A DNA stretch of 64,000 bases from Candidatus Moraniibacteriota bacterium (lineage in GTDB: Bacteria > Patescibacteriota > Minisyncoccia > Moranbacterales > GWC2-37-73): contig JAQTLF010000001.1 of assembly GCA_028715015.1 (NCBI GenBank), forward strand, positions 29,243 to 93,242, given 5' to 3'. Below are positions 1 through 64,000 of the stretch, one piece after another; positions within the stretch are counted from its first letter, which is position 1, and every line of letters starts with the position of its first letter. Position numbers and translations under genes: made by a program. The notes beneath the pieces were generated by a model. It was not told the origin of the DNA. It made no database searches and was given only the letters and a program-made list of their open reading frames with translations.

Positions 1-1
1 A

Positions 2-538
2 CTCAACAACGAACCTTCCCGCTACTATTATATAAATTCCGAGCACAAAGAGCGTTGGAAAGAACCGACAGCCATAAAAAACAAAGGAGAGCAATTCTAT
101 CATAGCTTCTTCATCGAAAGCGCCTATTTCGACGCTTTCAGTTTCCAATCAGCTGACAGCGACCAACAAGAAGCTTTGATTGCCGGCACCCGCTCCGACG
201 CTCAATTCAAATTTCTGCGCAAAAAATTGGCCAACATTTTGCGCATCAAAAGAAGGCCATTTTTAAAGGGGTTTGCTGAGCAACTCTTGCTTGACTATGA
301 ACAGAAAAACATCTTGCCAACAGATGCCAAAGACAATCTCAAGCAGACCATAAAAATTCTCTATGAAATGCAGCCCAAAATCTTCACTTCATTGAATCTG
401 GAACAGAAAAAAATTCTAGTGGGATTGCTTGGTATTTTGCTTGAAAGCAACAAAACTGAAAACGTGGCCGGACTGCTTGGCGGAATAATCGAACTGACCC
501 CCGACGAACAATCCGAACTCACTCAGCTTTTTTTATAA
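2..538 (+). CDS. hypothetical protein, 5'-partial (reading frame open to window start)
   Basis: frame 2 has no stop from nt 2 to the TAA at 536-538, and the ORF track gives only its internal-Met part (176-538); an intrinsic terminator follows. Confidence 0.5.
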   Translation, partial: LNNEPSRYYYINSEHKERWKEPTAIKNKGEQFYHSFFIESAYFDAFSFQSADSDQQEALIAGTRSDAQFKFLRKKLANILRIKRRPFLKGFAEQLLLDYEQKNILPTDAKDNLKQTIKILYEMQPKIFTSLNLEQKKILVGLLGILLESNKTENVAGLLGGIIELTPDEQSELTQLFL

Positions 539-541
539 AAC

Positions 542-570
542 AAAAAAGACTCCCGAAGGAGTCTTTTTTA
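542..570 (+). terminator. rho-independent terminator
   Basis: A-run, GACTCC-cgaa-GGAGTC hairpin, T6 run. Confidence 0.7.
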
Positions 571-644
571 AGATAGAAGTGAAAAGTAAAACTATTTCAA
601 AACTACAGTTGCACCAGCTTTTCCTTGTTTTTCCAAATTTTTAA

Positions 645-686
645 TTTGGCAAAAAACAAGAGAACCCCGTCGTATGACGGGGCTCT
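645..686 (-). terminator. rho-independent terminator downstream of rplL
   Basis: minus-strand hairpin GAGCCCCGTCATACGACGGGGTTCTC followed by a T-rich run. Confidence 0.65.
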
Positions 687-713
687 CAATCAAGCTATAT
701 TTTTTGAAACAAC

Positions 714-1112
714 TTATTTCAAAACTACAGTTGCACCAGCTTCTTCAAGTTTCTTTTGAACTTCTTCAGCTTGCGCTTTGGCAATCTTTTCTTTGATCAC
801 TTTTGGAGCTGCATCAACCAAGTCTTTTGCTTCCTTAAGTCCAAGACCGGTGATTTCACGAACAGCTTTAATAACATTGATTTTCTGTGCTCCAGCTGAA
901 GTCAATTCAACATCGAACTCAGATTTTTCTTCAGCAGCTTCAGCAGCAGCAGGTGCCACGCCCATCATCATTGGAGCAGCAGCAGACACACCGAATTTTT
1001 CTTCAAGAACTTTCACAAGTTCAGAAAGATCCAAAACACTCATCTTTTCGATTTCTGCAACAAGTTTTTCAAATTTTGCAGGCACGATAACCTCTTTTTT
1101 ATCCTCTGTCAT
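714..1112 (-). CDS. rplL: 50S ribosomal protein L7/L12
   Basis: 132 aa with the conserved L7/L12 architecture: N-terminal dimerisation region, Ala/Glu-rich hinge, and a C-terminal domain ([24 protein letters not shown]). Confidence 0.95.
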
Positions 1113-1243
1113 AATAATTATCCTGCAAATCTACAAATCTTTTACAAATCTACAAATAAAATGCATTTCATTTGTATATTTGTGACCAATTTATATATTT
1201 GTGGGTTATAAATTTACTTTATTTAATAAAACCTACTTAAACT

Positions 1244-1765
1244 CTATGCTTTTTGCTCTTTAACAGCATTGAGTACCTGAACCAAACCTCTCAAATTGCC
1301 AGCCAACACATTGACGAAACCAGAGATCGGAGCATTCAATGTTCCAACCAATTGTCCCAAAAGTTGTTCCTTTGAAGGAATCTTTGCCAATGCTTTGACT
1401 TCAGCTGCGCTCATGACCTGTGTTCCAAGAACTCCGCCAAGCAATTTGATGTTTTCGTTGGTTTTAGCAAAAGTATCGATGATCTTAGCTGCAGCGACCT
1501 CATCATTGTTTGAGAGTGATATTGCAACCTGACCTTCCATACCTTTGATGCTTACTCCTTCGATTCCCGCATTTTTAAGTGCGATGTCGAGAAGAGTTTT
1601 GCGAACCACGAAATATCCGACACCTTCCGCTCTCAAGGATTTCTTGAGTTCGGTCAGATCTTTCACTTTGAGTCCTTTGAAATCAACAAAAACCAATGAT
1701 TTGGCAACTTTGATTTTCTCTGACAACTCTTTTACGAGTTCTATTTTCTGATTTTTTGTAAGCAT
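1244..1765 (-). CDS. rplJ: 50S ribosomal protein L10 (start refined to the internal ATG MLTKNQK)
   Basis: L10-family sequence directly upstream of rplL; the ORF-track N-terminal extension reads through leader sequence. Confidence 0.9.
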   Translation of the reverse strand: MLTKNQKIELVKELSEKIKVAKSLVFVDFKGLKVKDLTELKKSLRAEGVGYFVVRKTLLDIALKNAGIEGVSIKGMEGQVAISLSNNDEVAAAKIIDTFAKTNENIKLLGGVLGTQVMSAAEVKALAKIPSKEQLLGQLVGTLNAPISGFVNVLAGNLRGLVQVLNAVKEQKA

Positions 1766-1995
1766 TTGCTTTTTTCTACTTGTCACAAAACAATGTTTTA
1801 TGATTTTGCAGCAATTAAAAAATCTGCGTTTCCGCAGATCGACCTTTGAAACCACGACGACACACTTAGCAAGTGTCATCGAGCTCCTCGACAGGTCTTA
1901 AGCTTTTTCAAGCTGCCTGCTGTCTGCGGATACTGTGTCGCGTGATTAAATGTAATCATTTAATTTTACGCGATTCTATTAAAATTTCCCAAAAT
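1766..1995 (-). promoter_or_regulatory. candidate L10 (rplJ) autoregulatory leader / long 5'UTR
   Basis: ~230-nt non-coding leader that is GC-richer than its surroundings and has long-range complementary arms (CCGCAGA...TCTGCGG), at the position where L10-leader structures occur in bacteria. Confidence 0.35.
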
Positions 1996-2000
1996 TCTAT

Positions 2001-2342
2001 TTAAGCTTCTTTTACTTCTTCAACTGGAGCAGCTTCTTCAGCTTTTGCTTCCTCAACTGGAGCTTCTGGAGCAACCGGTTTTTCCATTTTCACAGCTCTT
2101 TTCTTTCCTTCAATCACACCTTCTTTGACAAAAAGGTTGTAGGCGCTGTCAGAAACTTGTGCTCCTTTGGCAATCCATTCTTTGATCTTATCTGCCTTCA
2201 GAACAGCCACTTTTGAATGTGGGTCATAACTGCCCAAAACTGCCACATGGCCGCCTGTAGGGGCTGCTGTGTGCTGCTGAAGCACTACTCTGAATTGAGC
2301 TCTATTTTTTCGTCCAACACGTGAGAATCTAATGGTCAACAT
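2001..2342 (-). CDS. rpsP: 30S ribosomal protein S16 with an Ala/Glu/Pro/Val-rich C-terminal tail
   Basis: N-terminal MLTIRFSRVGRKNRAQFRVV matches S16. Confidence 0.9.
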   Translation of the reverse strand: MLTIRFSRVGRKNRAQFRVVLQQHTAAPTGGHVAVLGSYDPHSKVAVLKADKIKEWIAKGAQVSDSAYNLFVKEGVIEGKKRAVKMEKPVAPEAPVEEAKAEEAAPVEEVKEA

Positions 2343-2427
2343 AATTTCCTTTTCTTTACGAATAAATTAGCAGGTAACATTTTTACCCTTGTTTAAGCCT
2401 CCATTTGGCTGTTTTTAGTACTTATCC

Positions 2428-2456
2428 AATATACTAGCTTGTTGACATTTTGTCAA
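2428..2456 (-). promoter_or_regulatory. sigma70-type promoter for rpsP
   Basis: minus-strand TTGACA (complement of 2451-2456), 17-bp spacer, TATATT (complement of 2428-2433); the -35 lies in the palindrome TTGACAAAATGTCAA. Confidence 0.55.
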
Positions 2457-2489
2457 GCGTTTGCCCACATATAAGCCATTTTGGCATAG

Positions 2490-3335
2490 TTATTTCAATA
2501 ATTTATTGTTTTTATTTGATGCTAAAAAATTTTGTCCGGTCACCACACTTTTTCCGGTTTTTTCTTCAAGTGCAAGTCTGGCATCTTTGGCAATTTTCCC
2601 ACCTTTTTTGGCTGGAATTTTGTTTTCTTCCAAACCTTTTGATTCCATGGTTTCAGCAATCTGACGCGTGGAAAGTTCAGCCAGTGCTGTGAAAACCAAT
2701 TCTGCATCTGACATGTGATCACGCAAATTCTGCGTTTTGAGATTTTTCAAATCTTTGTGTTCTCTGACTGACAAATCACTCCATTCTTCATGAATGATGT
2801 TTGTCAAAATTGCAAACTCATCTTGCTCTTTAACTTCATTGTTTTTCCAATAATCAGTCAACTTGTTTCTGATTTCCTGCCCCATCATTCTTTGCTGAAT
2901 CCATTTTTCACTTCTTCCCATTTTTTGCCAATATCCCCTTGAGCGATTCACGCCCTTTTCCGGATCAGACATGTCCTGAATTCTTTCATATCCAACTTTT
3001 GCCAGCCATAATTTGATTGGTTCCGCTTTCCTAGATGGGACAGATTGAACAAGACGCAAAATTGTTTCCACGTCTGCCACATCAGTTAAATATTTTTTAC
3101 CATCAGCAGCTTCCAATTTCAGTTTGTCACATTTTGTGACAGACTCATTGCCTTCTTTTCTTAAACGATTTTTTAGTGTTGTCCAATAACTTTGCGCTTT
3201 TTTAAAATCTGCCTGATCTATTAAGGCAGCAACAATATCAATCACTGAAAAATACCAAGTCTCAGTTTTTTCGTCGTAGTGCCGACGAATTTTGAAATTC
3301 TCAAAAATTGCCAGCGAATCTTTTTTATTTTGCAT
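2490..3335 (-). CDS. DinD / Bro-N-domain (phage antirepressor-like, RhuM-like) protein
   Basis: 281 aa; N-terminal Bro-N-like region ([10 protein letters not shown]) and a DinD-like C-terminal region ([22 protein letters not shown]). Confidence 0.6.
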
Positions 3336-3374
3336 CTGATTTGTTTTTATTACTTATTGTCTAGCAAAGTGAGC

Positions 3375-3453
3375 GAAATGAAAATAAATTTTCATTTCCG
3401 AACAAGCGACGACAACAAGTGACTTTTTGTCACTTATAGTGATATTTTATCAC
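3375..3453. promoter_or_regulatory. three palindromic operator-like sites upstream of the DinD-like gene
   Basis: GAAATGAAAAT-aa-ATTTTCATTTC (3375-3398), AAGTGAC-ttttt-GTCACTT (3417-3435), GTGATA-ttt-TATCAC (3439-3453). Confidence 0.45.
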
Positions 3454-3489
3454 CATGTCAAAAAGCCGTCAACTTGGCTGCAAAATCGA

Positions 3490-5283
3490 TCAATCCACAT
3501 CTCCCATTTGTTGCAGATCAAGAAGTTTTTTGTAGAGTCCGTCATTGACTTTGGAAAGTTCACTGTGCGATCCGGTTTCCACCACCATGCCTTTTTCCAA
3601 AACCACGATCTTATCAGCTTTTTTGATGGTGCTCAGGCGATGAGCAATGATGATGACGGTGCGATTTTTGGAAATTTTGTCCATGGCATCCTGGATGAGT
3701 CTTTCGCTTTGGGAATCAAGATTGCTGGTCGCCTCATCAAAAATGAGCACCTTAGGATTAGCCAAAATGGCGCGTGCAATTCCGATGCGCTGCCTTTGTC
3801 CTCCTGACAATTTTATGCCGCGTTCCCCCACAATCGTGTCGTAGCCATCGTTCAATTGCATCACAAACTCTTCTGCATTGGCAATCCTGGCTGCGGCCTC
3901 AATTTCCTTTTTGCTGGCAGATGGTTTGGCATAGGCGATGTTTTCACTGATACTGGCATTGAAAATTTCCACATCTTGCGGAACAATGGCAAAAAATTTG
4001 CGAAAACCATAGAGGTCATATTTTCTCAAATCCGTTCCATCCAAAAGAACAGCTCCTTGGGTGGGATCATAATGACGATAAATCATTCTGGCCAAAGTTG
4101 TTTTGCCTCCGCCTGACGGACCGATGAGCGCTGTTGTTGCACCTTCAGGAATAACCAGATTCACATTTTTGAGAGCTTTCATCTTGCTGTCCGCATAGGC
4201 AAAACTCATTTTTCTGAATTCCAAATTTCCTCTGACATTCTTGGGCACGATTCCGCCAATTGGATTTTTAATGTCAGGTTGCTCTTTGGACAGTTCATAA
4301 ATTCTTTCCACAGCCTCGGAACTTTCCATGATGCGATCATAGAGGCGCGAGATGCGATACAATGAAATCAACGCTTTTTCAGAAATCGTGAACACGAAAA
4401 CCAATGTTCCCACTGTGATGTTGCCTTTCCAAACAAGCCAGGCGCCGAAAAGCAGAATAAAAAGTCTGCCTGAATCAATCACAAAATTACGTTTCAGATT
4501 CTGGTTCAAAATGTTGCCAAATTCTGAAAGCACAGTGGTTCTCAATTCTTCACGCAACTTTCCAAAACGGGTGCACTCCCGTTTTTCCTGGGTAAATGAT
4601 TTGACAGTGTTAATGTTCACCACTGATTGGGTCATCAAGCCTGCTGCTTTTTCATAGATGTCAAAACGATTTTTTCTAAGTGGAAAAACTCTGCGATTGA
4701 CACGGATTGTCAAAAATACAAAGATGGGCACGAAAAAGAGAACCACCATGCCGAATCGCCAATCAACCCAAAAAAGAACCACGGTGGTGAAAATTATTTG
4801 CAAAATTGTCGGAGCAACTTCCCATGACAAATTGCTGAGCAAATCAATGATCTTATCAATTCCGCGCTGAACCTTGCTTATTTTGCTGCCAGTGTTTTCT
4901 TTTTCATGATAACCGAGTCCCAAATAGATGAGTTTTTTGTGCGCCTGCCCGGAAAGATTCGATTCCGTGTCAGCCAAAATCCTGAATATTCTCTTGTCAT
5001 TGGTGTATTGCAAAATGGAAACGATTTCATTGATGGCAAACATGGCAAAAATCAAAGCTGCGATTTGAGCAATTTTTTCCACCCTGAAATTCGTGATCAA
5101 ATCAATGATCAATTTGAGCGTATATGGACCCGCCAAACGCGTGATTTCAACCACCAACATCAAGGAAAAAACTTTTTTCATTCCGCCTTGCGCCGGCAAG
5201 AGCAATTTCCAAAGCCGCATCCAAAAACCTTTGATGTCAAAAGTTCTTTCAGTTTTATTGTTTTTTTGCTTTTTTTCTTTCAT
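3490..5283 (-). CDS. ABC transporter, fused permease/ATPase (exporter type)
   Basis: 597 aa; N-terminal 6-TM domain; Walker A GPSGGGKTT; ABC signature LSGGQRQRIGIARA; Walker B LIFDEATS. Confidence 0.9.
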   Translation of the reverse strand: MKEKKQKNNKTERTFDIKGFWMRLWKLLLPAQGGMKKVFSLMLVVEITRLAGPYTLKLIIDLITNFRVEKIAQIAALIFAMFAINEIVSILQYTNDKRIFRILADTESNLSGQAHKKLIYLGLGYHEKENTGSKISKVQRGIDKIIDLLSNLSWEVAPTILQIIFTTVVLFWVDWRFGMVVLFFVPIFVFLTIRVNRRVFPLRKNRFDIYEKAAGLMTQSVVNINTVKSFTQEKRECTRFGKLREELRTTVLSEFGNILNQNLKRNFVIDSGRLFILLFGAWLVWKGNITVGTLVFVFTISEKALISLYRISRLYDRIMESSEAVERIYELSKEQPDIKNPIGGIVPKNVRGNLEFRKMSFAYADSKMKALKNVNLVIPEGATTALIGPSGGGKTTLARMIYRHYDPTQGAVLLDGTDLRKYDLYGFRKFFAIVPQDVEIFNASISENIAYAKPSASKKEIEAAARIANAEEFVMQLNDGYDTIVGERGIKLSGGQRQRIGIARAILANPKVLIFDEATSNLDSQSERLIQDAMDKISKNRTVIIIAHRLSTIKKADKIVVLEKGMVVETGSHSELSKVNDGLYKKLLDLQQMGDVD

Positions 5284-5330
5284 ATAAACATCATATCACG
5301 ATTGATTTTACATATCAAAAAATAAACAAT

Positions 5331-5396
5331 GTCATTCCCGTGAAAACGGGAATGACAAAGCAAAATATCAAAAAACCCCGCCTAGGCGGGGTTTTG
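5331..5396 (-). terminator. tandem rho-independent terminators downstream of hup
   Basis: two hairpins, GTCATTCCCGtgaaaaCGGGAATGAC and CCCCGCCtaGGCGGGG, each flanked by A and T runs (bidirectional). Confidence 0.7.
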
Positions 5397-5418
5397 AGAA
5401 ATAGAAAAATCCTATCGA

Positions 5419-5715
5419 CTACAATACTGCTTCTTTGGCAGCTTTTGCAAGACGGAATTTAACCACAGTTTTTGCAGCAATTTTGATTTTTTCTCCAGTT
5501 GCTGGGTTCACTCCCATTCTTGCTTTTCTTTTTGCTTTAACCATTTTTCCGAAACCAGGAAGAACGAATTCTCCAGTCTTTTTCACTTCTTTGTATGCGA
5601 TTGTAACGAGTTCATCAAAAAACCCATTAACTTCCTTTTTTGCCAAGCCTGTTTTTTCAGACAAGACTGTCACCAATTGTGACTTTGTCATTTTTGCCAT
5701 AGTGCGTGTTTTCAT
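5419..5715 (-). CDS. hup: DNA-binding protein HU (true start probably MAKMTKSQL or MTKSQL)
   Basis: about 90-aa HU/IHF fold, with a GFGKF-like arm (GFGKMVKAKRKARMGVNPATGEKIKI). Confidence 0.85.
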   Translation of the reverse strand: MKTRTMAKMTKSQLVTVLSEKTGLAKKEVNGFFDELVTIAYKEVKKTGEFVLPGFGKMVKAKRKARMGVNPATGEKIKIAAKTVVKFRLAKAAKEAVL

Positions 5716-5880
5716 TTTTAGTCCGGTTTTATGCGGGCAAAAAACGAATTTTTATTTATTAATTTATTTCTTTTGCATGTTGGCTCATGCATGCTCCAAT
5801 TATACACCATTATTAAAAGCTTTGCTAGTGGCTTTTGAATTATTGTCAATAGTCATGGGGTCAATACCGATATTGGCATT

Positions 5881-6843
5881 CTATTTGTTGATAACTGGCG
5901 CAGCATCCGGTTTTTTCAGAGCAATTCTTTTAAAACAAAAATTGCCACCGTCATGCCTCCAATCGTTCAGATATGGGCCTTCTGACGATATTGCATCATT
6001 CAAACTTGAACGCATAAAATCGGCACATAACTGATATGAACTTTCATCCTCAATTTTATAGGTGACACCTTTTACGATCTGATTGCCAAAAGAAAATCTC
6101 GTCGCGCTAAGATCATCAAGTTTTTGTGGCAGCTTTTCTGTTTCGCCAAAGTAATTTTGAACGGAACTATCGATTGATTGCAAACTATTAACCATTTGTT
6201 GGTCGAGATTTTTCTGTCGTGATACTGTTGGCGAATCTATGATAAAAAATCCTGACACAAAAGTTGCAACAACCACCGCGATGCAAACAATCATAGTTAT
6301 TTTATTAATAGGAGAAGTTGTCTCGACTCTGCGCATGTCCCAAAAATAATATCCGAAAATTCCACCCGCAATCAAGAGAATCGCAAGAACTTTCAGCAAA
6401 AAACTGGATGTGAAATCGCCTCCAAGAAAATTAACCACCAGCGTAATGAGATCACCGATAATCGTTGCCGATGCAAAAAACAAAACAATGTATGTCAGCC
6501 ATTTTCTCACAACAGATTCTAGCAATATTTGCTGGTTATTGATTCTTTTTGTGATGATGCTCGAAACTACAAAGAAGATAGGAGCAGCAATAATAAGCGC
6601 TGCAATTCCAAATTTCACGCCACCCTGATTAAATGACGCATACGCAGAGGCCGACTCCCTGTCAGTGACAAATTTATCAACAAAACCGAACAAAATTGAA
6701 CCCTCCCCAAAGGAAACAAAAGTCAGCGACAAAAAAGTCACCAGATACAAAAAGAAATCTTGTGCGCCACCATTATTATTTTGTGGCTGTGGAGTTGAAG
6801 CTTGAATTTCCATAGATTTAAAAACTAAAAAATTAATATGCAC
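5881..6843 (-). CDS. hypothetical multi-pass membrane protein
   Basis: 320 aa with several hydrophobic helices followed by a soluble C-terminal domain; no recognisable motif. Confidence 0.5.
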   Translation of the reverse strand: MHINFLVFKSMEIQASTPQPQNNNGGAQDFFLYLVTFLSLTFVSFGEGSILFGFVDKFVTDRESASAYASFNQGGVKFGIAALIIAAPIFFVVSSIITKRINNQQILLESVVRKWLTYIVLFFASATIIGDLITLVVNFLGGDFTSSFLLKVLAILLIAGGIFGYYFWDMRRVETTSPINKITMIVCIAVVVATFVSGFFIIDSPTVSRQKNLDQQMVNSLQSIDSSVQNYFGETEKLPQKLDDLSATRFSFGNQIVKGVTYKIEDESSYQLCADFMRSSLNDAISSEGPYLNDWRHDGGNFCFKRIALKKPDAAPVINK

Positions 6844-6897
6844 GCTTATGGATAAAAGTGATCAAAAAAACAGAATCGAAAGATCCTGTTTTTAACT

Positions 6898-9204
6898 CTA
6901 TTTTCCGATGATTTTTCCGCCTTGCCCCACCTGGTCAAGCTTCACGGAAAGAAGTTTGGAAATTCCATCATCGCCCATGGTCACACCATAGAGAAGTGAG
7001 GCTTGTCGCATGGTTTCGCGATTATGGGTGATGGCGATGAATTGGGTCGTGCCGGAAAGTTCCTGCAAAATCTTGCTGAAACGTCGCGAGTTGGCTTCAT
7101 CAAGAGCCGCCTCCACTTCATCCAAAATCGCAAATGGCGGTGGGTTGTGAGAAATAATGGCAAAAAGAAGCGCCAAGGAAGTGAGCGATCTTTCGCCGCC
7201 AGAAAGCATGGAAAGATTGGCAATCTTTTTTCCCGGAGGACACGCAAAGATTTCCACTCCGATTTCATCGCGCTTTTCGTCTTCCGATTCCTGATTTTCA
7301 TCTTCCTGCTCATCAATTTCTGTTCCATCCTCAGCAACTTTCGCTTTGCGATTTTTTATTTTCAATTTGATCAGATGCGCATTTCCTCCGCCAAAAATGA
7401 TTCTGAAATATTTGGTGAATTCCTTGTTGATTTTTTCGAAAGCTTCCTCAAATTCAACCTTGATGCGTTGGTCCATTTCTTTGATGATGGCTTCCAAGGA
7501 AACAAGGGCATCAGCCAAATCTTTCAATTCCTGAGTGAGAAAATCAAAACGTGCGTTTGTCTCGCTGTATTCTTCAACGATCATCGGGTCAATTCCGCCG
7601 ATTTGTTCCATCTGAAGTTTCAGGCGTGAAATTTCCCTCTCCAGCATTTCCCTGTTGATCTCTTCACCATCAAATTTGAGCGCGGCAACTTCGCATTTAA
7701 GTTCGCTTCTGATTTCGTTGGTCAGATCTTCTTCGCGCACTTCCACGCGAGCCAGTTTTATTTTGGCATCATTGAATTGGTCTTTCAAAGTGTTGAGCTG
7801 TTCTTGTCTTACTCTGGATTCACGTTCCAATTGGAAAAAACGTTCGCGAAGCTGTCTGATTCTTTGATTTTCAGCCGTGATTTCTTTTTCAATTTTTTCA
7901 AGCTCGTCTCTGAGCTGGGTTTCTTTGAGTTGGAATCCTTTTTTCTTATTTTCAAGTTCTTCAATTTTTTTGTTGATCTCTCCGACTTCTTTGGAGTTGT
8001 CTTTCTTGATGGAAACTTCGCCTTTGCCAGATTCTTCATACAGATCAAAAAGTTGTTGTTGGATGGCCCGGGCAGATTCTTTGATGTCCTGCAAATCATC
8101 CATGTTTTCTGCTTCTTCCACTCGAAGAATCAATCTTTCCTGCGCCATGCGGATGTTGGAAAGCTTGGCTTGCACATATTTCAAATCAACAGGAATGATC
8201 TCGATGACTTTCTGATTGGCAAGTTTTTCTTTCTCAACAACGATGCGTCCTTCGGAAATTATCAGCTCGCGTTCAACATCATTGAGCTGCTGTCTTATTT
8301 GTGTTTTTTTTCTTTCCAACTCCTGTTCAGCTCCGCTATCTTGGGCTTTGCCTGATTCCTGATTGAGTTCATCTGTCATTTTGTCCACTTCGCGTTGCAT
8401 GTTCATCATGCCTGCTCCCAACGATTCTTTTTCTTGGGAAAATTTTTCACGTTCGCTTTGGAATTGATGCCACAAAAAAGAAAACAATTTTGTTTGTTTT
8501 TCTTTGAGTTCTTCGGCCACCACTTTTCCTTGCTGCGCTTTCTCAGCTTGGCGTTTGAGCATTTTCAAATGCGGCTCGATTTCACGGATCAACCCTGAAG
8601 TGCGCTGCATGTTTTCTCTGGTCGAATCGAGTTTTTTGACTGCCCTGTCTTTTTTGATCTGATATTGCTTCACTCCGGCAGCATCTTCCAAAACGCTGCG
8701 GCGATCCGCAGGAGTCGAATTTAGCAATGAGTCAGACATTCCCTGGTTGATAACGCAATAGCTTTCTTTTCCCACTCCAGCTTTGGCCAACAAATCCATG
8801 ACATCCAATAAACGTGAACGATTGCCATTGATCAGATATTCCGACTCTCCGGAACGATACAGTTTTCTAGTGATGATGACCTCCGTGAATTCAAGCGGGA
8901 TTCTTTTGTCGGCATTGTCAAAATGAAGAGAAACTTGGGCGCTGGAAAGACGCGCCTTTGTCCCAGACCCTGCAAAAATGATGTCCTCGGCTTTTTTTCC
9001 GCGCAGTGTTTTCATCGATTGCTCTCCCATCGCCCATTTGATCGCATCAGAGGTGTTGGATTTTCCTGATCCATTTGGTCCCACAATGGCCGTTATTCCG
9101 CGTGCTTCACTATCAACATTAAAATTCCCCGCTGGCAAAAATTCCAGCGTGGTTTTATTGGCAAACGATTTGAATCCTGATATTTCAACTTTTTTTAGAT
9201 ACAT
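6898..9204 (-). CDS. smc: chromosome partition protein SMC (short form, 768 aa)
   Basis: N-terminal Walker A GPNGSGKSN; coiled-coil middle; C-terminal signature LSGGERSLTSLALLFAI and Walker B ILDEVEAALD. Confidence 0.85.
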   Translation of the reverse strand: MYLKKVEISGFKSFANKTTLEFLPAGNFNVDSEARGITAIVGPNGSGKSNTSDAIKWAMGEQSMKTLRGKKAEDIIFAGSGTKARLSSAQVSLHFDNADKRIPLEFTEVIITRKLYRSGESEYLINGNRSRLLDVMDLLAKAGVGKESYCVINQGMSDSLLNSTPADRRSVLEDAAGVKQYQIKKDRAVKKLDSTRENMQRTSGLIREIEPHLKMLKRQAEKAQQGKVVAEELKEKQTKLFSFLWHQFQSEREKFSQEKESLGAGMMNMQREVDKMTDELNQESGKAQDSGAEQELERKKTQIRQQLNDVERELIISEGRIVVEKEKLANQKVIEIIPVDLKYVQAKLSNIRMAQERLILRVEEAENMDDLQDIKESARAIQQQLFDLYEESGKGEVSIKKDNSKEVGEINKKIEELENKKKGFQLKETQLRDELEKIEKEITAENQRIRQLRERFFQLERESRVRQEQLNTLKDQFNDAKIKLARVEVREEDLTNEIRSELKCEVAALKFDGEEINREMLEREISRLKLQMEQIGGIDPMIVEEYSETNARFDFLTQELKDLADALVSLEAIIKEMDQRIKVEFEEAFEKINKEFTKYFRIIFGGGNAHLIKLKIKNRKAKVAEDGTEIDEQEDENQESEDEKRDEIGVEIFACPPGKKIANLSMLSGGERSLTSLALLFAIISHNPPPFAILDEVEAALDEANSRRFSKILQELSGTTQFIAITHNRETMRQASLLYGVTMGDDGISKLLSVKLDQVGQGGKIIGK

Positions 9205-9250
9205 TATTCATGGAGCATGGAGCATGGAGCATGGAGCATAAATCATGAAT
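9205..9250 (-). repeat. heptamer CATGGAG x4 tandem repeat abutting the smc start codon
   Basis: catggagcatggagcatggagcatggagca directly 5' of the smc ATG; it creates clustered upstream AUGs, including a mini-ORF ending in UAAUG that overlaps the start. Confidence 0.8.
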
Positions 9251-9367
9251 GTTGGTGACATCTATATTTGTGCCAGATGTTCCACATTATAAGATTTATG
9301 AATATTGTTCTATGTTCTATGTTTTATGTTCTATGACATTGTACTACACTTTTTTATTTTGGGAAAG

Positions 9368-9408
9368 AAAAAAGGCTACAAAGAAATATCTTGTAGCGCT
9401 TTTGGGTG
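9368..9408. terminator. bidirectional intrinsic terminator
   Basis: A-run, GGCTACAAagaaatatCTTGTAGC hairpin, T-run. Confidence 0.55.
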
Positions 9409-9644
9409 GTTTTGGTCTGGGTACATTCGGGATCGAATTGTGCTTTTTGTGAACAAAAATCCACCGAACGCACCCAGCTTTGAGGTTCGCAAAATTTCAT
9501 CGAACCAAAATAGATAAAAAGGGCTTGTGCAGAGGGTTGGGGATGTGTAATGATTTCGTAAGTTTACGCATTACAATATACCCCAATCCCTCTGACACCT
9601 TCATCATATACCCACAGTGATCATTGTCAAGCAAAAATACATAG

Positions 9645-9690
9645 AAAAAAGCCCCGAGCAGAACGCGTCTGTCGGGGCATTTGGTTTTTG
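9645..9690. terminator. bidirectional intrinsic terminator
   Basis: AAAAAA, GCCCCGAGCAGAACGCGTCTGTCGGGGC hairpin, TTTGGTTTTT; adjacent to a perfect 7-bp GC hairpin at 9696-9720. Confidence 0.6.
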
Positions 9691-10165
9691 GGCGACCCGC
9701 GGGGAACTTTCTCCCGCGGGCGCATTATTATAGCACATTTTTTTCAAAATTTTGCGGAGGCAGGGGATTTTCATCCGCTAGCCTTTCCGCGGTCAGATAT
9801 CAGTTATTGGATAGCATCCGCTTACGAAGTCCTCAGCCTCGTGCTGATGCATTCGCCGGCGACGGTTCTTGTCCCGCAGCAGGTTTCCATTTACCGGGCT
9901 GGCAATACAAGTTTGCCAGATTGGATTCAGGAACATCCAGGCGGGAAAGAGAAAATGAATTAGCATCATTCCTCCTCTTTGGCGAAAACAACTTCACTCT
10001 GAGGCGGCCCATTTTTTAGGGCGGCCGAGACCGGGGCGCTACTCGCGCTGGGTTATCCCAGGGATGTGGCCGGCGCCGGCAGGTCGGGCGATCAGGTCGT
10101 TCTTCTTGAAGTCGTCTATGTTTGTATCAAGGGTGTTACGGCTCCACGGCGGACTGTGATTCGAC
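9691..10165. ncRNA. GC-rich (~58% GC) non-coding island of unknown class; candidate structured RNA, strand unresolved
   Basis: ~475 bp with no credible ORF on either strand, embedded in a ~35% GC genome; many short GC helices; an intrinsic terminator is immediately adjacent at its low-coordinate end; the segment GGCGGACUGUGAUUCGACAUG resembles a tmRNA 5' end but no tRNA-like 3' domain was found. Confidence 0.3.
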
Positions 10166-10394
10166 ATGTTACACCTCCAGATTTAAAGTCACCATTCCAT
10201 TTTATTGGAAGGCGCTAACAGAAAAGTATTTACATTGTCTTTCAAAAAATTTCTTACAAAAATACCTTTCCCGTTAGTGCCTTCCAAACATATTGTCTTT
10301 TCCAAAGAGCTGTACACTATTTCAGTGTAAATTTGAGTATAGCGCACTTTTGCAATCCTGTCAAGGGTTAAAAGCTAAAATACCAATTTTTGGC

Positions 10395-10520
10395 TCAAAT
10401 AAAGTAAAATTTTAGCATAAATCTTAATATCAAAATCCAAATGTCAAATAAAATTCAAAAACCAAAATTTTTAAAAAGTATTTTAGAAATTGAGTCATTT
10501 ATTTAACATTTGTCATTGAG
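10395..10520. repeat. degenerate copy of the AT-rich inverted-repeat family (TTTGGATTTTGTCATTTGG motifs)
   Basis: shares the motifs aaaatccaaatgtcaaataaaat, gagtcatttatt and gtcattgagattttggattt with the repeats at 19606-19746 and 21381-21590. Confidence 0.5.
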
Positions 10521-10529
10521 ATTTTGGAT

Positions 10530-11522
10530 TTAGCGCATTATATACGCTGCCATTTCCACCAAGCGATTAGAATATCCCCACTCATTGTCATACCATCCCA
10601 CAATTTTGACTTGATTTCCCATGCTCATGGTCAAAGGCAGATCAACAATGGAAGAATGTGGATTCATTTTGTAGTCCATGGAAACCAGCTCTTTGGTGGT
10701 CGCATCCAAAATGCCATGCAGGCTTCCCTGAGACGCTTTGACAAAAGCCGCATTGATTTCTTCCACGCTTTTCGGAGTTTTCACTGACGCGATGAAATCA
10801 ACAATTGAAACAACCGGGGTTGGCACACGCAATGCGATTCCGTCCAGCTTGCCGTTGAGATGCGGCATCACCTTTCCCACTGTCTTGGCTGCACCTGTGG
10901 TGGTTGGAATGATTGAAAGAGCAGCAGCGCGAGCGCGACGCAAATCACGATGCGGCAAATCCAAAAGGTTTTGATCGTTGGTATATGAATGTGTGGTGGT
11001 CATGAACCCTTGCTCAACATCACAAAGATCATCCAAAACTTTGATCATCGGAGCCAAACAATTGGTAGTGCAAGATCCATTGGAAACAACCGCCTCGCCC
11101 TTGTACTCTTTTTCATTGACACCCAACAAATATACCGGCACGTCATCTTTTGGCGGCGCGGAAAGAACAACTTTTTTTGCTCCGGCAATGAGATGTTTTC
11201 CAGCCGAAACATTGTCCAAAAAAATTCCCGTGCAATCCAAAACAACATCCACCCCGAGTTTGGCCCAAGGCAAATTCGCAGGATCCTTTTCGGAAAAATA
11301 TTTCACCGGTTTTCCGTCAATGATGATCTCATTGTTTTCTTTGTCAACGACAACTTCCCTGCCATACACTCCATAGGAAGAATCGTATTTGAGCAGATGC
11401 GCACTTGTCTCGATATCAGTCAAATCATTGACCGCCACGATTTCCATCTCTTCTTTTTCAAAAACTATTTTCAGTGATGGTCTGCCAATGCGACCAAAAC
11501 CATTGATTGCAACTTTAAGCAT
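10530..11522 (-). CDS. gap: glyceraldehyde-3-phosphate dehydrogenase (start refined to MLKVAINGFGRIGR)
   Basis: NAD-binding GFGRIGR motif and catalytic SNGSCTTNCLAP motif. Confidence 0.95.
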   Translation of the reverse strand: MLKVAINGFGRIGRPSLKIVFEKEEMEIVAVNDLTDIETSAHLLKYDSSYGVYGREVVVDKENNEIIIDGKPVKYFSEKDPANLPWAKLGVDVVLDCTGIFLDNVSAGKHLIAGAKKVVLSAPPKDDVPVYLLGVNEKEYKGEAVVSNGSCTTNCLAPMIKVLDDLCDVEQGFMTTTHSYTNDQNLLDLPHRDLRRARAAALSIIPTTTGAAKTVGKVMPHLNGKLDGIALRVPTPVVSIVDFIASVKTPKSVEEINAAFVKASQGSLHGILDATTKELVSMDYKMNPHSSIVDLPLTMSMGNQVKIVGWYDNEWGYSNRLVEMAAYIMR

Positions 11523-11567
11523 GCATGTAGCATGTATCATGTAGCATGTATCATGTATAAATGCACT
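11523..11567 (-). repeat. heptamer CATGTAG/CATGTAT tandem repeat abutting the gap start codon
   Basis: catgtagcatgtatcatgtagcatgtatcatg, period 7. Confidence 0.8.
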
Positions 11568-11622
11568 TAATGCGCCATCCTATACATAATACTTGATACA
11601 AGAATACTTTATACTTAATTTA

Positions 11623-11898
11623 TTAATTTCCTTCAATTTCCGTCAGATGCCAATGATTGCCTTGGATGGTTTTGATGTTGAATTTTGTTTTTTCCAAAAT
11701 GGTTCCCTTGGCGATGTTTTTGATTCCGAATTTCAAATTTTCAATGCTGATGTCTTCGACATGTTCATCAAGTCCGTCGTGCGCCAATGCGATCTGTCCG
11801 ATTTCAAGATTGACATGTTCGATCTGTGAAAGTTTCTCGCTCTTCACAATTTTCATGATGTCATCAACAATTTCCTTGGCCAACATAAAATCATGCAT
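11623..11898 (-). CDS. HypA-like hydrogenase maturation protein lacking the Zn-finger cysteines (tentative)
   Basis: about 92 aa; N-terminal MHDFMLAKEIVDDI and C-terminal IQGNHWHLTEIEG resemble HypA, but it has no CxxC pairs; adjacent to the [NiFe]-hydrogenase genes. Confidence 0.35.
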   Translation of the reverse strand: MHDFMLAKEIVDDIMKIVKSEKLSQIEHVNLEIGQIALAHDGLDEHVEDISIENLKFGIKNIAKGTILEKTKFNIKTIQGNHWHLTEIEGN

Positions 11899-11945
11899 GA
11901 GTTCATGTAACATGTAGCATATAGCATGTAGCATTTGAGACACGA
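11899..11945 (-). repeat. heptamer CATGTAA/CATGTAG/CATATAG repeat abutting the hypA-like start
   Basis: catgtaacatgtagcatatagcatgtagca, period 7. Confidence 0.75.
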
Positions 11946-11994
11946 AGTTCCCATCCGCATTTTTGTTATATGTTATATGTTGTATGTTATATGA

Positions 11995-13257
11995 TTAGTG
12001 TACCGCACAACTGATGCACGGATCATAGGCACGGATGAAAGCGCGCATTTTTCTTTCCATAGCTTTTTCATCTTTGCTCAGAATTCCTGGAATAAATGCC
12101 GCGATATCATCTTCCAAATGTGTCAAAAATTGGGCAGTCGGAGTGATGATGTTCACATTTTTGATATATCCTTTTTCGTCGATGTCAACCCAATAATACA
12201 AAGTTCCGCGTGGCGCCTCGACGGCGGCGGCTGCAGATCCTTCACGAACGACATATTCCTTAGTGATGGCATTTTCCAAATTTGCATGCGTCAACTCTTT
12301 CAATAATTGCAATGAATCCTCAACGCAATGGATCACCTCTGTCATTTGATACAGCACGTTGTGGAATGGATTGTAGTCAGGCATGTTGAAATTCAAGCTT
12401 TTCAAAAATTCCCGTGCGCCGTGACTGAGTTTTTCATGGTTGTTATTGACTCGTGCAATGGCTCCAACCATGTAGCTTGTTTTTCCATCATGCATGACGC
12501 GTTTGATGATTTCTTTCGGCCGTTGGAATTCATGGAAGTTTTCTTCGAATTTTTGCACATCCACATGCAATCCCTTGTTGGAAACGACATCTCCATCATA
12601 GATGGCATATTCCCCTTTTGTTTTCAGACAGACATATTCCGTGGGACGACTGAAATCAGGAGTTTTGATCGTGCGGAAAAAGGCCGCCAATTCCAAAGTG
12701 ATCGGAAGTGTTTCTTGAGCCTTTAAAATCAAACTTTTCAATTCATCTTGGGTGGGAACTTTTTTGAATCCTCCAACTTCATTGGTGAGCGGATGCACCA
12801 CGCGACCGCCAATGACCTTGATGATTTCCATGCCATATTCACGAATCTTCACCGCCATCTTTGTCTGTTCCGGATAGGCTTTCACCAGATCCATGTCATT
12901 TTCAATGTCCAAAAAATCTGCCAACGACAAAAAGAAAAGATGCAGCGCGTGTGAATGGATGAACTGGGCATGCTCCATGACCTTCCTGAGTTTTTCAGTT
13001 TCCGGACTTACCTCAATTTTCATGGCATTTTCAATGGCTTTGATTGCAGTCAGGTTGTGCACCACCGGACAAATGCCGCAAATTCTTTGCGCGATTGTCG
13101 GCATGTCTTTGTAGTGCCTTCCCACCAAGACGCCCTCGATAAGTCTGATTCCTTCCTGCACTTCAAATTTGGCAGATTTCACATCTCCCTTAATAACACT
13201 GGCCATAAAACCAGTGTGTCCTTCAATTTTTGCAATGTGATTTATTTTTATATTCAT
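11995..13257 (-). CDS. [NiFe]-hydrogenase large subunit (cytoplasmic group 3-like; start refined to MNIKINH)
   Basis: N-terminal RICGICPVVH (RxCGxCxxxH) and C-terminal DPCISCAVH (DPCxxCxxH) Ni-Fe ligand motifs. Confidence 0.9.
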   Translation of the reverse strand: MNIKINHIAKIEGHTGFMASVIKGDVKSAKFEVQEGIRLIEGVLVGRHYKDMPTIAQRICGICPVVHNLTAIKAIENAMKIEVSPETEKLRKVMEHAQFIHSHALHLFFLSLADFLDIENDMDLVKAYPEQTKMAVKIREYGMEIIKVIGGRVVHPLTNEVGGFKKVPTQDELKSLILKAQETLPITLELAAFFRTIKTPDFSRPTEYVCLKTKGEYAIYDGDVVSNKGLHVDVQKFEENFHEFQRPKEIIKRVMHDGKTSYMVGAIARVNNNHEKLSHGAREFLKSLNFNMPDYNPFHNVLYQMTEVIHCVEDSLQLLKELTHANLENAITKEYVVREGSAAAAVEAPRGTLYYWVDIDEKGYIKNVNIITPTAQFLTHLEDDIAAFIPGILSKDEKAMERKMRAFIRAYDPCISCAVH

Positions 13258-13292
13258 AATTTCATGTAGCATGCAACATGTATCATGTAACA
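13258..13292 (-). repeat. heptamer CATG repeat abutting the hydrogenase large-subunit start
   Basis: catgtagcatgcaacatgtatcatgtaac; creates a mini-ORF whose UGA overlaps the start (AUGA). Confidence 0.75.
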
Positions 13293-13337
13293 AGCACGGT
13301 TTTTTGAATTTTTGTTTTATGCTATATGTTATACGCT

Positions 13338-14129
13338 TTATGCAGCGTGGTCTTTTTCCCAATCTTCAACATCATCTTTTAATCCAAAAATTTCAGTCGT
13401 GTTTTCAAATTCGTCATCTGTCATCATTTGTTTCAAAGTCATTTTCATGGCTTTGACATTTCCTGTCGGACGGAGTCCTCGGCATCCTTGGCAGCCCATG
13501 CGCGCACTTGGGCACACAGCATCGCAACCTCCCAAAATCATCGGACCAAAACAAGGTTTTTTGTCCAACAACAAGCAGCGATTGCCTTTTTTCTTGCATT
13601 CCAAACAAACCGGACTGTCAGGAATTTCCGGAAGTTCGGTTCCCATCTTCACATTTGCCAGCAATATCGGAAAATATTTCAAAAATTCTTCTCCCGTGAT
13701 CGGACATCCAGGGAAAGTGAAATCAACTTTCACGAAATTGTCCACTTCCTGAATTTCCTCGTTTTCAATTCCTTGGATATATTTGTACACGTGCTTGATC
13801 GTCTGTTTTTGTTGTTGATAATTTTTGATCTCAGGAATTCCACCCATGGCTGCGCAGTTTCCAATCACCACCAAAAGCTTGCTTCTTCTGCGAAGTTCAA
13901 GCAAAGTTTTTTTATTGGCATCGGTGGCAGGATTTCCTTCCACAAAAGCGATGTCGATGCTTTCTCCGGCATCTTCTTCATCTTCCAAAAGCCTAAAATC
14001 AACCATTTCAACCTGACCCATCGCCTCCAGAAATCTTTCCCCCAAATCAAGCAAAGCAAACTGACAACCCTCACAGGAAGTCAAACTAACAATGGCAATT
14101 TTTGGTTTTTTTATTTCCAATTTTTCCAT
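13338..14129 (-). CDS. [NiFe]-hydrogenase small subunit (group 3 type, FeS-cluster protein)
   Basis: N-terminal IAIVSLTSCEGCQ proximal-cluster motif; C-terminal Cys clusters (CPITGEE; CLECKKKGNRC...CFGPMILGGCDAVCP). Confidence 0.85.
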   Translation of the reverse strand: MEKLEIKKPKIAIVSLTSCEGCQFALLDLGERFLEAMGQVEMVDFRLLEDEEDAGESIDIAFVEGNPATDANKKTLLELRRRSKLLVVIGNCAAMGGIPEIKNYQQQKQTIKHVYKYIQGIENEEIQEVDNFVKVDFTFPGCPITGEEFLKYFPILLANVKMGTELPEIPDSPVCLECKKKGNRCLLLDKKPCFGPMILGGCDAVCPSARMGCQGCRGLRPTGNVKAMKMTLKQMMTDDEFENTTEIFGLKDDVEDWEKDHAA

Positions 14130-14192
14130 AACTTTTAAATACTTTTATTTTTATTTTCACATCAATAAGGCTATTGTAACATATTTTTTGGA

Positions 14193-14224
14193 AATAAAAA
14201 ACAGGAATCTTTTCAGATTCCTGT
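14193..14224 (-). terminator. rho-independent terminator
   Basis: CAGGAATCttttcaGATTCCTG hairpin followed by T6 on the minus strand. Confidence 0.6.
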
Positions 14225-14227
14225 CTG

Positions 14228-14941
14228 TCATATTTCTCCCTTGGCAATTTTTAATGACCGCGGAAAATAATGCATGTCTTCAAAATCAATTCCGTTATCA
14301 CGGATCAATTTGCGTGTTTCGGAAAAAAGGCCTGAATGAAAATTTCCTCGCAACGTGTTTTCACTTTCTTTTTTTGAAGCTTTTTTCAAGACAAACCCAT
14401 AATGCACAAGCACCACATCATGAGGCTGCAAGTCATCCGAAAATGACAAGACATTGCGCATAGTAATAATGTTTTCGCCATCTTCATACACACCATGGAC
14501 ACGATCACCTTCGATACTCTCAATGCGCATAACCACAAGCATATGAGCAAAAAGAACTTTGCGAGCATAAATCATTCCCCAATCCTTACCATGTTCATTC
14601 AAAATTTCTGCCCATATTTTTTCCGCATGATGCTGACCGGAAAAAAAATGTATGATAGAGATTCCATCCACTGTCAGCCCGGAAACTTCCTTGATATGAG
14701 CATACACATCATACAAGGCATCTAATAAGCAAGAATCAGCATGTTCGGCATATTTCTTCTTCCATGCATTCATGGATTCAGAAAAACGAGCAAAATCAAT
14801 ATCGGTTTTCATTTCAGAAAACTTCTTCAAAATCAATTTGGCTTCCCGTCCACCATTGGTGGGAGAATCGGGACAACTACACATAACCAGATGAAGTATT
14901 TCCAGTCCGTCTGAGGTTATGAATTCTTTTTTAGTTAACAT
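14228..14941 (-). CDS. hypothetical protein with a C-terminal HypC-like domain that lacks the N-terminal Cys (novel fusion)
   Basis: residues ~140-200 (MRIESIEGDRV...DVVLVHYGFVL) resemble the HypC/HupF fold; the N-terminal ~135 aa are unassigned. Confidence 0.4.
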   Translation of the reverse strand: MLTKKEFITSDGLEILHLVMCSCPDSPTNGGREAKLILKKFSEMKTDIDFARFSESMNAWKKKYAEHADSCLLDALYDVYAHIKEVSGLTVDGISIIHFFSGQHHAEKIWAEILNEHGKDWGMIYARKVLFAHMLVVMRIESIEGDRVHGVYEDGENIITMRNVLSFSDDLQPHDVVLVHYGFVLKKASKKESENTLRGNFHSGLFSETRKLIRDNGIDFEDMHYFPRSLKIAKGEI

Positions 14942-14962
14942 AATTACGATCCCCCCTCTCTT

Positions 14963-15169
14963 TTAGTGATTTTTATCAAGCAAAGAAATAATTTCCATGG
15001 CTTCATCTTCTTCAAGTTTTTCCAAGATAATATTCTGTTGTGAAATAACAAAATCTCCGACAGCCAATTCTATCAGGGTTTTCAATTCTTGTCTATTGCC
15101 ATCATGATTCTCAACAACAACAGAATTTTCTTTTATTTCAATGACTTTTTTTGGCAAAGTTAGACACAT
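14963..15169 (-). CDS. hypC: hydrogenase assembly chaperone HypC/HupF
   Basis: 68 aa, MCLTLPKKVIEI N-terminus (MC[LI]xxP) and C-terminal VGDFVI. Confidence 0.8.
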   Translation of the reverse strand: MCLTLPKKVIEIKENSVVVENHDGNRQELKTLIELAVGDFVISQQNIILEKLEEDEAMEIISLLDKNH

Positions 15170-15259
15170 ACTTGCTTCGCAAAGTCTAAAGTTTCAAGTC
15201 TAAAGCTAAAAGCAACCTAAACTTTATAAACATTGCAACATTATAAACCTTATAACTAT

Positions 15260-16126
15260 CTAAATCCTTCCGGCACTGCCGAAACTTTGCATTTTTTGGA
15301 TGATTGCAAGCTTGGCAGCCTCGCGGGCATCGCCCAAGACCTTGCGGATGTCAAAAGTCACGCTTGTGCCATTGTTGCAAGCGGTTTTCATGAGATTGTT
15401 CATAAAAGCAACACGGGTGGCTGTGTCGACATTGAAACAGCATATTCCGCGCTTGATGACTTCTTGAACGCGATCATTTTCCCAGTCAGAAGCGCCATGC
15501 AAAACCAAAGGCACACTCACCACTTTTCTGATTTCCTCTAGGCGGGCATAATCAGGCACACTGCGTTCTTTGAAAAATCCATGCGCGTTGCCGATGGCCA
15601 CAGCCAAAGTGTCTATGCCTGTCTGCTCAACAAAAATTTTCGCTTCGGATGGCACTGTCATATATTTATCCCAAATAATGTCAGTCATGTCAGTCTCTCC
15701 GATGTATGGCACACTTCCCAACTCTCCTTGCACGGTGATGTTTTTGTCTTTGCAATATTCCACAACTTGCTTGGTCAACATGGTGTTGTCTTCAAGACTT
15801 TTGCGAGAACCGTCATACATGACAGAATTGAAACCGATGTTCACACAGCGCTGCACAGCCTCAATGCTTTTGCCATGATCCAAATGAATTCCCACTGGAA
15901 CTTCCGGAGCATAAAATTCGGCAATGTTTTTCACAATATTATACAAAGCTCGTCCTCCTGCGTATTCCATACTTTTTTCCGTGATCTGGACAATGACAGG
16001 CGACCGTGTTTCCTTGGCTGCTTCCAGAATTGCCTGGGTCATTTCCAAATTGAGGGTGTTGAAAGCACCGACAGCATAACCGCCCTCCTGAGCTTTGAGC
16101 ATAATTTCTTTGACTGATGTAACCAT
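15260..16126 (-). CDS. fba: fructose-bisphosphate aldolase, class II
   Basis: GYAVGAFN, HLDHG and VMYDGS motifs of class II FBA/tagatose-bisphosphate aldolase. Confidence 0.9.
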   Translation of the reverse strand: MVTSVKEIMLKAQEGGYAVGAFNTLNLEMTQAILEAAKETRSPVIVQITEKSMEYAGGRALYNIVKNIAEFYAPEVPVGIHLDHGKSIEAVQRCVNIGFNSVMYDGSRKSLEDNTMLTKQVVEYCKDKNITVQGELGSVPYIGETDMTDIIWDKYMTVPSEAKIFVEQTGIDTLAVAIGNAHGFFKERSVPDYARLEEIRKVVSVPLVLHGASDWENDRVQEVIKRGICCFNVDTATRVAFMNNLMKTACNNGTSVTFDIRKVLGDAREAAKLAIIQKMQSFGSAGRI

Positions 16127-16225
16127 AAAATTTTAAATTCTAAGTTATAAATTTTAAATCAATTTCAAATGATTCAATTTTAAATTTAGTAATTTTAATT
16201 TGATTTAAAATTAAAAATTTAAAAC

Positions 16226-16999
16226 TTAAAATTGATTTGCGTTTATTATTTCTGCGATTTTGATAAATTCATTGGGAATCAGACTCTCACGACCGACCAA
16301 GACTCCATCCATGCCTGCATCAGTGCAAACCTGTTTGGCACTGGCAGCTTTCACGCTTCCGCCATACAAAACTTTTATTTTTTCCGCCACGGTTATGCCA
16401 TAGGCATCAGCAAAGATTCTTTTCAGCAAAATCTTGACCTGCATGATTTCGTCACTTTTGGGAATCACATCGCTGCCGACAGCCCAAACCGGTTCATAGG
16501 CCACCACGATCGAAGCCGCCTTGGCTGATGAAATGTCAGCAAAACCCTCCACGATTTGTTCCGCAATCACCTGCGATTCATTTCCGGCTTCCCTGTCTTC
16601 TTTTGTTTCGCCAACGCAATAAATCGGAACCAAACCATTTTTCAAAGCATTTTTTATTTTTGCATTCGCATCAACATTTGTTTCGCTAAAATATTTTCTT
16701 CTTTCACTGTGACCCACGATCACATATTGCGCTCCCAAATTTTTCAACATCGCAGCTGAAATTTCCCCAGTGTAAGATCCCCTGTCTTCCCAAAAAATGT
16801 TTTGTCCGCCAATGGCGACATTCTTGGTTTTGTTTTTTTTGACAAAATTTTCCACATGCACTGCGGGCGGACAAAGCACGACATCCAGATCGGAAATCTT
16901 TGACTTTTTCAATTCTTTTTTGAAGGATTCAAGATATTGGTCACGTTCAGCAATCGTTAGCAGGTTCATTTTAAGATTGCCGATGATTATTTTTTGCAT
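16226..16999 (-). CDS. tpiA: triosephosphate isomerase
   Basis: IIGNLKMN, YVIVGHSERR and AYEPVWAVGS motifs. Confidence 0.95.
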   Translation of the reverse strand: MQKIIIGNLKMNLLTIAERDQYLESFKKELKKSKISDLDVVLCPPAVHVENFVKKNKTKNVAIGGQNIFWEDRGSYTGEISAAMLKNLGAQYVIVGHSERRKYFSETNVDANAKIKNALKNGLVPIYCVGETKEDREAGNESQVIAEQIVEGFADISSAKAASIVVAYEPVWAVGSDVIPKSDEIMQVKILLKRIFADAYGITVAEKIKVLYGGSVKAASAKQVCTDAGMDGVLVGRESLIPNEFIKIAEIINANQF

Positions 17000-17019
17000 A
17001 ATATTTTTGTGATTCCTTC

Positions 17020-17652
17020 TTAAATTGCAGCAGCCTCATTTTTCTTGATGTTCAAATGTCTTTTCACAAACCAGACAACTCCAACAAACAAGATGGCGCC
17101 TATCACCAAATCAAATTTATGGAAATATACTCCCAAAGTGTCCCAATTGTCTCCCAATTTCAAGCCCAAATATCCCAAAGCATAGGTCCATGGCAAAGAA
17201 CCCAAAAACGAATAGACCACGAATTTTGCAAAATTCATTTTGGCAATCCCGGCAGGAAGCGAAATGAATGTTCTCACGACAGGCAACAACCTTGAAAAAA
17301 ACACTGCACCAGATCCATATTTAAGAAAAAAACGGTCAGCAATGTCCAGATCATGTTTGGTTATCAAGAAATATTTTCCATATTTTTCAATAAAAGTCCG
17401 ACCGCCATAAACACCGACCCAATAGGCCAGCACGCTGCCGATGACACATCCGATCGCACCTGCCAATGCAATCCCCCAAAGAGTGAAACGCCCCTGAGAA
17501 ACCAAAAAGCCGGCAAAGGGCATGATTATTTCAGATGGAAGAGGAATACACATGCTTTCAATCGCCATCATGATGGCCACTCCGGCATATCCAAACATGG
17601 AAATCCCTCCGATAATAAACACTGCCAAAACACCAATAATTTGCGTAATCAT
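17020..17652 (-). CDS. DedA-family membrane protein
   Basis: 210 aa multi-TM protein with the DedA core (FFSRLLPVVRTFISLPAGIAKMNF). Confidence 0.8.
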   Translation of the reverse strand: MITQIIGVLAVFIIGGISMFGYAGVAIMMAIESMCIPLPSEIIMPFAGFLVSQGRFTLWGIALAGAIGCVIGSVLAYWVGVYGGRTFIEKYGKYFLITKHDLDIADRFFLKYGSGAVFFSRLLPVVRTFISLPAGIAKMNFAKFVVYSFLGSLPWTYALGYLGLKLGDNWDTLGVYFHKFDLVIGAILFVGVVWFVKRHLNIKKNEAAAI

Positions 17653-17679
17653 TTTTTTATCTTTACAGGTTAATGTTAT

Positions 17680-18729
17680 TTATAGCTGCTTTCTTAAAAA
17701 TTCGGCTGCCACTTCGGGTTGAAGAGTTGAGATTTCAATTCCAGTGTCCAATTCAAATCCTGCCCAATTCGCCGTATGCGGCAAAATTTCAATGTGCCAA
17801 TGAAAATTTTTATAATCCTGACCATCGCAAGGCGCCGTGTGGATGTAAAAATTGTAAGGCGGATCATTCAAGGCTTTATAAACCGATCCAAGCGCTTTAC
17901 TGAAAACTTCTGCCAGTGAAACTTTCTGCTCATCCGTGATGCGTTCAAAATATGGACTGTGGAATTTTGGCATCACATGCACTTCAAAGGCCGCTCTCGA
18001 AGCAAATGGGCAAAAGGCAATGAAATCATCATTTTCAAAAACGATTCTTTTCTTTTCCAAACTTTCATGTTCGATCACTGTGCAAAAAACACAATGCTTG
18101 TTGCTTTTGTGATATTTTTTTGCTCCATCCAATTCAAGTTGGATGTAGGGTGCAACCACAGGAATTGCCATCAATTGTGAATGTGGATGAGAAATCGATG
18201 CACCAGCTTCCTTGCCATGATTGTGAAAAATGGCGATATAATTCACATTTTTCTTGTTCATCAGATCAAGATATCTGTCCTGGTAAGCATCAAAAACTTC
18301 AGCAATTTCCATAACATCCATAATCGCCAATTGCCTGTAATGATCGCGCGTCACCACGATTTCATGATATCCCAAGCCGGCCATCGCCACATATGGTCCT
18401 TCGGAAACAGGATGCTCCAATTTTCCCTGGGAAAATGCCGGATATTTATTGGGAAAAACACGCAGCGTCCAATCTCCGTCAGCTTTGTGATAGATCAAAA
18501 CATCTTTTTCTTGTCCTGAAGCGACAGGATCTTCAAAAAGACATTCGTGGATTCCTTTGTCATCTTTGATTCTTTCAAAATTCGCAAAATCATCCGGCCG
18601 CTTGGCACGACCAGTGGCAATCACCACCCAATCACCAGAAACAATGTCCTGCCTCAATTCAGAAGCTGGAATTATTTTTGATTCTTCCTCATCTTTATTT
18701 TTTTCCAAATTGTTAATTGAGATGTTCAC
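17680..18729 (-). CDS. galactose-1-phosphate uridylyltransferase-like (GalT/HIT superfamily)
   Basis: 349 aa tandem HIT-like halves; active-site HPHSQ (HxHxQ). Confidence 0.7.
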   Translation of the reverse strand: MNISINNLEKNKDEEESKIIPASELRQDIVSGDWVVIATGRAKRPDDFANFERIKDDKGIHECLFEDPVASGQEKDVLIYHKADGDWTLRVFPNKYPAFSQGKLEHPVSEGPYVAMAGLGYHEIVVTRDHYRQLAIMDVMEIAEVFDAYQDRYLDLMNKKNVNYIAIFHNHGKEAGASISHPHSQLMAIPVVAPYIQLELDGAKKYHKSNKHCVFCTVIEHESLEKKRIVFENDDFIAFCPFASRAAFEVHVMPKFHSPYFERITDEQKVSLAEVFSKALGSVYKALNDPPYNFYIHTAPCDGQDYKNFHWHIEILPHTANWAGFELDTGIEISTLQPEVAAEFLRKQL

Positions 18730-18774
18730 AATTTTTATTTTTTTGTTTTTTTATTTTCTCCCGATTGCTGGTCA

Positions 18775-19524
18775 CTATTTTTTGATGTTGTATTTTCCAG
18801 TGATCAAGCGCAATTTTGTTTTGAACAAATCTATCAGCACTTGGATGAATCCATTAGGGCCAGTAAGGCTTACTGTTGAACCTTCTTCATTGAGCCATCG
18901 CACGGGCATCTGTTTTATTTTGAATCCCAGAGCTTTTGCCAAAATTATAAGTTCAAAATCGAATCCGAATCTGTCAACAACCATTCTGCTGGCAACCGCA
19001 TGGGCAGCCTCGCCTGTCAACATTTTGAAACCGCATTGCGTGTCTGGAAAACTCCAGAGTCCCAGCACGATTCTGATGAGCCAATTTCCGCCTTCGCCCA
19101 TGAATTCACGATACTTTGGTTGATGCACTTGCACGAAAGCTCCTTGGATTTTTCTTGAACCCACGATGACGTCATTCCCAGCTTCCAACTCCGGCAAAAA
19201 TTTTTCCACATGAGTGATCGAAGTTGATCCATCAGCATCCAAAAAGACAACATATTTTCCTTTGGTCTCAAGCAATCCTTGACGCACCACATATCCTTTG
19301 CCGTGGTTGACCTCATTATTTATCACACGCAAATTTTTGATCTGCTTGGCATAATTGCCAGCAACCTCAGCGGTATTGTCAGGCGAACCATCCACGACAA
19401 TGATGACTTCGTATTCAAATTCCTTTGTTGATAAAAATTTTTCAATTTCCAACAAATTGCTTCCGATGCGTTCTTTTTCCTTATAGGCCGGGATAACCAC
19501 CGACAAGTATGGTGTCTGCTCCAT
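18775..19524 (-). CDS. family-2 glycosyltransferase (polyprenyl-phosphate sugar transferase, DPM1-like)
   Basis: VVIPAYKE...VDGSPDNT...LDADGS GT-A motifs. Confidence 0.85.
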   Translation of the reverse strand: MEQTPYLSVVIPAYKEKERIGSNLLEIEKFLSTKEFEYEVIIVVDGSPDNTAEVAGNYAKQIKNLRVINNEVNHGKGYVVRQGLLETKGKYVVFLDADGSTSITHVEKFLPELEAGNDVIVGSRKIQGAFVQVHQPKYREFMGEGGNWLIRIVLGLWSFPDTQCGFKMLTGEAAHAVASRMVVDRFGFDFELIILAKALGFKIKQMPVRWLNEEGSTVSLTGPNGFIQVLIDLFKTKLRLITGKYNIKK

Positions 19525-19605
19525 TGTTTTGATTTTATTCTATTGATTAAATTATCTTATCTAAAGTATAGCATATTATGGCAAAAAGACCACACTACGT
19601 CCAAA

Positions 19606-19746
19606 GATACAATGACCAAAAAATCTCAAATCTCAATTTCCAATGTCAAATAAAATCCAAAATCTCAAATCCTAAAAATTTTTTAGACATTTTGGCTTGA
19701 GTCATTTATTGGAAATTTGGATTTTGTCATTTGGATTTTAGTTTGA
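19606..19746. repeat. left arm of a long inverted repeat flanking the ruvX-map segment
   Basis: 19649-19746 is the exact reverse complement of 21381-21479; 19606-19648 matches RC(21547-21590) with one mismatch. Confidence 0.9.
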
Positions 19747-19770
19747 TGTTTGTTTCTTGTATCTTGTTGT

Positions 19771-20178
19771 TTAAAGAATTTGATTGTCCAGCCAGCTTTG
19801 CAAAATGATCCGGGCCGCTTCTTGATCATCAAGATTGGCGATGTTTGTGCCGCCTCGCATCTTGATGTTTTCCTGGGCCATCTTGGTCGTGAACATCTCT
19901 TCTTGGAATTCAATCCTGATTCCAGTTTCTTTTTCAAGCATTTTGGCAAAATCCAATTTCTCCTGGACGCTTTGCTGGTCTTTGTCGTGCTTGGTCATGC
20001 CAAGAACGATCGTTTTGACATTCTCACACGCAACAATTTCTTTTAAGTTACTGCGAAAGTCTTTGTCATTTTTGAGCGTATCAAAAGCAAAGGCCATTTT
20101 GGTCTCCTCATCAGCAATGGCCAATCCAATCTTGCTTTGACCATAATCTATACCCAAAATTGTGCTTATTTGAGCCAT
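19771..20178 (-). CDS. ruvX: Holliday-junction resolvase-like YqgF/RuvX (start refined to MAQISTILGIDYG)
   Basis: ILGIDYGQSKIGLA N-terminal motif and RNase H-like fold pattern. Confidence 0.8.
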   Translation of the reverse strand: MAQISTILGIDYGQSKIGLAIADEETKMAFAFDTLKNDKDFRSNLKEIVACENVKTIVLGMTKHDKDQQSVQEKLDFAKMLEKETGIRIEFQEEMFTTKMAQENIKMRGGTNIANLDDQEAARIILQSWLDNQIL

Positions 20179-20204
20179 ATTTTTCATTTTCATGCTTATT
20201 TTGC

Positions 20205-20233
20205 TTGACATTTTCATTATATCATGCTAATAT
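20205..20233 (+). promoter_or_regulatory. strong sigma70-type promoter
   Basis: TTGACA (20205-20210), 17-bp spacer, TAATAT (20228-20233). Confidence 0.6.
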
Positions 20234-20283
20234 TATTAAAACAAAAAGCAGTAAAAATCCAATAACAAGCGGAGGTAGCACCA

Positions 20284-20520
20284 ATGGAACCAATGGTTAT
20301 CCTAGGTCTCGTCATCGTTGTGTATGGTTTTTACATTTCTCATAAGGATGACGACTTGTTCTGCATCCGAATGCTTAAAAAAGTAATGCGATTCAATTCA
20401 CCCAAGGTGGAAAAGATTCTAGCAAAAGAATCCAAACCGCCTATTGGTAGAGTTGTGAAAAGCAGCGAGAGTATTTCCTACGTGCAGGTCGGACATCAAC
20501 AAGTACGACTATACCACTAA
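20284..20520 (+). CDS. small membrane-anchored protein (78 aa), stand-alone plus-strand transcription unit
   Basis: GGAGGT SD 8 nt upstream of the ATG; single N-terminal TM helix (MEPMVILGLVIVVYGFYI); own promoter and terminator. Confidence 0.6.
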   Translation: MEPMVILGLVIVVYGFYISHKDDDLFCIRMLKKVMRFNSPKVEKILAKESKPPIGRVVKSSESISYVQVGHQQVRLYH

Positions 20521-20544
20521 GAAGCTATGCGCTGCGTCATCAAT

Positions 20545-20586
20545 TGTGCACATTTCGTCAAAGACGATTTTGTGCACTTTTTTTAT
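20545..20586 (+). terminator. rho-independent terminator
   Basis: GTGCAC...TCGTCaaaGACGA...GTGCAC nested hairpin followed by T8. Confidence 0.65.
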
Positions 20587-21347
20587 TGTGTCAAAACTTC
20601 AACTCCATTTTTTGTTATCAAAATAGTATTTTCATAATGGGCGGAAAGTTTTCGGTCGGCTGTTAAAAACACCCAACCATCTGGTCCGATAGAATTGAGA
20701 TGTGTGCCGACATTCACCATGGGCTCCAATGCCAAAGTCATTCCTTCCTGCAAAACCAGATCCCTGAAACCTTTTTCAAAATAGTTGGGAACTTGCGGAT
20801 CTTCGTGAAGATTCCTGCCGATGCCATGACCGACCAAATTTTTCACCACTGAAAAACCAGCTGATTCGATTGTTTGCTGGGCAGCCTTGGAATAGTCGCT
20901 GAGTTTTGCTCCGGCTTTCAGATTCTTGATGCCTTTCCAAAATGATTTTTCTGTGATTTCAATCAGTTTTTGAGCTTCATTGCTGATTTTTCCCACAGCG
21001 AATGTGCGTGCCATGTCAGAATAGAATCCTTCGATTTCGATGCCCAAATCAACTTTGAAAATATCCCCTTCTTCCAAAATCCTGTCGTCACTGGGAATGC
21101 CATGCACGATTTCATCATTGATTGACGCGCAGATTGTGGCTGGAAACGGATTGCTGCGGTCTCCATATCCCTTGAAAGCTGGCGTGCCTCCAGAGCGCAA
21201 AATCAGCTCTTCAGCGAGCTTGTCGATCTGCATCGTGCTCACACCCGGACACACTTCGGCTTCAATTTCACGCATAACTTCAGCCAAAGCTTTGCCAGCC
21301 CGACGCATGATATTCAACTCAAATTCACTTTTTATATGTATAGACAT
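20583..21347 (-). CDS. map: methionine aminopeptidase, type I
   Basis: MetAP pita-bread fold with the conserved metal-ligand Asp/His/Glu pattern. Confidence 0.95.
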   Translation of the reverse strand: MSIHIKSEFELNIMRRAGKALAEVMREIEAEVCPGVSTMQIDKLAEELILRSGGTPAFKGYGDRSNPFPATICASINDEIVHGIPSDDRILEEGDIFKVDLGIEIEGFYSDMARTFAVGKISNEAQKLIEITEKSFWKGIKNLKAGAKLSDYSKAAQQTIESAGFSVVKNLVGHGIGRNLHEDPQVPNYFEKGFRDLVLQEGMTLALEPMVNVGTHLNSIGPDGWVFLTADRKLSAHYENTILITKNGVEVLTQ

Positions 21348-21380
21348 ATTTTATCAATAATAAAGATACAAGAAGCAAAT

Positions 21381-21590
21381 ATCAAACTAAAATCCAAATG
21401 ACAAAATCCAAATTTCCAATAAATGACTCAAGCCAAAATGTCTAAAAAATTTTTAGGATTTGAGATTTTGGATTTTATTATCAAACGTAGCGAGTGTAAT
21501 AAAAAATTTTTTATTACCGAGCAAGTGCAGATAATATGGTAACCCATATTTGACATTGGAAATTGGGATTTGAGATTTTTTGGTTATTGT
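21381..21590. repeat. right arm of the long inverted repeat (carries a 67-bp internal insertion at 21480-21546)
   Basis: reverse complement of 19606-19746; the insertion contains the perfect palindrome GTAATAAAAAATTTTTTATTAC. Confidence 0.9.
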
Positions 21591-21604
21591 TTTTTGTTTC
21601 CTGA

Positions 21605-22246
21605 TTATTCTAATTCACTAACTATATCTCCAAAAACTTCTTCCACTCCCCTGTTTCCATCAACTTCAATCAGCATTCCTTTGTGGCGATAATGTTCAAT
21701 GACTGGAATGGTGATTTCATAGAAAGTGTCCAATCTTTTTTTGATTCCGTCTGGCGTGTCATCATTTCTTTGCATGATCGGTCCTCCGCATGTCGGACAA
21801 GGCTCTTCAGTGTTGTGGATATGTTTGCCAAGAACGAAATGGCGATAACAAACAGTGCATGCATAACGTTTGGTGATGCGCCTGACTGATTCGTCATAAG
21901 GCAAAGTGATGTATATGGCCTTATCTATTGGACGATTCATTTCTTGGAGCATCTTCTCCACTGGAACAATCTGACCAGATGTGCGTGGTGCGCTGTCCAG
22001 CAAGACGCCCCTTTCCGGGGAAACTTTTTCCAAACGATCTTCAAGAACTTCCAAAGTGATGTCATCCGGAATCATTTCTTTTTGATCCAAAATTTCCTTA
22101 ACATTTCTTCCGAGATCAGATTCTTCCCTGGAAATTTCCCTGAAAATAAGACCGGTTTCAATATGCGCCAAGTTGTATTTTTCACAGAGCAAATCAGCTT
22201 GTGTTCCCTTCCCGCTTCCCTGCGGACCAAAGATAATAATATTCAT
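21605..22246 (-). CDS. adk: adenylate kinase (zinc-lid type)
   Basis: P-loop GPQGSGKGT; lid CxxC...CxxC (CTVCYRH...CPTCGG). Confidence 0.95.
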   Translation of the reverse strand: MNIIIFGPQGSGKGTQADLLCEKYNLAHIETGLIFREISREESDLGRNVKEILDQKEMIPDDITLEVLEDRLEKVSPERGVLLDSAPRTSGQIVPVEKMLQEMNRPIDKAIYITLPYDESVRRITKRYACTVCYRHFVLGKHIHNTEEPCPTCGGPIMQRNDDTPDGIKKRLDTFYEITIPVIEHYRHKGMLIEVDGNRGVEEVFGDIVSELE

Positions 22247-22300
22247 GTTTTAGCTTTTTAGGCTTTAGCTTCTTAGCTTCTTAGCTTCTTGAAAAACTCA
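22247..22300 (-). repeat. octamer AAGAAGCU x3-5 repeat abutting the adk start
   Basis: minus-strand sense caAGAAGCTAAGAAGCTAAGAAGCTAAAGCCTAAAAAGCTAAAAC-ATG. Confidence 0.75.
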
Positions 22301-22348
22301 TTCAAATTCCTGAAAAGCTAATTGCCTAAAAAGCTATGAAGCTGTTAA

Positions 22349-23620
22349 TTAGAATCCTTCGTAATCTCTCATGACAAGTTGTCCTTCGATTTGTTTGATT
22401 GTTTCAATCACAACTGAAACAACAATAAGAATACTGGTGCCGCCAATCTTGAGAGACTGGATGTTTGTCATCCCTTGAATGACAAATGGCAGCACAGCAA
22501 TGGTTCCCAAGAAAATTGATCCGGTAAGTGTGATCCTATTCATGATCTTGTACAAAAAGTCGGCAGTTGTTTTTCCGGGTCTTATCCCTGGAATGTAGCC
22601 TCCTTGTTTTTGAAGATTTTCCGCAATTTTGACAGGATCAAAAACGACTGCGGTATAGAAATATGTGAACATGACAATCAAAATAAAATACAGACTGCTG
22701 TAAAAAACTTGGTTTTGGAAAAGGGTGTTCACGAATGCGGCCGCATGCGCAACCGCAGGATTTGAGGCTTTCATGAGGAAAGTAGCAATCATTCCAGGAA
22801 AAAGCATGATTGACATAGCGAAAATAATTGGAATAACTCCAGCTTGGTTGACTCGCAACGGCAAATGCGTTGTTGAACCGCCATAAGTCTTGTCGCCCCT
22901 CACTCTCTTGGCATATGAAACCGGAATGTTTCTTTGTCCTTCAGTCACCAACACAACACCGGCAATAGTGATCAGTGTGACAGCCAAAAGCGCAATGTAT
23001 GTAAAAATCTGGGTTGAATCCAAAGTCAAAAGAAGTTTGGAAATTCCGGAAGGAAGTCCGCTGACAATACCGGCAAAAATGATCAGGGACACGCCATTGC
23101 CTATGCCTTTTTCTGTGATAAGCTCGCCCAACCACATCAAAAATATAGTTCCAGCTGTGGCTATGATCACAATAACTGCAATATCAAAAGGTGCCGAGAC
23201 TGACAAAACCCCTTGTGAACGCAACAAGGTGATCAAACTGAAAGTCTGCAGAACTGCCAATGGCACAGTGAGCCATCTTGTCCACATGTTGAATTTTTGT
23301 CTTCCAGCTTCACCTTCCTCTTTATAGAGCTGCTCCACTCGCGGCACGATCATGGTCAAAAGCTGCATGATGATTGATGCGGTGATATATGGTCCGACGC
23401 CCAACATGACAATCGAAATGTTCGTCAATCCTCCGCCAGAAAAAACATTCAACATGCCCAAAAATTGATTGCCCTCAAAAAGACGTCTCAATTGTTCGAT
23501 ATTCACACCTGGAACCGGCACATTGGCAGCAATCCTGAAAACAACAAGAATCCCCAAAATGAAGAGGATCTTGTTGCGCAGTTCTGGTATTTTGAAGATT
23601 TGTGTTATTTTTTCAAGCAT
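22349..23620 (-). CDS. secY: preprotein translocase subunit SecY
   Basis: 423 aa, 10-TM SecY topology, in the conserved position after rplO. Confidence 0.95.
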   Translation of the reverse strand: MLEKITQIFKIPELRNKILFILGILVVFRIAANVPVPGVNIEQLRRLFEGNQFLGMLNVFSGGGLTNISIVMLGVGPYITASIIMQLLTMIVPRVEQLYKEEGEAGRQKFNMWTRWLTVPLAVLQTFSLITLLRSQGVLSVSAPFDIAVIVIIATAGTIFLMWLGELITEKGIGNGVSLIIFAGIVSGLPSGISKLLLTLDSTQIFTYIALLAVTLITIAGVVLVTEGQRNIPVSYAKRVRGDKTYGGSTTHLPLRVNQAGVIPIIFAMSIMLFPGMIATFLMKASNPAVAHAAAFVNTLFQNQVFYSSLYFILIVMFTYFYTAVVFDPVKIAENLQKQGGYIPGIRPGKTTADFLYKIMNRITLTGSIFLGTIAVLPFVIQGMTNIQSLKIGGTSILIVVSVVIETIKQIEGQLVMRDYEGF

Positions 23621-23624
23621 TTCA

Positions 23625-23720
23625 AATAGCTTCTCAGCTTCTTAGCCTTTCAGCTTCTTAGCTTTAAAGATAGCATTAGTTTTTTTAATTTCCTAAGAAG
23701 CTAACAAGCTAATGCCTCAG
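23625..23720 (-). repeat. octamer/nonamer GCTAAGAAG-type repeats upstream of secY
   Basis: sense ...AAGCTAAGAAGCTGAAAGGCTAAGAAGCTGAGAAGCTATTTGAA-ATG. Confidence 0.7.
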
Positions 23721-23723
23721 AAG

Positions 23724-24161
23724 CTACTCTAGGATTTTTCCACCTGCTTTGATTATAGCATCTTTGGCAGTTTGTGAAAGAAGTATTTCTGCTGAAATAG
23801 TAAGTTTTTTGGCAATTGTTCCGCTGGCAAGAATCTTTAGACCGTTTTTAACGTCAGCCTTGTCCACAATTTTTGCTCCAAGCAAAGTTTCAACCGAAAT
23901 GATGTCATTGTCTTTGAAAGCTTTTTCCAAAGTTTCCAATTTTATCACAGTTTTCTTGGCATTAAGAGATTTGAAACCTCGCACTTTTTTCAAGCGTTCA
24001 ACAAGTGAAGATCGTCCACCTTCAAACAACGGATCGATTGATGCTCCAGAGCGAGCTTTCTGACCTTTGTTTCCACGACCAGAATAAGTTCCGCGCTTTC
24101 CGCCACGACCAACTGTTTTTTTGTCCTTGCGTTTTTTTACTTTAAGTTGATGAATTTGCAT
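23724..24161 (-). CDS. rplO: 50S ribosomal protein L15
   Basis: Gly/Arg-rich N-terminus (GRGGKRGTYSGRG) and position between rpsE and secY. Confidence 0.9.
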   Translation of the reverse strand: MQIHQLKVKKRKDKKTVGRGGKRGTYSGRGNKGQKARSGASIDPLFEGGRSSLVERLKKVRGFKSLNAKKTVIKLETLEKAFKDNDIISVETLLGAKIVDKADVKNGLKILASGTIAKKLTISAEILLSQTAKDAIIKAGGKILE

Positions 24162-24241
24162 AAATTTAACTTATAACTTATAACTAACCACTTATAACGA
24201 ATTTTTACGTATTTCTGTTGTTTGTTATTTGTTATTGGTAA

Positions 24242-24760
24242 TTAGTTAGTCGCTGCTACTTCCTTGGCTGGCTCAACAACTTCCTTGATACGAGGTGCTT
24301 TCAAAGCTTTCAAAGCTTCAATTGTCACACGTGCCACATTAAGTTTGTTTGATGTCCCCAAAGATTTTGAAACGATGTCTCGAATACCAGCCAAGTCAAC
24401 AACTGCGCGTACAGCTCCTCCAGCAATAACTCCGCGTCCTTTTGAAGCAGGTTTCAATAAAACCTTAGCGCTTCCAAGTTTCATACTGATGTCGTGGGCG
24501 ATAGTGTTGTCAGACAATTTCACAGTGATCATCGATTTTTTGGCATCATTGTAAGCTTTGCCAATAGCATCAGAAACATCAGACCCTTTGGAAACTCCGA
24601 CTCCAACTCTTCCTTTGCGGTCACCAATAACCAATGTTGCGCGGAAACGAAATCTTCGTCCTCCTTTTACCACGCGGGTAACGCGAGCCAAGTCCAAAAG
24701 TTTTTGTTCAAACTCTGGTTTTTCTCTTCGTTGCTGTTTTTTTCCTGGTCTCTTATTCAT
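24242..24760 (-). CDS. rpsE: 30S ribosomal protein S5 (start MNKRP)
   Basis: S5 dsRBD-like and C-terminal domains; operon position. Confidence 0.95.
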   Translation of the reverse strand: MNKRPGKKQQRREKPEFEQKLLDLARVTRVVKGGRRFRFRATLVIGDRKGRVGVGVSKGSDVSDAIGKAYNDAKKSMITVKLSDNTIAHDISMKLGSAKVLLKPASKGRGVIAGGAVRAVVDLAGIRDIVSKSLGTSNKLNVARVTIEALKALKAPRIKEVVEPAKEVAATN

Positions 24761-24805
24761 AATTATCATTAATCATGGAACATGGAGCATGGAACAAAAA
24801 TTCCA
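24761..24805 (-). repeat. heptamer CATGGAA/CATGGAG repeat abutting the rpsE start
   Basis: aatcatggaacatggagcatggaac. Confidence 0.8.
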
Positions 24806-24852
24806 ATCTGCCACACAATGTTCTATGTTTTATGCTCTATGTTATGTGTTAT

Positions 24853-25203
24853 TTAAAACTGCAATCCACCTTCTCTGGCACCCTCAGCCAAAGCCTTAAC
24901 TTTTCCATGATATCTATATCCGGCTCTATCATAGGTAGCTGTGGTTATTTTAGCTGCAATGCATTTCTCAGCAAGCAACTTTCCCACTTCCTTGGAGCCT
25001 TCAACTGTGTTTTTGGCATTTTTAATCTCAGTAAGATTGGCGCTTGCAAGAGTTTTTCCTGCCACGTCATCAATTGCCTGGACATAAATTCCACGCAAAC
25101 TCTTGAAAACAGCCAAACGTGGTTTTTCTTGAGTTCCAGAAATTTTTGCTCGAACTCTGCGCTTTCGCTGCAGTCGTCCACTATTGCTACTTATTTTTTT
25201 CAT
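24853..25203 (-). CDS. rplR: 50S ribosomal protein L18
   Basis: L18 family sequence; operon position. Confidence 0.9.
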   Translation of the reverse strand: MKKISSNSGRLQRKRRVRAKISGTQEKPRLAVFKSLRGIYVQAIDDVAGKTLASANLTEIKNAKNTVEGSKEVGKLLAEKCIAAKITTATYDRAGYRYHGKVKALAEGAREGGLQF

Positions 25204-25245
25204 AATTTATAATGAATCATGGAACATGGAGCATGGAACATATTT
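25204..25245 (-). repeat. heptamer CATGGAA/CATGGAG repeat abutting the rplR start
   Basis: aatcatggaacatggagcatggaaca; a mini-ORF stop (UGA) overlaps the start (AUGA). Confidence 0.8.
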
Positions 25246-25287
25246 TTTATTATCTTGCTCTATGCTTTATGCTCTATGTTATGTGAT

Positions 25288-25824
25288 TTACTTGGATGAT
25301 TTCTTTCCTTCTTTTCTACGTACATGTTCTCCGACATATTTAAATCCTTTTCCCTTATACGGTTCGACTGGCTTAAGAGCTCTAATATTGGCAGAAAACT
25401 GTCCGACTGCATGCTTGTCTATTCCACTTACTGTCATGGTGTTACCTTCAATGACAACATCCAATCCAGCAGGCACTTCAACAATAACGGGATGTGAAAA
25501 TCCGAGTGCAAGAGTAATGGTCTTTCCTGCGATAGCCATACGAAAACCAACTCCATTGAGTTCGAGTTGTTTTTTGAAACCACTCACCACTCCTTCAATC
25601 ATATTTTCAATTCTACGAGCAGTTGTTCCCCAAATAGCTGGGACATGTTTTCCCTTGCTTTCCTTTTCAACTGTGAATTCATTTTCCCCAAATTTAATCG
25701 AAACATCAACATGATGTTCAAATGTCATTTCACCCTTTGGTCCTTTTACGGTAACAATGTTTTTGTCAGTTGTTACAGTTACACCCGCTGGGATAGCTAC
25801 TGGTTTTTTTCCAATTCTACTCAT
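25288..25824 (-). CDS. rplF: 50S ribosomal protein L6
   Basis: two-domain L6 sequence; operon position. Confidence 0.95.
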   Translation of the reverse strand: MSRIGKKPVAIPAGVTVTTDKNIVTVKGPKGEMTFEHHVDVSIKFGENEFTVEKESKGKHVPAIWGTTARRIENMIEGVVSGFKKQLELNGVGFRMAIAGKTITLALGFSHPVIVEVPAGLDVVIEGNTMTVSGIDKHAVGQFSANIRALKPVEPYKGKGFKYVGEHVRRKEGKKSSK

Positions 25825-25919
25825 ACTATTTTATCGTTCTAATTGTTATAATTGTTCTATGCGTTCTAGTTGTTTTTTCAATTACAACAGTTACAACATT
25901 TAGAACACTAGCACATCTA

Positions 25920-26324
25920 TTACCAAACTTCGCAAATTATTTCTCCACCAAGTCCCATTTTTCTTGCCTTATCACCAGTCATCATACCCTTAGATGTTGA
26001 CACGATCGAAATTCCATATCCATTCTTCACGCGTTTGATGTCAGTCTTTTTAACATAGATTCTCTGACCTTGGCGACTTACGCGTTTGATTTCTCGAATT
26101 GCAGGATTTTTTTCAGTATTTGAAACAACATCATACTTCAAAACAATCTTAAGTATCGGGAATGATTCACCCATTTCTTTCTTAACTGATTCGATAAAAT
26201 TTCTTTGCTCTAAAATTTTAGCGATAGACAGCTTTAGCTTCGAAAAAGGCACTGACACCTCGCGGTGTTTTACCATTTGCGCATTTCGAATTCTTGTAAG
26301 CATGTCTGCTATTGGATCTAACAT
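25920..26324 (-). CDS. rpsH: 30S ribosomal protein S8
   Basis: S8 family sequence; operon position. Confidence 0.95.
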   Translation of the reverse strand: MLDPIADMLTRIRNAQMVKHREVSVPFSKLKLSIAKILEQRNFIESVKKEMGESFPILKIVLKYDVVSNTEKNPAIREIKRVSRQGQRIYVKKTDIKRVKNGYGISIVSTSKGMMTGDKARKMGLGGEIICEVW

Positions 26325-26405
26325 ATACGAATTTCTTATACTAATTATTTTCTAATTACAATACAACTTTTTATAAAAATAAATTCTGTCGGAATCAATT
26401 TTGAT

Positions 26406-26591
26406 TTACCAACTGCTCTTGGTTACTCCCGGCAATTCTCCCTTACTTGCCAACTCCCGGAAACAAATCCTGCAGATATCGTAGGCGCGAAGGTATCCAT
26501 GCTTTCGACCACATCGCCAACAGCGGCGCACAATGCGGGTTGAAAACTTGGGTTTCTTCTCTGCTCTAGCTTCTGTAGATGTTTTTGCCAT
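26406..26591 (-). CDS. rpsZ: 30S ribosomal protein S14 type Z (zinc-binding)
   Basis: 61 aa with CxxC...CxxC ([10 protein letters not shown]...CRIC). Confidence 0.95.
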
Positions 26592-26677
26592 AATTTATCG
26601 TGAAACGTGGGGCGCGTAGCGTGGAGCGTTTGCATTCCTACGTTATGCGTTTTACGTTATGCGTTTTACCCTTTTAC

Positions 26678-27226
26678 TTATTCGCTTTTTAGCGGAAATC
26701 CTAATAATTTAAATAATTCCAGTCCTTCTTTTTGAGAATGCGCATTGGTTGAAACCGTGATCTGCATTCCAAAGGCATGTCGCACTTTTTCAGGAGATAT
26801 TTCAGGAAAAATCAGATGCTCTTTGATACCGATGTTCAAATTTCCTCCCATATCAACAGCTTTACGGTTAATTCCTTGGAAATCCCTTGTTCGTGGAAGT
26901 GTTGCACCAACAACCCTGTCAATGAACTGCCACATGCGAACTCCTCGCAAAGTAACTTTCACACCGATTTCCATTCCTTCGCGAATCTTGAATCCAGAAA
27001 TAGCTTTTTTGGCTTTGGTTTTTACTGGTTTTTGTCCAGTAATTGCAGTCAAGGCGCTCACGATTTCTTCAATCTTGTCATTTTCTTTGACAATTTTTCC
27101 AATTCCGACATTAACCACAACCTTCTGGATGCGAGGCACTGCCATGACGCTTTTGTAGCTGAATTTTTTCATCATCTCAGCTGCCGCCACCTTGGTATAT
27201 TTCTCTTTTGCTGGAGTTATATTCAT
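26678..27226 (-). CDS. rplE: 50S ribosomal protein L5
   Basis: L5 family sequence; operon position. Confidence 0.95.
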   Translation of the reverse strand: MNITPAKEKYTKVAAAEMMKKFSYKSVMAVPRIQKVVVNVGIGKIVKENDKIEEIVSALTAITGQKPVKTKAKKAISGFKIREGMEIGVKVTLRGVRMWQFIDRVVGATLPRTRDFQGINRKAVDMGGNLNIGIKEHLIFPEISPEKVRHAFGMQITVSTNAHSQKEGLELFKLLGFPLKSE

Positions 27227-27276
27227 ACGATTCGCTCTTAAAACAAATAAAATAATATTAATCTATATTTCTAAAT

Positions 27277-27582
27277 TTATAATTCTTTACCACATTTCTT
27301 ACAAAGTCTGACTTTTTTGTCACCAACCTTGGAATATGATACGCGAGTTGCTTTGGCACACGCCGGGCAAATGATCATAGCATTTGAAGCATCAAACGGG
27401 GCAGCGATTTCCACGCGTTGTCCGCGTTGTCCTTCTCTGCGAGCCTTTTGGTGTTTCTTCACAATATTCATTTTTTCCACCACTATCTTTCCCTCGCTAG
27501 GCACAGTTCTAAGAACCTTTCCTTGCTTACCTTTATCTTTGCCTGCTATTTTTTTTACGAGGTCTCCTTTTTTAATTCTCAT
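27277..27582 (-). CDS. rplX: 50S ribosomal protein L24
   Basis: KOW motif (MRIKKGDLVKKIAGKDKGKQGKV). Confidence 0.95.
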   Translation of the reverse strand: MRIKKGDLVKKIAGKDKGKQGKVLRTVPSEGKIVVEKMNIVKKHQKARREGQRGQRVEIAAPFDASNAMIICPACAKATRVSYSKVGDKKVRLCKKCGKEL

Positions 27583-27682
27583 ATATTTTAGTCAAAAGTC
27601 TTTCAAGTCTTTCAAGTCTTTCAAGCCAATGCATTTCTGCTTTATGGACTTTATGGACTTTCGACTTTATGGACTGCAATTA
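27583..27682 (-). repeat. ~95-bp composite repeat element, copy A (AAGTCTTTC x3 + aatgcatttctgc + TTTATGGAC x3)
   Basis: fills the rplN-rplX intergenic spacer; nearly identical to copies at 28049-28149 and 30483-30585. Confidence 0.9.
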
Positions 27683-28048
27683 TTATAATACTTCAGGTGC
27701 CAATGATACGATTTTTGCAAATCCCTTCTCTCTAAGCTCTCTGGCAATCGGTCCGAAAATTCGAGTTCCCTTTGGCTCCTTGTCATTCAAAACCACAGCA
27801 GCATTCTCATCAAAACGGATATAAGAACCGTCTTTGCGACGAATAGCTTTTTTTGTTCTAACCACAACTGCGCGAATCTTATCACCTTTCTTTACCAATC
27901 CTCGCGGTTCAGCTGATTTTACTGAGCAAACAATAATATCACCAACAGAAGCATAGCGTCTGCGAGATCCACCGAGAACTTTGAAGCACTCAATGATTTT
28001 TGCGCCTGAATTATCGGCTGCTCTTAACTTTGTTTCTGCTTGAATCAT
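27683..28048 (-). CDS. rplN: 50S ribosomal protein L14
   Basis: [18 protein letters not shown]-terminus. Confidence 0.95.
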
Positions 28049-28149
28049 ATATTTTAGTCAAAAGTCTATCAAGTCTATCAAGTCTATCAAGCTAATGCAT
28101 TTCTGCTTTATGGACTTTATGGACTTTCGACTTTATGGACTGCTATTAT
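28049..28149 (-). repeat. ~95-bp composite repeat element, copy B (AAGTCTATC x3 variant)
   Basis: the same substitution is present in all three tandem units of this copy (concerted variant). Confidence 0.9.
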
Positions 28150-28392
28150 TTATGCTATTACTGTGTGACTTTTGTCTTTGCTGATAGGTCGGCATTGGAT
28201 AAATTCAACCTTGTCACCTTTCTTGAATTTATTTTCCGCATCATGAACCTTGTATTTCTTGGTTGAGCGGTATTTTTTCAAATATTTCGGATGAGTTTTC
28301 AATGATTCAACGGCCACAACGATTGTTTTGTCCATCTTATCACTAACAACAACACCTTTCTTCTTTGCTAAATTTTTGATTATGTTTGCCAT
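28150..28392 (-). CDS. rpsQ: 30S ribosomal protein S17
   Basis: S17 OB-fold family sequence; operon position. Confidence 0.95.
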   Translation of the reverse strand: MANIIKNLAKKKGVVVSDKMDKTIVVAVESLKTHPKYLKKYRSTKKYKVHDAENKFKKGDKVEFIQCRPISKDKSHTVIA

Positions 28393-28421
28393 ATGTATAT
28401 TAATGCCCTTTCTAAAAATAA

Positions 28422-28616
28422 TTATTTTTGCTCGATGCGCTGATTCAATATGGTCAGTGCTCTTGCAATATCAGTCTTCAAAACTCGATACTGCCGGTGA
28501 TTTTTCACTTGTCTGGCAGCTATGTCAAATCTGAGCTTGACCGCCTGAGTTTGTTTCTCAGCAATCAGCTTTTTCAACTGCTCATTATTCATATCCTTAA
28601 TTTCCTGAATTTTCAT
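28422..28616 (-). CDS. rpmC: 50S ribosomal protein L29
   Basis: 64-aa helical L29; operon position. Confidence 0.9.
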   Translation of the reverse strand: MKIQEIKDMNNEQLKKLIAEKQTQAVKLRFDIAARQVKNHRQYRVLKTDIARALTILNQRIEQK

Positions 28617-28716
28617 AGGAGTATCGTTTTTTCAACTAAATTATTATCGAGCGTAACGGGTGAAATGATTCGCCAGCAGGTGAACATTTCCGAGTGAGCG
28701 ACGATATCAAAAATCT

Positions 28717-29130
28717 TTATTTTTCCTTAACCACAAACTTCGTTTTAACATTAAGCTTATGTGAGGCCAAGCGCATTGCTTCTTTGGCAATTGCTTCAGT
28801 GATGCCATCCATTTCAAACAAAACTCTTCCTTGCTTGGTCTTTGCCACGAAATGGTCAACACTTCCTTTTCCTTTACCCATAGGTGTTTCATCACCTTTT
28901 TTGGTCATAGGTTTGTCAGGAAAAATTCTGATCCAAATCTTACCACCACGCTTGACATATCTTGTCATTGCGCGACGTGCAGCTTCAATCTGACGAGCAG
29001 AAATAAGTCCGGATGTCATGGCTTTCAAACCATAGGTTCCAAAACTAACCGTATTGCCCTTAGTTGCAACTCCACGGATCTCTCCGCCTCGGTGAATCTT
29101 TCTGTGTTTAACTTTTTTCGGCATCAACAT
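28717..29130 (-). CDS. rplP: 50S ribosomal protein L16
   Basis: [16 protein letters not shown]-terminus. Confidence 0.95.
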
Positions 29131-29209
29131 ATGCGTATCTTTTAATTCAAAATGTAAACTTCGATTTGTTTATTATTATCGAGCGAGTGATGATAACAAG
29201 CTCTGCTTA

Positions 29210-29857
29210 CTATTGTTTGTCAAACACTTCTCCCTTATAGAGCCAAGTCTTGACTCCGATTGCTCCATAAGTTGTAAACGCGGTTGCTTTGGCAAAATCA
29301 ATATCAGCGCGAAGTGTGTGCAAAGGAACTGTTCCTCTGGAAAGCCACTCTCTGCGAGACATCTCTGCTCCACCCAAACGTCCAGAAACTTCAATTTTCA
29401 CTCCTTTGATATTCTTGTTCTTTTCGACTTGATCCAACATTGATTTCAGAATTCTGCGGAATGGAACACGTTTTTCCAGCTGTTCAGCCACATTTTGAGC
29501 AACCAAGGAAGCATTTTCCTCAAATTGTCTGACTTCCTGCGCTTCAATCTTGATATCGATCTTCTTTCCTGCAAAAAACTTTTTCTTGATAACCACAACC
29601 ATATCACCAATCCCTGTGCCGCCTCTTCCGATCAGAACTCCTGGACGAGATGTTTTGATGATCAATTTCAAAATGTTTGCGCTTCGTTCAATTTCCACAT
29701 CAGCAATTGCTGCAGATTTCCATTTCTTCATGACGAAATCACGAACCTGAACATCTTCCTTGAGTTTTTTAGTATAATCCTTACCTGCAAACCAGCGTGA
29801 TTTCCAAGTTGTAGTGATTCCTAGGCGCAGCCCTGTTGGATTGACTTTATGTCCCAT
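29210..29857 (-). CDS. rpsC: 30S ribosomal protein S3
   Basis: KH-domain S3 (MGHKVNPTGLRLG). Confidence 0.95.
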   Translation of the reverse strand: MGHKVNPTGLRLGITTTWKSRWFAGKDYTKKLKEDVQVRDFVMKKWKSAAIADVEIERSANILKLIIKTSRPGVLIGRGGTGIGDMVVVIKKKFFAGKKIDIKIEAQEVRQFEENASLVAQNVAEQLEKRVPFRRILKSMLDQVEKNKNIKGVKIEVSGRLGGAEMSRREWLSRGTVPLHTLRADIDFAKATAFTTYGAIGVKTWLYKGEVFDKQ

Positions 29858-29912
29858 AATTTTATAAATCTCTAATTAACTGTATTTTTTAGCTTTTATT
29901 ATTTCTAATATC

Positions 29913-30482
29913 CTATGCTCCTGATTTTCTTTGGAAAACTTTTTTCAAAAATCCACTGTCTTGACCCTTCTTTATTGTCTCTTTTTTTGCAGCCACTTTT
30001 TTGACAGATGTTTTTTCAGAAACTATTTCTTCTTCTTTTTCCTCTTTTTCGAATTCAGCCAAATGTTCCTTCATCATTTTTTCACGAGCAGCTTCCCTGT
30101 CAGCTCTTTCTTTTTCCAATTCTTTCTTTGATTTCCTGTTTTTTCCTTCAACTTTTTCTTCGAGTTCCAATTTGATATGAGAAGTTCTTTTCAAAATCAA
30201 TGTTGCACGTCCTTGTGCTCTTGGAAGCCATCTTTTCAGTTTAGCTCCTTCACCCACCAAAATGCTGCTCACGAACAAATTGTCCGCATCCAAACCGAAA
30301 TTGTTTTCAGCATTAGCAATGGCGCTTTTTAATAATTTTTCAAGTGGCTCGCTTGTTTTCTTCACAACATGCTGAAGTTGCACAAGAGCGGCACTGGCAT
30401 TCATCCCAACAATACTGTCTGTTACCAAACGGACTTTTCGTGGAGATGTTCTTAAATTGTTGAGTGATGCTATAACTTTCAT
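29913..30482 (-). CDS. rplV: 50S ribosomal protein L22 with a ~75-aa K/E-rich C-terminal extension
   Basis: L22 core followed by a low-complexity tail EEKVEGKNRKSKKELEKERADREAAREKMMKE... Confidence 0.9.
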   Translation of the reverse strand: MKVIASLNNLRTSPRKVRLVTDSIVGMNASAALVQLQHVVKKTSEPLEKLLKSAIANAENNFGLDADNLFVSSILVGEGAKLKRWLPRAQGRATLILKRTSHIKLELEEKVEGKNRKSKKELEKERADREAAREKMMKEHLAEFEKEEKEEEIVSEKTSVKKVAAKKETIKKGQDSGFLKKVFQRKSGA

Positions 30483-30585
30483 AAATGTTAGTCAAAAGTC
30501 TTTCAAGTCTTTCAAGTCTTTCAAGTCAATGCATTTCTGCTTTATAGACCTTATGAACTTTATAACTTTATGGACTGGATATTAC
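30483..30585 (-). repeat. ~95-bp composite repeat element, copy C (more diverged 3' half)
   Basis: AAGTCTTTC x3 + aatgcatttctgc + TTTATAGAC/TTATGAACT/TTTATGGAC. Confidence 0.85.
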
Positions 30586-30927
30586 TTATTTTTTCTTTGC
30601 CGGGGTATCATTTTTTGCAGCCTTCATAGCATCTTGCTGCTTTTGTTTTGCAGCTTGTTCCATTTCTTTCTGCATCTTACCTCCATGTCTGTTGAATTTG
30701 CGAGTTGGAGCAAATTCTCCAAATCTGTGTCCAACCATTTCTTCAGTTACATACACAGCGGTGTGCTCTCTTCCATTGTGAACTCCGAATGTAAAACCGA
30801 TCATTTCAGGTGCGATTGTGCAAGCTCTGGACCAAGTCTTGATTGTTCCTTCGCCAGGCTTAGCATTGATAACTTTTTTCATCACACGTGGGTCCACATA
30901 CAACCCTTTCTTTAAACTTCTTGACAT
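30586..30927 (-). CDS. rpsS: 30S ribosomal protein S19 with a basic C-terminal extension
   Basis: [13 protein letters not shown]-terminus; [13 protein letters not shown] core. Confidence 0.95.
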
Positions 30928-30983
30928 AATTTTAATTGAGTAGTTGATTAGCTAATTGATGTTCAACCAATTAACCATTTTAA

Positions 30984-31814
30984 CTATTTCTTAATCCTTC
31001 GTTTTACAATAAATTTATCACTATATCTGTTCTTCTTTCTTGTTTTCTTTCCAAGTGCTGGTTTTCCCCAAGGAGTTTTCGGATATTTCAAACCGATTCC
31101 TTGTCGTCCTTCTCCTCCTCCATGTGGATGATCAACAGGATTCATGGCTGATCCGCGAACTTCCGGTCTCTTTCCCTTCCATCTGTTTCTTCCAGCCTTT
31201 CCGAGTTTTTCTGCACTATGTTCAAAATTGCTAACTCTTCCGATTGTGGCATAGCATTCTTTGCTTACCAATCTGATCTCACCTGATGACATCTTAAGTT
31301 GTGCCATTTTGTCATCGATAGCCATCAATGTTGCTCCGCTTCCGGCGCTGCGAGTGATCTGTCCACCTTTTCCAGCAATCAATTCGATGTTTGAAACAAC
31401 TGTTCCTGATGGAATGTTTTTAAGAACTGTGCGGTTTCCTTTTTTGATCGGCGCATCAACTCCTGTCATAATTTCCATCCCGGCTTTCATACCTTCAGTC
31501 GCAAGCACATATTTTTTGTCCCCATCAATATATGAAATAAGACAGATAAGGGCGCTTCTGTTTGGATCCTTTTCCACAGAAACGATACGTCCAAGGACAC
31601 CAAATTTCTGTTGCTTGAAATCAACCAAGCGATATCGACGCTTGTGACCTCCACCTTGATGACGAGTTGAGATTTTTCCATGAGATCTTCCTGCTTTCTG
31701 TGTCATTGGTGCAAGCAAGGATTTTTCAGGTTTTTTGTCTGTCAAATTGTCAGGTTTAACAATAGACATGTTTCGCCTTCCTGCTGTATTTTTCTTGTAT
31801 ACTTTAATTGCCAT
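30984..31814 (-). CDS. rplB: 50S ribosomal protein L2
   Basis: GRNRWKGKRPEVRGSAMNPVDHPHGGGEG motif. Confidence 0.95.
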   Translation of the reverse strand: MAIKVYKKNTAGRRNMSIVKPDNLTDKKPEKSLLAPMTQKAGRSHGKISTRHQGGGHKRRYRLVDFKQQKFGVLGRIVSVEKDPNRSALICLISYIDGDKKYVLATEGMKAGMEIMTGVDAPIKKGNRTVLKNIPSGTVVSNIELIAGKGGQITRSAGSGATLMAIDDKMAQLKMSSGEIRLVSKECYATIGRVSNFEHSAEKLGKAGRNRWKGKRPEVRGSAMNPVDHPHGGGEGRQGIGLKYPKTPWGKPALGKKTRKKNRYSDKFIVKRRIKK

Positions 31815-31898
31815 AATATTTTTTAGGTTTTAGCTTTTTAGCCTTTAGCTTTTCAGGAAAAACCTGAGAAGCTTAGAAGCTAATGCCTGAACAGCTAT
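31815..31898 (-). repeat. octamer AAAAAGCU-type repeats abutting the rplB start
   Basis: sense GAAAAGCTAAAGGCTAAAAAGCTAAAACCTAAAAAATATT-ATG. Confidence 0.7.
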
Positions 31899-32291
31899 TT
31901 ATGCTCCTTGGAATAATTCGATCTTATCTCCTTGTTTCAATGTCACGGTTGCTTTTTTGAATCCTGATTTCGTTCCTTCATGGCGTCCATAAGCCTTTTT
32001 CTTTGGCTGAATGTTCACAACAGTGATTTTTTCAACTTTTACAGCATATATACCTTCGATGGCTAGTTTCACCTGTTTTTTGGTGGCACTGTTGATAACT
32101 TTGAAAGTATATTTATTGTGAGCCATCGCAGCATGAGTCTTTTCAGTAATCCAGGGTTCCACAAGAATCTTATATGCGATCCCGGAATTCTGCGCAGCCA
32201 CAACTGGCTTAGCTTCCGCCTTCTTGGCAACTTTTTTTGCTGCCACCTTTGGCTTATCAACTATTTCTTTTTTCTCTTCAATTGCTGCCAT
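31899..32291 (-). CDS. rplW: 50S ribosomal protein L23 with a ~35-aa Ala/Lys-rich N-terminal extension
   Basis: L23 core (AYKILVEPWITEKT...) preceded by AAKKVAKKAEAKPVVAA. Confidence 0.9.
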   Translation of the reverse strand: MAAIEEKKEIVDKPKVAAKKVAKKAEAKPVVAAQNSGIAYKILVEPWITEKTHAAMAHNKYTFKVINSATKKQVKLAIEGIYAVKVEKITVVNIQPKKKAYGRHEGTKSGFKKATVTLKQGDKIELFQGA

Positions 32292-32334
32292 ATGCTTTTC
32301 ACTTAATTCAAAATTTAAATTTCAATATTCAAAA

Positions 32335-32964
32335 TTATTTTGCGAATTTTTCTTCCAAAAATGCGATTGATGTCTTGCTCAAAAGCAAATATTTGTTGTT
32401 CAACAGATCCATCACATTCAAATCTTTTGTCTCAATATTGCTGATGTTTTTAAGGTTTCTGCTGATCACGGATGTTTTCTTTTCTTGTTCAGACAAGGAA
32501 ACCAAAACTTTTCCAGTAAGTTTTAGGTTTTTGATCACAGCAGCAAATTCCTTGGTCTTTGATTTCTCAACAAGCAATGAATCAAGCGCTACCAATGTTC
32601 CCTGACGAAGCTTTTCACTGATCGCAATCACGACAGCCTTTTGCTTCATTTTTTTGTTCAAATCTCTCTTGAAATTTCTTTCATTAGTAGGACCAAAAGC
32701 GACACCTCCGCCTTTCATCACAGGATTTCTTTTCTGTCCTTGTCTGGCTGATCCAGTTCCCTTTTGTTTGAAAGGTTTCTTTCCTGATCCGGCAACCTCA
32801 CTTTTATCCTTGGTGTGAGCAATCGGATTTCTTTGATTTCCAGCAATAACCATAAAAACCTGATGCAAGAGCTCGTCATTTGCTTTGGCAGCAAAAACAG
32901 CATCTGATACGGTCAAGTCTTCTATTTTTTTTCCTTCTTGATTGTGAACAGCAATTGTAGCCAT
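32335..32964 (-). CDS. rplD: 50S ribosomal protein L4
   Basis: L4 family sequence; operon position. Confidence 0.95.
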   Translation of the reverse strand: MATIAVHNQEGKKIEDLTVSDAVFAAKANDELLHQVFMVIAGNQRNPIAHTKDKSEVAGSGKKPFKQKGTGSARQGQKRNPVMKGGGVAFGPTNERNFKRDLNKKMKQKAVVIAISEKLRQGTLVALDSLLVEKSKTKEFAAVIKNLKLTGKVLVSLSEQEKKTSVISRNLKNISNIETKDLNVMDLLNNKYLLLSKTSIAFLEEKFAK

Positions 32965-33021
32965 AATGTTTCAAATATCTAATTTCTAATTTCTAATGCC
33001 CAATCTCTAAAAAAATTTAAA

Positions 33022-33582
33022 TTATCCTCTCACTTCAACAATTCTACCAACAACTCCCGGTACAGCTCCCAACACTCCCATAATATTCTTTTCACTGTCG
33101 ATATATACAACTTTGATTCCCTTGGTTGTTGATCTCTTGCCTCCCATGCGTCCAGCCATTCTTTTTCCTTTGATGACATGCTGTGGTTGCTGAGCACCAA
33201 TTGAACCAGGAGCTCTGTGGTCATGCTTGTGTCCATGAGTCGCAGGAGAACCTTTGAATCCATGGCGCTTCACAACTCCTTGGAATCCTTTTCCTTTGGT
33301 TATTCCACTGATTTGTACTTCATCGCCCAATTGGAAACTTTCAATTGTAAGTTTGTCGCCAACTGTCACAGTTGCAGCTTCTTCTAAACGGAATTCCTTG
33401 CGGTGAGTGACATTCTTTGTTTTGGCAAGCTCCAATTGAACTGCATCATAACCATTCTTTTCCTGTGTGCGAACAACAGAAACAGTGTTCTCAGGACATT
33501 CAATCAATGTCACATTCAAAGCACCCTGCAACTTGTCGTACAGTGTTGTCATTCCGATTTTTTTTCCTAAAATGTATTTCAT
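33022..33582 (-). CDS. rplC: 50S ribosomal protein L3 (start refined to MKYILGKKIGMT)
   Basis: GKKIGMT N-terminus typical of L3. Confidence 0.95.
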   Translation of the reverse strand: MKYILGKKIGMTTLYDKLQGALNVTLIECPENTVSVVRTQEKNGYDAVQLELAKTKNVTHRKEFRLEEAATVTVGDKLTIESFQLGDEVQISGITKGKGFQGVVKRHGFKGSPATHGHKHDHRAPGSIGAQQPQHVIKGKRMAGRMGGKRSTTKGIKVVYIDSEKNIMGVLGAVPGVVGRIVEVRG

Positions 33583-33767
33583 ATATGTGTAAATATTCGT
33601 TGATTTCGCTTTTTGCTTAAAAAAAATCTGGCGTTCAGCCAGCATAATCCAGGAAAATTCCTGATTCAGCTAGTTGAGTATCCCGAATATTCAGGACTTT
33701 AACTAGAATTTTTTCTTTTTTCTAACTTATCTATATTAAACCACTTCTCAAAATAATGCAAGACCTT

Positions 33768-34100
33768 TTACATCTTTATTTCCACATCAACTCCAGCTGG
33801 CAAATCAAGACTGGTGAGGTTCTCAATTGTCTTGGCGGTTGGATCCCAGATATCAATCAGGCGTTTGTGAATTCGCATTTCGTACTGGTCTCTTGCATCC
33901 TTATATACGAAAGTCGATTTATTCACAGTAACCTTATGGATTTCTGTTGGAAGCGGTACAGGTCCAGTGAATTTTGATCCGCTACGTTCAACAGTTTCCA
34001 CTATTTTACGTGCAGATTGATCAATCACTTTGCTGTCATAAGCTTTGATCTTGATCCTTATTCTTGTAGCTTGTTCGTTTTCTGTTTTTTTCGCAGCCAT
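33768..34100 (-). CDS. rpsJ: 30S ribosomal protein S10
   Basis: IRIKIKAYD...PTAKTIENL motifs. Confidence 0.95.
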
Positions 34101-34191
34101 CTGAGTCTTTTAAATAAACGATTAAAATTATTGTTCAGGTTAACAGTCGCAAGCATGAGATGAATCTCATGCCTGCTCAATTATCTGAAAA

Positions 34192-35385
34192 CTATTTGAT
34201 GATTTTTGTTGTAACACCAGCTCCGACAGTCTTGCCACCTTCGCGGATAGCGAAGCGCATTCCTTCTGCCATAGCTACAGGAGCAATCAATTTGATAACC
34301 AAGTTGATTGTATCTCCAGGCATAACCATTTCAGTTCCTTCTGGAAGGATAACTTCTCCAGTCACATCGGTTGTACGGATGTAGAATTGAGGTTTGTATC
34401 CTTTGAAGAATGGAGTGTGACGTCCGCCTTCTTCCTTGGTCAAAATGTAAATCTCACCTTCAAATTCAGTATGAGGAGTGATTGAACCTGGTTTAGCCAA
34501 AACTTGTCCGCGTTCAACATCTTCCTTTTTGATTCCACGAATCAAAAGTCCGGCGTTGTCTCCAGCCATACCACTGCTCAATGATTTGTTGAACATTTCG
34601 ATTCCAGTCACAACTGTTTTTGCAGTTGGGCGAAGACCAACGATTTCAACTTCTTCATTGATGTTGATTTGTCCTGATTCGATTCTTCCTGTTACCACTG
34701 TTCCGCGACCTTCAATTGAGAAGATGTCTTCGATAGGCATAAGGAAAGGTTTGTCAGTTTCACGCACAGGTTCCGGGATTTGTGCATCCAAAGCGTCCAT
34801 CAAGTCATAGATTGGTTTCAGAGCAGCGTCATCAGCAGATGCAGCTTCAAGAGCCTTGGTGGCTGATCCACGGATAACAGCAGCGTTGTCACCATCAAAT
34901 TCATATTTTGAAAGAAGTTCACGAACTTCAGCTTCAACCAAATCAACAAGTTCAGCATCATCAACTGCATCAACCTTGTTAATGAAAACAACGATTGCAG
35001 GCACACCGATCTGGCGAGCAAGCAAAATGTGTTCGCGAGTCTGTGGCATAGGACCATCAGTAGCAGAAACAACCAAGATTGCTCCATCCATCTGAGCAGC
35101 ACCAGTGATCATGTTCTTGATGTAGTCAGCATGACCTGGACAATCAACATGAGCGTAGTGACGAGTATCAGTTTCATATTCACAATGAGAAGTAGCAATG
35201 GTAATTCCGCGTTCTCTTTCTTCTGGAGCGTTGTCGATTTCACCAACTCCTCTTTCTTTTGCAAATCCTTTCTTGGATTGTCCGTGCAAAATAGCCGCGG
35301 TCAAAGTTGTTTTGCCGTGGTCAACGTGTCCGATTGTTCCAACATTTACATGTGGTTTTGTTCGCTCAAATGTTCCTACTGCCAT
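34192..35385 (-). CDS. tuf: elongation factor Tu (probable start [13 protein letters not shown]; an alternative upstream ATG lies at 35424)
   Basis: [11 protein letters not shown]-loop; DCPGHADY; NKVD. Confidence 0.97.
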
Positions 35386-35645
35386 AGTGTTTTTTTCGCA
35401 TTTCTCTTCAAGCTTTTTGCCCAAGAGTGCGATTGTTTAGGATAATTATTTATTTATCTTAACATGAATTTACTTCAATGAGCAAATTCAAAAATTCCTT
35501 ATGTGGAAATTAGATACTTAATTATTTTACACGAATGAGAATATATGTCAAGGGTCAAAAATCAATCTTTAACATTTTATTATTAATATGCGGTTTTTAA
35601 GGATATTTTGGCTTAAACAATGGATGTTGCCCTATAAATATCCAA

Positions 35646-35674
35646 ATGCAAAAACAGCCCTTTTCAAGGCTGTT
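35646..35674 (-). terminator. rho-independent terminator
   Basis: ACAGCC-cttttcaa-GGCTGT hairpin followed by a T-run on the minus strand. Confidence 0.6.
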
Positions 35675-35693
35675 TTAGAAAGTGTGTTTTTTT

Positions 35694-36026
35694 TCAAGAC
35701 TGATGCGACAAAGAAAGGTTTTCCAACTTGACGACACGTTTTTCCAATCTTTCAAATTCTTCAGCATCAACTTTTCGTTTCAGCTCAAATTTCACCTCCA
35801 CCATGTCGTCTTGAAGCCTGTCTATCTTTGTTTCAACAAGATCAAGCCTGTTATCTATACCATCAAGCCTAACATCAATGCCATCAAATCGAGCATTAAC
35901 ATTTTCAAATTTGATTTCCATAACTTCCGCAAGTGTTTCGATCTTTCCGTCCATTTTTTCCAAAATGGCCCCGATCTCATTTACTGTGAAAGTTTTTTCT
36001 GTTGTTGTTTGTGATGCGTTTTTCAT
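35694..36026 (-). CDS. hypothetical coiled-coil protein
   Basis: 110 aa, heptad-like DxxRLDGIDxRLD repeats; no known domain recognised. Confidence 0.5.
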   Translation of the reverse strand: MKNASQTTTEKTFTVNEIGAILEKMDGKIETLAEVMEIKFENVNARFDGIDVRLDGIDNRLDLVETKIDRLQDDMVEVKFELKRKVDAEEFERLEKRVVKLENLSLSHQS

Positions 36027-36062
36027 GTTCGTATTTTATAACTATAAATTGAGGCGGTCAAA

Positions 36063-36290
36063 TCATTTCAGATAAGTTTTTGCTTCCTCTATTGTAGCAA
36101 TGAAATTTGCAACATGATCTTTGAATATCAGTGTCCTATTGGTGACATTTTCACCTTTTTGATTTTTGTAGGAGTCAGTGATGGTCAGATAGTTGCTGCC
36201 ATTACTGGCTTTTTTCACATCAAAAAAATAGTTTTTACTCCCGGCACGAAGCATTTTGGAGAATACGCTCTCTCTTGAATTGTTTTCCAT
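36063..36290 (-). CDS. DUF3276 / PUR-alpha-like nucleic-acid-binding protein
   Basis: VFSKMLRAGSKNYFFDVKKASNGSNYLTITDS matches the DUF3276 (PurA-like) repeat signature. Confidence 0.65.
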   Translation of the reverse strand: MENNSRESVFSKMLRAGSKNYFFDVKKASNGSNYLTITDSYKNQKGENVTNRTLIFKDHVANFIATIEEAKTYLK

Positions 36291-36462
36291 GTGTTTTTGT
36301 CTTTTGTCTTGCCAAATCCTGTCACTGACAGAAAATTTAACAAGGATTTTAATTTTTATATTGTTTGCTGAGCGTGGCCATCGCTCGCAGTGTCATCTTA
36401 TCACTGATTCAATATCACTGCAAGTATCAACGGCTGTGGATAACTTTATTCCCCAACAAGTC

Positions 36463-36495
36463 AAAAAAGCAATCTGGATCAAGATTGCTTTTTTG
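36463..36495 (-). terminator. bidirectional intrinsic terminator downstream of the pfkB-family gene
   Basis: A6, GCAATCtggatcaaGATTGC, T6. Confidence 0.7.
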
Positions 36496-36522
36496 AAATT
36501 TGCCAATATTAAATAATGAAAG

Positions 36523-37506
36523 TTATAGTAGCTTATTCGTGATGTCATCTTCATTCAGCAAGCCTTTTTGTCCGCCATATTCCATCACACAGCTACTACT
36601 GTTGGCATTGCCCCATTTCAAGGATTCAAACAAATTTTTCCCTTTGAGGTGGGCTGCAAAAAAGCCGCTAGTGAAGGCGTCGCCAGCGCCGGTGCTGTCG
36701 ACAGCCTTGAGCATTTTGGCATCAACATGCACGACATCGATTCCATCATAGGCCCAAGAACCCCTGGCGCCATCAGTGATCACCACAATTTTCGCACCAA
36801 GATTGTGAAGTTGCTTGAGAAGAAATTCTTCTTCTTCCAGCAATTCCTGCAGAATTTCCCGTTGGAATCCATTCACAATCTCCATGGCCTCATCTTTGTT
36901 CAGAAAAAGCATCTCACATTTTGAAATCGCATAAATCACTTCTACGGGACCCGTTTTGATATTTTTTTGTCCTGGATTAAAAGCAAGACGAATTTTTTTC
37001 TCTTTAGCTATGGACAATATTTCTTTCAAATGTTTTTGCCAATCCCCATTGAGCGAGCTTATGAAGATCCATTCAGCAAAACTCAATTTTTCCGGAATTA
37101 TGGTGAGCTTGTCATTTGCTTCCCTGTCGGAAAATATCGTTCGCTCACCAGAGGATGCGTCCACAATTATCAACGAAAGGTCACTCTTGCAATTATTTTC
37201 GATTTCCAAAGCTTCCATGCCGACATTCGCATTGCTGAAAGTTTTTTTTATCCAACGTCCAAGTTCATCATCGCCGATCTTGGAATAGCAGGCTGATTGT
37301 TCGCCAAGCTTGGCCAAGCCGACAGCCACGTTGGCAGCGCAACCACCCAAGGCTTCAAATCTTTCTTTGACTTGATATTTCGCTCCCAATTCAAAAGCGA
37401 TTTTTTTTTGCGCAAGAATGTCTTCAGGAGTTTCCAAAACAATTCCTTCCTTGGTTGGAAAAAAAATATCTTTGGATGTTGATCCTATGCAAATTATTTT
37501 TACCAT
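36523..37506 (-). CDS. PfkB-family carbohydrate/nucleoside kinase
   Basis: C-terminal DTTGAGD-type motif (VDSTGAGDAFTSGF) and N-terminal GG dipeptide region. Confidence 0.85.
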   Translation of the reverse strand: MVKIICIGSTSKDIFFPTKEGIVLETPEDILAQKKIAFELGAKYQVKERFEALGGCAANVAVGLAKLGEQSACYSKIGDDELGRWIKKTFSNANVGMEALEIENNCKSDLSLIIVDASSGERTIFSDREANDKLTIIPEKLSFAEWIFISSLNGDWQKHLKEILSIAKEKKIRLAFNPGQKNIKTGPVEVIYAISKCEMLFLNKDEAMEIVNGFQREILQELLEEEEFLLKQLHNLGAKIVVITDGARGSWAYDGIDVVHVDAKMLKAVDSTGAGDAFTSGFFAAHLKGKNLFESLKWGNANSSSCVMEYGGQKGLLNEDDITNKLL

Positions 37507-37512
37507 ATAAAT

Positions 37513-38808
37513 TTATTTCAGTTCTTGCTCAATTTTCATAAGTCTGTTGTATTTGCAAAGACGCTCACCACGGGAAAGCGATCCTGATTTCATAAATTCA
37601 GCTGCCGTTCCAACTGCCAAATCGGCAATGAAATCGTCAGTGGTTTCTCCTGATCGGTGCGAGATCGTTATTTTCAACTTGTTGGCTTTTGCCAAACGTA
37701 TGCACTCAAGCGTTTCTGAAAGACTTCCGATCTGATTGACCTTGATCAGCACCGCGTTGCAAGCTTTTTCCTTGATTGCTCGCTGAACCCTTTTCACATT
37801 GGTCACCAAAAGATCATCGCCGATCAATAAGTTTTCATTCAAAACATTTTTGGGGATGCCTGGCAGAATCGGTTTTTTGGCAATTTTTTCAGTCATGATG
37901 GCCCAGCCTTCCCAATCATCCTCAGTCAATCCGTCCTCAATGGACACAACGTGATATTTATCAATCCATTCTTTGTACATATTGATCAAACGTTCCCGTT
38001 CCAAAAGAACTCCTTCGGGCTTGAAAACATAGTGATTTTCTTCTTCATCATAAAAATTGCTGGCTGCCGCATCCACACCGAGATTAAGTTCGCTGCCAAG
38101 TTCATAGCCGCTTTGAGTGATTGCTTGGTTGATAAGTTCCAAAGCTTGCGTGTTGCTTTCCAATTTCGGTGAAAAACCGCCTTCATCGCCAACCCCGCTG
38201 CTGTGGTGGGCGGCTTCAAGAATTTTTTTGAGCTTATGAAAAATTTCACTACCAGCTCTCAATTGCTCGGCAAAACTTTTAATTCCTGTAGGAATTATTT
38301 TGAATTCCTGAATGCTCAAGCCACTGTCGCTGTGCATTCCTCCGTTAAGCACATTGAACATGGGCACCGGAAGTTTCGGTTTGACATTTAAATTTGAAAT
38401 TTCATTGATGTATTGATAGAGCGGGATTTTTTTAGCATTGGCCACGGCGCGACAAACAGCCAGTGAAACACCCAGAATAGCATTGGCACCCAGATGCGAT
38501 TTGTTCTCACTGCCATCAAGCTCGAGCATTGCTTCATCAATGGCCAACTGGTTACTGGCGTCCTTTCCCAAAAGCGCATCTTTGATCAGAGTGTTCACAT
38601 TTTTCACTGCATTTCTGACGCCGAGTCCGCCATAACGATTTTCGTCGCCATCCCTAAGTTCCAAGGCTTCAAAAGTTCCAGTTGAGGCTCCGGACGGAAC
38701 TGCAGCCACAGCGGAATTTCCGCCACTCAAAAAAACTTCCACTTCCACAGTAGGATTTCCTCGTGAATCCAAAATTTCCCTTGCTGCAATATCGGTTATT
38801 TTAAACAT
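37513..38808 (-). CDS. eno: enolase
   Basis: SHRSGETTDDFIADLAV and metal-binding DD/E motifs. Confidence 0.97.
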   Translation of the reverse strand: MFKITDIAAREILDSRGNPTVEVEVFLSGGNSAVAAVPSGASTGTFEALELRDGDENRYGGLGVRNAVKNVNTLIKDALLGKDASNQLAIDEAMLELDGSENKSHLGANAILGVSLAVCRAVANAKKIPLYQYINEISNLNVKPKLPVPMFNVLNGGMHSDSGLSIQEFKIIPTGIKSFAEQLRAGSEIFHKLKKILEAAHHSSGVGDEGGFSPKLESNTQALELINQAITQSGYELGSELNLGVDAAASNFYDEEENHYVFKPEGVLLERERLINMYKEWIDKYHVVSIEDGLTEDDWEGWAIMTEKIAKKPILPGIPKNVLNENLLIGDDLLVTNVKRVQRAIKEKACNAVLIKVNQIGSLSETLECIRLAKANKLKITISHRSGETTDDFIADLAVGTAAEFMKSGSLSRGERLCKYNRLMKIEQELK

Positions 38809-38829
38809 ATTTTTTTTATTTTAAGCTTG

Positions 38830-39441
38830 TTATTTGAAATTTATCCAATCGAACAAATTTTGAAATGGATTGTAGAAAATCAAGGAAACCAAAAGAATCA
38901 GATAATATGCGCTCAGATATTTGAGAGTCAAAAAATATTGCCCGTGACAATCAAGCGATGTTTCAACATTTTGCAAAAAAATCTTTCTGGCTTCCAAGAA
39001 AAATTTCACATGCACGAACATTATCACCATTATCGACAATATCACCAAAGCAATGACCATGGACACTTGGCTGTTGTACAGAAAAAACGTTCCGAAAAAA
39101 AACAGTGGCAAAATCCAAAAAGTTTCCCTGTCCCAAAAATCAATATCTCTTTTGAAGTTGTTGAAACTTGAAAAATACAAAAATGGAATGAAGATAAAAT
39201 TAATCAAAAGTCCGATAAAAAAGACGGATATCGTCAGCCAATTAAGCGTTGTCCCAAAATAGTTTCCAGGCTCGACGATGTCGAAGTTATTGAACAATAT
39301 CAGTAGAATTCCCAGTAGCAGCAATGTCTGAGATGTGTAGAGTGCGATCCAGGATCGCAAATCAACCATTCTCAATTCATCCAAAATAACTTTCTTGTTG
39401 AACACAGCTGTCCCGCCTACTTTGAATTTAAGACTGCCCAT
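38830..39441 (-). CDS. hypothetical multi-pass membrane protein
   Basis: 203 aa, 5-6 hydrophobic helices, Phe-rich; no motif. Confidence 0.5.
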   Translation of the reverse strand: MGSLKFKVGGTAVFNKKVILDELRMVDLRSWIALYTSQTLLLLGILLILFNNFDIVEPGNYFGTTLNWLTISVFFIGLLINFIFIPFLYFSSFNNFKRDIDFWDRETFWILPLFFFGTFFLYNSQVSMVIALVILSIMVIMFVHVKFFLEARKIFLQNVETSLDCHGQYFLTLKYLSAYYLILLVSLIFYNPFQNLFDWINFK

Positions 39442-39531
39442 AATTTTATTTATTTTTGTATCTTATTGTAATGCATCCATGCTTATTATATCACGGCACA
39501 TGGACTTTTCAAAAAATGCCTCGATTTTGTT

Positions 39532-40581
39532 TTATTCATTCTTTTTGAGCGCCTCGATGCCAGGCATAATGTTGCCGCTCAAATATTCCAACATGGCGCC
39601 GCCGCCAGTGGAGACAAAAGATATCTTGTCCATCAATCCCCCTTCTTCCAAAACTTGCACTGATTCTCCACCACCAATCAAAGTGAAAGCATTACTGGAA
39701 ATTACGGCCTCCAAAATTTCCCGCGTTCCCCGGTCATAAGGCGTCTGCTCGAATTTTCCCATCGGACCGTTCCAAACAATCACCTTCGCTTCGGAAATTA
39801 TTTGTTTGAATTTTTCAATCGTTTTTTCCCCGATGTCCAACCGATCATCGGCAAAATCAAGAGGCAGAATGACTTTTGCTGAAAAAGTCATGCCCTGGTC
39901 ATTAGCCTCATTAGCAATCTTTCCGCCAACCAAAATGTTGGCATATTTGTTTTCAAAAACTTTTATCAACGGCAATTTGGTTTCAATTTTGGCACCTCCG
40001 ATGATGGCCACTGCCGGCTGGGAAGGTTGATTCATAACCTTGTCCAGATTTTCCATTTCTTTTTGCAGCCAAAATCCGCCAAAGCCCGGAATAAAATTGG
40101 TCACGCCTGTCACTGAAGATTGGTCGCGATGACAGACACTGAAAGCTTCATTGACAAAGACATTGAAATTTTCAGCCAACTGTTTTGCAAATGATTCGTC
40201 ATTTTTTTCTTCACCTTCATGGAAACGCACGTTTTCCAACAAAAGAATTTCCCCAGCTTTAATTTCCTCAAGCGCCTTGGCAACATTTTTCCCCACACAA
40301 TCATCCACAAAAACAATTTTTTTTGCCAAAATTGTTTCGAGCTCGTCTTTGATTTGCCTGAGTGAGAATTCCGCATTGACCTTTCCGTCAGGACGACCGA
40401 GATGCGAAATCAAAGCAATTTTTGCGCCCTCTTGTGCCGAAAGAAACTCAATGGTTTTTTTGCAGGCTTCCAGTTTGAATTTTTCCTGTATTTTTCCATC
40501 AACAATGCCCACATTGAAATCAGCCCTCACCAATATTTTTTTATTTTCAAAATTTCCATCTCGTATTTTTTTTATTTCCAT
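39532..40581 (-). CDS. pgk: phosphoglycerate kinase (compact, 349 aa)
   Basis: KKILVRADFNV N-terminus; GGGAMLEYLSG; hinge and nucleotide-site motifs. Confidence 0.9.
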   Translation of the reverse strand: MEIKKIRDGNFENKKILVRADFNVGIVDGKIQEKFKLEACKKTIEFLSAQEGAKIALISHLGRPDGKVNAEFSLRQIKDELETILAKKIVFVDDCVGKNVAKALEEIKAGEILLLENVRFHEGEEKNDESFAKQLAENFNVFVNEAFSVCHRDQSSVTGVTNFIPGFGGFWLQKEMENLDKVMNQPSQPAVAIIGGAKIETKLPLIKVFENKYANILVGGKIANEANDQGMTFSAKVILPLDFADDRLDIGEKTIEKFKQIISEAKVIVWNGPMGKFEQTPYDRGTREILEAVISSNAFTLIGGGESVQVLEEGGLMDKISFVSTGGGAMLEYLSGNIMPGIEALKKNE

Positions 40582-40610
40582 TGTTTTATATTTGCAAAAT
40601 ATTTTTTAAT

Positions 40611-41723
40611 CTAATTTCCAAAATGTTTGCCCATGCCGAAGATGGCGATGAGCACACCTATTAGAGCTGTCATCATGGTGAAGATCCAAACACGCATGGT
40701 CACTTTCGTTTCCGGCCAACCTTTGGCTTCGAAATGATGATGGAGAGGCGCCGAAAGAAAAACTTTTTTGTGAAAAAGTTTTTTGCTGGTGAGCTGGATG
40801 ACCACACTGCCAGATTCCAGCACATACCAAAAGACAATCACAAAAAGAATCAAAACTGAATTGGTCAGCATGGCCACCACGCCCAAAGTTGTGCCCAGCG
40901 CCATAGCACCAGTGTCGCCCATAAAAAATCTGGCCGGATATATATTGAACCAAAGGAATGCCATTATGGCTCCGGCCATGGCAGCGCAAAAAGCGGAGAG
41001 ATCAACTTTGTTTTGCATGAAAGCAATGATGGAAAAAGAGAAAAAGGCCATCAAAAGGACTCCTCCATTAAGACCATCCAGTCCGTCAGTTTCATTGGAT
41101 GAGATGGCAGCAAAAAGAATCACAAAAATAAAAAGAGGAATGTACCACCAACCGATGGAAAAATCACCCACTGCCGGAATATGCAAACGATCCCAGCCAA
41201 GTTTTTCATAAAACCACCATGATCCTGCACTGGCAATAACAACCAGCCACCAAAAACGCATAGCGAAACGCATGCCTCCTCCTTTGTTTTTGCCGCAACC
41301 TTTAATGCTCATATAGTCATCAAAAAGCCCCAAAATTCCGGCAGTCACCAGCACAAAAAGAGGCAGCCATACTTGTTTGCGACTCAGAAAATCCAAACGG
41401 GCCACAAAATTGATATTAAAAAGTCCAGCAAGCAAAGGGAAAATGTAATGTGAAGCAAAAACCAAAATCAAAATCGTGACCCACACGATCACCCCTCCCA
41501 TAGTCGGAGTGCCTGATTTGTGAGCATGAAGCTGATTGACATAGCTCAATTTTTCACCATTGACATCATTGCATTTGATCTTGATGCCTATTTTGTATTT
41601 GTATAAGATGTGCGTCCAAAGAGGCGTAATGGCAAAAGCCAAAATAAAAGCGATGACGCCTGTCAGCATCACTTTCAAAACTTCGACCAGCACTGGGATT
41701 GTTTGTATTTGAGCAAATTGCAT
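40611..41723 (-). CDS. mraY: phospho-N-acetylmuramoyl-pentapeptide transferase
   Basis: SNETDGLDGLNGG and PLHHHFE motifs; about 10 TM helices. Confidence 0.9.
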   Translation of the reverse strand: MQFAQIQTIPVLVEVLKVMLTGVIAFILAFAITPLWTHILYKYKIGIKIKCNDVNGEKLSYVNQLHAHKSGTPTMGGVIVWVTILILVFASHYIFPLLAGLFNINFVARLDFLSRKQVWLPLFVLVTAGILGLFDDYMSIKGCGKNKGGGMRFAMRFWWLVVIASAGSWWFYEKLGWDRLHIPAVGDFSIGWWYIPLFIFVILFAAISSNETDGLDGLNGGVLLMAFFSFSIIAFMQNKVDLSAFCAAMAGAIMAFLWFNIYPARFFMGDTGAMALGTTLGVVAMLTNSVLILFVIVFWYVLESGSVVIQLTSKKLFHKKVFLSAPLHHHFEAKGWPETKVTMRVWIFTMMTALIGVLIAIFGMGKHFGN

Positions 41724-41752
41724 AAAAATAAATCAATTACAAGGTTATGATC

Positions 41753-42784
41753 TTATTGCCACGTGTATGAACTGAAGGCCCAATTTGCCATGGTTTTTAT
41801 GTCGGCCCATCTGGTGTTGTCATCCAAAACAACTGCGACAATGCGATGCTTCTTGGTTGGATCAGCCACCGTCATCACCAAAGAATATCCAGCCATAGGT
41901 GTGAATCCTGTTTTTGATCCGATTATGTTAGGCATCTGATCAAGCAGTTGATCCGTGTTCAAGATTGTGTGTTGCAACTTTCCATCAATCGAAGTAACGA
42001 TCGTGTTGCTTGGTTGTCTGGCAATTTTCCAAATTGTGTCATAGCGCAGTGAATAGGCGGCGATGCGCGCGATGTCATAGGCTGAAGAATAACATCCGGC
42101 TGCAGCACTTTCATCATCCAGATCGAGTCCTGAGGCTGTGCAAAAATGGGTGTCATTGAGCCCCAATTCTTTGGCTTTGGCATTCATGACATCCACGAAA
42201 GCATCCTGCGTGCCGGCAATATGTTTTCCTAAAGCGATGGCGCTGTCATTAGCACTGTTCATCAGCATGGCTTGCAACAAACTTCTGGCAGAAATTTCCT
42301 CGCCGACTTTCAGGCGCTGCGAAATGCAATAACCGCTGCGAGGACATCCTACCTTGGTGCCATCAGCATACACCGGTTCTTCATCAATCGTCACAGCCTC
42401 ATCAAGATTTGGAATTTTTTCCATCACCAAAATGGCTGTCATGAGTTTTGTGAGTGAGGCAATCTGTCTGTGGGTGCGACCCTCACTGTAGTGCAAAATT
42501 GTGCCAGTGTCAGCATCAATAATGACTGAAGCATGAGCCCCAGGCACGACAAGGTCTTTGATACCGCTCTTGCGCACCGGTTGATACTGCGGATCGTCCG
42601 TGGCCTGAGCTTTCAATGTTTCAATTTTTTTTGTTTCAACTCCAGCCACCAAACCTTGAATGCTTTTTTCATTGGAAACAACATCGGCTTGCACCTGATT
42701 GGGAGCCGCCAAATTTTCACGCAAAAACAAAAAAGAGTTCAGTGGAAAAAGCACTATCATCAAAATGGTTACCCCTATACCCAT
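41753..42784 (-). CDS. D-alanyl-D-alanine carboxypeptidase (serine type, PBP5/6 family)
   Basis: SLTKLMT (SxxK), SANDSA (SxN) and KTGFT (KTG) motifs; N-terminal signal/anchor. Confidence 0.85.
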   Translation of the reverse strand: MGIGVTILMIVLFPLNSFLFLRENLAAPNQVQADVVSNEKSIQGLVAGVETKKIETLKAQATDDPQYQPVRKSGIKDLVVPGAHASVIIDADTGTILHYSEGRTHRQIASLTKLMTAILVMEKIPNLDEAVTIDEEPVYADGTKVGCPRSGYCISQRLKVGEEISARSLLQAMLMNSANDSAIALGKHIAGTQDAFVDVMNAKAKELGLNDTHFCTASGLDLDDESAAAGCYSSAYDIARIAAYSLRYDTIWKIARQPSNTIVTSIDGKLQHTILNTDQLLDQMPNIIGSKTGFTPMAGYSLVMTVADPTKKHRIVAVVLDDNTRWADIKTMANWAFSSYTWQ

Positions 42785-43332
42785 TATTCTTGTGGAATTA
42801 TAGAATTAATTCTTTCATCTACTGACAGTATATCATATTCAGGAAGTTTTTTCACTGATTCCACTCCCAACTTTTTCAAAAAATCAAAGGAAATTACATA
42901 GACATATCCTCTGGAGTCACGCGGATTGTCCCCGCGCTCAATGAGACCACGCAAAAGCAAATTGCGCAAGGTGTAGGAACAATTGACACCGCGAATGGCT
43001 TCAATTTCTGTTTTGGAAATGGGACCACGATATGCGATGATGGAAACCACTTCCATGGCTGCAGTTGAAAGTGCGTCTTGCAACTCGTTTTTCACCAATT
43101 TTTCCACAAAATCTCCATTCTCGGCTTTGGTGACAAGCTGCAATTCATCGCCTTTCACCAGCAGACTCAGACCGCTGCCAACAAGATCGTAGCGCTGCCT
43201 CAAAGCTTCAATTGCCAGATCCAATTTTTCAACTTCAACCGCTGCCACCTTTGCCAATTTGCCGCGTTTCACTGGCTCGCCACTGACAAACAAAACACTT
43301 TCTATGATGGCCATCAATTTTTCCTGTTCCAT
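42784..43332 (-). CDS. scpB: segregation and condensation protein B
   Basis: tandem winged-helix ScpB (IIESVLFVSGEPV...). Confidence 0.85.
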   Translation of the reverse strand: MEQEKLMAIIESVLFVSGEPVKRGKLAKVAAVEVEKLDLAIEALRQRYDLVGSGLSLLVKGDELQLVTKAENGDFVEKLVKNELQDALSTAAMEVVSIIAYRGPISKTEIEAIRGVNCSYTLRNLLLRGLIERGDNPRDSRGYVYVISFDFLKKLGVESVKKLPEYDILSVDERINSIIPQE

Positions 43333-43356
43333 ATTTCAATATTATTAATTCAAAAA

Positions 43357-44082
43357 TTATTTTTCCCTGTGTTTCAATTGGATTTCTGAAAACAGTTCGC
43401 CTTGCTCAACATGGATCATCCTTTGCTTCACCAGTTCCAGCATGGCCAAAAATGAAACCACCACTTCAACTTTGTCTTTCGCATTTGCCACCAATTCGGA
43501 AAAAGATGTTTGGATTTTTTCGCGCAATGTTTCTTGCAGATGGACAATCCTGTCTTCCAAGGTGAGAATTTCTTTAACCATATCCTCTTCCAATTTTTCC
43601 ACCACTGGAATTTCTCCCAAAACCTTATTGAAAGCTTTCAACAGATCATCGGCGGTGATGTTTTCCGGAGGATAAAAAACTGTGCCCAGTCCTGAAAAGC
43701 CTTCGCGTGAAAAACTTGTCTGGGTTGAGTCGAACAGTGAAGCCAGATTTTTGCTGGCTTCTTTGAATTTTTTGTATTCCGCCAATTGATGTTCCAGATC
43801 TTTGATTTCTTCCTCCTCTTCTTCAGTAAATTCCAGCATCGGCAAAAGAGCTTTTGATTTTATCAAAATAAGCCTGGCAGCCACCGACAAAAAATCAGCC
43901 AGGTGTGCCAAAGTTATATCCTTGGCCTGCGCTATGTATTCCAAATATTGATCCGCGATTTGTGCCAGACTCACCCTGGTGATGTCCAGCTTCTCCTGTT
44001 CAGTGAGCTGCAACAGCAAATCAAGCGGACCTTCGAATTGTTCAAGTTTTATGTGATATGCCATAAATATTTCAATAATCAA
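43357..44082 (-). CDS. scpA: segregation and condensation protein A (kleisin)
   Basis: LEQFEGPLDLLLQLTEQEKLDITRVSLAQI N-terminal motif. Confidence 0.85.
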   Translation of the reverse strand: MIIEIFMAYHIKLEQFEGPLDLLLQLTEQEKLDITRVSLAQIADQYLEYIAQAKDITLAHLADFLSVAARLILIKSKALLPMLEFTEEEEEEIKDLEHQLAEYKKFKEASKNLASLFDSTQTSFSREGFSGLGTVFYPPENITADDLLKAFNKVLGEIPVVEKLEEDMVKEILTLEDRIVHLQETLREKIQTSFSELVANAKDKVEVVVSFLAMLELVKQRMIHVEQGELFSEIQLKHREK

Positions 44083-45338
44083 TCAGCCAGCTCATATTCC
44101 AAATCAAGTTCAGCTTCACTTTTGTTGTCAACCAATCTTATTGCAGGATAAAGTCCGATCAAAACCAAGCCAGCCACCAACAAAAATATGTACTTCATCG
44201 GAGCGATGATGAGCAGCATCGCTGAAACTCCAGTGGCCACCATATAGGCAACCGCTCTGGTGGTGCGAAAAAAACTTATAAGATCGACATCGCGTCCATC
44301 GATTTTTTTGTAAAAATATGAATCTCTCAGTGTTTCGACCGTAGCAGCCCCGATGCGTGTGGACAAAAGCACCAATGACCAAACAACGATTGAAACGGAA
44401 TGGATGAAAAAAATGGAAGCGGATGATACGCCCATCAAGAGCAAGCCCATGATGATCATTTCCTTTTCCCCGAATTTTTTGTCAGCCAAAAACCCTATCG
44501 GATATTCCAAAACGACAAACGGAATCAGCATCACCGTGAAAACGACACCGATTTGTTGCCATGAAAGTCCCAGATCAAGCAGGTACAAAGGCGTGTAGAC
44601 AATCATCAAGGCATAGAAAGCTTCCAATGCGAGTGAAATCACATAGATGTTCAGCACATCTTTGTTGGTCAGAATTTTCAAACCGACATCTTTGATGGTG
44701 AGCTGACCGCGAAATTTTCCACTGACATCACTGAGTCCGATCAAACCGATCACAAACATGACAACATTGAGCACCAATGTTGCAACAAACAGACCATCAA
44801 AACCGAAGTCGGAAAGAATTTTTGTCGAAAGAAACGGCCCCAGCAAAACTCCCGCACTCAAAATCATCAAATGAAATCCGCGTATTCTGCCGGATTTTTT
44901 ATCCTCTGAATATTCCTCAATGATGACATCCAGAATGACCCAGACGAAATAGTTGGCGACGATGTAGAGCATCAAAAAAATTATGCCCAAAAGCGACGGC
45001 TTGATGAAAATCAAACCGACCAAAAAACATATCTGCGCGAAAAAAAACAAGAAAAATGACATGGCCTTGCCTATTTTTTTGACAACCTTGTGCATGTTAA
45101 GCAAACCGATCAAAGCAATCACATAAGTTATGAAATAGAAGGAGCTGACATTTTCATTGCCAAGAGCATTTCGGAAATAATCCGAAGTGACATAGAGCAG
45201 CAATGCTTGCGCAAATCCGAACAAAAAAGAAATCAGACCCAAAAGTTCCAATTTCTTTTTCCCGTTTTTCTTGCTTTTTACTTGTTTTTTGTTGGCCATT
45301 TTTTTATTTTTATTCACCAATAATGAGGTCATGCACAA
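44079..45338 (-). CDS. MFS transporter (track start is TTG; ATG candidates at ~45332 or MANKKQ)
   Basis: 12-TM major-facilitator topology. Confidence 0.75.
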   Translation of the reverse strand: MCMTSLLVNKNKKMANKKQVKSKKNGKKKLELLGLISFLFGFAQALLLYVTSDYFRNALGNENVSSFYFITYVIALIGLLNMHKVVKKIGKAMSFFLFFFAQICFLVGLIFIKPSLLGIIFLMLYIVANYFVWVILDVIIEEYSEDKKSGRIRGFHLMILSAGVLLGPFLSTKILSDFGFDGLFVATLVLNVVMFVIGLIGLSDVSGKFRGQLTIKDVGLKILTNKDVLNIYVISLALEAFYALMIVYTPLYLLDLGLSWQQIGVVFTVMLIPFVVLEYPIGFLADKKFGEKEMIIMGLLLMGVSSASIFFIHSVSIVVWSLVLLSTRIGAATVETLRDSYFYKKIDGRDVDLISFFRTTRAVAYMVATGVSAMLLIIAPMKYIFLLVAGLVLIGLYPAIRLVDNKSEAELDLEYELAD

Positions 45339-45508
45339 TATATGGTTTCAAATATTAACTTTTGTTTTTTGCTTTGCCTGTTTTCTTTTGAGGCCATCCG
45401 CAGCGAGAGCAAGGACGAGCGAGCAATCATAGTTCTTCGATTGCGAAGCGTGCCGAAAAAGGAAATAGGCAAAGCAAAAAAAGTCAGAGAAAACTATATA
45501 TTGCGCAT
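45332..45508. mobile_element. MITE-like element copy 1 (~177 bp, imperfect 15-17-bp TIRs, GC-richer core)
   Basis: about 90% identical, in inverse orientation, to 59965-60144; the TIR resembles TGCACAATATATGG ... CTATATATTGCGCA. Confidence 0.75.
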
Positions 45509-45583
45509 TAACCCAATAATGCTGTTTTATAAGTTGTCACTGAAGAATCAAATCTGAGAAATGATTCTTCAGTGACACAAGTT

Positions 45584-46999
45584 CTAGACGATCTTCTTTT
45601 TCTTGGTGACAATTTTGATGCCAGCTTCAACAAGTTGCTTTTCATCCAGAACGCTTGGCGCTTCCATCATCGGATCTTCCGCTTCCCCGGTCTTGGCAAA
45701 AGCGATGACTTCACGGATGTTCGGTTCATTTTGCAAAATCATCACCAAGCGGTCGATTCCTGGTGCAATTCCTCCGTGCGGTGGAGCGCCATATTTGAAA
45801 GATTCAAGCATGTGTCCATAGTCACGTTGCACATTTTCTTCGGAAATTCCCATGATTTCCAAAACCTTGCGCAAAGCTTTGGGCTCATGATTCCTGATGC
45901 TTCCTCCGCCTGCTTCATATCCATTGAGCACGATGTCATATTGGGTCGTCAAAATGTCAGCGATGTTTTCCTTGTTCATAAGTTGCTCCATGAATTCAGG
46001 CTTCGGACGTGAAAACGGATTGTGTGTGAATGTCCAACCAGTCGATGATTCCTCATCTTTTTCAAAAAATGGAAAATCAACCACCCAACAGAATGCCAAA
46101 AGATTCGGATCATTCTTGTCTTCCCTGATGTCAGGTTTGTCATTGCCATATTTTTCCATCGATTCTTTATATGACAAACGCGGGAATGGTATTTCCTGGA
46201 TTCTTTTTTCCGGAAATTGTGTCTGCACCAGTTTGATCAACATTTCTTCCACCACATTCATCACGTCTTCCTGCTCCACAAAACTCATCTCCATATCCAA
46301 TTGAGTGAACTCCGGTTGACGATCACCGCGAGTGTCTTCGTCTCTGAAACATCTGGCGATTTGAAAATATTTTTCAATTCCAGCCACCATCAGCAACTGT
46401 TTGTATTGTTGAGGAGATTGTGGCAAAGCATAGAATTTTCCTTTGTAAATTCGTGATGGCACAACATAATCCCTTGATCCCTCGGCCGTGGTCTTTCCTA
46501 AAATCGGAGTTTCAACTTCGATGAAACCTTGTTCTCCCAAGAAATCCCTGAAGAATTTGACCACTTTGTATCTGGTCAAAATGTTGTTTTTCATTCTCTC
46601 CGATCTGAGATCAAGATAACGATATTTCAAGCGCAATTTTTCATCAACTTCCTTGGTGTCTTTGGTTATTTCAAACGGTGTGGTTTTGGCTTCATTCAAA
46701 ATTTCTATGGAAGTAACTTCCAATTCGACTCCGCCTGTGGGAGATTTTTCATTCTTGGCGCTCATCGGACGCTCCTTCACGATTCCCTCCATTTCAATCA
46801 CAAACTCGTTTCTGAGTCTTTTGGCGTTGTCATGAGCTTCAACATGATCGGGAATAATGACAGTCTGGATGATTCCGCTGCGATCACGCAAATCAACAAA
46901 AATCAATTTTCCATGATCTCTGCGGATGTGGACCCAACCGGCCAATTTGACGGTCTTTCCAATAAACTTAGGTGTGTCGATAATGTTTGTTCGTTGCAT
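45584..46999 (-). CDS. aspS: aspartyl-tRNA synthetase (compact, 471 aa, non-bacterial-type length)
   Basis: N-terminal OB domain; class II motifs; FRDEDTRGDRQPEFTQLDMEMSF; GAPPHGGIAPGIDRLVM. Confidence 0.9.
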   Translation of the reverse strand: MQRTNIIDTPKFIGKTVKLAGWVHIRRDHGKLIFVDLRDRSGIIQTVIIPDHVEAHDNAKRLRNEFVIEMEGIVKERPMSAKNEKSPTGGVELEVTSIEILNEAKTTPFEITKDTKEVDEKLRLKYRYLDLRSERMKNNILTRYKVVKFFRDFLGEQGFIEVETPILGKTTAEGSRDYVVPSRIYKGKFYALPQSPQQYKQLLMVAGIEKYFQIARCFRDEDTRGDRQPEFTQLDMEMSFVEQEDVMNVVEEMLIKLVQTQFPEKRIQEIPFPRLSYKESMEKYGNDKPDIREDKNDPNLLAFCWVVDFPFFEKDEESSTGWTFTHNPFSRPKPEFMEQLMNKENIADILTTQYDIVLNGYEAGGGSIRNHEPKALRKVLEIMGISEENVQRDYGHMLESFKYGAPPHGGIAPGIDRLVMILQNEPNIREVIAFAKTGEAEDPMMEAPSVLDEKQLVEAGIKIVTKKKKIV

Positions 47000-47014
47000 A
47001 TGTTTAAACTTAGA

Positions 47015-47812
47015 TTAATTCAGCAATTCCTTCACACGCCGGGCAAGATCACTGGGAACCAATTGGGTTTTTTCATAAAACTCACTTATTCCCAAATCCC
47101 GCACCGGCTTGATATCCTCTTCGATCAATGAGGCGGAAAGCACGATGATCGGAATATTGTTTTTTGTCTCATCCAACCTTATACGTTTAATGATCTCATC
47201 GCCGCCCATAGCCGGCATGACCATGTCGGTAATGATCAGATCAAAATCTTTTTCTGCTGCCAATTTGCTTCCCCAGGCACCATTCTTGGCATATTCAACA
47301 ACATAGCCTTCGCTTTCAAGTTTTTTTCCAAACATCTCCAGAAAAATTTCCTCGTCTTCAATAAAAAGAATCTTTTTGCCAGTCGAGGCATTGTCTTCAG
47401 ATGAAATGTTGAGTCGCGCTTTGTTTTTTTTCTGTTCTTCATATTCATTCAAAAGTCGCTGCACCACCCCGACCAATTCGGAAGGACTATATTCTGTTTT
47501 GCCGATAAAATCATTGGCGCCATTTTTTCTGGCCTCAACTTCATGTTCGGTCTTGTTCAAGTTGCTGAAAACAACAACTTTCAAATCGCTTTTATATTCC
47601 GTGTTGCCTCGCAATTCTTTCAAAACATCCATCCCGCTCATTTCAGGCAGCACCATATCCAACAGAATTAGGTCAAAATTGCCTTCTAGTGCATATTTCA
47701 AAACTTCTTTTCCTGTGACAGCATTAACAACCTCAAAGCCAGCCGCTTCAAATTTCTTCGTATATATCTCAGCAATCATCTGGTCATCCTCAACCAGCAT
47801 TATTTTGGCCAT
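47015..47812 (-). CDS. response regulator with two tandem receiver domains and no output domain (start refined to MAKIMLVEDD)
   Basis: two REC domains with phospho-acceptor Asp contexts (LILLDMVLPEMSG; LIITDMVMPAMGG). Confidence 0.85.
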   Translation of the reverse strand: MAKIMLVEDDQMIAEIYTKKFEAAGFEVVNAVTGKEVLKYALEGNFDLILLDMVLPEMSGMDVLKELRGNTEYKSDLKVVVFSNLNKTEHEVEARKNGANDFIGKTEYSPSELVGVVQRLLNEYEEQKKNKARLNISSEDNASTGKKILFIEDEEIFLEMFGKKLESEGYVVEYAKNGAWGSKLAAEKDFDLIITDMVMPAMGGDEIIKRIRLDETKNNIPIIVLSASLIEEDIKPVRDLGISEFYEKTQLVPSDLARRVKELLN

Positions 47813-47883
47813 AATAGTCATTTTTTGTTTAAATATACCACATAACAAGTATACCGAGAGCAAAGAAAAAAAGCAATAATTTC

Positions 47884-47914
47884 AAAAAAAAATACCAATT
47901 TTAAAAAATTGGTA
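47884..47914 (-). terminator. hairpin / terminator-like element
   Basis: TACCAATTttaaaaAATTGGTA followed by a T-run on the minus strand. Confidence 0.35.
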
Positions 47915-48087
47915 TGAATATGGTTATTTCTACAATGCTTAATTCTAAATTTACCATCTTATAAAGATTTCTTTGTAAATCAGACTAAAATTCGCCTAAC
48001 TACATTTGACTTATATTTAAGCTTTATGTTTAAATACAATACTGGAATCAAAGTATTCCAAATATCCCAAAATGGAGGTTCTTTAAA

Positions 48088-48387
48088 ATGAAAAGTATGC
48101 TAATAGTTATTGTTTCGTTTTCTCTCTTTGCGTGTACAAACATATTTGATCGCACTACTAAAGGTTTAGTTCAGGCGATTGGCAAAAACAGTGTCACTTT
48201 ATCTACAGAAAAAGAATTAGTATCCATAGAAAATATTGAAAACTTGGAAGCATATCAGACTGAACTTGCAAATTTCAAAAAATCAAATCGACAAATTGTA
48301 ATTTATTACTACGAGCAACGAACTCGTAAAATTTCAACAGGAGATGATACATGGTACAAAACAATAACAAAAATTGTTAAAAAATAA
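48088..48387 (+). CDS. small predicted lipoprotein
   Basis: GGAGG SD; signal peptide with lipobox LFAC; 99 aa. Confidence 0.55.
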   Translation: MKSMLIVIVSFSLFACTNIFDRTTKGLVQAIGKNSVTLSTEKELVSIENIENLEAYQTELANFKKSNRQIVIYYYEQRTRKISTGDDTWYKTITKIVKK

Positions 48388-48497
48388 TCAGTATCAATTG
48401 AATTGGCCATTCCTAGCTTTGGGGTGGCCTTTTTACTTAAAAATTTCAAAAAGACCATACGACTAAATAAGCATTTGAGCCATTAAGCCAAAAAAAA

Positions 48498-48821
48498 TTA
48501 TTTTTTAAACAACTTTCCAAAAAAAATTGTTATTTCTCCAACTAGACGTGGTGAGAAAAATGCCAAAAATAACCATACCAGGACAAAAAGGATGTTTATT
48601 TTAATAATTCCATATAGACCAATTAAAAACAACACTAGCATCATAACCTTGCGACTTGAGTCGACTGGTAACCACGAACTAAGTATAGCCCCAGCAAGTT
48701 GAGATTTTAATTGTTCAAATTTAGCCTTCTCTTGGTCTGTTAAATTCAAATCTTTGTTTTTTAATGCTTCATCAATTTTAAGAAATGTTGTCTTTAATTG
48801 GTCGTGTTGATTTTTATTCAT
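48498..48821 (-). CDS. hypothetical small membrane protein
   Basis: 107 aa; soluble N-terminus plus two TM helices. Confidence 0.45.
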   Translation of the reverse strand: MNKNQHDQLKTTFLKIDEALKNKDLNLTDQEKAKFEQLKSQLAGAILSSWLPVDSSRKVMMLVLFLIGLYGIIKINILFVLVWLFLAFFSPRLVGEITIFFGKLFKK

Positions 48822-48973
48822 ATCATTTGTTTAAAAATAATCTTGCTTAACTTATGAGTTGCATATTTCTTGCTTTACAATATGCTAAATACATTATCAC
48901 ATTCTAATGCATAAATAACATAACAAAAGTTATCCATTATCAAAACTTTGTGCAAAATTGCGGGTTTGTATTT

Positions 48974-49846
48974 TCAGTATTTTTTAATTTTTTCCAAAAC
49001 CTCATCAATGATCCATTTCGGTGTTGATGCTCCGGCGGTTATGGCTACCTTTTTGCAGCCAGCAAACCACTGGCTTTTGAGCTCGGAAGCCCTTTGGATA
49101 AAGTAAGAGGCAGGATTGACCCTTTGAGAAATTTCCCAAAGACGTGTTGAATTGGCGCTTTCAGGAGATCCAATAGCAATGATGACATCATTTTTTTCAG
49201 CCAATTGTTTTATTTCCGTTTGGCGATGATGAGTGGTCAGACAGATCGAATCAATAACTTCAGCCTGCGGATATTTTTTGGAAATCTGCGCAGCCGCGCG
49301 ATCAACAAATTCTTGATCCTGCGTAGTTTGCGAAATGACCGCAATTTTTTTGCCAGGATCAACATCAAAACCGCACAGATCCTCATCTGTTTCAATAAAA
49401 ATGGCTTTTTTGTTGGCCCATTCATAAATGCCTTTTACTTCCTTATGATTTTTTTCACCGATAATCACGATCTGCGTGTTTCTGTCAAAAAAAGCCTTGG
49501 CCAACCTCTGGACTTTGATCACGCGTGGACAAGTCGTGTCCACCAAATCAACTTTGTGTTTCTTGGCAAGCTCATAGATCTTTGGCCCGATGCCGTGGGC
49601 AGTGATGACCAATGTTCCCACTTCGTTTTTTATTTTTTCGAAAAAGTCTTCCAGCGGACCTTCCACGTGGATTTTTTGCACTCCCATCTTTTCAATTTTT
49701 GCCACCACGTCGTCATTGTGCACTAAAGAACCCAACACAAAAATCGGCCGCTTCACCAGCGGATCTTTGGCGATTTTTTCCACAATGTCATATGCCCTTT
49801 CCACACCTTCGCAGAAGCCCGCATACTGGCTTAATGTAATTTCCAT
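48974..49846 (-). CDS. ispH: 4-hydroxy-3-methylbut-2-enyl diphosphate reductase
   Basis: AGFCEGVERA N-terminal Cys motif; three-Cys LytB architecture. Confidence 0.9.
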   Translation of the reverse strand: MEITLSQYAGFCEGVERAYDIVEKIAKDPLVKRPIFVLGSLVHNDDVVAKIEKMGVQKIHVEGPLEDFFEKIKNEVGTLVITAHGIGPKIYELAKKHKVDLVDTTCPRVIKVQRLAKAFFDRNTQIVIIGEKNHKEVKGIYEWANKKAIFIETDEDLCGFDVDPGKKIAVISQTTQDQEFVDRAAAQISKKYPQAEVIDSICLTTHHRQTEIKQLAEKNDVIIAIGSPESANSTRLWEISQRVNPASYFIQRASELKSQWFAGCKKVAITAGASTPKWIIDEVLEKIKKY

Positions 49847-49859
49847 TTGGCAATTATAG

Positions 49860-51101
49860 CTATTTGTTCAACATTTGCAATAGAGCTTCAACTGTCATGA
49901 TTTTGCTTTCGTTTTCGCTGCGTTTTTTCACTTCAATTCCGCCAGCCGCCAAAGATTTTTTGCTCACCACAATGCGCCATGGGATTCCGATCAGGTCACT
50001 GTCGGCAAATTTTTCTCCGGCGCTTACCTCGCGATCATCAAGCAAAACTTCAATTCCTTTGCTTTTTAGTTCAGCATAAATCTTTTCCGCTTCCTCGTTT
50101 TCACCAAGATTCAAAAGATGCACTGCAAACGGAGCAATGTTTTCAGGCCACACCAGACCTTTGTCATCAGCAAACAGCTCCGCAACAACACCCATCAGAC
50201 GACTGACACCGATTCCATAACAACCCATCACAATTGATTGCTTTTCGCCATTCTCATCACTGTAATACAAATCCAATGCATTCGTATATTTGGATTCCAA
50301 ATGAAAGGTGTTTCCAACTTCAACACCTTTTTTCTGCACCAATTCATCTCGCTTAAGATCAAGCTTTTCCAAATTTTCATCAGTCAATATTTCTTCATTG
50401 ATGGCAACTCGTTTTTTTTCATCAACATAAATCGTGTCCTCACCAACTTCACTCAACGTTTGAAATTCATCACTAAAGCGAGGCGTAAAAATTCCACCAT
50501 CAGCATAAGTCCGATATGTTATATCACCCAGTCCCAATCTGTCGTAAACCTTATAATATGCTGCCACAATCTTTTCATATTCTTGCTCATGCTGAGCTTG
50601 ATCGCGACAAAATGTGTACATGTCTTTCATTAAAAATTCGCGACCGCGCAGCAATCCACTTTTGGCACGTTTTTCATTTCTGAATTTATTTTGAATCTGA
50701 TATACCGCAAATGGCATATCCTTATATGAATTCAGATAGTTGCTGACCGCATCAACAATCGGTTCTTCATGAGTGAGTCCCACTCCCAGTTCCGCACCGT
50801 TGGCAAGCTTGGTTTTGAACCAATTGTCGACTTTGGCATCATCCCAACGATCTGTCTTTTCCCAGATCTCTTTTGGCTGCAAAGTTGTCATCATGAGCTC
50901 TTGCCCACCGACAGCATTCATTTCTTCGCGCACAATTTTTTTGATATTTTCCAATACACGCAAGCCTAGTGGCATGTAAGCATATACGCCCGCCATTTCC
51001 TTGTGAATAAAACCAGCCCTAATCAAGAGCTGCGCATTTTTGGCAACCTCATCAGATGGCGCTTCTTTTTTAGTCCTGGTGAATAATTGTGATTGTTTCA
51101 T
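49860..51101 (-). CDS. proS: prolyl-tRNA synthetase (compact, 413 aa, no editing domain)
   Basis: LLIRAGFIHKEMAGVYAYMPLGLRVLENIKKIVREEMN class II ProRS N-terminus. Confidence 0.8.
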   Translation of the reverse strand: MKQSQLFTRTKKEAPSDEVAKNAQLLIRAGFIHKEMAGVYAYMPLGLRVLENIKKIVREEMNAVGGQELMMTTLQPKEIWEKTDRWDDAKVDNWFKTKLANGAELGVGLTHEEPIVDAVSNYLNSYKDMPFAVYQIQNKFRNEKRAKSGLLRGREFLMKDMYTFCRDQAQHEQEYEKIVAAYYKVYDRLGLGDITYRTYADGGIFTPRFSDEFQTLSEVGEDTIYVDEKKRVAINEEILTDENLEKLDLKRDELVQKKGVEVGNTFHLESKYTNALDLYYSDENGEKQSIVMGCYGIGVSRLMGVVAELFADDKGLVWPENIAPFAVHLLNLGENEEAEKIYAELKSKGIEVLLDDREVSAGEKFADSDLIGIPWRIVVSKKSLAAGGIEVKKRSENESKIMTVEALLQMLNK

Positions 51102-51179
51102 AAAAAAAGTTTATAAAGTTATAAAGTTCGTAAAGTTTATCAAGCAATAGCAACAAATTCAAGTCTTATTGCAAACAAA

Positions 51180-51632
51180 CTAATTTTTGATTTTTTCAGC
51201 CAATTTGGCAAGCTCTGCGTCGTCAGCTCTTTGGGAATCGTGCGTCGAGATGTAACCGGGATATTTTTCAAAATATGTCTCGATGTCGGACCCTATGGCT
51301 TGCCAGTTGTCCATTTTTGTTCCATGCATCGGAAAAAGTTTGGCATGCACATGGTCAACTCCGAAACCTTCAAAAACCAACGCTGTCCTGCCCACATCTT
51401 CCAATTTTTCATCCAAAATCTTGGCCACCTCACGAGCTGCTTCCACCAATTCAACTCTAACCTCTTTGGACAAATCAAAAACATAACTTGAATAATGCTC
51501 TTTAGGAATGACAACTGTCACACCTTCAGTGTTGGGAAAAATGGAAAGAAAAGCCAAGAATTTTTCATTTTCCCAAACCTTGTGACTTGGAATTTCACCC
51601 TCGACAATTTTGCAAAAAATACAGTCCGACAT
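51180..51632 (-). CDS. HIT-family (histidine triad) hydrolase
   Basis: HVHAKLFPMHG (HxHxHxx) motif. Confidence 0.85.
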   Translation of the reverse strand: MSDCIFCKIVEGEIPSHKVWENEKFLAFLSIFPNTEGVTVVIPKEHYSSYVFDLSKEVRVELVEAAREVAKILDEKLEDVGRTALVFEGFGVDHVHAKLFPMHGTKMDNWQAIGSDIETYFEKYPGYISTHDSQRADDAELAKLAEKIKN

Positions 51633-51642
51633 AGGTTTTGTC

Positions 51643-52896
51643 TTATTTGAGAAATTTTAGTTTTACAAAGCCAAGCTTTCCTATCTTGAAAACTTTTCCG
51701 TCATGTGAAGAATCGATCATCGCATTTGTGTCAGTGATTTTCTCGCCATCAACACTGACTCCTCCTTGTTCAACCTTGCGACGCGCATCGCCCATGCTGG
51801 TTGCGTTTTTCGATTCAACCAATAATTCCAACAATTTTATTTCTTTGCCATCAATTTCAAACTCAGCAACTTCATCAGGAATTTCCTTATTGGAAATGGT
51901 TTTGACAAAATATTCTTTGGCTTTTTCCGCCACATCTTCGCCATGGTAGATCTTCACAATTTCTTTGGCCAAATCCAGTTTCGCATCGCGAGGATTCAAA
52001 ATCCCGCCAGCCATGTCAGCTTCAACTTTTTTCACAATTTCCATCGGCACGCGGGTGCAATGGATGTAATATTTCACAATCAGATCATCCCCCATGCTCA
52101 TGACTTTTCCAAACATGTCATTCGGCTGATCCATAATCTTGATCACATTTCCCCAACTGGAACTCATCTTTCTTCCATCAAGACCTTCGATCAGATTCAA
52201 CATCAACACGTCTTGCGGTTTTTGCTGATAGCGTCTTTGCAATTCGCGCCCTGCCAAAAGATTGAAACGTTGGTCGGTTCCGCCAATTTCCAAATCGGCT
52301 TTCAGCACCACGCTGTCATAACCCTGCATCAAAGGATACAAAAGTTCGCGAAGTGAAATCCTTTTTCCTTCATCCAATCTTTTTTTGATGTTTTCACGCG
52401 CAATAAATTCAGCCAAAGAAAAAACATCGGCTTGCTCGGAAATTTCTCCATAGGTCAATTTTCCCAGCCACTGCGAGTTTCTCACCACTTCCACCTTACT
52501 CATGTCCAAAATCTTTCCAGCCTGATCCATGTATGTCTTCATGTTCTCGTCCACAACTTTCTGTTCCAACATCGGACGCTCACTGTCTTTGTCTGAAGTA
52601 TCTCCAATGACACCAGTGAAATCACCGATCAAAAAAACAATTTGGTGACCCAAGTCTTGCAAGTCACGCAGTTTGAGCAGTGCCACGGCGCGACCCAAAT
52701 GTATGCTTGGGCTTGTCGGATCAGTGCCGAATTTGATGCGCAATTTCTCACCAGAAAGAAGTTTTTTTCGCAAACTCTCACAATCAATAACCTCCGCAAC
52801 ACCGCGACTCAAGATTTCATCCACAATTTGCTCTTTGGTTTTCATATTTTTAATCATTGCTTTTAGTTTAATATGGTCATATTCAAAAGAAAACAC
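51643..52896 (-). CDS. tyrS: tyrosyl-tRNA synthetase
   Basis: HIGH-like PTSPSIHLGRAV; KMSSS; C-terminal S4 domain. Confidence 0.9.
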   Translation of the reverse strand: MFSFEYDHIKLKAMIKNMKTKEQIVDEILSRGVAEVIDCESLRKKLLSGEKLRIKFGTDPTSPSIHLGRAVALLKLRDLQDLGHQIVFLIGDFTGVIGDTSDKDSERPMLEQKVVDENMKTYMDQAGKILDMSKVEVVRNSQWLGKLTYGEISEQADVFSLAEFIARENIKKRLDEGKRISLRELLYPLMQGYDSVVLKADLEIGGTDQRFNLLAGRELQRRYQQKPQDVLMLNLIEGLDGRKMSSSWGNVIKIMDQPNDMFGKVMSMGDDLIVKYYIHCTRVPMEIVKKVEADMAGGILNPRDAKLDLAKEIVKIYHGEDVAEKAKEYFVKTISNKEIPDEVAEFEIDGKEIKLLELLVESKNATSMGDARRKVEQGGVSVDGEKITDTNAMIDSSHDGKVFKIGKLGFVKLKFLK

Positions 52897-52954
52897 AAAT
52901 CGAACATAACCCGTTTAATATAGCCATAATAGCAAATTTTTGCCTTTTTGCAAA

Positions 52955-52984
52955 CCAAAACAGCCTTGATTGGCTGTTTTGGTT
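52955..52984 (-). terminator. bidirectional intrinsic terminator downstream of the histidine kinase
   Basis: AAAACAGCCttgattGGCTGTTTT. Confidence 0.65.
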
Positions 52985-53006
52985 GTTTCAAATTCATTTT
53001 TTATTT

Positions 53007-54731
53007 TCATGCCACATGCACAACTGGAATTTCAATCATAAATTTTGAACCCTGTCCGGCGCCGTCTGACTCAACCCAGATCTGACCGTGGTGGGCTTCA
53101 GCAATGGCTTTGCCCACAAAAAGACCCAGACCGGTGCCACCAACATGCAAGCGCGACACGTCTTTGCCGCGTGAAAACTTTTTGAAAAGATATGGAATTT
53201 CTTCTTTGGGAATTCCGATGCCAGTGTCGGAAACCGTGATGCGGACAACTTTTCCAAATTCTGATTTCTTTTCAGGAATCACAAATCCGTTTTCATCAAC
53301 AACAACGCCTTCATTTCTGATTTCGACGCGAACAGTCACTCCGCCTTTCTCTGTGTATTTCAAAGCGTTGTCAATGAAATTGGAAACGAGCTCGCGGATT
53401 TTAGCACCGTCCATCACGATTTCAGGAAGCGGTGTTTCGGGCAATTTCAAATCCAGATAGAATTGTTTGTTTTTGGCAATCAAAAGAAAATTGTCACGAA
53501 GTTCGCCAAGCAATTCTTTTATGCTTGCAGCCTTGAAAGAAAAAGTCATGCGACCTGACTCGATACGCGAAACATTCAGCAGATCTTCAATCAGATTTGT
53601 CAGGCGTTCGGTGGAAATGTATATTTTGTTCAAAGCTCCATGCACGCTCTCGCTGACCTCTCCATATGAACCTTCCAAAAGAAGCGAGGAAAAACCTTTG
53701 ATGGCAGTGATCGGAGTCCTGAGCTGATGAGAAGCGATCGAAATGAATTCCGTCTTAGCATTGTCCAATTTTCTCAGCGAATCATTGGCCTGCGCCAATT
53801 TGCTTGCCATAAGCTGAAGCTCTTCTTTTCTTTCAACTTCCTGTTTGACACTTCGAATAAGCGCAATTCCGATGCCGCCAACCAAAACCAAAGTGACACC
53901 AGTCAAAACATTGCTGGTCATGTTTTGCGCAAAGAAAAATTGGGAACCAACCAAAGCAACCAACGACACAACCAACGCTTGGGCACCGATAAGTTTTATC
54001 TTGAATGCGTGATATTGGACAATCAGATATGCAAGAAAACTCATGAATATTGTCATGCCGAAAAGACCATACACCTCCAAATTAAAATTATCAATCGCAC
54101 TAGACAAATAGCCAGTAATAAAAAAGGAAAACAAAAACAATTCAACCCCGACAGCCAACAACAATATCTGCTTTCTATTCCCCTTCGGTGCTTTTTTATA
54201 TCTGTCTATTATTACAGCCAAAATCCAAAAGAATATACCCAGACCCACAAGATAATAATAATTGGTAAAATATTGACCTTCTTTTGCTTCACAATTAGCG
54301 ACATCGAATCCCGACAGATTCAAATGTGATGGCGTCAATACCACCAAAGGAAGAAAAAGCAAAATGAACACGATTTTTTTGCCAACAGATATATCCTTCT
54401 TATCAATATAGACATACACAAAATACAGGCACAGCGTGAAAATCAACAAATCCAAGATTCCCAACAGGGACCAGGAAAACATAAGCACCCTGCTGTCATA
54501 TCTTGTCCAGATGGCAAGATCAAAAAAAGACCAAAGAGAGAATGCGATTGTTATTGCAAATAAAATCTTAGCAACCAGGTCTTTTTTGTTTTTAAAATAG
54601 ACAAAAAAGCCGATCAGCAATGACAAAATCGCTGTTGGCACATGTGAATAATAAACAAATTTAAGAAAATCAGCATTTTGACTTACGAAAGTAAAGCATG
54701 ATTCCAATTTTGTCACAAGGTTAAAATCCAT
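53007..54731 (-). CDS. sensor histidine kinase with an N-terminal ~7-TM sensing domain
   Basis: H-box SHQLRTPITAIKGF; N, G1 and G2 boxes (GGTGLGLFVGKAIAEAHHGQI). Confidence 0.9.
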   Translation of the reverse strand: MDFNLVTKLESCFTFVSQNADFLKFVYYSHVPTAILSLLIGFFVYFKNKKDLVAKILFAITIAFSLWSFFDLAIWTRYDSRVLMFSWSLLGILDLLIFTLCLYFVYVYIDKKDISVGKKIVFILLFLPLVVLTPSHLNLSGFDVANCEAKEGQYFTNYYYLVGLGIFFWILAVIIDRYKKAPKGNRKQILLLAVGVELFLFSFFITGYLSSAIDNFNLEVYGLFGMTIFMSFLAYLIVQYHAFKIKLIGAQALVVSLVALVGSQFFFAQNMTSNVLTGVTLVLVGGIGIALIRSVKQEVERKEELQLMASKLAQANDSLRKLDNAKTEFISIASHQLRTPITAIKGFSSLLLEGSYGEVSESVHGALNKIYISTERLTNLIEDLLNVSRIESGRMTFSFKAASIKELLGELRDNFLLIAKNKQFYLDLKLPETPLPEIVMDGAKIRELVSNFIDNALKYTEKGGVTVRVEIRNEGVVVDENGFVIPEKKSEFGKVVRITVSDTGIGIPKEEIPYLFKKFSRGKDVSRLHVGGTGLGLFVGKAIAEAHHGQIWVESDGAGQGSKFMIEIPVVHVA

Positions 54732-54748
54732 ATTTTTTATGTTTATTT

Positions 54749-55621
54749 TTATTTCTTATCAATAACGGCTAATATTTTTTCATCATATGCCCTGGCCTTC
54801 AATATGTTTTCATTGCCATCACCGTGCAATCTCACAATTATTGGCTTCAAATTGAATTCTTTGAAAACGGCGGAGAAACTTGGCAGAACTATTTCGTGAG
54901 TAAATTTGTTTTCATTTTTATTTTCCAAATAATCTTCAAACAAAATCCCAAAACAAACAAACAAGGCGAAAAATCGCTCATAATACAGCGAGGGTTTTTT
55001 ACCGTTACTTTTTATCCATTCTGATGCGTCAATTATTTGACAATCACCATCTTTCAAGAAAAAATTCAGCAATCTATGATGGAAATCTATAAAATTTTCT
55101 CCGCTCAATGTTTTCATTTCATGCAAAAAAGCGCCTTCCGATAAATTAAAATCGATAATATTTTTATTGCTCCTATTCTCACAAACATTCTTATTGCCTG
55201 ATTTGCAAAAAAAGACCATTTTGCCTAAATAATATTTATCCTCATTTTCAGCCCTGAATTTATCACTCAAATATTCCAAACAAACAGGATTCAGTCCCGC
55301 ATCCTTGGCCAAATCCAAATATCTGATTAATTCATTGTTGGGGCTTGCAATATGACGAGCCAAAACTGCTTTTGGACCATCGTGAAAACATCCAGGGATG
55401 TTCCCATTTAAATATTTTTCAACCTTTTTTCTCAATTCCTTATCATTCCATCTTTTCCAAACTTCCTCCTTTGCATCTGGCAATGCCATATACAAAGCAT
55501 CGACTGACAAAACATCCTCACTGTTGTTAATTTCATCCTTAACATCTTTTGATTCGGCAACACCGCAAGAAAAAAGTGACCTTATGGGTTTTAATAATAT
55601 ATCAATCATACAAAACATCAT
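54749..55621 (-). CDS. hypothetical protein (290 aa, no recognisable domain)
   Basis: ORF only; its start abuts the stop of the upstream gene. Confidence 0.45.
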   Translation of the reverse strand: MMFCMIDILLKPIRSLFSCGVAESKDVKDEINNSEDVLSVDALYMALPDAKEEVWKRWNDKELRKKVEKYLNGNIPGCFHDGPKAVLARHIASPNNELIRYLDLAKDAGLNPVCLEYLSDKFRAENEDKYYLGKMVFFCKSGNKNVCENRSNKNIIDFNLSEGAFLHEMKTLSGENFIDFHHRLLNFFLKDGDCQIIDASEWIKSNGKKPSLYYERFFALFVCFGILFEDYLENKNENKFTHEIVLPSFSAVFKEFNLKPIIVRLHGDGNENILKARAYDEKILAVIDKK

Positions 55622-56173
55622 TTAGAAAAATTTTATTACAGTTTCTTTCAATGTCGACACAGCGACAAATGCGATGCCCGTCCACCAAACATTTGAAACT
55701 ATGGTACTTCCCAAAAATATTTTCCAATCTCTCCTGGTCAGCCCATTGTACAAATGATATCCCGGCCTCATATATATTGAGGTTATGAGCGGATCAAAAT
55801 GAATAGAAAGAAAAAGAAACTGACCGATCTTATTTTTGTGAAAAAGCCAATACATCATCCTTTTTCCAGTTCTTCGCCAACTTTTTTTGGCAATATCTTC
55901 CTCTTGTTTGAAAAAATTCTCCACCAATTCCTTTACTGCCTCAATACCCAGCCAGTCTTTTTCCAGAAGATCATAAACCCACAAAATAAAAAGACAAATT
56001 ACAGTTGCAAGAATTCCCATCACGATCCCACCCAAAAGCGGACCATATTTATATATAACAAACGGATATAAAACATAGTCGAACGCATAGTCAAAAGAAT
56101 TGAACACAACCAACCCGATTGCCAATATTTTCAGATTAAACTTTCTTATCCATTCAAACTTCATAAGTTTCAA
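55622..56173 (-). CDS. hypothetical 4-5-TM membrane protein
   Basis: ORF only; tightly coupled to its neighbours. Confidence 0.45.
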   Translation of the reverse strand: MKLMKFEWIRKFNLKILAIGLVVFNSFDYAFDYVLYPFVIYKYGPLLGGIVMGILATVICLFILWVYDLLEKDWLGIEAVKELVENFFKQEEDIAKKSWRRTGKRMMYWLFHKNKIGQFLFLSIHFDPLITSIYMRPGYHLYNGLTRRDWKIFLGSTIVSNVWWTGIAFVAVSTLKETVIKFF

Positions 56174-56644
56174 TCATTCATTTGGGTTATTGCCACCATC
56201 CTGGGCAGCCACACATTCAGCATCATCCTCTTGGCAAGTTGCAGTTTCATCGGCAGCTGGGTGATCGATATTGTATTGCTCGGGATCGCTGCATTCCCCA
56301 TCTTTTCCGACCGTCTTTTCGTCGCAAAAAGTGGTGGCGCATTCTTTTTCTCCTTCAGGGCAAACCAGGGCCTTACAATTTTCATCAGCCGGGTCGCAAA
56401 GCGGGATGTTAGCTGCGTTTCTTTGGATAAGTTTATAGTATGAAGTGTCTTGCTCGGCGTCGCCTGTGCATGTTTCAGTGGCGGAATCACAATAATAGAT
56501 GAAACATTTTTCCGTGGTCGGATCACAATCAGCCTGTGCTTCGACCAAATAATCTTTCTTGATCATGATCCGCCAATATGTCACCCCGATAGAACCGACA
56601 ATCAAAATTCCCAAAACCCACAGCAGCAATTTGTTTTTGTTCAT
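56174..56644 (-). CDS. membrane-anchored, acidic, cysteine-rich extracytoplasmic protein
   Basis: N-terminal TM anchor; 16 Cys and high Asp/Glu content in ~125 aa. Confidence 0.5.
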   Translation of the reverse strand: MNKNKLLLWVLGILIVGSIGVTYWRIMIKKDYLVEAQADCDPTTEKCFIYYCDSATETCTGDAEQDTSYYKLIQRNAANIPLCDPADENCKALVCPEGEKECATTFCDEKTVGKDGECSDPEQYNIDHPAADETATCQEDDAECVAAQDGGNNPNE

Positions 56645-56732
56645 GCAAAAAAGTTTTAATGTTTGCTTCCATTATATCACAAAAAACATCCGCACTGAAT
56701 GGCGGATGTTTTTTGGCTGTTTTTGAAAATTT

Positions 56733-58178
56733 TTATTTCAATTTTTCAGCGAAGAATGTTGGCAGGTCGGCAATTTTCACACGCTCCTGCTGCATCGTGT
56801 CGCGGTCGCGGACTGTCACGGCACCATCTTCCAGCGAATCAAAATCCACAGTCACGCAATATGGTGTTCCGATCTCATCCTGGCGGCGATATCTTTTTCC
56901 CACATTTCCATTGTCATCAAACTCACACATGAAATCCATTTTCAATGTGTCAAAAATTTCCTTTGCTTTGGCAACCAATTCTGGCTTGTTTTTCATCAGC
57001 GGAAAGATTGCAACTTTGATCGGTGCCAGACGTTTGTCCAATTTCAACACAGTACGGACATCGCCATCATTTTCTTCTTGAGTGTACGCCTTATCAAGAA
57101 ACATCAAAAAGAGACGCGCCAATCCTGCGGAAGTTTCCATGATGTGCGGAATAAATCTCTCGCCAGTTTTTTCATCGAAGTATGAAAGATCAACTCCTGA
57201 AAATTTTGAATGTTGCGAAAGATCCCAATCGCCACGAGCATGAATTCCTTCAACCTCTTTAAAACCACCCAATGACTTGAAATTATATTCAACGTCATAA
57301 GCTTCGGATGCATAATGTGCCAATTTTTCATGCTCATACCAACGAATGTCTTCTTTTGCAATTCCATATTCCAAATACCAATTCCAACGAACCTGTTTCC
57401 AATCGTCATATTTTTCCTTCATGATGCTTGGATGCAAAAAGTATTGCATTTCCATTTGTTCAAATTCACGAGTGCGAAAAACAAATTGGCGAGCCACAAT
57501 CTCATTGCGAAATGCTTTTCCAACTTGCGCAATACCGAATGGCAATTTCACACGAGTGGAATCAACAGTGTTCTTATATTCCAAATAAATTCCTCCGCAT
57601 GTTTCAGGACGAAGATATACGACATTTTCCTCACTAAGCGCATCAGTGGGACTGCCAAGATTTGATTTTACCATCAAGGAAAATCTTTTCGCTTCGGTCA
57701 CATCGGTCGAACCGCAATTCTGACATTTCAATTTTCCAAGTTCACGAAGTTTATCAAGTTCAATGTTTATAAAATCAAGCGGTTGCTTGTCAGCATTTAT
57801 CCCAAAAAGTTCCAGCACATGATCTGCACGCATTCTGGCGTTACATTTTTTGCAATCAATTTGTGGATCATCAAAACTATCGATATGTCCGGAAGCTTTC
57901 CAGGTTGTCGGATGCATAAAGATGGCACTATCCAGACCCACGATATCATCGCGATATTGAACCATGTGCTTCCACCAAGCATCACGAATATTATTCTTCA
58001 AAAGCGTTCCATAATGACCATAGTCATAAATGGCAGCAAACCCTCCATAAATTTCCGATGACGGAAACACGAATCCGCGTCTTTTTGCTAATGAAACGAT
58101 TTCCTCCATTGCAGTCTGTTTTTTTTCTTCAGCCATAGTTTTTACTGGAGCGAGGATATTTTTTCTTTTTTCACTCAA
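56733..58178 (-). CDS. glyQS: glycyl-tRNA synthetase (homodimeric alpha2 type)
   Basis: class II motifs; GFAAIYDYGHYG; C-terminal anticodon-binding domain. Confidence 0.9.
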   Translation of the reverse strand: MSEKRKNILAPVKTMAEEKKQTAMEEIVSLAKRRGFVFPSSEIYGGFAAIYDYGHYGTLLKNNIRDAWWKHMVQYRDDIVGLDSAIFMHPTTWKASGHIDSFDDPQIDCKKCNARMRADHVLELFGINADKQPLDFINIELDKLRELGKLKCQNCGSTDVTEAKRFSLMVKSNLGSPTDALSEENVVYLRPETCGGIYLEYKNTVDSTRVKLPFGIAQVGKAFRNEIVARQFVFRTREFEQMEMQYFLHPSIMKEKYDDWKQVRWNWYLEYGIAKEDIRWYEHEKLAHYASEAYDVEYNFKSLGGFKEVEGIHARGDWDLSQHSKFSGVDLSYFDEKTGERFIPHIMETSAGLARLFLMFLDKAYTQEENDGDVRTVLKLDKRLAPIKVAIFPLMKNKPELVAKAKEIFDTLKMDFMCEFDDNGNVGKRYRRQDEIGTPYCVTVDFDSLEDGAVTVRDRDTMQQERVKIADLPTFFAEKLK

Positions 58179-58518
58179 AACAAGTCACCTTGGTGTTATG
58201 TCAAAAGTTGCAATTGTTTTGCCGTGACAAAAAGAAAAATGTATCCGAGCGGTTTAAAATATAAATTTATAAATAATTAAAAAAAGACCCATCCTGCACA
58301 AACCAAAAATTAATTTGATATGCACGGGACGAGCCTTGAAACTTATTCATCTAGAGCTAGGAAGCTAAAGTCTGATAAGCTGTTTTGGTTCGCGGTTCCA
58401 CCCGACTTCCCCGACGAAAACATCGGGACCACTCTTTTCACGCAAATTCGATTTTCCTTTATACAAGGGAAAAGGTGCCACCCTCTTCATCTCATTCACA
58501 TACATATATTATACTCCT

Positions 58519-58547
58519 ATTGACAAAAAATGTCAAACGTATTACAA
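58519..58547 (+). promoter_or_regulatory. sigma70-type promoter of the helicase gene
   Basis: TTGACA (58519-58524), 17-bp spacer, TACAAT (58542-58547); the -35 lies in the palindrome TTGACAAAAAATGTCAA. Confidence 0.5.
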
Positions 58548-58657
58548 TAGCTTTTTATGTTAATACCTTCGGTTGTTTAGTCATCAAGTGTATATATGCA
58601 TAAAAAGATTTAATTTTTTATGCAATAAGAAAAGCTTCTGAAAATCTTTCAGCAGTT

Positions 58658-59899
58658 TTGATTATAATATACATGCATAGCAGAAACTTTAAGGCGGGCA
58701 GTTCACGCCCTCCGCGCTCAAGAGCGCCATTCCAAGGTGGACGAAAAAATCCTTTCAATAATGGCGGTGGAAGTGGACGCAAAAAGCGCTTCACTGGAAA
58801 CTACATCGACGTCAGCAGATTCATCAACAAGGCGGTTCCGCAAGTTGCTGAAGAAAAATATGTTCCTGATACGATTTTTGCTGATTTCAAAATAGAAGAG
58901 TCCATCAAAAAAAATATTGCTGCTCGCGGATTTGAACATCCGACTCCGATCCAAGACAAGACCATTCCTCACATTCTGGCTGGAAAAGATCTGATCGGAC
59001 TTGCCAACACAGGAACCGGAAAAACAGGAGCTTTCCTGCTTCCGATGCTTGATAAGATCATTAAAAATCCCAACGAGAAATTGTTGGTGGTTGTGCCGAC
59101 ACGAGAATTGGCAATCCAGATCCAGGAAGAATTCCGCGCTTTTGCCGCCGGTCTTCGAATCGGCAGCGTGGTGGTTGTCGGTGGAGCCAACATCCGCACC
59201 CAGATCGAGTGTCTGCGCTCACGCTACAATGTTGTCATCGGAACACCAGGACGTTTGAAAGATCTAATCCAACGCAAAAATCTTCATCTCAATTCTTTTG
59301 CCAATGTGGTGCTTGATGAGGCTGACAGAATGTTGGACATGGGATTCATGCCTGACGTGCGATATCTGCTTTCACTCATTGCTCCAAAAAGACAGACTTT
59401 GTTTTTCTCAGCCACCCTTGCTCCGGAAATTGAAAAATTGATCCAGGAATTCTTGAATGACCCGGTTAAAATTTCCATCAAGACCCGCGAAACATCTTCC
59501 AACATCGATCAAGATGTGGTGAGAGTGAAACCAGGCGAAGACAAGATCGAAGTTTTGCAAGACCTTCTCAGAAAAGCGAATTTTTCCAAAGTTCTGATTT
59601 TTTCCCGCACCAAACACGGAGCAGAAAAACTTTCAGTGATTTTGAGCAAAAACGGATTCAAAGCACAATCGATCCATGGAGACAAATCCCATGCCAAACG
59701 TCAGAAAGCTTTGAAATTGTTCAAGGAAAACTATGTCGAAATTTTGGTTGCCACTGATGTGGCCGCCCGAGGATTGGACATCCCTGATGTTTCCCATGTG
59801 ATCAACTTCGATGTTCCTGCCACCTATGATGACTATGTCCACCGCATCGGACGAACCGGACGAGCCGGCAAAACTGGAACGGCGCTGACATTTGTCTAA
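58658..59899 (+). CDS. DEAD-box ATP-dependent RNA helicase with an RG-rich N-terminal tail (track start is TTG; the ATG for MHSRNF lies 15 nt downstream)
   Basis: Q-motif; GLANTGTGKT; DEAD (VLDEADRMLDMGF); SAT; HRIGRTGRAG. Confidence 0.9.
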   Translation: MIIIYMHSRNFKAGSSRPPRSRAPFQGGRKNPFNNGGGSGRKKRFTGNYIDVSRFINKAVPQVAEEKYVPDTIFADFKIEESIKKNIAARGFEHPTPIQDKTIPHILAGKDLIGLANTGTGKTGAFLLPMLDKIIKNPNEKLLVVVPTRELAIQIQEEFRAFAAGLRIGSVVVVGGANIRTQIECLRSRYNVVIGTPGRLKDLIQRKNLHLNSFANVVLDEADRMLDMGFMPDVRYLLSLIAPKRQTLFFSATLAPEIEKLIQEFLNDPVKISIKTRETSSNIDQDVVRVKPGEDKIEVLQDLLRKANFSKVLIFSRTKHGAEKLSVILSKNGFKAQSIHGDKSHAKRQKALKLFKENYVEILVATDVAARGLDIPDVSHVINFDVPATYDDYVHRIGRTGRAGKTGTALTFV

Positions 59900-59913
59900 A
59901 AAATTTGCACAAA

Positions 59914-59948
59914 CAAAAAAAGAAGTCTCGCTCGAGACTTCTTTTTTG
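59914..59948 (+). terminator. rho-independent terminator
   Basis: A-run, GAAGTCTCGCTCGAGACTTC, T6. Confidence 0.7.
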
Positions 59949-59964
59949 TTGAAATTTATTGGTT

Positions 59965-60144
59965 CATACGCAATATATGGTTCTCTCTGACTTTTTTGCT
60001 TAGCCTATTTCCTTTTTCGGCACGCTTCGCAGTCGCAAGACCATGACTACTCGCTCGTCCTCGCTGTCGCTGCGGATGGCCTCAAAAGAAAACAGGCAAA
60101 GCAAAAAAACAAAAGTTAATATTTGAAATCATATATTGCGTATG
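59965..60144. mobile_element. MITE-like element copy 2 (180 bp, perfect 15-bp TIRs CATACGCAATATATG)
   Basis: TIRs at 59965-59979 and 60130-60144; sub-terminal inverted motifs TTTTTTGCTTAGCC / GGCAAAGCAAAAAAA; GC-rich core. Confidence 0.8.
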
Positions 60145-60151
60145 AGCCAAA

Positions 60152-61321
60152 TTATTTTCCTGAAAGAATCTTGTTTATGACATTTTCATCCTGGCAAGAA
60201 TAGGAATTGTCAGGCGAATAGAATTTCTTTTTGGGCCCCCTGCAACCATTGTTTTCATTGTTGATGACACCGAACATGGGCATCATGAAGCCGGTTTTTC
60301 TGGTTGAAAACTTTTTGTACAAATTTTTGAGAGTTTGGGCTCTTGTCGACTGATCCATTCTGGCGAATATGTCCAGATCGTCACTCAAGATGCCAGTCCA
60401 ATCCAAATTCAAAAGCACATTGTTGGCTTTGCTGGAAAATTGGTCATTCCAAAGGAGCGCCCAACAACTTCCCCTGGTTGAAAGGCAAGCTCCGTCTTCC
60501 ACATTTCCTTGCGAATCAATGCCGACTCCGCCTTCGACATAGTCAAAAAGTTTGAGATATTTTTCATCGGTGATGTCGCCTGTCTGCGCCCCGATGATGA
60601 TGTCCACGCCTTGCTGACTGGCATAGTCGCGCATCTCCTGCACAATTTTGGGAGCAAAATCTTTGCTACCGCCACCCTCCTGCATATATATCTGTCCGAA
60701 AGTGAAACTCTGAACGCCAAGATCGATGGCTTTTCGTGTTATGTATTGCAAATATCTGCGATATTCCTTGCTGGAAAAAGTCGGTTTGCAAGTTCCCTCT
60801 CCCCAAGCATTGTTGCTGCCATCGCGACACATGGCTTTGAAATCAAATTCGTGACCGCTGTCAGCATCAGCATAATCACTTCTGACATTGATGGCTTCAG
60901 CGATGAACATGCCGAAGACCACATCTTTTTTGGTGATTTTATTCATGATATATTCCGCCTTCAAAAAATCTGGCGGAGTGAGCCATGTTTCGATGGATCT
61001 GTGCAAATAATAACAATTGGATCTGTTTATCAGATCGATGAATTTGTCATTTTCAGGATTGTATTCACTCAAAAGTCCGTCAGCCACACAGCCTTGGGAT
61101 TTTACTCTGTCCATGGAAACCGGCAAAGGTTTTGGTTTTTGCAAGATTTCAAATCTGGCCGCGATTGCTGCCTGATCATCAACTGGAACCGGTTGGGCAG
61201 CCTGGGCATTGTCGATGTTGATACTCTTAGTGCTTTCCTTGCCAAAGAAAAACCAGCCCGCAACAGAAATTGCCAGCAAAGAAAAAAACGAAACAAAAAA
61301 GATTATTTTTCCTTTTTTCAA
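60152..61321 (-). CDS. hypothetical secreted protein (possible TIM-barrel glycoside-hydrolase-like fold)
   Basis: signal peptide / TM at the N-terminus; 389 aa; no motif recognised (track start is TTG). Confidence 0.5.
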   Translation of the reverse strand: MKKGKIIFFVSFFSLLAISVAGWFFFGKESTKSINIDNAQAAQPVPVDDQAAIAARFEILQKPKPLPVSMDRVKSQGCVADGLLSEYNPENDKFIDLINRSNCYYLHRSIETWLTPPDFLKAEYIMNKITKKDVVFGMFIAEAINVRSDYADADSGHEFDFKAMCRDGSNNAWGEGTCKPTFSSKEYRRYLQYITRKAIDLGVQSFTFGQIYMQEGGGSKDFAPKIVQEMRDYASQQGVDIIIGAQTGDITDEKYLKLFDYVEGGVGIDSQGNVEDGACLSTRGSCWALLWNDQFSSKANNVLLNLDWTGILSDDLDIFARMDQSTRAQTLKNLYKKFSTRKTGFMMPMFGVINNENNGCRGPKKKFYSPDNSYSCQDENVINKILSGK

Positions 61322-61392
61322 GACTTTTTTGGTTATGTCTTAGACCATACAATTTAATACGCTTTCAGATCAAACATAATTTCTTTTCATAT

Positions 61393-61425
61393 AAAAAAGG
61401 CACCCAAATTTGGATGCCCATTTTA
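61393..61425 (-). terminator. terminator / attenuator-like hairpin
   Basis: GGGCATCCAAATTTGGGTGCC followed by CTTTTTT on the minus strand. Confidence 0.45.
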
Positions 61426-61631
61426 AGGAAGCTTAATTCTGCACTGTTTCAGATATACATGTATAAATCCCAGTTTGGTTGTACATCATTGTCTGATGTT
61501 TGCAGATTAGCACCTTTCTTCATCTTTTCTTTTTTTGCACGTTTTTTTGATTTCTCGTTTTTCATCTGCGCATCCTCCTTTTATGGAATGGCCTGCTTGA
61601 TAAAATCAATGATATCAAAAAATATTTTAGA

Positions 61632-61747
61632 ACTTACGCATTTGCCCTCGACCAAACATCAAAGTTCATCATAAGCGGGTTTTTATGAAACAAAAATAAT
61701 CTTTGGGCTGACCTCACCTGATGTTTGGCTCGGACAAACGCGTAAGT
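61632..61747. repeat. ~115-bp long imperfect inverted repeat (hairpin)
   Basis: ACTTACGCATTTGCCCTCGACCAAACATC ... GATGTTTGGCTCGGACAAACGCGTAAGT. Confidence 0.6.
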
Positions 61748-61810
61748 CATATATTTATTATTTTAAACAACCATCAATATCACCAAATTTAAAACAAATC
61801 CAAATAAAAA

Positions 61811-63931
61811 TCAAATTCTGGGTTTGATGTCGGATTGCTCGCCGGCATTGAAAACGTTTTGGAAAAGTTCTTTGATTTGGTCATAGTTGTCGCCTTGAGG
61901 AAGCAAGATGTAGCCTGTTTCGGGGGTTGATTTCGGCGCATACAGCAATCCTTGTTTTGAATCTTCCAACACTTTCTGATAGATCTTGGGATTTTTCATG
62001 CCATTATACAGATCGAAAATCTTTCTCATTTCCCAAAGCTGCATGTCGGTCTGCACATTGTTTCCCAAATTGTCCAAAATGGCATTCACTTTTCCGAATT
62101 CGTTGAAATTGAGTTGGGTGACTTTTTGTTTGAGTTGTTGCAACAAAAGCTGTTGTCTTTTGGCTCTTTCAAAATCACTGGTCAGATAGCGTGAACGCAC
62201 AAAACAAAGCGCTTGCTGTCCGCCAAGCGTGTTTTTTCCGGCAGGCAGATGGAAGTCGCCTCCACATTCAGGATTTTTGTTTTTGCAAAGCGGATATTCA
62301 GCCGTGACTTTACCTTTCTTGTTTTTCTTGGTTTGAAATTCTCCAGTGGGAATGGTGTAGACATCCGGATCGCAAACATTGACATCAGCAAATTGGGCAC
62401 TTTCATCGAATGGTTTGGAAAGATCGATTTCAACTCCGCCAACAGTGTCGACCAATTGTGAAAAACCTTGAGTGCTGACAACCGCAGCATAGTCAATGGA
62501 AAGTCCGGAAATGTCACCAACCATTTTTTCCATGTCTGCAATTCCTTGTCCGGCGCCTTTTTCTTCGCCATATTCATAGACTGCATTGATTTTGCTTTTG
62601 GTGTTTTTGCCAGGATCAATGACCCACAAGTCTCGAGGGATTGAAACCAAGGAAATTTTGTTGGCTTTGGGAGAAATGCTGGCCACCATGATCGTGTCGG
62701 TGTTTAGTCCTCCTCCTGGATGATTAGCACCAAGAATTCCCAACAGAAGGATATTGATCCTGTCATCAGCCTCACCTTTCACTTGTCCCTGATTTGGCAG
62801 ACTTGCCTGCACGATGCTGCCGACAGATTCTCCTTTGGTGGAAATTTTATTCAAAGTGTTTTCAATTTTCCAAAAAAACATGGTTCCCGCAACAACAAAA
62901 AATGTCGCGATGACCCCGAAAGTGATCCACCATTTTCTGCTTTTGTTTTTCAGTTTACTGGCATGTTTTTTGGCATGGGCATGCACGTGATGGAGCCACA
63001 TTTTCTTGCCAACCGCAATCAAAATTCCGCGAACTCTTTTCCGAGAAAAAAATCTTACGATTTTTATAAGATATTTCCTGACAAAAATTAACACCAAAAG
63101 AAGTGTTCCACTTAAAATCAACAGCATGCCTTGTAATTGATGATTTGTTTTCAGTTTGCTCCAAAAAGTTTCAGTCTCCACTGTTTTTTTCTGAACGATA
63201 TTTTTGGGAAAATCAACAACAGTCGTCATGCTCTGTCCTGCCACCAATCCCTTGTATGAATAATCAGCCACCATATCCTTTTTACCCTCAAGCCGATCAA
63301 TGCAATCCATGGTGGCTTTGTGCAATCCGACAAAACATTGCTTGGTCACGTTTTCGCTGTCGATTTTTTGCGGAAGAGTCACTTTGATCTCCGGATATTT
63401 CACATAGACAGGCCATCTGTCACCGGTTATGTCCCAAAAAAATTCATCGTGGCCATTCAGAAATCTGATTGCTCCATTGGCGACATAGTGGATGATATAT
63501 GTCTTTGCGCCTGTCACAGATTCGCTTTGGTTTCCAAGGGCAATTCCCAGATACAATTTTTTCGAGTCGGCGCTCAAAACCCGCGATGTCGCAAAAACAT
63601 ATGGATTGTTGTTTTCATCAGTGACTGAAACATTGGAAACTTCCACTGAAAAATTCGATCCGTTCAGATCCTGATAATTCAAAGGCACATATCTGATCGG
63701 TCCAGGATTGGACTGCATCCCATTGTCATAACTTATTTTTTCCGTCACGGAAACTGTGGCATCCTGATTCACAACCATGTCCACCGCATATGACTCGATG
63801 TGTTCCACACCATCAGGAACAATGCTTTCGGCCTTGGCCTGAAAAGCAAAAATTTGCGCCCACAAAAAAAGACTGATTGAAAACAAAAATATTTTTTTCA
63901 TTTGGAATATATTATCTGGCAAAATCCTCAA
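61811..63931 (-). CDS. LytR-CpsA-Psr (LCP)-family protein with a large N-terminal extracytoplasmic/membrane domain
   Basis: C-terminal LCP core (RINILLLGILGANHPGGGLNTDTIMVASI...VSIPRDLWV); N-terminal signal peptide and TM segments. Confidence 0.7.
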   Translation of the reverse strand: MRILPDNIFQMKKIFLFSISLFLWAQIFAFQAKAESIVPDGVEHIESYAVDMVVNQDATVSVTEKISYDNGMQSNPGPIRYVPLNYQDLNGSNFSVEVSNVSVTDENNNPYVFATSRVLSADSKKLYLGIALGNQSESVTGAKTYIIHYVANGAIRFLNGHDEFFWDITGDRWPVYVKYPEIKVTLPQKIDSENVTKQCFVGLHKATMDCIDRLEGKKDMVADYSYKGLVAGQSMTTVVDFPKNIVQKKTVETETFWSKLKTNHQLQGMLLILSGTLLLVLIFVRKYLIKIVRFFSRKRVRGILIAVGKKMWLHHVHAHAKKHASKLKNKSRKWWITFGVIATFFVVAGTMFFWKIENTLNKISTKGESVGSIVQASLPNQGQVKGEADDRINILLLGILGANHPGGGLNTDTIMVASISPKANKISLVSIPRDLWVIDPGKNTKSKINAVYEYGEEKGAGQGIADMEKMVGDISGLSIDYAAVVSTQGFSQLVDTVGGVEIDLSKPFDESAQFADVNVCDPDVYTIPTGEFQTKKNKKGKVTAEYPLCKNKNPECGGDFHLPAGKNTLGGQQALCFVRSRYLTSDFERAKRQQLLLQQLKQKVTQLNFNEFGKVNAILDNLGNNVQTDMQLWEMRKIFDLYNGMKNPKIYQKVLEDSKQGLLYAPKSTPETGYILLPQGDNYDQIKELFQNVFNAGEQSDIKPRI

Positions 63932-64000
63932 ATAACACAGAAATCCAGGTCACCAGACCGGATTTTTGGACTACTTCAACAACTGATTCAGTGTAGCATA

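Follow-up and report, generated by a model that had tools for sequence, protein, structure and literature searches.

Do the three near-identical repeats inside the ribosomal protein (r-protein) operon of a Candidatus Moraniibacteriota bacterium regulate the genes that they precede, or are they passengers? The host is an ultra-small CPR bacterium of the Parcubacteria group. The repeats were analysed in a window of 64,000 nt, the whole stretch of DNA studied here, and all window elements described below lie on its minus strand, which is the sense strand of the operon. One repeat copy of 100–103 nt filled each of the spacers that precede rplX, rplN and rplV. Copy A (27583..27682) made up the entire rplN-to-rplX spacer, copy B (28049..28149) the entire rpsQ-to-rplN spacer, and copy C (30483..30585) the entire rpsS-to-rplV spacer, at the positions given in the initial annotation. 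Pairwise identities were 94% (A/B), 88% (A/C) and 84% (B/C), with all ~100 nt in common, centre and tails included. A search with a 22-nt core, allowing up to three mismatches, recovered exactly these three sites, with an expectation of 0 (100 shuffles).

The repeats had been described as ~95-bp elements with two triplets of 9-nt units. The 3' triplet was found as described. TRF reported perfect 9-nt arrays in all 3' arms (3.3–3.6 copies, 100% matches): (CTTGAAAGA)x3 in copy A (27596..27625, 3.3 copies), (CTTGATAGA)x3 in copy B (28062..28091) and (CTTGAAAGA)x3 in copy C (30496..30527, 3.6 copies). In copy A, the array was followed by CTTTTGACTAAAATAT and then by the rplX ATG. A clean 5' triplet was not found, the 5' arms being looser (75–79% matches). 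In copies A (27640..27675, GTCCATAAA-type units with a 9-nt period, 4.2 copies, 79% matches) and B (28106..28141), the 5' array was interrupted and read GTCCATAAA-GTCGAAA-GTCCATAAA-GTCCATAAA. In copy C (30540..30576, 75% matches), it was degenerate and read GTCCATAAA-GTTATAAA-GTTCATAAG-GTCTATAAA. The complementarity between the 5' and 3' arms was about six of nine bases per unit. The A-to-T change of copy B was present in all three of its 3' units, as first noticed, and added one A-U pair to each; this supports the earlier proposal that units within one array are kept similar.

Copies B and C were reproduced by independent assemblies, and the repeats are no assembly artefact. Copy B was 100% identical in a JGI contig (L081). 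A Logan contig (L163) started within the 3' arm of copy C, and its first 35 nt matched the window from there to the rplV ATG. A second Logan contig (L162) matched the window with 100% identity over a 4254-nt stretch that contains five neighbouring elements of this class.

The initial annotation had overlooked that the same architecture, with other units, occurs across most spacers of the operon. From 5' to 3', it comprises an array of 7–11-nt units, a central part, a second array roughly complementary to the first, and the ATG. The class consists of imperfect palindromes of 75–105 nt, each spanning a whole spacer, with short tandem arrays (mostly of 7 nt) as arms and a G+C content of 21–45%. 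At least 15 window spacers showed this layout with units that differ in sequence from those of copies A–C, and they are located in the r-protein, glycolysis, hydrogenase and SMC regions; most of the remaining spacers of the r-protein operon and several beyond it were filled in this way. In the window and 18 related loci, a strict census counted 30 such elements among 129 spacers of at least 55 nt. Their periods were 7 (20 cases), 9 (6), 11 (3) and 8 nt (1), with 3–5 unit copies and a median length of 87.5 nt. The class as a whole had more than ten unrelated unit sequences.

An 8-mer family (AGCTTnTT / AAGAAGCT) occupied the secY-to-adk spacer (22247..22348) and the rplO-to-secY spacer (23621..23723), the latter being the only site at which the related loci L001 and L082 had kept the same family. 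An 8-mer family was also found between rplW and rplB (31815..31898). In L082, (TTACTGA)x5 adjoined the rplB ATG. A 7-mer element (AATAACA / GTTATAA) filled the rpsE-to-rplO spacer (24162..24241), which is 1 nt long in the L001 complex. Another 7-mer family (CATAGAG / GTTCCAT) lay between rplR and rpsE (24770..24852, identical in L162) and between rplF and rplR (25204..25287); the arrays of the second copy, read directly, were those of an L082 element at another spacer. The rpsH-to-rplF spacer (25825..25919) held a 9-mer element, here called rplF-type, and the rplE-to-rpsN spacer (26592..26677) a 7-mer element (ACGCATA / CGCTnCA). Outside the operon, a 7-mer family preceded an SMC-like gene (9205..9360), and same-class elements preceded the genes for GAPDH (11541..11622) and the NiFe-hydrogenase large subunit (13261..13345), as well as hypA (11944..12000, CATATAA / CTACATG). 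A probable member with 9-nt and 7-nt arrays was located upstream of hypC (15170..15259). A longer member with AAATCCA / TGGATTT-type units was located upstream of a glycosyltransferase gene (19525..19770), and related sequence was present between adk and map (21348..21604). The class is not operon-specific, because copies also occur upstream of the GAPDH, hypA, hydrogenase and SMC genes.

No copy of the 9-mer family of A, B and C was found in ~2.2 Mb of related loci, nor in L167–L176. The family was found in this strain only, apart from a remnant of 17 nt that the sister species retains. Copy A is probably the oldest of the three, since it is its first 17 nt that persist there. In L001, the three sites were spacers of 22, 29 and 52 nt, and the 29-nt rplN-to-rplX spacer contained exactly one GTCCATAAA unit, in the same flank as copy A. 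In L082, the three sites held other families. Other relatives carried the same element families at different spacers, or had compact operons without elements (L002, L041, L087, L089 and L014); the compact operons show the elements to be dispensable. Spacers of the rpsJ-to-map cluster totalled 1950 nt here versus 200–650 nt in relatives, which bears out the earlier remark that such operons are normally spacer-poor. It had also been anticipated that a recently spread repeat would be indicated if the elements were missing from near relatives whose operons are otherwise the same, with transcript levels unaffected; the absence was found, and to that extent it points to such a repeat.

Comparisons between strains showed how the spacers changed. 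In L081, the sequence from rpsQ through copy B and rplN into rplX, of which it covers the first ~150 nt, was 100% identical to that of the window, except that a 91-nt rplF-type element stood where the window has copy A. The swap extended exactly from TAA to ATG; this exchange at zero coding divergence was seen on one 1-kb contig. In general, where the coding DNA of two strains was the same or 93–100% identical, their spacers were either identical or wholly replaced from stop to ATG. Between L001 and L168 (complex coding nucleotide identity 93–100%), 10 spacers were identical, 2 similar and 11 replaced, and the rplE-to-rpsN spacer existed in five states within the L001 species complex. In L168, L169 and L172, the arms of the rplC-to-rplD element, read directly, were identical to those of their own rplW-to-rplB element. 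Filled tandem-type alleles retained 0–6 nt of the short allele, which indicates replacement and not insertion. Turnover of sites was accompanied by persistence of families. The rpsH-to-rplF element shared 84 of 88 aligned bases with the rpsE-to-rplO copy of L082; between the window and L082, third codon positions were 52.9% identical, whereas element copies at different spacers were 82–88% identical. Families thus persist past the neutral expectation, synonymous sites being near saturation between those species.

The spacers had been described as structured, and many of them can fold (RNA z-scores of −4 to −7). The sense RNAs of copy A (−23.7 kcal/mol, z −4.9) and copy B (−23.0 kcal/mol, z −4.1) beat 200 of 200 shuffles, but that of copy C, whose 5' arm has decayed, was no better than shuffles (−18.2 kcal/mol, z −1.8). 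On the sense strand of the class, A·C mismatches outnumbered G·U wobbles (133 vs 57, p = 3.5e-8), so that pairing was weaker on the mRNA strand. The true hairpins between tuf and rpsJ in the same operon showed the reverse (G·U 35 vs A·C 10). The 7-mer families were the main source of this asymmetry. It was small in copies A–C (G·U 1–2 vs A·C 3–4 per copy), with RNA energies mixed between strands. The rplE-to-rpsN element folded at −34.3 kcal/mol antisense vs −15.4 kcal/mol sense. Compensatory pairs numbered 0 of 23 and 2 of 15 in two families of the class; the 9-mer family itself, with three copies only, is too small for this count. The rpsJ-to-rplC leader, as a control, was recovered from 16 of 18 relatives searched, and among 12 of these, 6 of its 14 pairs covaried. 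Conservation was higher in the 3' arm, which adjoins the ATG, than in the 5' arm in three of five families. Together with the cross-species family consensus, this could reflect function instead of continued spread.

Several known systems share parts of this picture. Integron attC sites are imperfect palindromes of 57–141 nt between co-directional genes, diverse in sequence and common in architecture, and their folding is favoured on the strand opposite to the mRNA. The elements share this general form and the favoured folding of that strand, the latter a likeness of behaviour only. None of 13 elements had RYYYAAC ... GTTRRRY (R''/R') core sites at its ends, whichever strand was read, the flanking genes are universally ordered r-protein genes and no cassettes, and there was no integrase in the window. 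As with autoregulatory leaders such as the S10/L4 leader, structured RNA is present in r-protein operons; such leaders, like the rpsJ-to-rplC one, are fixed in position, conserved and covarying, whereas copies A–C and their class are none of these. ERIC, Correia, RUP, BOX and other MITEs are imperfect palindromes of ~100 nt that are intergenic, transcribed and able to fold in mRNA; they form multiple families and are polymorphic for presence among strains. The elements here share with ERIC and Correia their size, transcribed intergenic position, multiple families and strain polymorphism. Unlike in MITEs, there was no target-site duplication, the old spacer was replaced and not added to, and a single orientation was seen; families appear to have few copies each, and there is no known cognate transposase. 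The ends of each element are inverted repeats, the whole being an imperfect palindrome, but they consist of tandem arrays in place of unique termini. These small, non-autonomous palindromic repeats, which are co-transcribed in operons and include ERIC/IRU, Correia/NEMIS, RUP, BOX and other MITEs, have been reviewed (PMC3184786). REP/REPIN sequences are mobilised by RAYT transposases, REPs being 20–40 nt long and G+C-rich with a conserved GTAG (PMC3116915). Like them, the elements are extragenic hairpin-forming repeats, whose spread may be tied to a single-strand hairpin and whose family sequence may be kept by continued propagation. Unlike REPs, those tested were 75–156 nt long with a G+C fraction of 0.21–0.45, GTAG was missing in 10 of 13, and the window showed no RAYT gene.

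Heptamer arrays come closest in unit and position. TAACTGA repeats are found in Beggiatoaceae, cyanobacteria and Bacteroidetes in intergenic regions upstream of start codons; in Beggiatoaceae and cyanobacteria, single arrays precede starts without a Shine-Dalgarno (SD) sequence, r-protein operons included, and binding of S1, Csp or CsrA has been proposed (PMC4679880). Cyanobacterial STRR heptamers and the GGGAATC-type arrays of Xanthomonas and Nostoc, some of the Xanthomonas ones in inverted pairs, are further examples (PMC4692102). Shared features are intergenic tandem units of ~7 nt in 2–6 copies (here 7 nt in 20 of 30 cases, although the family of copies A–C has 9 nt), forward orientation a few nucleotides from SD-less start codons in r-protein operons too, and patchy distribution among relatives, with length and sequence varying between close strains. 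Heptamer arrays have one dominant unit and are predicted to be unstructured. Here, in contrast, there are many unrelated units with periods of 7–11 nt, and nearly every array has a complementary partner that renders the whole spacer palindromic and hairpin-forming; the elements also replace entire stop-to-start spacers, and their hosts are CPR bacteria. A literature search found no description of such arrays in CPR bacteria.

We consider it probable, with moderate confidence, that copies A–C form a single young family, limited to the strain or species, within a clade-wide, fast-turnover class of repeats that are passengers or generic spacers. The elements are best read as passengers, at most generic spacers, and not as gene-specific regulators, r-protein operators, promoters or conserved processing sites. 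Their arrays are homogenised, as in copy B, probably by replication slippage, to judge from known short tandem repeats. The rough complementarity of the arms is maintained and may originate from fold-back or template switching. Near-identical copies at non-orthologous spacers, together with stop-to-start swaps in near-identical strains, demonstrate copying between spacers of one genome with replacement of the whole prior spacer. The means could be microhomology-mediated template switching at the common TAA...TAAATAT-ATG contexts, or a hairpin-specific enzyme. Homologous recombination would then shuffle alleles among strains, in which a mosaic pattern was observed. From their position, the elements are presumably co-transcribed with the operon. 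They may be tolerated because A·C mismatches weaken the mRNA hairpin and because the 3' array, A/U-rich and G-poor in composition, supplies an SD-less leader of the kind that this organism uses. Some observations weigh on the other side. The ~55 window proteins that were checked or recognised included no transposase, nuclease or recombinase, and no target-site duplication flanked filled tandem-type alleles; both count against a spreading element. Every copy seen had a single polarity relative to the genes. A functional mRNA element would predict this equally well; gene polarity is inseparable from replication polarity here, since the loci are almost unidirectional.

The most serious competitor, though rather unlikely, is that the elements act in translation. 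The 3' array would be a platform for the ribosome or a single-strand RNA-binding protein (S1/cold-shock-type) in an SD-less organism, and the 5' array would mask it until a terminating ribosome melts it, giving translational coupling and equal subunit output. The strict elements began a median of 3 nt after the stop codon and ended a median of 6 nt before the ATG, a geometry suited to coupling. SD-like 4-mers preceded 7 of 65 genes, compared with 15% of random 16-mers, which indicates no SD usage. The better conservation of the 3' arm over 5' arm and loop, the retention of arm sequences between species at different sites, the A·C mismatches that leave the mRNA hairpin meltable, and the published single heptamer arrays upstream of SD-less starts (PMC4679880) all fit. 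However, more than ten unrelated units in four periods would demand many binding specificities, or none. The same gene in near-identical strains has different families or no element, relatives with compact operons do without, and the masking helix lacks covariation and has decayed in copy C. Hairpins for mRNA processing or stability, serving as RNase III or RNase E/Y sites or as 3'-exonuclease barriers that segment and stabilise the transcript, are a weaker candidate that we regard as improbable. REP, ERIC and Correia elements have such roles in other bacteria, and the long imperfect hairpins here are intercistronic, presumably co-transcribed and often stable. But pairing on the mRNA strand is systematically poorer than that on the complementary strand, some sense folds are at shuffle level (rplE-to-rpsN, z −0.1; copy C), covariation is absent and presence differs among strains.

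A purely local origin, by in-place slippage and palindrome-correcting template switching from seeds such as the TAAATAT-ATG leader, with no copying between spacers, is very improbable. The single GTCCATAAA unit in L001 and a 7-nt duplication across the rpsE start codon (ATGATTA x2) would agree with it, and a general bias towards heptamer slippage has been suggested (PMC4692102). It is largely refuted by the paralogous copies: identical arrays occupy non-orthologous spacers in one genome, 84 of 88 bases are shared between species at different spacers, and A, B and C are alike over the whole 100 nt. Least credible of all, and barely worth entertaining, is the suggestion of the initial annotation that the repeats are internal promoters or operators for an autoregulatory r-protein. 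The 3' arm does contain the hexamers TTGAAA and TTGACT, and a few promoter-like matches (9–10 of 12) overlap copies B and C, but the −10 boxes of these matches fall on or past the ATG. Sigma-70-like sites, with −35 and −10 hexamers 16–18 nt apart, numbered 35, against 33.6 ± 6.2 in shuffles, with no consistent placement in the elements. Of the 10 terminator-like sites between 21300 and 36300, for which a G+C-rich stem and a T-run define the type, none lay within an element. No window match reached the gathering score of Rfam 15, and a permissive Rfam scan of the operon yielded only a chance miRNA match (E = 0.14). Copies A–C are missing from the same spacers in every relative examined, elements move between spacers, there is no covariation, and the genuine covarying leader sits elsewhere in the operon, between rpsJ and rplC.

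More tentatively, and as a possibility that we rate below even chance, the elements may form an undescribed, structure-defined CPR class: tandem-array palindromes moved or rewritten as stop-to-start cassettes by a dedicated activity, bringing SD-independent leaders with them. That activity, if real, would be an enzyme that recognises hairpins or arrays, or else replacement from a template, and operon spacers would add to gene expression a modular layer whose parts can be exchanged.

CPR/Patescibacteria are considered to have streamlined genomes, yet in this sub-clade the operon that is most conserved among bacteria bears 1.5–2.2 kb of interchangeable hairpin repeats, whose turnover outpaces synonymous change and which differ even between strains with identical coding DNA. 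Short-read assemblies are interrupted at the elements, as in contigs L162 and L163, which end there. The elements are also sensitive strain markers and could wrongly pass for regulatory RNAs in motif screens. If mobile, they would represent a mode of spread without target duplication that replaces whole spacers. If functional, they would reveal how translation starts are organised in bacteria without SD sequences, and would be connected with the heptamer arrays, themselves unexplained, that occur in cyanobacteria, Beggiatoaceae and Xanthomonas.

The three ~100-nt repeats of the S10-spc ribosomal operon reported in the initial annotation were confirmed. All lay on the minus (sense) strand: copy A between rplN and rplX (27583-27682), copy B between rpsQ and rplN (28049-28149) and copy C between rpsS and rplV (30483-30585). 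Each occupied its spacer from a few bases past the upstream stop codon up to the downstream ATG. Pairwise identities were 94% (A/B), 88% (A/C) and 84% (B/C), and a 22-nt core matched at these copies only, with no match expected from shuffles. The proposed two triplets of 9-nt repeats held for the 3' arm, a perfect 9-nt array in every copy, but the 5' arm was looser throughout and degenerate in copy C. Copy B carried the identical A-to-T change in all three units of its 3' array, as first described, each change adding one A-U pair to the predicted helix.

An assembly artefact was rejected as the source of the elements, as three independent contigs reproduced the sequence. The JGI contig L081 contained copy B with zero differences. 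The Logan contig L163 started within the 3' arm of copy C, its first 35 nt being those of the window up to the rplV ATG, and the Logan contig L162 was 100% identical to the window across 4254 nt, including five neighbouring spacers. Exact-protein look-ups with L24, S19, L5, S8 and L2 returned no records, so no independent contig spanned copy A.

The same architecture, missed in the initial annotation, was found beyond these three spacers. Read in the sense direction, most spacers of the S10-spc-secY-adk-map cluster began with short units in a 5' array, continued with a centre and closed with a roughly complementary 3' array just before the ATG; unit sequences varied between spacers. The families (5' units / 3' units) were AGCTTnTT / AAGAAGCT (secY to adk, rplO to secY, rplW to rplB), CATAGAG / GTTCCAT (rplR to rpsE, rplF to rplR), AATAACA / GTTATAA (rpsE to rplO), ACGCATA / CGCTnCA (rplE to rpsN) and a second 9-mer family, here called rplF-type (rpsH to rplF). 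Further members of the class lay in the window upstream of SMC, GAPDH, hypA, hydrogenase and hypC genes. For a census, spacers of at least 55 nt from the window and 18 related loci (n=129) were aligned to their own reverse complements, and periodicity was measured in both arms. By this strict definition, 30 of the 129 spacers were elements, with periods of 7 (20 elements), 9 (6), 11 (3) and 8 (1). Their median length was 87.5 nt; they started a median of 3 nt past the stop codon and ended a median of 6 nt before the ATG.

At the rpsE start (24758-24778, minus), the 7-nt unit ATGATTA occurred twice, spanning the start codon (CCATGATTAATGATTATAATG), and within the 3' array itself an ATG recurred every 7 nt. 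The start is therefore ambiguous, and the gene product was called at 172 aa in L162 and at 175 aa in the window. Slippage evidently extends into this start-codon region. In the metagenome contig L082, the rplW-to-rplB spacer carried (TTACTGA)x5 directly 5' of the rplB ATG, a unit one base off the TAACTGA repeats of Beggiatoaceae, cyanobacteria and Bacteroidetes (PMC4679880).

L14-anchored scans assigned the window to the CPR, close to Moranbacteria within the Parcubacteria group. The closest species representative was L001 (GW2011_GWC1_36_108), with ~89% identical ribosomal proteins, and L082 was ~80% identical. Gene leaders were A/T-rich and G-poor, and Shine-Dalgarno (SD) usage was not found (SD-like 4-mers in 7 of 65 genes, compared with 15% of random 16-mers). 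The L30 gene was absent between rpsE and rplO (23724-24769), and L22 (29913-30482) had a K/E-rich C-terminal extension of ~70 aa. Nearly all genes of the window were on one strand, with a plus-strand GC skew of -0.13. At 539-777 (minus), the 3' end of an L7/L12-like gene was present twice, ~120 nt apart, as a ~30-nt partial duplication, with two terminator-like hairpins between and after the copies.

Turnover of the elements was seen between spacers, strains and species. At the sites of copies A-C, L001 had short spacers of 22, 29 and 52 nt, and L082 had elements from other families. A profile of the 9-mer family was run on ~2.2 Mb of related loci and on another ten close operons, and detected no copy. 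The sole trace was in the 29-nt rplN-to-rplX spacer of L001, which shared its first 17 nt with the beginning of copy A, among them one complete GTCCATAAA unit; the simplest reading of this match is a deletion relic. The initial annotation had held that absence from close relatives would point to a recently spread repeat, and, transcript levels aside, such absence is what was observed. Other families were shared with relatives but located at different spacers: the rplF-type family occupied five spacers in L082, and the CATAGAG/GTTCCAT family lay at rpsS to rplV in L082, rplW to rplB in L001 and secY to adk in L004 and L089. Contig L081 was identical to the window in rpsQ, copy B and rplN and over the initial ~150 nt of rplX, but a 91-nt rplF-type element took the place of copy A, the switch falling exactly at the stop codon and the ATG.

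The L001 species complex was sampled through ten operons obtained by exact-protein look-up with S14. Their coding DNA was 93-100% identical to L001, and their spacers were bimodal, either 100% identical or wholly different. Between L001 and operon L168, 10 spacers were identical, 2 similar and 11 replaced. The rplE-to-rpsN spacer had five states in the complex, a 20-nt empty form and four distinct elements. Spacer alleles formed a mosaic across strains, as expected from homologous recombination. By direct sequence reading, the arms of the rplC-to-rplD element in L168, L169 and L172 were identical to those of the rplW-to-rplB element of the same genome, which looks like recent copying over ~1.2 kb. 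New tandem-type elements replaced the old spacer and were not added to it, keeping 0-6 nt of the short allele, and no target-site duplication was found at them. Around rplN in the MAG L168 (locus positions 8805-9062), the L14 gene was called at only 85 aa and abutted rplX without a spacer, where its close relatives L169, L172 and L175 had a 92-nt element; at the element, either the assembly may have collapsed or a deletion may have occurred. Total spacer length was 200-500 nt in compact operons such as those of L002, L041, L087, L089 and L014, compared with 1950 nt in the window; the operon can therefore work without the elements.

Third codon positions were 52.9% identical between the window and L082, whereas element copies at non-orthologous spacers were 82-88% identical (best pair, 84 of 88 aligned bases), so the families are maintained well above neutral expectation. 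Direct reading of the rplF-to-rplR element of the window against the rpsS-to-rplV element of L082 showed the same repeat arrays with different loops. In three of five families conservation was higher in the 3' arm than in the 5' arm; it was lowest in loops. Of the predicted pairs in two families, 0 of 23 and 2 of 15 showed compensatory changes; variation mostly broke pairs. When folded as sense RNA, copies A (z -4.9) and B (z -4.1) beat all 200 shuffles; copy C did not (z -1.8). Hairpins of copies A-C as single-stranded DNA were weak (-3 to -12.5 kcal/mol), and direct support for a DNA-hairpin mechanism in this family is slight.

Mismatch types were tallied after weighting G·U and A·C alike in the arm definition. 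Read as mRNA, the elements had 133 A·C and 57 G·U (p = 3.5e-8), with A·C in excess in 21 elements and G·U in 8; in other spacers, the G·U/A·C comparison gave 211 vs 206. Because of this A·C excess on the sense strand, the helices are better on the strand complementary to the mRNA, as in the rplE-to-rpsN element (-34.3 kcal/mol, vs -15.4 on the sense strand). The excess was carried mainly by the 7-mer families and was small in the 9-mer family of copies A-C. AT-biased decay of the 5' arm was rejected as its cause, with A-for-G replacement high in both arms (57%, 26%) and U-for-C lower (18%, 31%). The A-for-G replacement agrees with the generally G-poor leaders of an SD-less organism, and we interpret the asymmetry as selection against a strong mRNA form of a DNA palindrome. 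Alternatively, selection might act on the antisense/template strand. The CPR loci compared were almost unidirectional, so that polarity relative to transcription is confounded with polarity relative to replication.

A conserved leader and a conserved hairpin of the same operon served as controls. The rpsJ-to-rplC spacer (33628-33767, minus) held a conserved multi-hairpin leader composed of ACTAGTTAAAGTCC, a variable hairpin, GGATACTCAACTAGCC, a second hairpin, a terminator-like stem CTGGCTGAACGCCAG and a T-run; its presence implies that the called rplC start, 33645, is too far upstream. The motif was found in 16 of 18 relatives searched, compact operons included, and 6 of 14 pairs were compensatory among 12 relatives, a positive control for covariation. 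It matched no Rfam family and has the look of a genuine r-protein attenuator or leader, so far undescribed, 5' of rplC. The hairpin directly 3' of the tuf stop codon, in the tuf-to-rpsJ spacer (34101-34191, minus), was present in 13 of 13 genomes compared; its G·U to A·C counts of 35 vs 10 were as expected of a structure selected in mRNA. The best promoter-like site of the region, TTGACA-16-TAAAAT, lay upstream of tuf (35551-35524). The rplB-to-rpsS spacer (30928-30983, minus) held the motif TAGTTAAAATG-[hairpin]-TAATGAACTAA, similar to the outer part of the rpsJ-to-rplC leader. Its flanks were conserved in the same spacer of L001, L168 and L170, and its inner hairpin was wholly different yet perfect in L001 (GATTTCTC...GAGAGATT) and L168 (GGTCGCC...GGCGAC). 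This motif is the second of two candidates for a genuine structured leader.

The observations are consistent with a class of repeats, not with gene-specific regulators. Internal promoters, suggested initially, found no backing, as promoter-like sites were at chance level without enrichment, and no terminator-like site was detected inside any element. An autoregulatory r-protein site was likewise not borne out: the 9-mer family was absent from the relatives' loci searched, and Rfam gave no gathering-score match on the whole window, permissive operon scans yielding chance miRNA-hairpin matches only. As repeats, the elements would expand and homogenise through slippage, be copied between spacers with replacement of whole spacers, and be reshuffled as alleles among strains; they would be transcribed as passengers, the 3' array being an acceptable SD-less leader. 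The main rival takes the TAACTGA heptamer arrays of Beggiatoaceae and cyanobacteria (PMC4679880) as its model: the 3' array would be a platform for the ribosome or a protein, masked by the 5' array until the upstream ribosome terminates. The geometry of the elements and the better conservation of the 3' arm favour such a platform, but the units have many different sequences, presence or absence varies at strain level, and covariation is lacking.

No transposase or recombinase was found among the window proteins scanned. A viral vector was also considered and rejected: of three conserved arm patterns compared with viral contigs, one had no match, and the matches of the others, all due to chance, were a coding (KDL)n repeat of giant viruses (contigs L165, L166) and a long simple 9-nt array (L164).

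Palindromic repeats without tandem arms were found at 45339-45583, 59900-60151, 3336-3489, 28617-28716 and 29131-29209, in the L001 rplE-to-rpsN spacer and in spacers of L004, L082 and L084. One family comprised two oppositely oriented copies of ~170 nt whose fold z-scores were -8 to -12. Another, TTGTCGTCGCT..CGGAAATG..CATTTC..GCTAGACAATAAG, included r-protein spacers among its sites and behaved in the L001 complex as a simple insertion that kept the old 3' flank. A third, ~170 nt long (CCCGCACCAA...TTGGTGCGGG), occurred in relatives. Small repeats of several kinds thus colonise the spacers of this clade. A ~600-nt ORF-free stretch between the GAPDH and SMC genes (~9580-10230, minus) had 48-58% G+C, against 40% for the genome, and its minus-strand end was a canonical terminator, GCCCCGA...TCGGGGC then TTTTTT. 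It had no tRNA, tmRNA or Rfam match and fold z-scores of only -2.3 and -2.9, and is a candidate unannotated structured RNA gene.

Two known kinds of repeat come close to the elements: heptamer arrays that precede SD-less start codons in intergenic DNA (PMC4679880), with over-represented heptameric repeats, at times as inverted pairs, in Xanthomonas and Nostoc (PMC4692102), and small palindromes repeated between genes, among them ERIC, Correia, MITE and REP elements (PMC3184786, PMC3116915). The elements combine traits of both and fit the definition of neither. Unlike heptamer arrays, they have no single dominant unit and are paired into palindromes; they lack the target-site duplication of MITE-type repeats, the conserved GTAG of REP and the core sites of integron attC. 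No description was found in literature on CPR intergenic repeats, paired inverted tandem arrays or Moranbacteria, where coverage was incomplete and novelty is unproven. The initial observation is thus confirmed and extended, and its regulatory interpretation is not supported. Of note are the replacement of whole spacers, a fast turnover in a genome supposed to be streamlined, and a strand asymmetry opposite to that of an mRNA hairpin.

What the first reader, a model, noticed from the sequence alone, without database searches (positions are those of the whole stretch)
59965..60144. A MITE-like element with perfect 15-bp terminal inverted repeats, present in two copies
The 180-bp element at 59965-60144 has perfect TIRs (CATACGCAATATATG), sub-terminal inverted motifs (TTTTTTGCTTAGCC / GGCAAAGCAAAAAAA) and a GC-rich core that can fold (CGCAGTCGC...GTCGCTGCG). 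A ~90% identical copy in inverse orientation lies at 45332-45508, where its TIR abuts the start region of the MFS transporter. No transposase is encoded, so this is a non-autonomous element.
Basis: seen in the sequence. Interest (0 to 1): 0.5.

Follow-up and report, generated by a model that had tools for sequence, protein, structure and literature searches.

The report
New MITE family in CPR bacterium
The two 188-bp repeats are copies of a small non-coding jumping element (a MITE) that is spread through the genomes of a group of uncultured Parcubacteria-like bacteria; it is a sound but fairly ordinary find, and its one unusual feature is a Y-shaped folded centre that is better conserved than its ends.

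Summary
Both window copies are 188 bp: copy A at 59961-60148 (+) and copy B at 45326-45513 (-). They are about 89% identical. Each copy is flanked by an 8-bp AT-rich target-site duplication (TSD): CAATAATG 8/8 for B, AATTTATT/AAATTATT 7/8 for A.

The genes flanking the two copies are unrelated, so this is not a segmental duplication. One metagenome scan plus a covariance model found about 26 further copies, all intergenic and in both orientations. They come from related Parcubacteria-like metagenome contigs. Across 11 full-length copies, 69 of 88 TSD positions match, against 37±4 in controls. Five syntenic relatives lack the element between AspRS and the MFS gene.

No transposase or IS with matching ends was found in about 320 kb of held sequence, so the mobilising enzyme is unknown. 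Nothing in Rfam, plasmids or phages matches.

One less ordinary feature: the central ~118 nt folds into a Y-shaped three-way junction. Many compensatory changes preserve it, it is better conserved than the TIRs, and it also occurs as TIR-less short copies. Coxiella QMITE2 shows the same full-size/small pattern.

Verdict: a new member of a known kind.

The parts
59961..60148 (+). MITE copy A, full length, 188 bp. The canonical orientation is the strand carrying TTTTCGGCACGCTTCGCA.
   Evidence: Ends were defined by the family alignment and the TIR regex. nhmmer E = 1e-69. Whole-element hairpin -78.6 kcal/mol, z = -9.2.
59953..59960 (.). Left target-site duplication of copy A (AATTTATT)
   Evidence: Matches 60149-60156 at 7 of 8 positions.
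60149..60156 (.). Right target-site duplication of copy A (AAATTATT)
59961..59982 (+). Left TIR of copy A, GGTTCATACGCAATATATGGTT
   Evidence: 20/22 complementary to 60127-60148.
60127..60148 (-). Right TIR of copy A (reverse complement GGCTCATACGCAATATATGATT)
59992..60108 (+). Conserved ~118-nt core of copy A. P1 is the long stem 59993-60107. P2 is the hairpin 60029-60050. The P3 region follows.
   Evidence: Covariance model R1 scores 115.8 bits.
45326..45513 (-). MITE copy B, full length, 188 bp, inverted relative to copy A
   Evidence: 88.7% identity to copy A.
45318..45325 (.). Target-site duplication of copy B (CAATAATG)
   Evidence: Identical 8/8 to 45514-45521.
45514..45521 (.). Target-site duplication of copy B (CAATAATG)
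45326..45347 (+). TIR of copy B next to the MFS gene (AGGTCATGCACAATATATGGTT)
45492..45513 (-). TIR of copy B next to AspRS (reverse complement GGTTAATGCGCAATATATAGTT)
45365..45481 (-). Conserved core of copy B. Its minimum-free-energy fold is the Y-shaped three-way junction.
   Evidence: R1 scores 128.3 bits. Fold.
58673..59899 (+). Context: DEAD-box helicase gene upstream of copy A
   Evidence: Pfam DEAD and Helicase_C. The exact protein is found on Logan contig L088, which ends inside the element.
59916..59947 (.). Context: terminator-like hairpin of the helicase gene. The MITE target site lies just downstream of it.
44079..45299 (-). Context: MFS transporter gene. Its start codon is 26 nt from copy B.
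   Evidence: Pfam MFS_1. The start is confirmed by the relatives' ATGGCAAACAAAAAAC.
45584..46999 (-). Context: class II Asp/Asn-type tRNA synthetase on the other side of copy B. A hairpin at 45535-45577 lies between the gene and the element.
   Evidence: Pfam, homologues, sequence.

Best explanation
The element is a miniature inverted-repeat transposable element (MITE). It is 188 bp and non-coding, with 22-bp terminal inverted repeats (family consensus GGRTCAYACGCAAYAYATGGTT).

Inferred mechanism: a DDE-type transposase supplied in trans binds the two TIRs and inserts the element by an 8-bp staggered cut. The targets are AT-rich sites in short intergenic spacers. Repair of the staggered cut leaves the 8-bp direct repeats seen at both window copies.

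Between the TIRs lies a ~118-nt core. It folds into a long stem (P1) capped by two hairpins (P2, P3), giving a Y-shaped junction around the conserved sequence GGCACGC.

Shown here: the ends, the TIRs, the TSDs, multiple copies at unrelated intergenic sites in several related Parcubacteria-like genomes, absence at orthologous sites in relatives, and structural conservation of the core.

Inferred only: the DDE mechanism and the identity of the transposase. Any effect on neighbouring genes is also only an inference. Copy B places a very stable hairpin between the AspRS terminator and the MFS start codon.
For: - Two copies are about 89% identical and homology ends at the element boundaries. Flanking genes are unrelated.
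- TSDs: copy B 8/8, copy A 7/8. Over 11 full-length copies 69 of 88 TSD positions match. Flanks re-paired between copies give 37.0±4.0 (maximum 51), and right flanks shifted by 1-3 nt give 28-45.
- A metagenome scan with an 18-mer from the core gave 24 true loci (22 distinct copies). They come from samples Ga0209319/Ga0209318, Ga0209000, Ga0076206 and Ga0172374 and from 8 AMFJ01 contigs. A covariance model found 4 more diverged copies.
- Copies within the Ga0209319 group are 92-97% identical to each other at different loci.
- All copies are intergenic and occur in both orientations relative to neighbouring genes.
- Five syntenic contigs from relatives have AspRS-to-MFS spacers of 39-120 nt with no element; AspRS is 95% identical in protein and about 77-80% in DNA. 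The window's spacer is 285 nt.
- A more distant relative carries a copy at a different place in the same gene block (L033/L080).
- Both Logan contigs of the window's own strain stop inside the element, as assemblies do at repeats.
- Size, TIR length, TSDs, AT-rich intergenic targets and a stable stem-loop all fit the published definition of prokaryotic MITEs (PMC10969869).
Against: - No autonomous partner was found. The TIR motif occurs nowhere else in the window or in the roughly 284 kb searched for it, namely the window plus the copy-bearing loci.
- No IS-sized repeat is shared among the held loci.
- The two viral-contig hits to the TIR are chance matches; the one examined lies inside an ORF.
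- Only two copies lie in the 64-kb window, and the copy number in this genome is unknown.
- Empty sites could not be aligned base by base because the relatives' spacers are too diverged.
- The core is better conserved than the TIRs, the reverse of what an actively transposing family would show. This suggests most copies are relics or that the core is under a separate constraint.
Confidence: 0.9

Rival explanations
1. The ~118-nt Y-shaped core is a selected functional module in its own right: a structured RNA, or a single-stranded or cruciform DNA site. The MITE is then its vehicle, or the core has been exapted by the host. This reading is compatible with the MITE explanation. It differs only in what matters biologically.
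For: - 96.3% of pair cells are standard pairs. 13 pairs (41 cells) carry changes on both sides. No shuffle reaches the observed values for four of the five measures (1 of 500 for the fifth), and no slid register comes near them.
- Diverged copies keep GGCACGC, GCTC and a CTGTCG-type loop. The stems are replaced by different sequences that still pair. P2 is GCAATC/GATTGC, or TTTTGGA/TCCAAAA, or CTTGATC/GATCAAG. P3 is AATTGC/GCAATT in L010b.
- Single-sequence folds of six copies independently give the same Y shape.
- The core is 88-97% identical where the outer arms have fallen to 26-60%.
- TIR-less core-only copies persist in the AMFJ01 genome.
Against: - There is no strand signal: G-U pairs on the given strand number 17, and A-C cells (G-U on the other strand) number 16.
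- Orientation relative to co-directional neighbouring genes is mixed, about 9 the same and 4-6 opposite.
- No promoter or intrinsic terminator lies in or at the element. In either orientation the hairpin is followed by an A-run, not a U-run.
- No Rfam family matches at E up to 10 apart from generic miRNA-hairpin noise.
- Covariation between inverted arms is also expected if both arms must bind one transposase. It would also arise if hairpin mismatches are repaired.
- The compensatory changes come from a few subfamily-level events, not many independent ones.
Confidence: 0.2
2. The 188-bp element is a composite. A REP-like ~118-130-nt palindrome inserted into, or was captured by, a minimal ~50-bp TIR-only MITE. 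The short TIR-less copies would then be the original unit.
For: - In the Ga0209319 subfamily the core plus 12 nt is bracketed by a direct repeat, CTTTTTGAAA. This breaks the inverted symmetry just inside the 22-bp TIRs (alignment).
- Core-only copies with no shared flanks occur in the AMFJ01 contigs.
- Coxiella QMITE2 likewise has full-size copies with TIRs and direct repeats, and small REP-like copies without either (PMC5896051).
Against: - The internal direct repeat is only partly present in the window copies (CTCTCTGAC versus TATTTGAAA).
- At least one AMFJ01 copy (L008) and L033 keep recognisable diverged TIRs, so the short copies can be trimmed relics.
- A shorter, diverged ~135-bp subfamily has related TIRs (AGGACTTACGC...GCGTAACATCC) directly flanking the core with no spacer.
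- 8/8 flank matches found by scanning, such as TAATTCTG in L002, are expected by chance about once per copy in AT-rich DNA. That figure is my own estimate.
Confidence: 0.15
3. Segmental duplication or ectopic recombination copied the sequence between the two loci without transposition.
For: Only two copies lie in the window, and they are inverted.
Against: - Flanking genes and flanking DNA are unrelated, and similarity stops at the TIR tips.
- Each copy has its own, different 8-bp duplication.
- Dozens of copies exist at other loci in related genomes.
Confidence: 0.01
4. The element is a REP/BIME-type element spread by a RAYT transposase, or an IS200/IS605-derived palindromic element (PATE).
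For: The overall shape is palindromic, the location is intergenic, and TIR-less short versions exist.
Against: - From established knowledge of those families, neither mechanism produces target-site duplications. REPs are 20-40 nt, and IS200/IS605 elements lack TIRs.
- This element has 22-bp TIRs and variable 8-bp TSDs.
Confidence: 0.03

Closest known systems
QMITE2 of Coxiella burnetii (PMC5896051; figure legend in PMC10969869)
   Same: The architecture is almost the same. QMITE2 is 150-190 bp with TIRs of 23-29 bp, variable direct repeats of 7-11 nt and a core of 113-145 bp. Its transcript folds as a very stable hairpin, and it sits in intergenic or 3' regions. It also exists as full-size copies and as small REP-like copies that lack TIRs and direct repeats. 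The same pattern is seen here in the 188-bp copies and the ~118-nt core-only AMFJ01 copies.
   Different: The host phylum is different (Gammaproteobacteria versus Patescibacteria). No GTAG REP motif or IS1111 association is seen here. Sequence relatedness to QMITE2 was not tested. The Y-shaped junction with covarying P2 and P3 is described here and is not taken from that paper.
Correia elements (CREE/NEMIS) of Neisseria
   Same: Based on my own knowledge: they are about 100-160 bp non-coding elements with ~26-bp TIRs, highly folded as RNA, abundant in intergenic regions, and have no known cognate transposase in the host.
   Different: Correia elements duplicate a TA dinucleotide. This family makes 8-bp duplications. 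There is no sequence similarity, and the host group is unrelated.
IS families that make 8-bp duplications and have GG-initiated ends (IS1, IS6, ISL3, IS256, IS1595 groups, ISH6, ISMich2/ISKra4)
   Same: TSD length of 8 bp and TIR tips beginning GG. This comparison rests on my recollection of the ISfinder family summaries and is a lead, not a test.
   Different: No transposase gene or full-length IS with the TIR GGRTCAYACGCAAYAYATGGTT was found, so no assignment can be made.
Tn3-family derived MITEs (TIMEs)
   Same: The tip GGGTCACACGC resembles the Tn3 end GGGGTCTGACGC (my recollection of that sequence).
   Different: From established knowledge, the Tn3 family has ~38-bp TIRs ending in TAAG and makes 5-bp TSDs. 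This family has 22-bp TIRs and 8-bp TSDs. The resemblance is probably coincidental.

Membership tests
Prokaryotic MITE (definition in PMC10969869, section 2.1) | Short (<500 bp) with no coding capacity for a transposase | tested here: met
   188 bp. The copies differ by 1-nt indels, and the whole length is a hairpin.
Prokaryotic MITE | Terminal inverted repeats of about 4-30 bp | tested here: met
   22-bp TIRs: 20/22 complementary in copy A and 17/22 in copy B. The same TIRs occur in 9 further full-length copies.
Prokaryotic MITE | Flanking direct repeats (target-site duplications) of constant length and variable sequence | tested here: met
   8 bp. Of 11 copies, 4 match 8/8 and 3 match 7/8. 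In total 69/88 positions match, against 37±4 for re-paired flanks and 28-45 for shifted flanks.
Prokaryotic MITE | Several dispersed copies at non-homologous sites, mostly AT-rich and intergenic | tested here: met
   2 copies in the window and about 26 in related metagenomic contigs. All are intergenic, in both orientations, and the TSDs are about 80% A+T.
Prokaryotic MITE | Presence/absence polymorphism at orthologous sites | tested here: inconclusive
   The element is absent from the AspRS-MFS spacer in 5 syntenic contigs representing 3 distinct sequences. The spacers are too diverged for a base-level empty site.
Prokaryotic MITE | A cognate autonomous IS with matching TIRs that supplies the transposase | tested here: not met
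   No other TIR occurrence in the window or in the roughly 284 kb searched, no IS-sized repeat among the held loci, and only chance hits in viral contigs. Whole genomes could not be searched. This feature is absent for several accepted MITE families and is not strictly defining.
Prokaryotic MITE | Transcript or strand predicted to form a very stable stem-loop | tested here: met
   -78.6 and -84.1 kcal/mol for the two strands, z = -9.2 and -8.8.
REP/BIME (RAYT-mobilised) | 20-40-nt palindromes, no TIR/TSD, associated RAYT gene | tested here: not met
   188 bp with TIRs and 8-bp TSDs. The window was not screened for a RAYT gene.
IS200/IS605-derived palindrome-associated elements | No TIRs, no TSD, insertion 3' of a fixed tetra- or pentanucleotide | tested here: not met
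   TIRs and variable 8-bp TSDs are present.
Any curated RNA family (Rfam 15) | Score at or above the family's gathering threshold | tested here: not met
   The whole window gives 0 matches. Permissive scans of copy A and of a diverged copy give only sub-threshold miRNA-hairpin noise.
Tn3-derived TIME | ~38-bp GGGG...TAAG TIRs and 5-bp TSD | tested here: not met
   22-bp TIRs and 8-bp TSDs.

The most novel reading that the evidence does not exclude
The conserved Y-shaped three-way-junction core is a functional structured nucleic acid specific to this Parcubacteria lineage. It comprises P1, P2 and P3 around GGCACGC, with a CTGTCG-type loop. It could be an RNA, or a single-stranded or cruciform DNA site. 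Selection would maintain it after the transposon ends decay, and the MITE would have spread it as a ready-made module through very small, gene-dense genomes.
Probability: 0.15. Interest if true: 0.55.

Novelty: new member of a known kind. Interest (0 to 1): 0.35.

Why it matters
Mobile DNA in Candidate Phyla Radiation (Patescibacteria) bacteria is poorly described. Their genomes are tiny and gene-dense, and full-text searches of the paper library found no paper on MITEs in CPR, Patescibacteria or Parcubacteria.

A MITE family with clean 8-bp duplications shows that a cut-and-paste transposase has been active in this lineage. The family also gives a marker for strain tracking, and it explains contig breaks in assemblies.

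Copy B places a very stable hairpin 26 nt upstream of a transporter gene, so it may affect that gene's expression.

The structurally conserved core, which outlasts the transposon ends, is a concrete candidate for exaptation. It can be tested with metatranscriptomes.

Tried and rejected
- Rfam at gathering threshold on the whole window, and permissive scans on copy A and a diverged copy: nothing meaningful.
- tRNA/tmRNA scan: none.
- blastn ('distant' mode) of the element against plasmids and phages: no match.
- Genome-contig scan with GGCCTCAAAAGAAAACAGGC: one true relative (L002) and two chance hits.
- The metagenome 18-mer scan also returned about 59 chance hits, most of them inside one common gut gene.
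- Viral-contig scans with a core 20-mer and with the TIR: 0 and 2 hits. L089 lies inside an ORF; L090 was judged a chance match from its sequence context.
- Search for a parent IS by fuzzy TIR regex, by the TCAYACGCAA motif, and by all-against-all blastn of held loci: nothing.
- Alternative genetic code (UGA sense, as in Gracilibacteria): rejected. Table 11 already gives roughly full coding density and TGA ends 23 long ORFs.
- Sigma-54 promoter reading of GGCACGC-N-GC: the spacing is wrong (by inspection).
- Hammerhead, twister or other ribozyme reading of the three-way junction: no Rfam support.
- Outward-facing sigma-70 promoter or intrinsic terminator in the element: none found.
- Base-level empty-site alignment with relatives: the spacers are too diverged.
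- The 8/8 'TSD' TAATTCTG around the L002 copy was set aside. Scanning flank windows is expected to give such matches by chance in AT-rich DNA (my estimate).

Full report
**1. Observation**

The inverted second copy near 45.33-45.51 kb is real. Column identity is 90%, and blastn gives 88.7% over 203 nt.

The TIR 17-mer, allowing 3 mismatches, occurs exactly four times in the window. These are the four ends of the two copies. Shuffles give 0.17 expected.

The whole element is a long imperfect palindrome. It folds at -78.6 kcal/mol on the + strand and -84.1 on the - strand as RNA, with z about -9. As DNA the z-score is -6.8.

**2. True boundaries and target-site duplications**

I aligned the two copies with relatives from metagenomes and located the TIRs by fuzzy matching.

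| | Copy A | Copy B |
|---|---|---|
| Position | 59961-60148 (+) | 45326-45513 (-) |
| Length | 188 bp | 188 bp |
| TIR (22 bp) complementarity | 20/22 | 17/22 |
| 8-bp direct repeat | AATTTATT / AAATTATT (7/8) | CAATAATG / CAATAATG (8/8) |

Across the 11 full-length copies with both TIRs, 69 of 88 flank positions match. Re-pairing left and right flanks between copies gives 37.0±4.0 (maximum 51). Shifting the right flank by 1-3 nt gives 28-45.

The duplicated octamers differ between copies and are about 80% A+T. This is the signature of insertion by a staggered 8-bp cut.

**3. Not a duplication**

Copy B lies between an MFS transporter gene and a class II Asp/Asn-type tRNA synthetase. Copy A lies between a DEAD-box helicase, after its terminator hairpin, and an unannotated convergent ORF. 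No similarity extends beyond the element.

**4. Organism**

The best named homologues of the synthetase are:
- ACD_9C00047G0003 (92% identity);
- 'Patescibacteria group' (83%);
- 'Parcubacteria group bacterium GW2011' (74%);
- Candidatus Moranbacteria (70%).

The window is therefore from a CPR/Patescibacteria bacterium of the Parcubacteria type, with about 40% GC and the standard genetic code. The exact proteins occur only in Logan assemblies of SRR22315509, on short contigs. Both contigs terminate inside the element, at window positions 45461 and about 60021. Assemblers behave this way at multi-copy repeats.

**5. The family elsewhere**

- A genome-contig scan found one relative, L002. It is identical over the element to AMFJ01002954.
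- A metagenome scan with the core 18-mer TTTTCGGCACGCTTCGCA returned 83 loci. nhmmer confirmed 24 of them as true. The remainder are chance coding matches.
- The true copies come from Ga0209319 (8 copies on 7 contigs), Ga0209318, Ga0209000, Ga0076206, Ga0172374 and eight AMFJ01 contigs with neighbouring accession numbers.
- Copies in the Ga0209319 group are 92-97% identical to each other at different loci.
- All copies are intergenic. They are often wedged into spacers of a few dozen nucleotides, and they occur in both orientations.
- A covariance model of the core found four more diverged copies that lack the 18-mer: L010 1070-1186, L022 7635-7752, L040 3276-3393 and L015 7037-7158. It found none further in the window or in the syntenic relatives.
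- Two of the diverged copies have recognisably related TIRs (AGGACTTACGCAAT... and ...GCGTAACATCC) directly flanking the core. They define a shorter ~135-bp subfamily.

**6. Orthologous sites**

Five contigs from relatives keep the order response regulator - AspRS - MFS - ScpA - ScpB. They represent three distinct sequences, and AspRS is 95% identical in protein. Their AspRS-MFS spacers are 39, 74 or 120 nt, none contains the element, and the window's spacer is 285 nt.

These relatives are only about 75-80% identical in DNA. The empty site therefore cannot be aligned base by base.

A more distant relative (L033/L080) has the same gene block. Its copy lies after ScpA instead.

**7. The mobilising enzyme**

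188 bp cannot encode a transposase. No second pair of TIRs, no TCAYACGCAA motif outside the MITEs, and no IS-sized shared repeat exists in the window or in the held loci. Viral contigs gave only chance matches. Plasmid and phage collections have nothing similar.

An 8-bp TSD and GG-initiated ends are compatible with several DDE families, including IS1, IS6, ISL3, IS256, IS1595 groups and ISH6. That is my recollection of the ISfinder summaries and is a lead only. The Tn3 family is excluded because it makes 5-bp TSDs and has 38-bp TIRs.

**8. The core**

The central ~118 nt is 59992-60108 in copy A and 45365-45481 in copy B. It behaves differently from the arms.

- RNAalifold on an unfitted MAFFT alignment of 22 copies predicts a 21-bp P1 closed by two hairpins, P2 and P3.
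- Pair counting gives 96.3% of cells paired, 13 pairs with changes on both sides, and 41 such cells. Shuffles give 9.2±2.5 such cells and slid registers give 3-9.
- In the diverged copies the distal P1, P2 and P3 are made of different sequences that still pair. GGCACGC, GCTC and a CTGTCG-type loop stay constant.
- Single-sequence MFE folds of six copies give the same Y shape.
- The core is more conserved than the TIR arms. Examples are L010 at 88.5% against about 30%, and L042 at 92% against about 55%.
- The AMFJ01 genome holds copies in which only the core is recognisable.

Several results argue against a strand-specific RNA function:
- G-U versus A-C mismatches are balanced, 17 to 16.
- Orientation relative to neighbouring genes is mixed.
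- There is no promoter or terminator signal.
- Rfam has nothing.

Covarying inverted arms can also arise without RNA selection. Both ends must fit one transposase, and mismatches in hairpin DNA can be repaired. I therefore treat a selected core as a minority reading (about 0.15-0.2). It is the most interesting open point.

**9. Comparison with known elements**

The element meets the published structural definition of a prokaryotic MITE: <500 bp, TIRs of 4-30 bp, direct repeats in young copies, AT-rich intergenic targets and stable stem-loops (PMC10969869).

The closest described analogue in architecture is Coxiella QMITE2. It is 150-190 bp with TIRs of 23-29 bp, variable direct repeats of 7-11 nt and a core of 113-145 bp. 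It also occurs as full-size copies and as small REP-like copies without TIRs or direct repeats (PMC5896051; figure legend).

Full-text searches found no paper on MITEs in CPR, Patescibacteria or Parcubacteria. A 2024 survey of 183,232 genomes does not mention these groups in its main text.

**10. Verdict**

This is a new MITE family, and therefore a new member of a known kind. It sits in an understudied phylum, its transposase is unidentified, and its core is conserved in structure. Interest is moderate to low (0.35).

Noticed in passing
window 27579-27684, 28045-28150, 30479-30584: A second intergenic repeat family of about 105 nt, 79-95% identical between copies. It has internal 9-mer tandem units (GTCTTTCAA x3 ... 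TTATGGACT x3). It fills spacers between ribosomal-protein genes: L24 at 27277-27582, L14 at 27683-28048 and S19 at 30586-30927. Repeats inside the ribosomal-protein operon are unusual.
   Followed up: partly
window 19604-19765, 21363-21595, 10402-10531: A third repeat family of about 160 nt. Two copies are 98% identical over 117 nt and lie in inverted orientation around RuvX (19771-20217) and methionine aminopeptidase (20583-21347). The 21363-21595 copy carries a ~71-nt insertion. A diverged copy lies next to the GAPDH gene. The two inverted copies could allow inversion of the 1.6-kb segment.
   Followed up: partly
window 22233-22296, 23681-23726, 31813-31856; 24763-24841 and 25207-25285: Further short repeats of the TAGCTTCT type, and a 79-nt pair, in the SecY/ribosomal-protein region. 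The genome seems rich in small intergenic repeats.
   Followed up: no
L022 4278-4407, 4882-5025, 8322-8452; L015 9324-9457; L081 2796-2928: An unrelated repeat family of about 125 nt is shared by the metagenomic contigs that carry the MITE. Copies are 82-89% identical.
   Followed up: no
L008 1546-1732: One AMFJ01 copy of the core has a ~70-nt palindromic insertion inside the P2 region, and it keeps a recognisable right TIR (TTCGTTGTGCATGATCC). This may be a nested insertion of yet another small element.
   Followed up: no
L002 (CAYVME010000025.1): The GTDB representative that carries the element is labelled 'uncultured Bdellovibrionales bacterium'. Its element matches that of AMFJ01002954 with identical scores. 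The window's relatives are Parcubacteria/Patescibacteria by AspRS. The label may be a mis-assignment or the bin may be mixed.
   Followed up: no
window 44079-45338: The longest table-11 ORF for the MFS gene starts at TTG 45338, inside the MITE. Relatives show the real start is ATG 45299 (ATGGCCAACAAAAAAC). An automatic annotation could wrongly extend the gene into the element.
   Followed up: yes
window 49860-56644 compared with L091: Relative to the 469-kb contig of a related genome, the window has several extra kilobases and a different gene order between LytB and the ProRS-like gene. This is a local rearrangement or insertion.
   Followed up: no
window 60152-61321: The 389-aa ORF convergent on copy A has no Pfam match at E up to 0.001. 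It has an N-terminal hydrophobic segment and several Cys residues. Its function is unknown.
   Followed up: no
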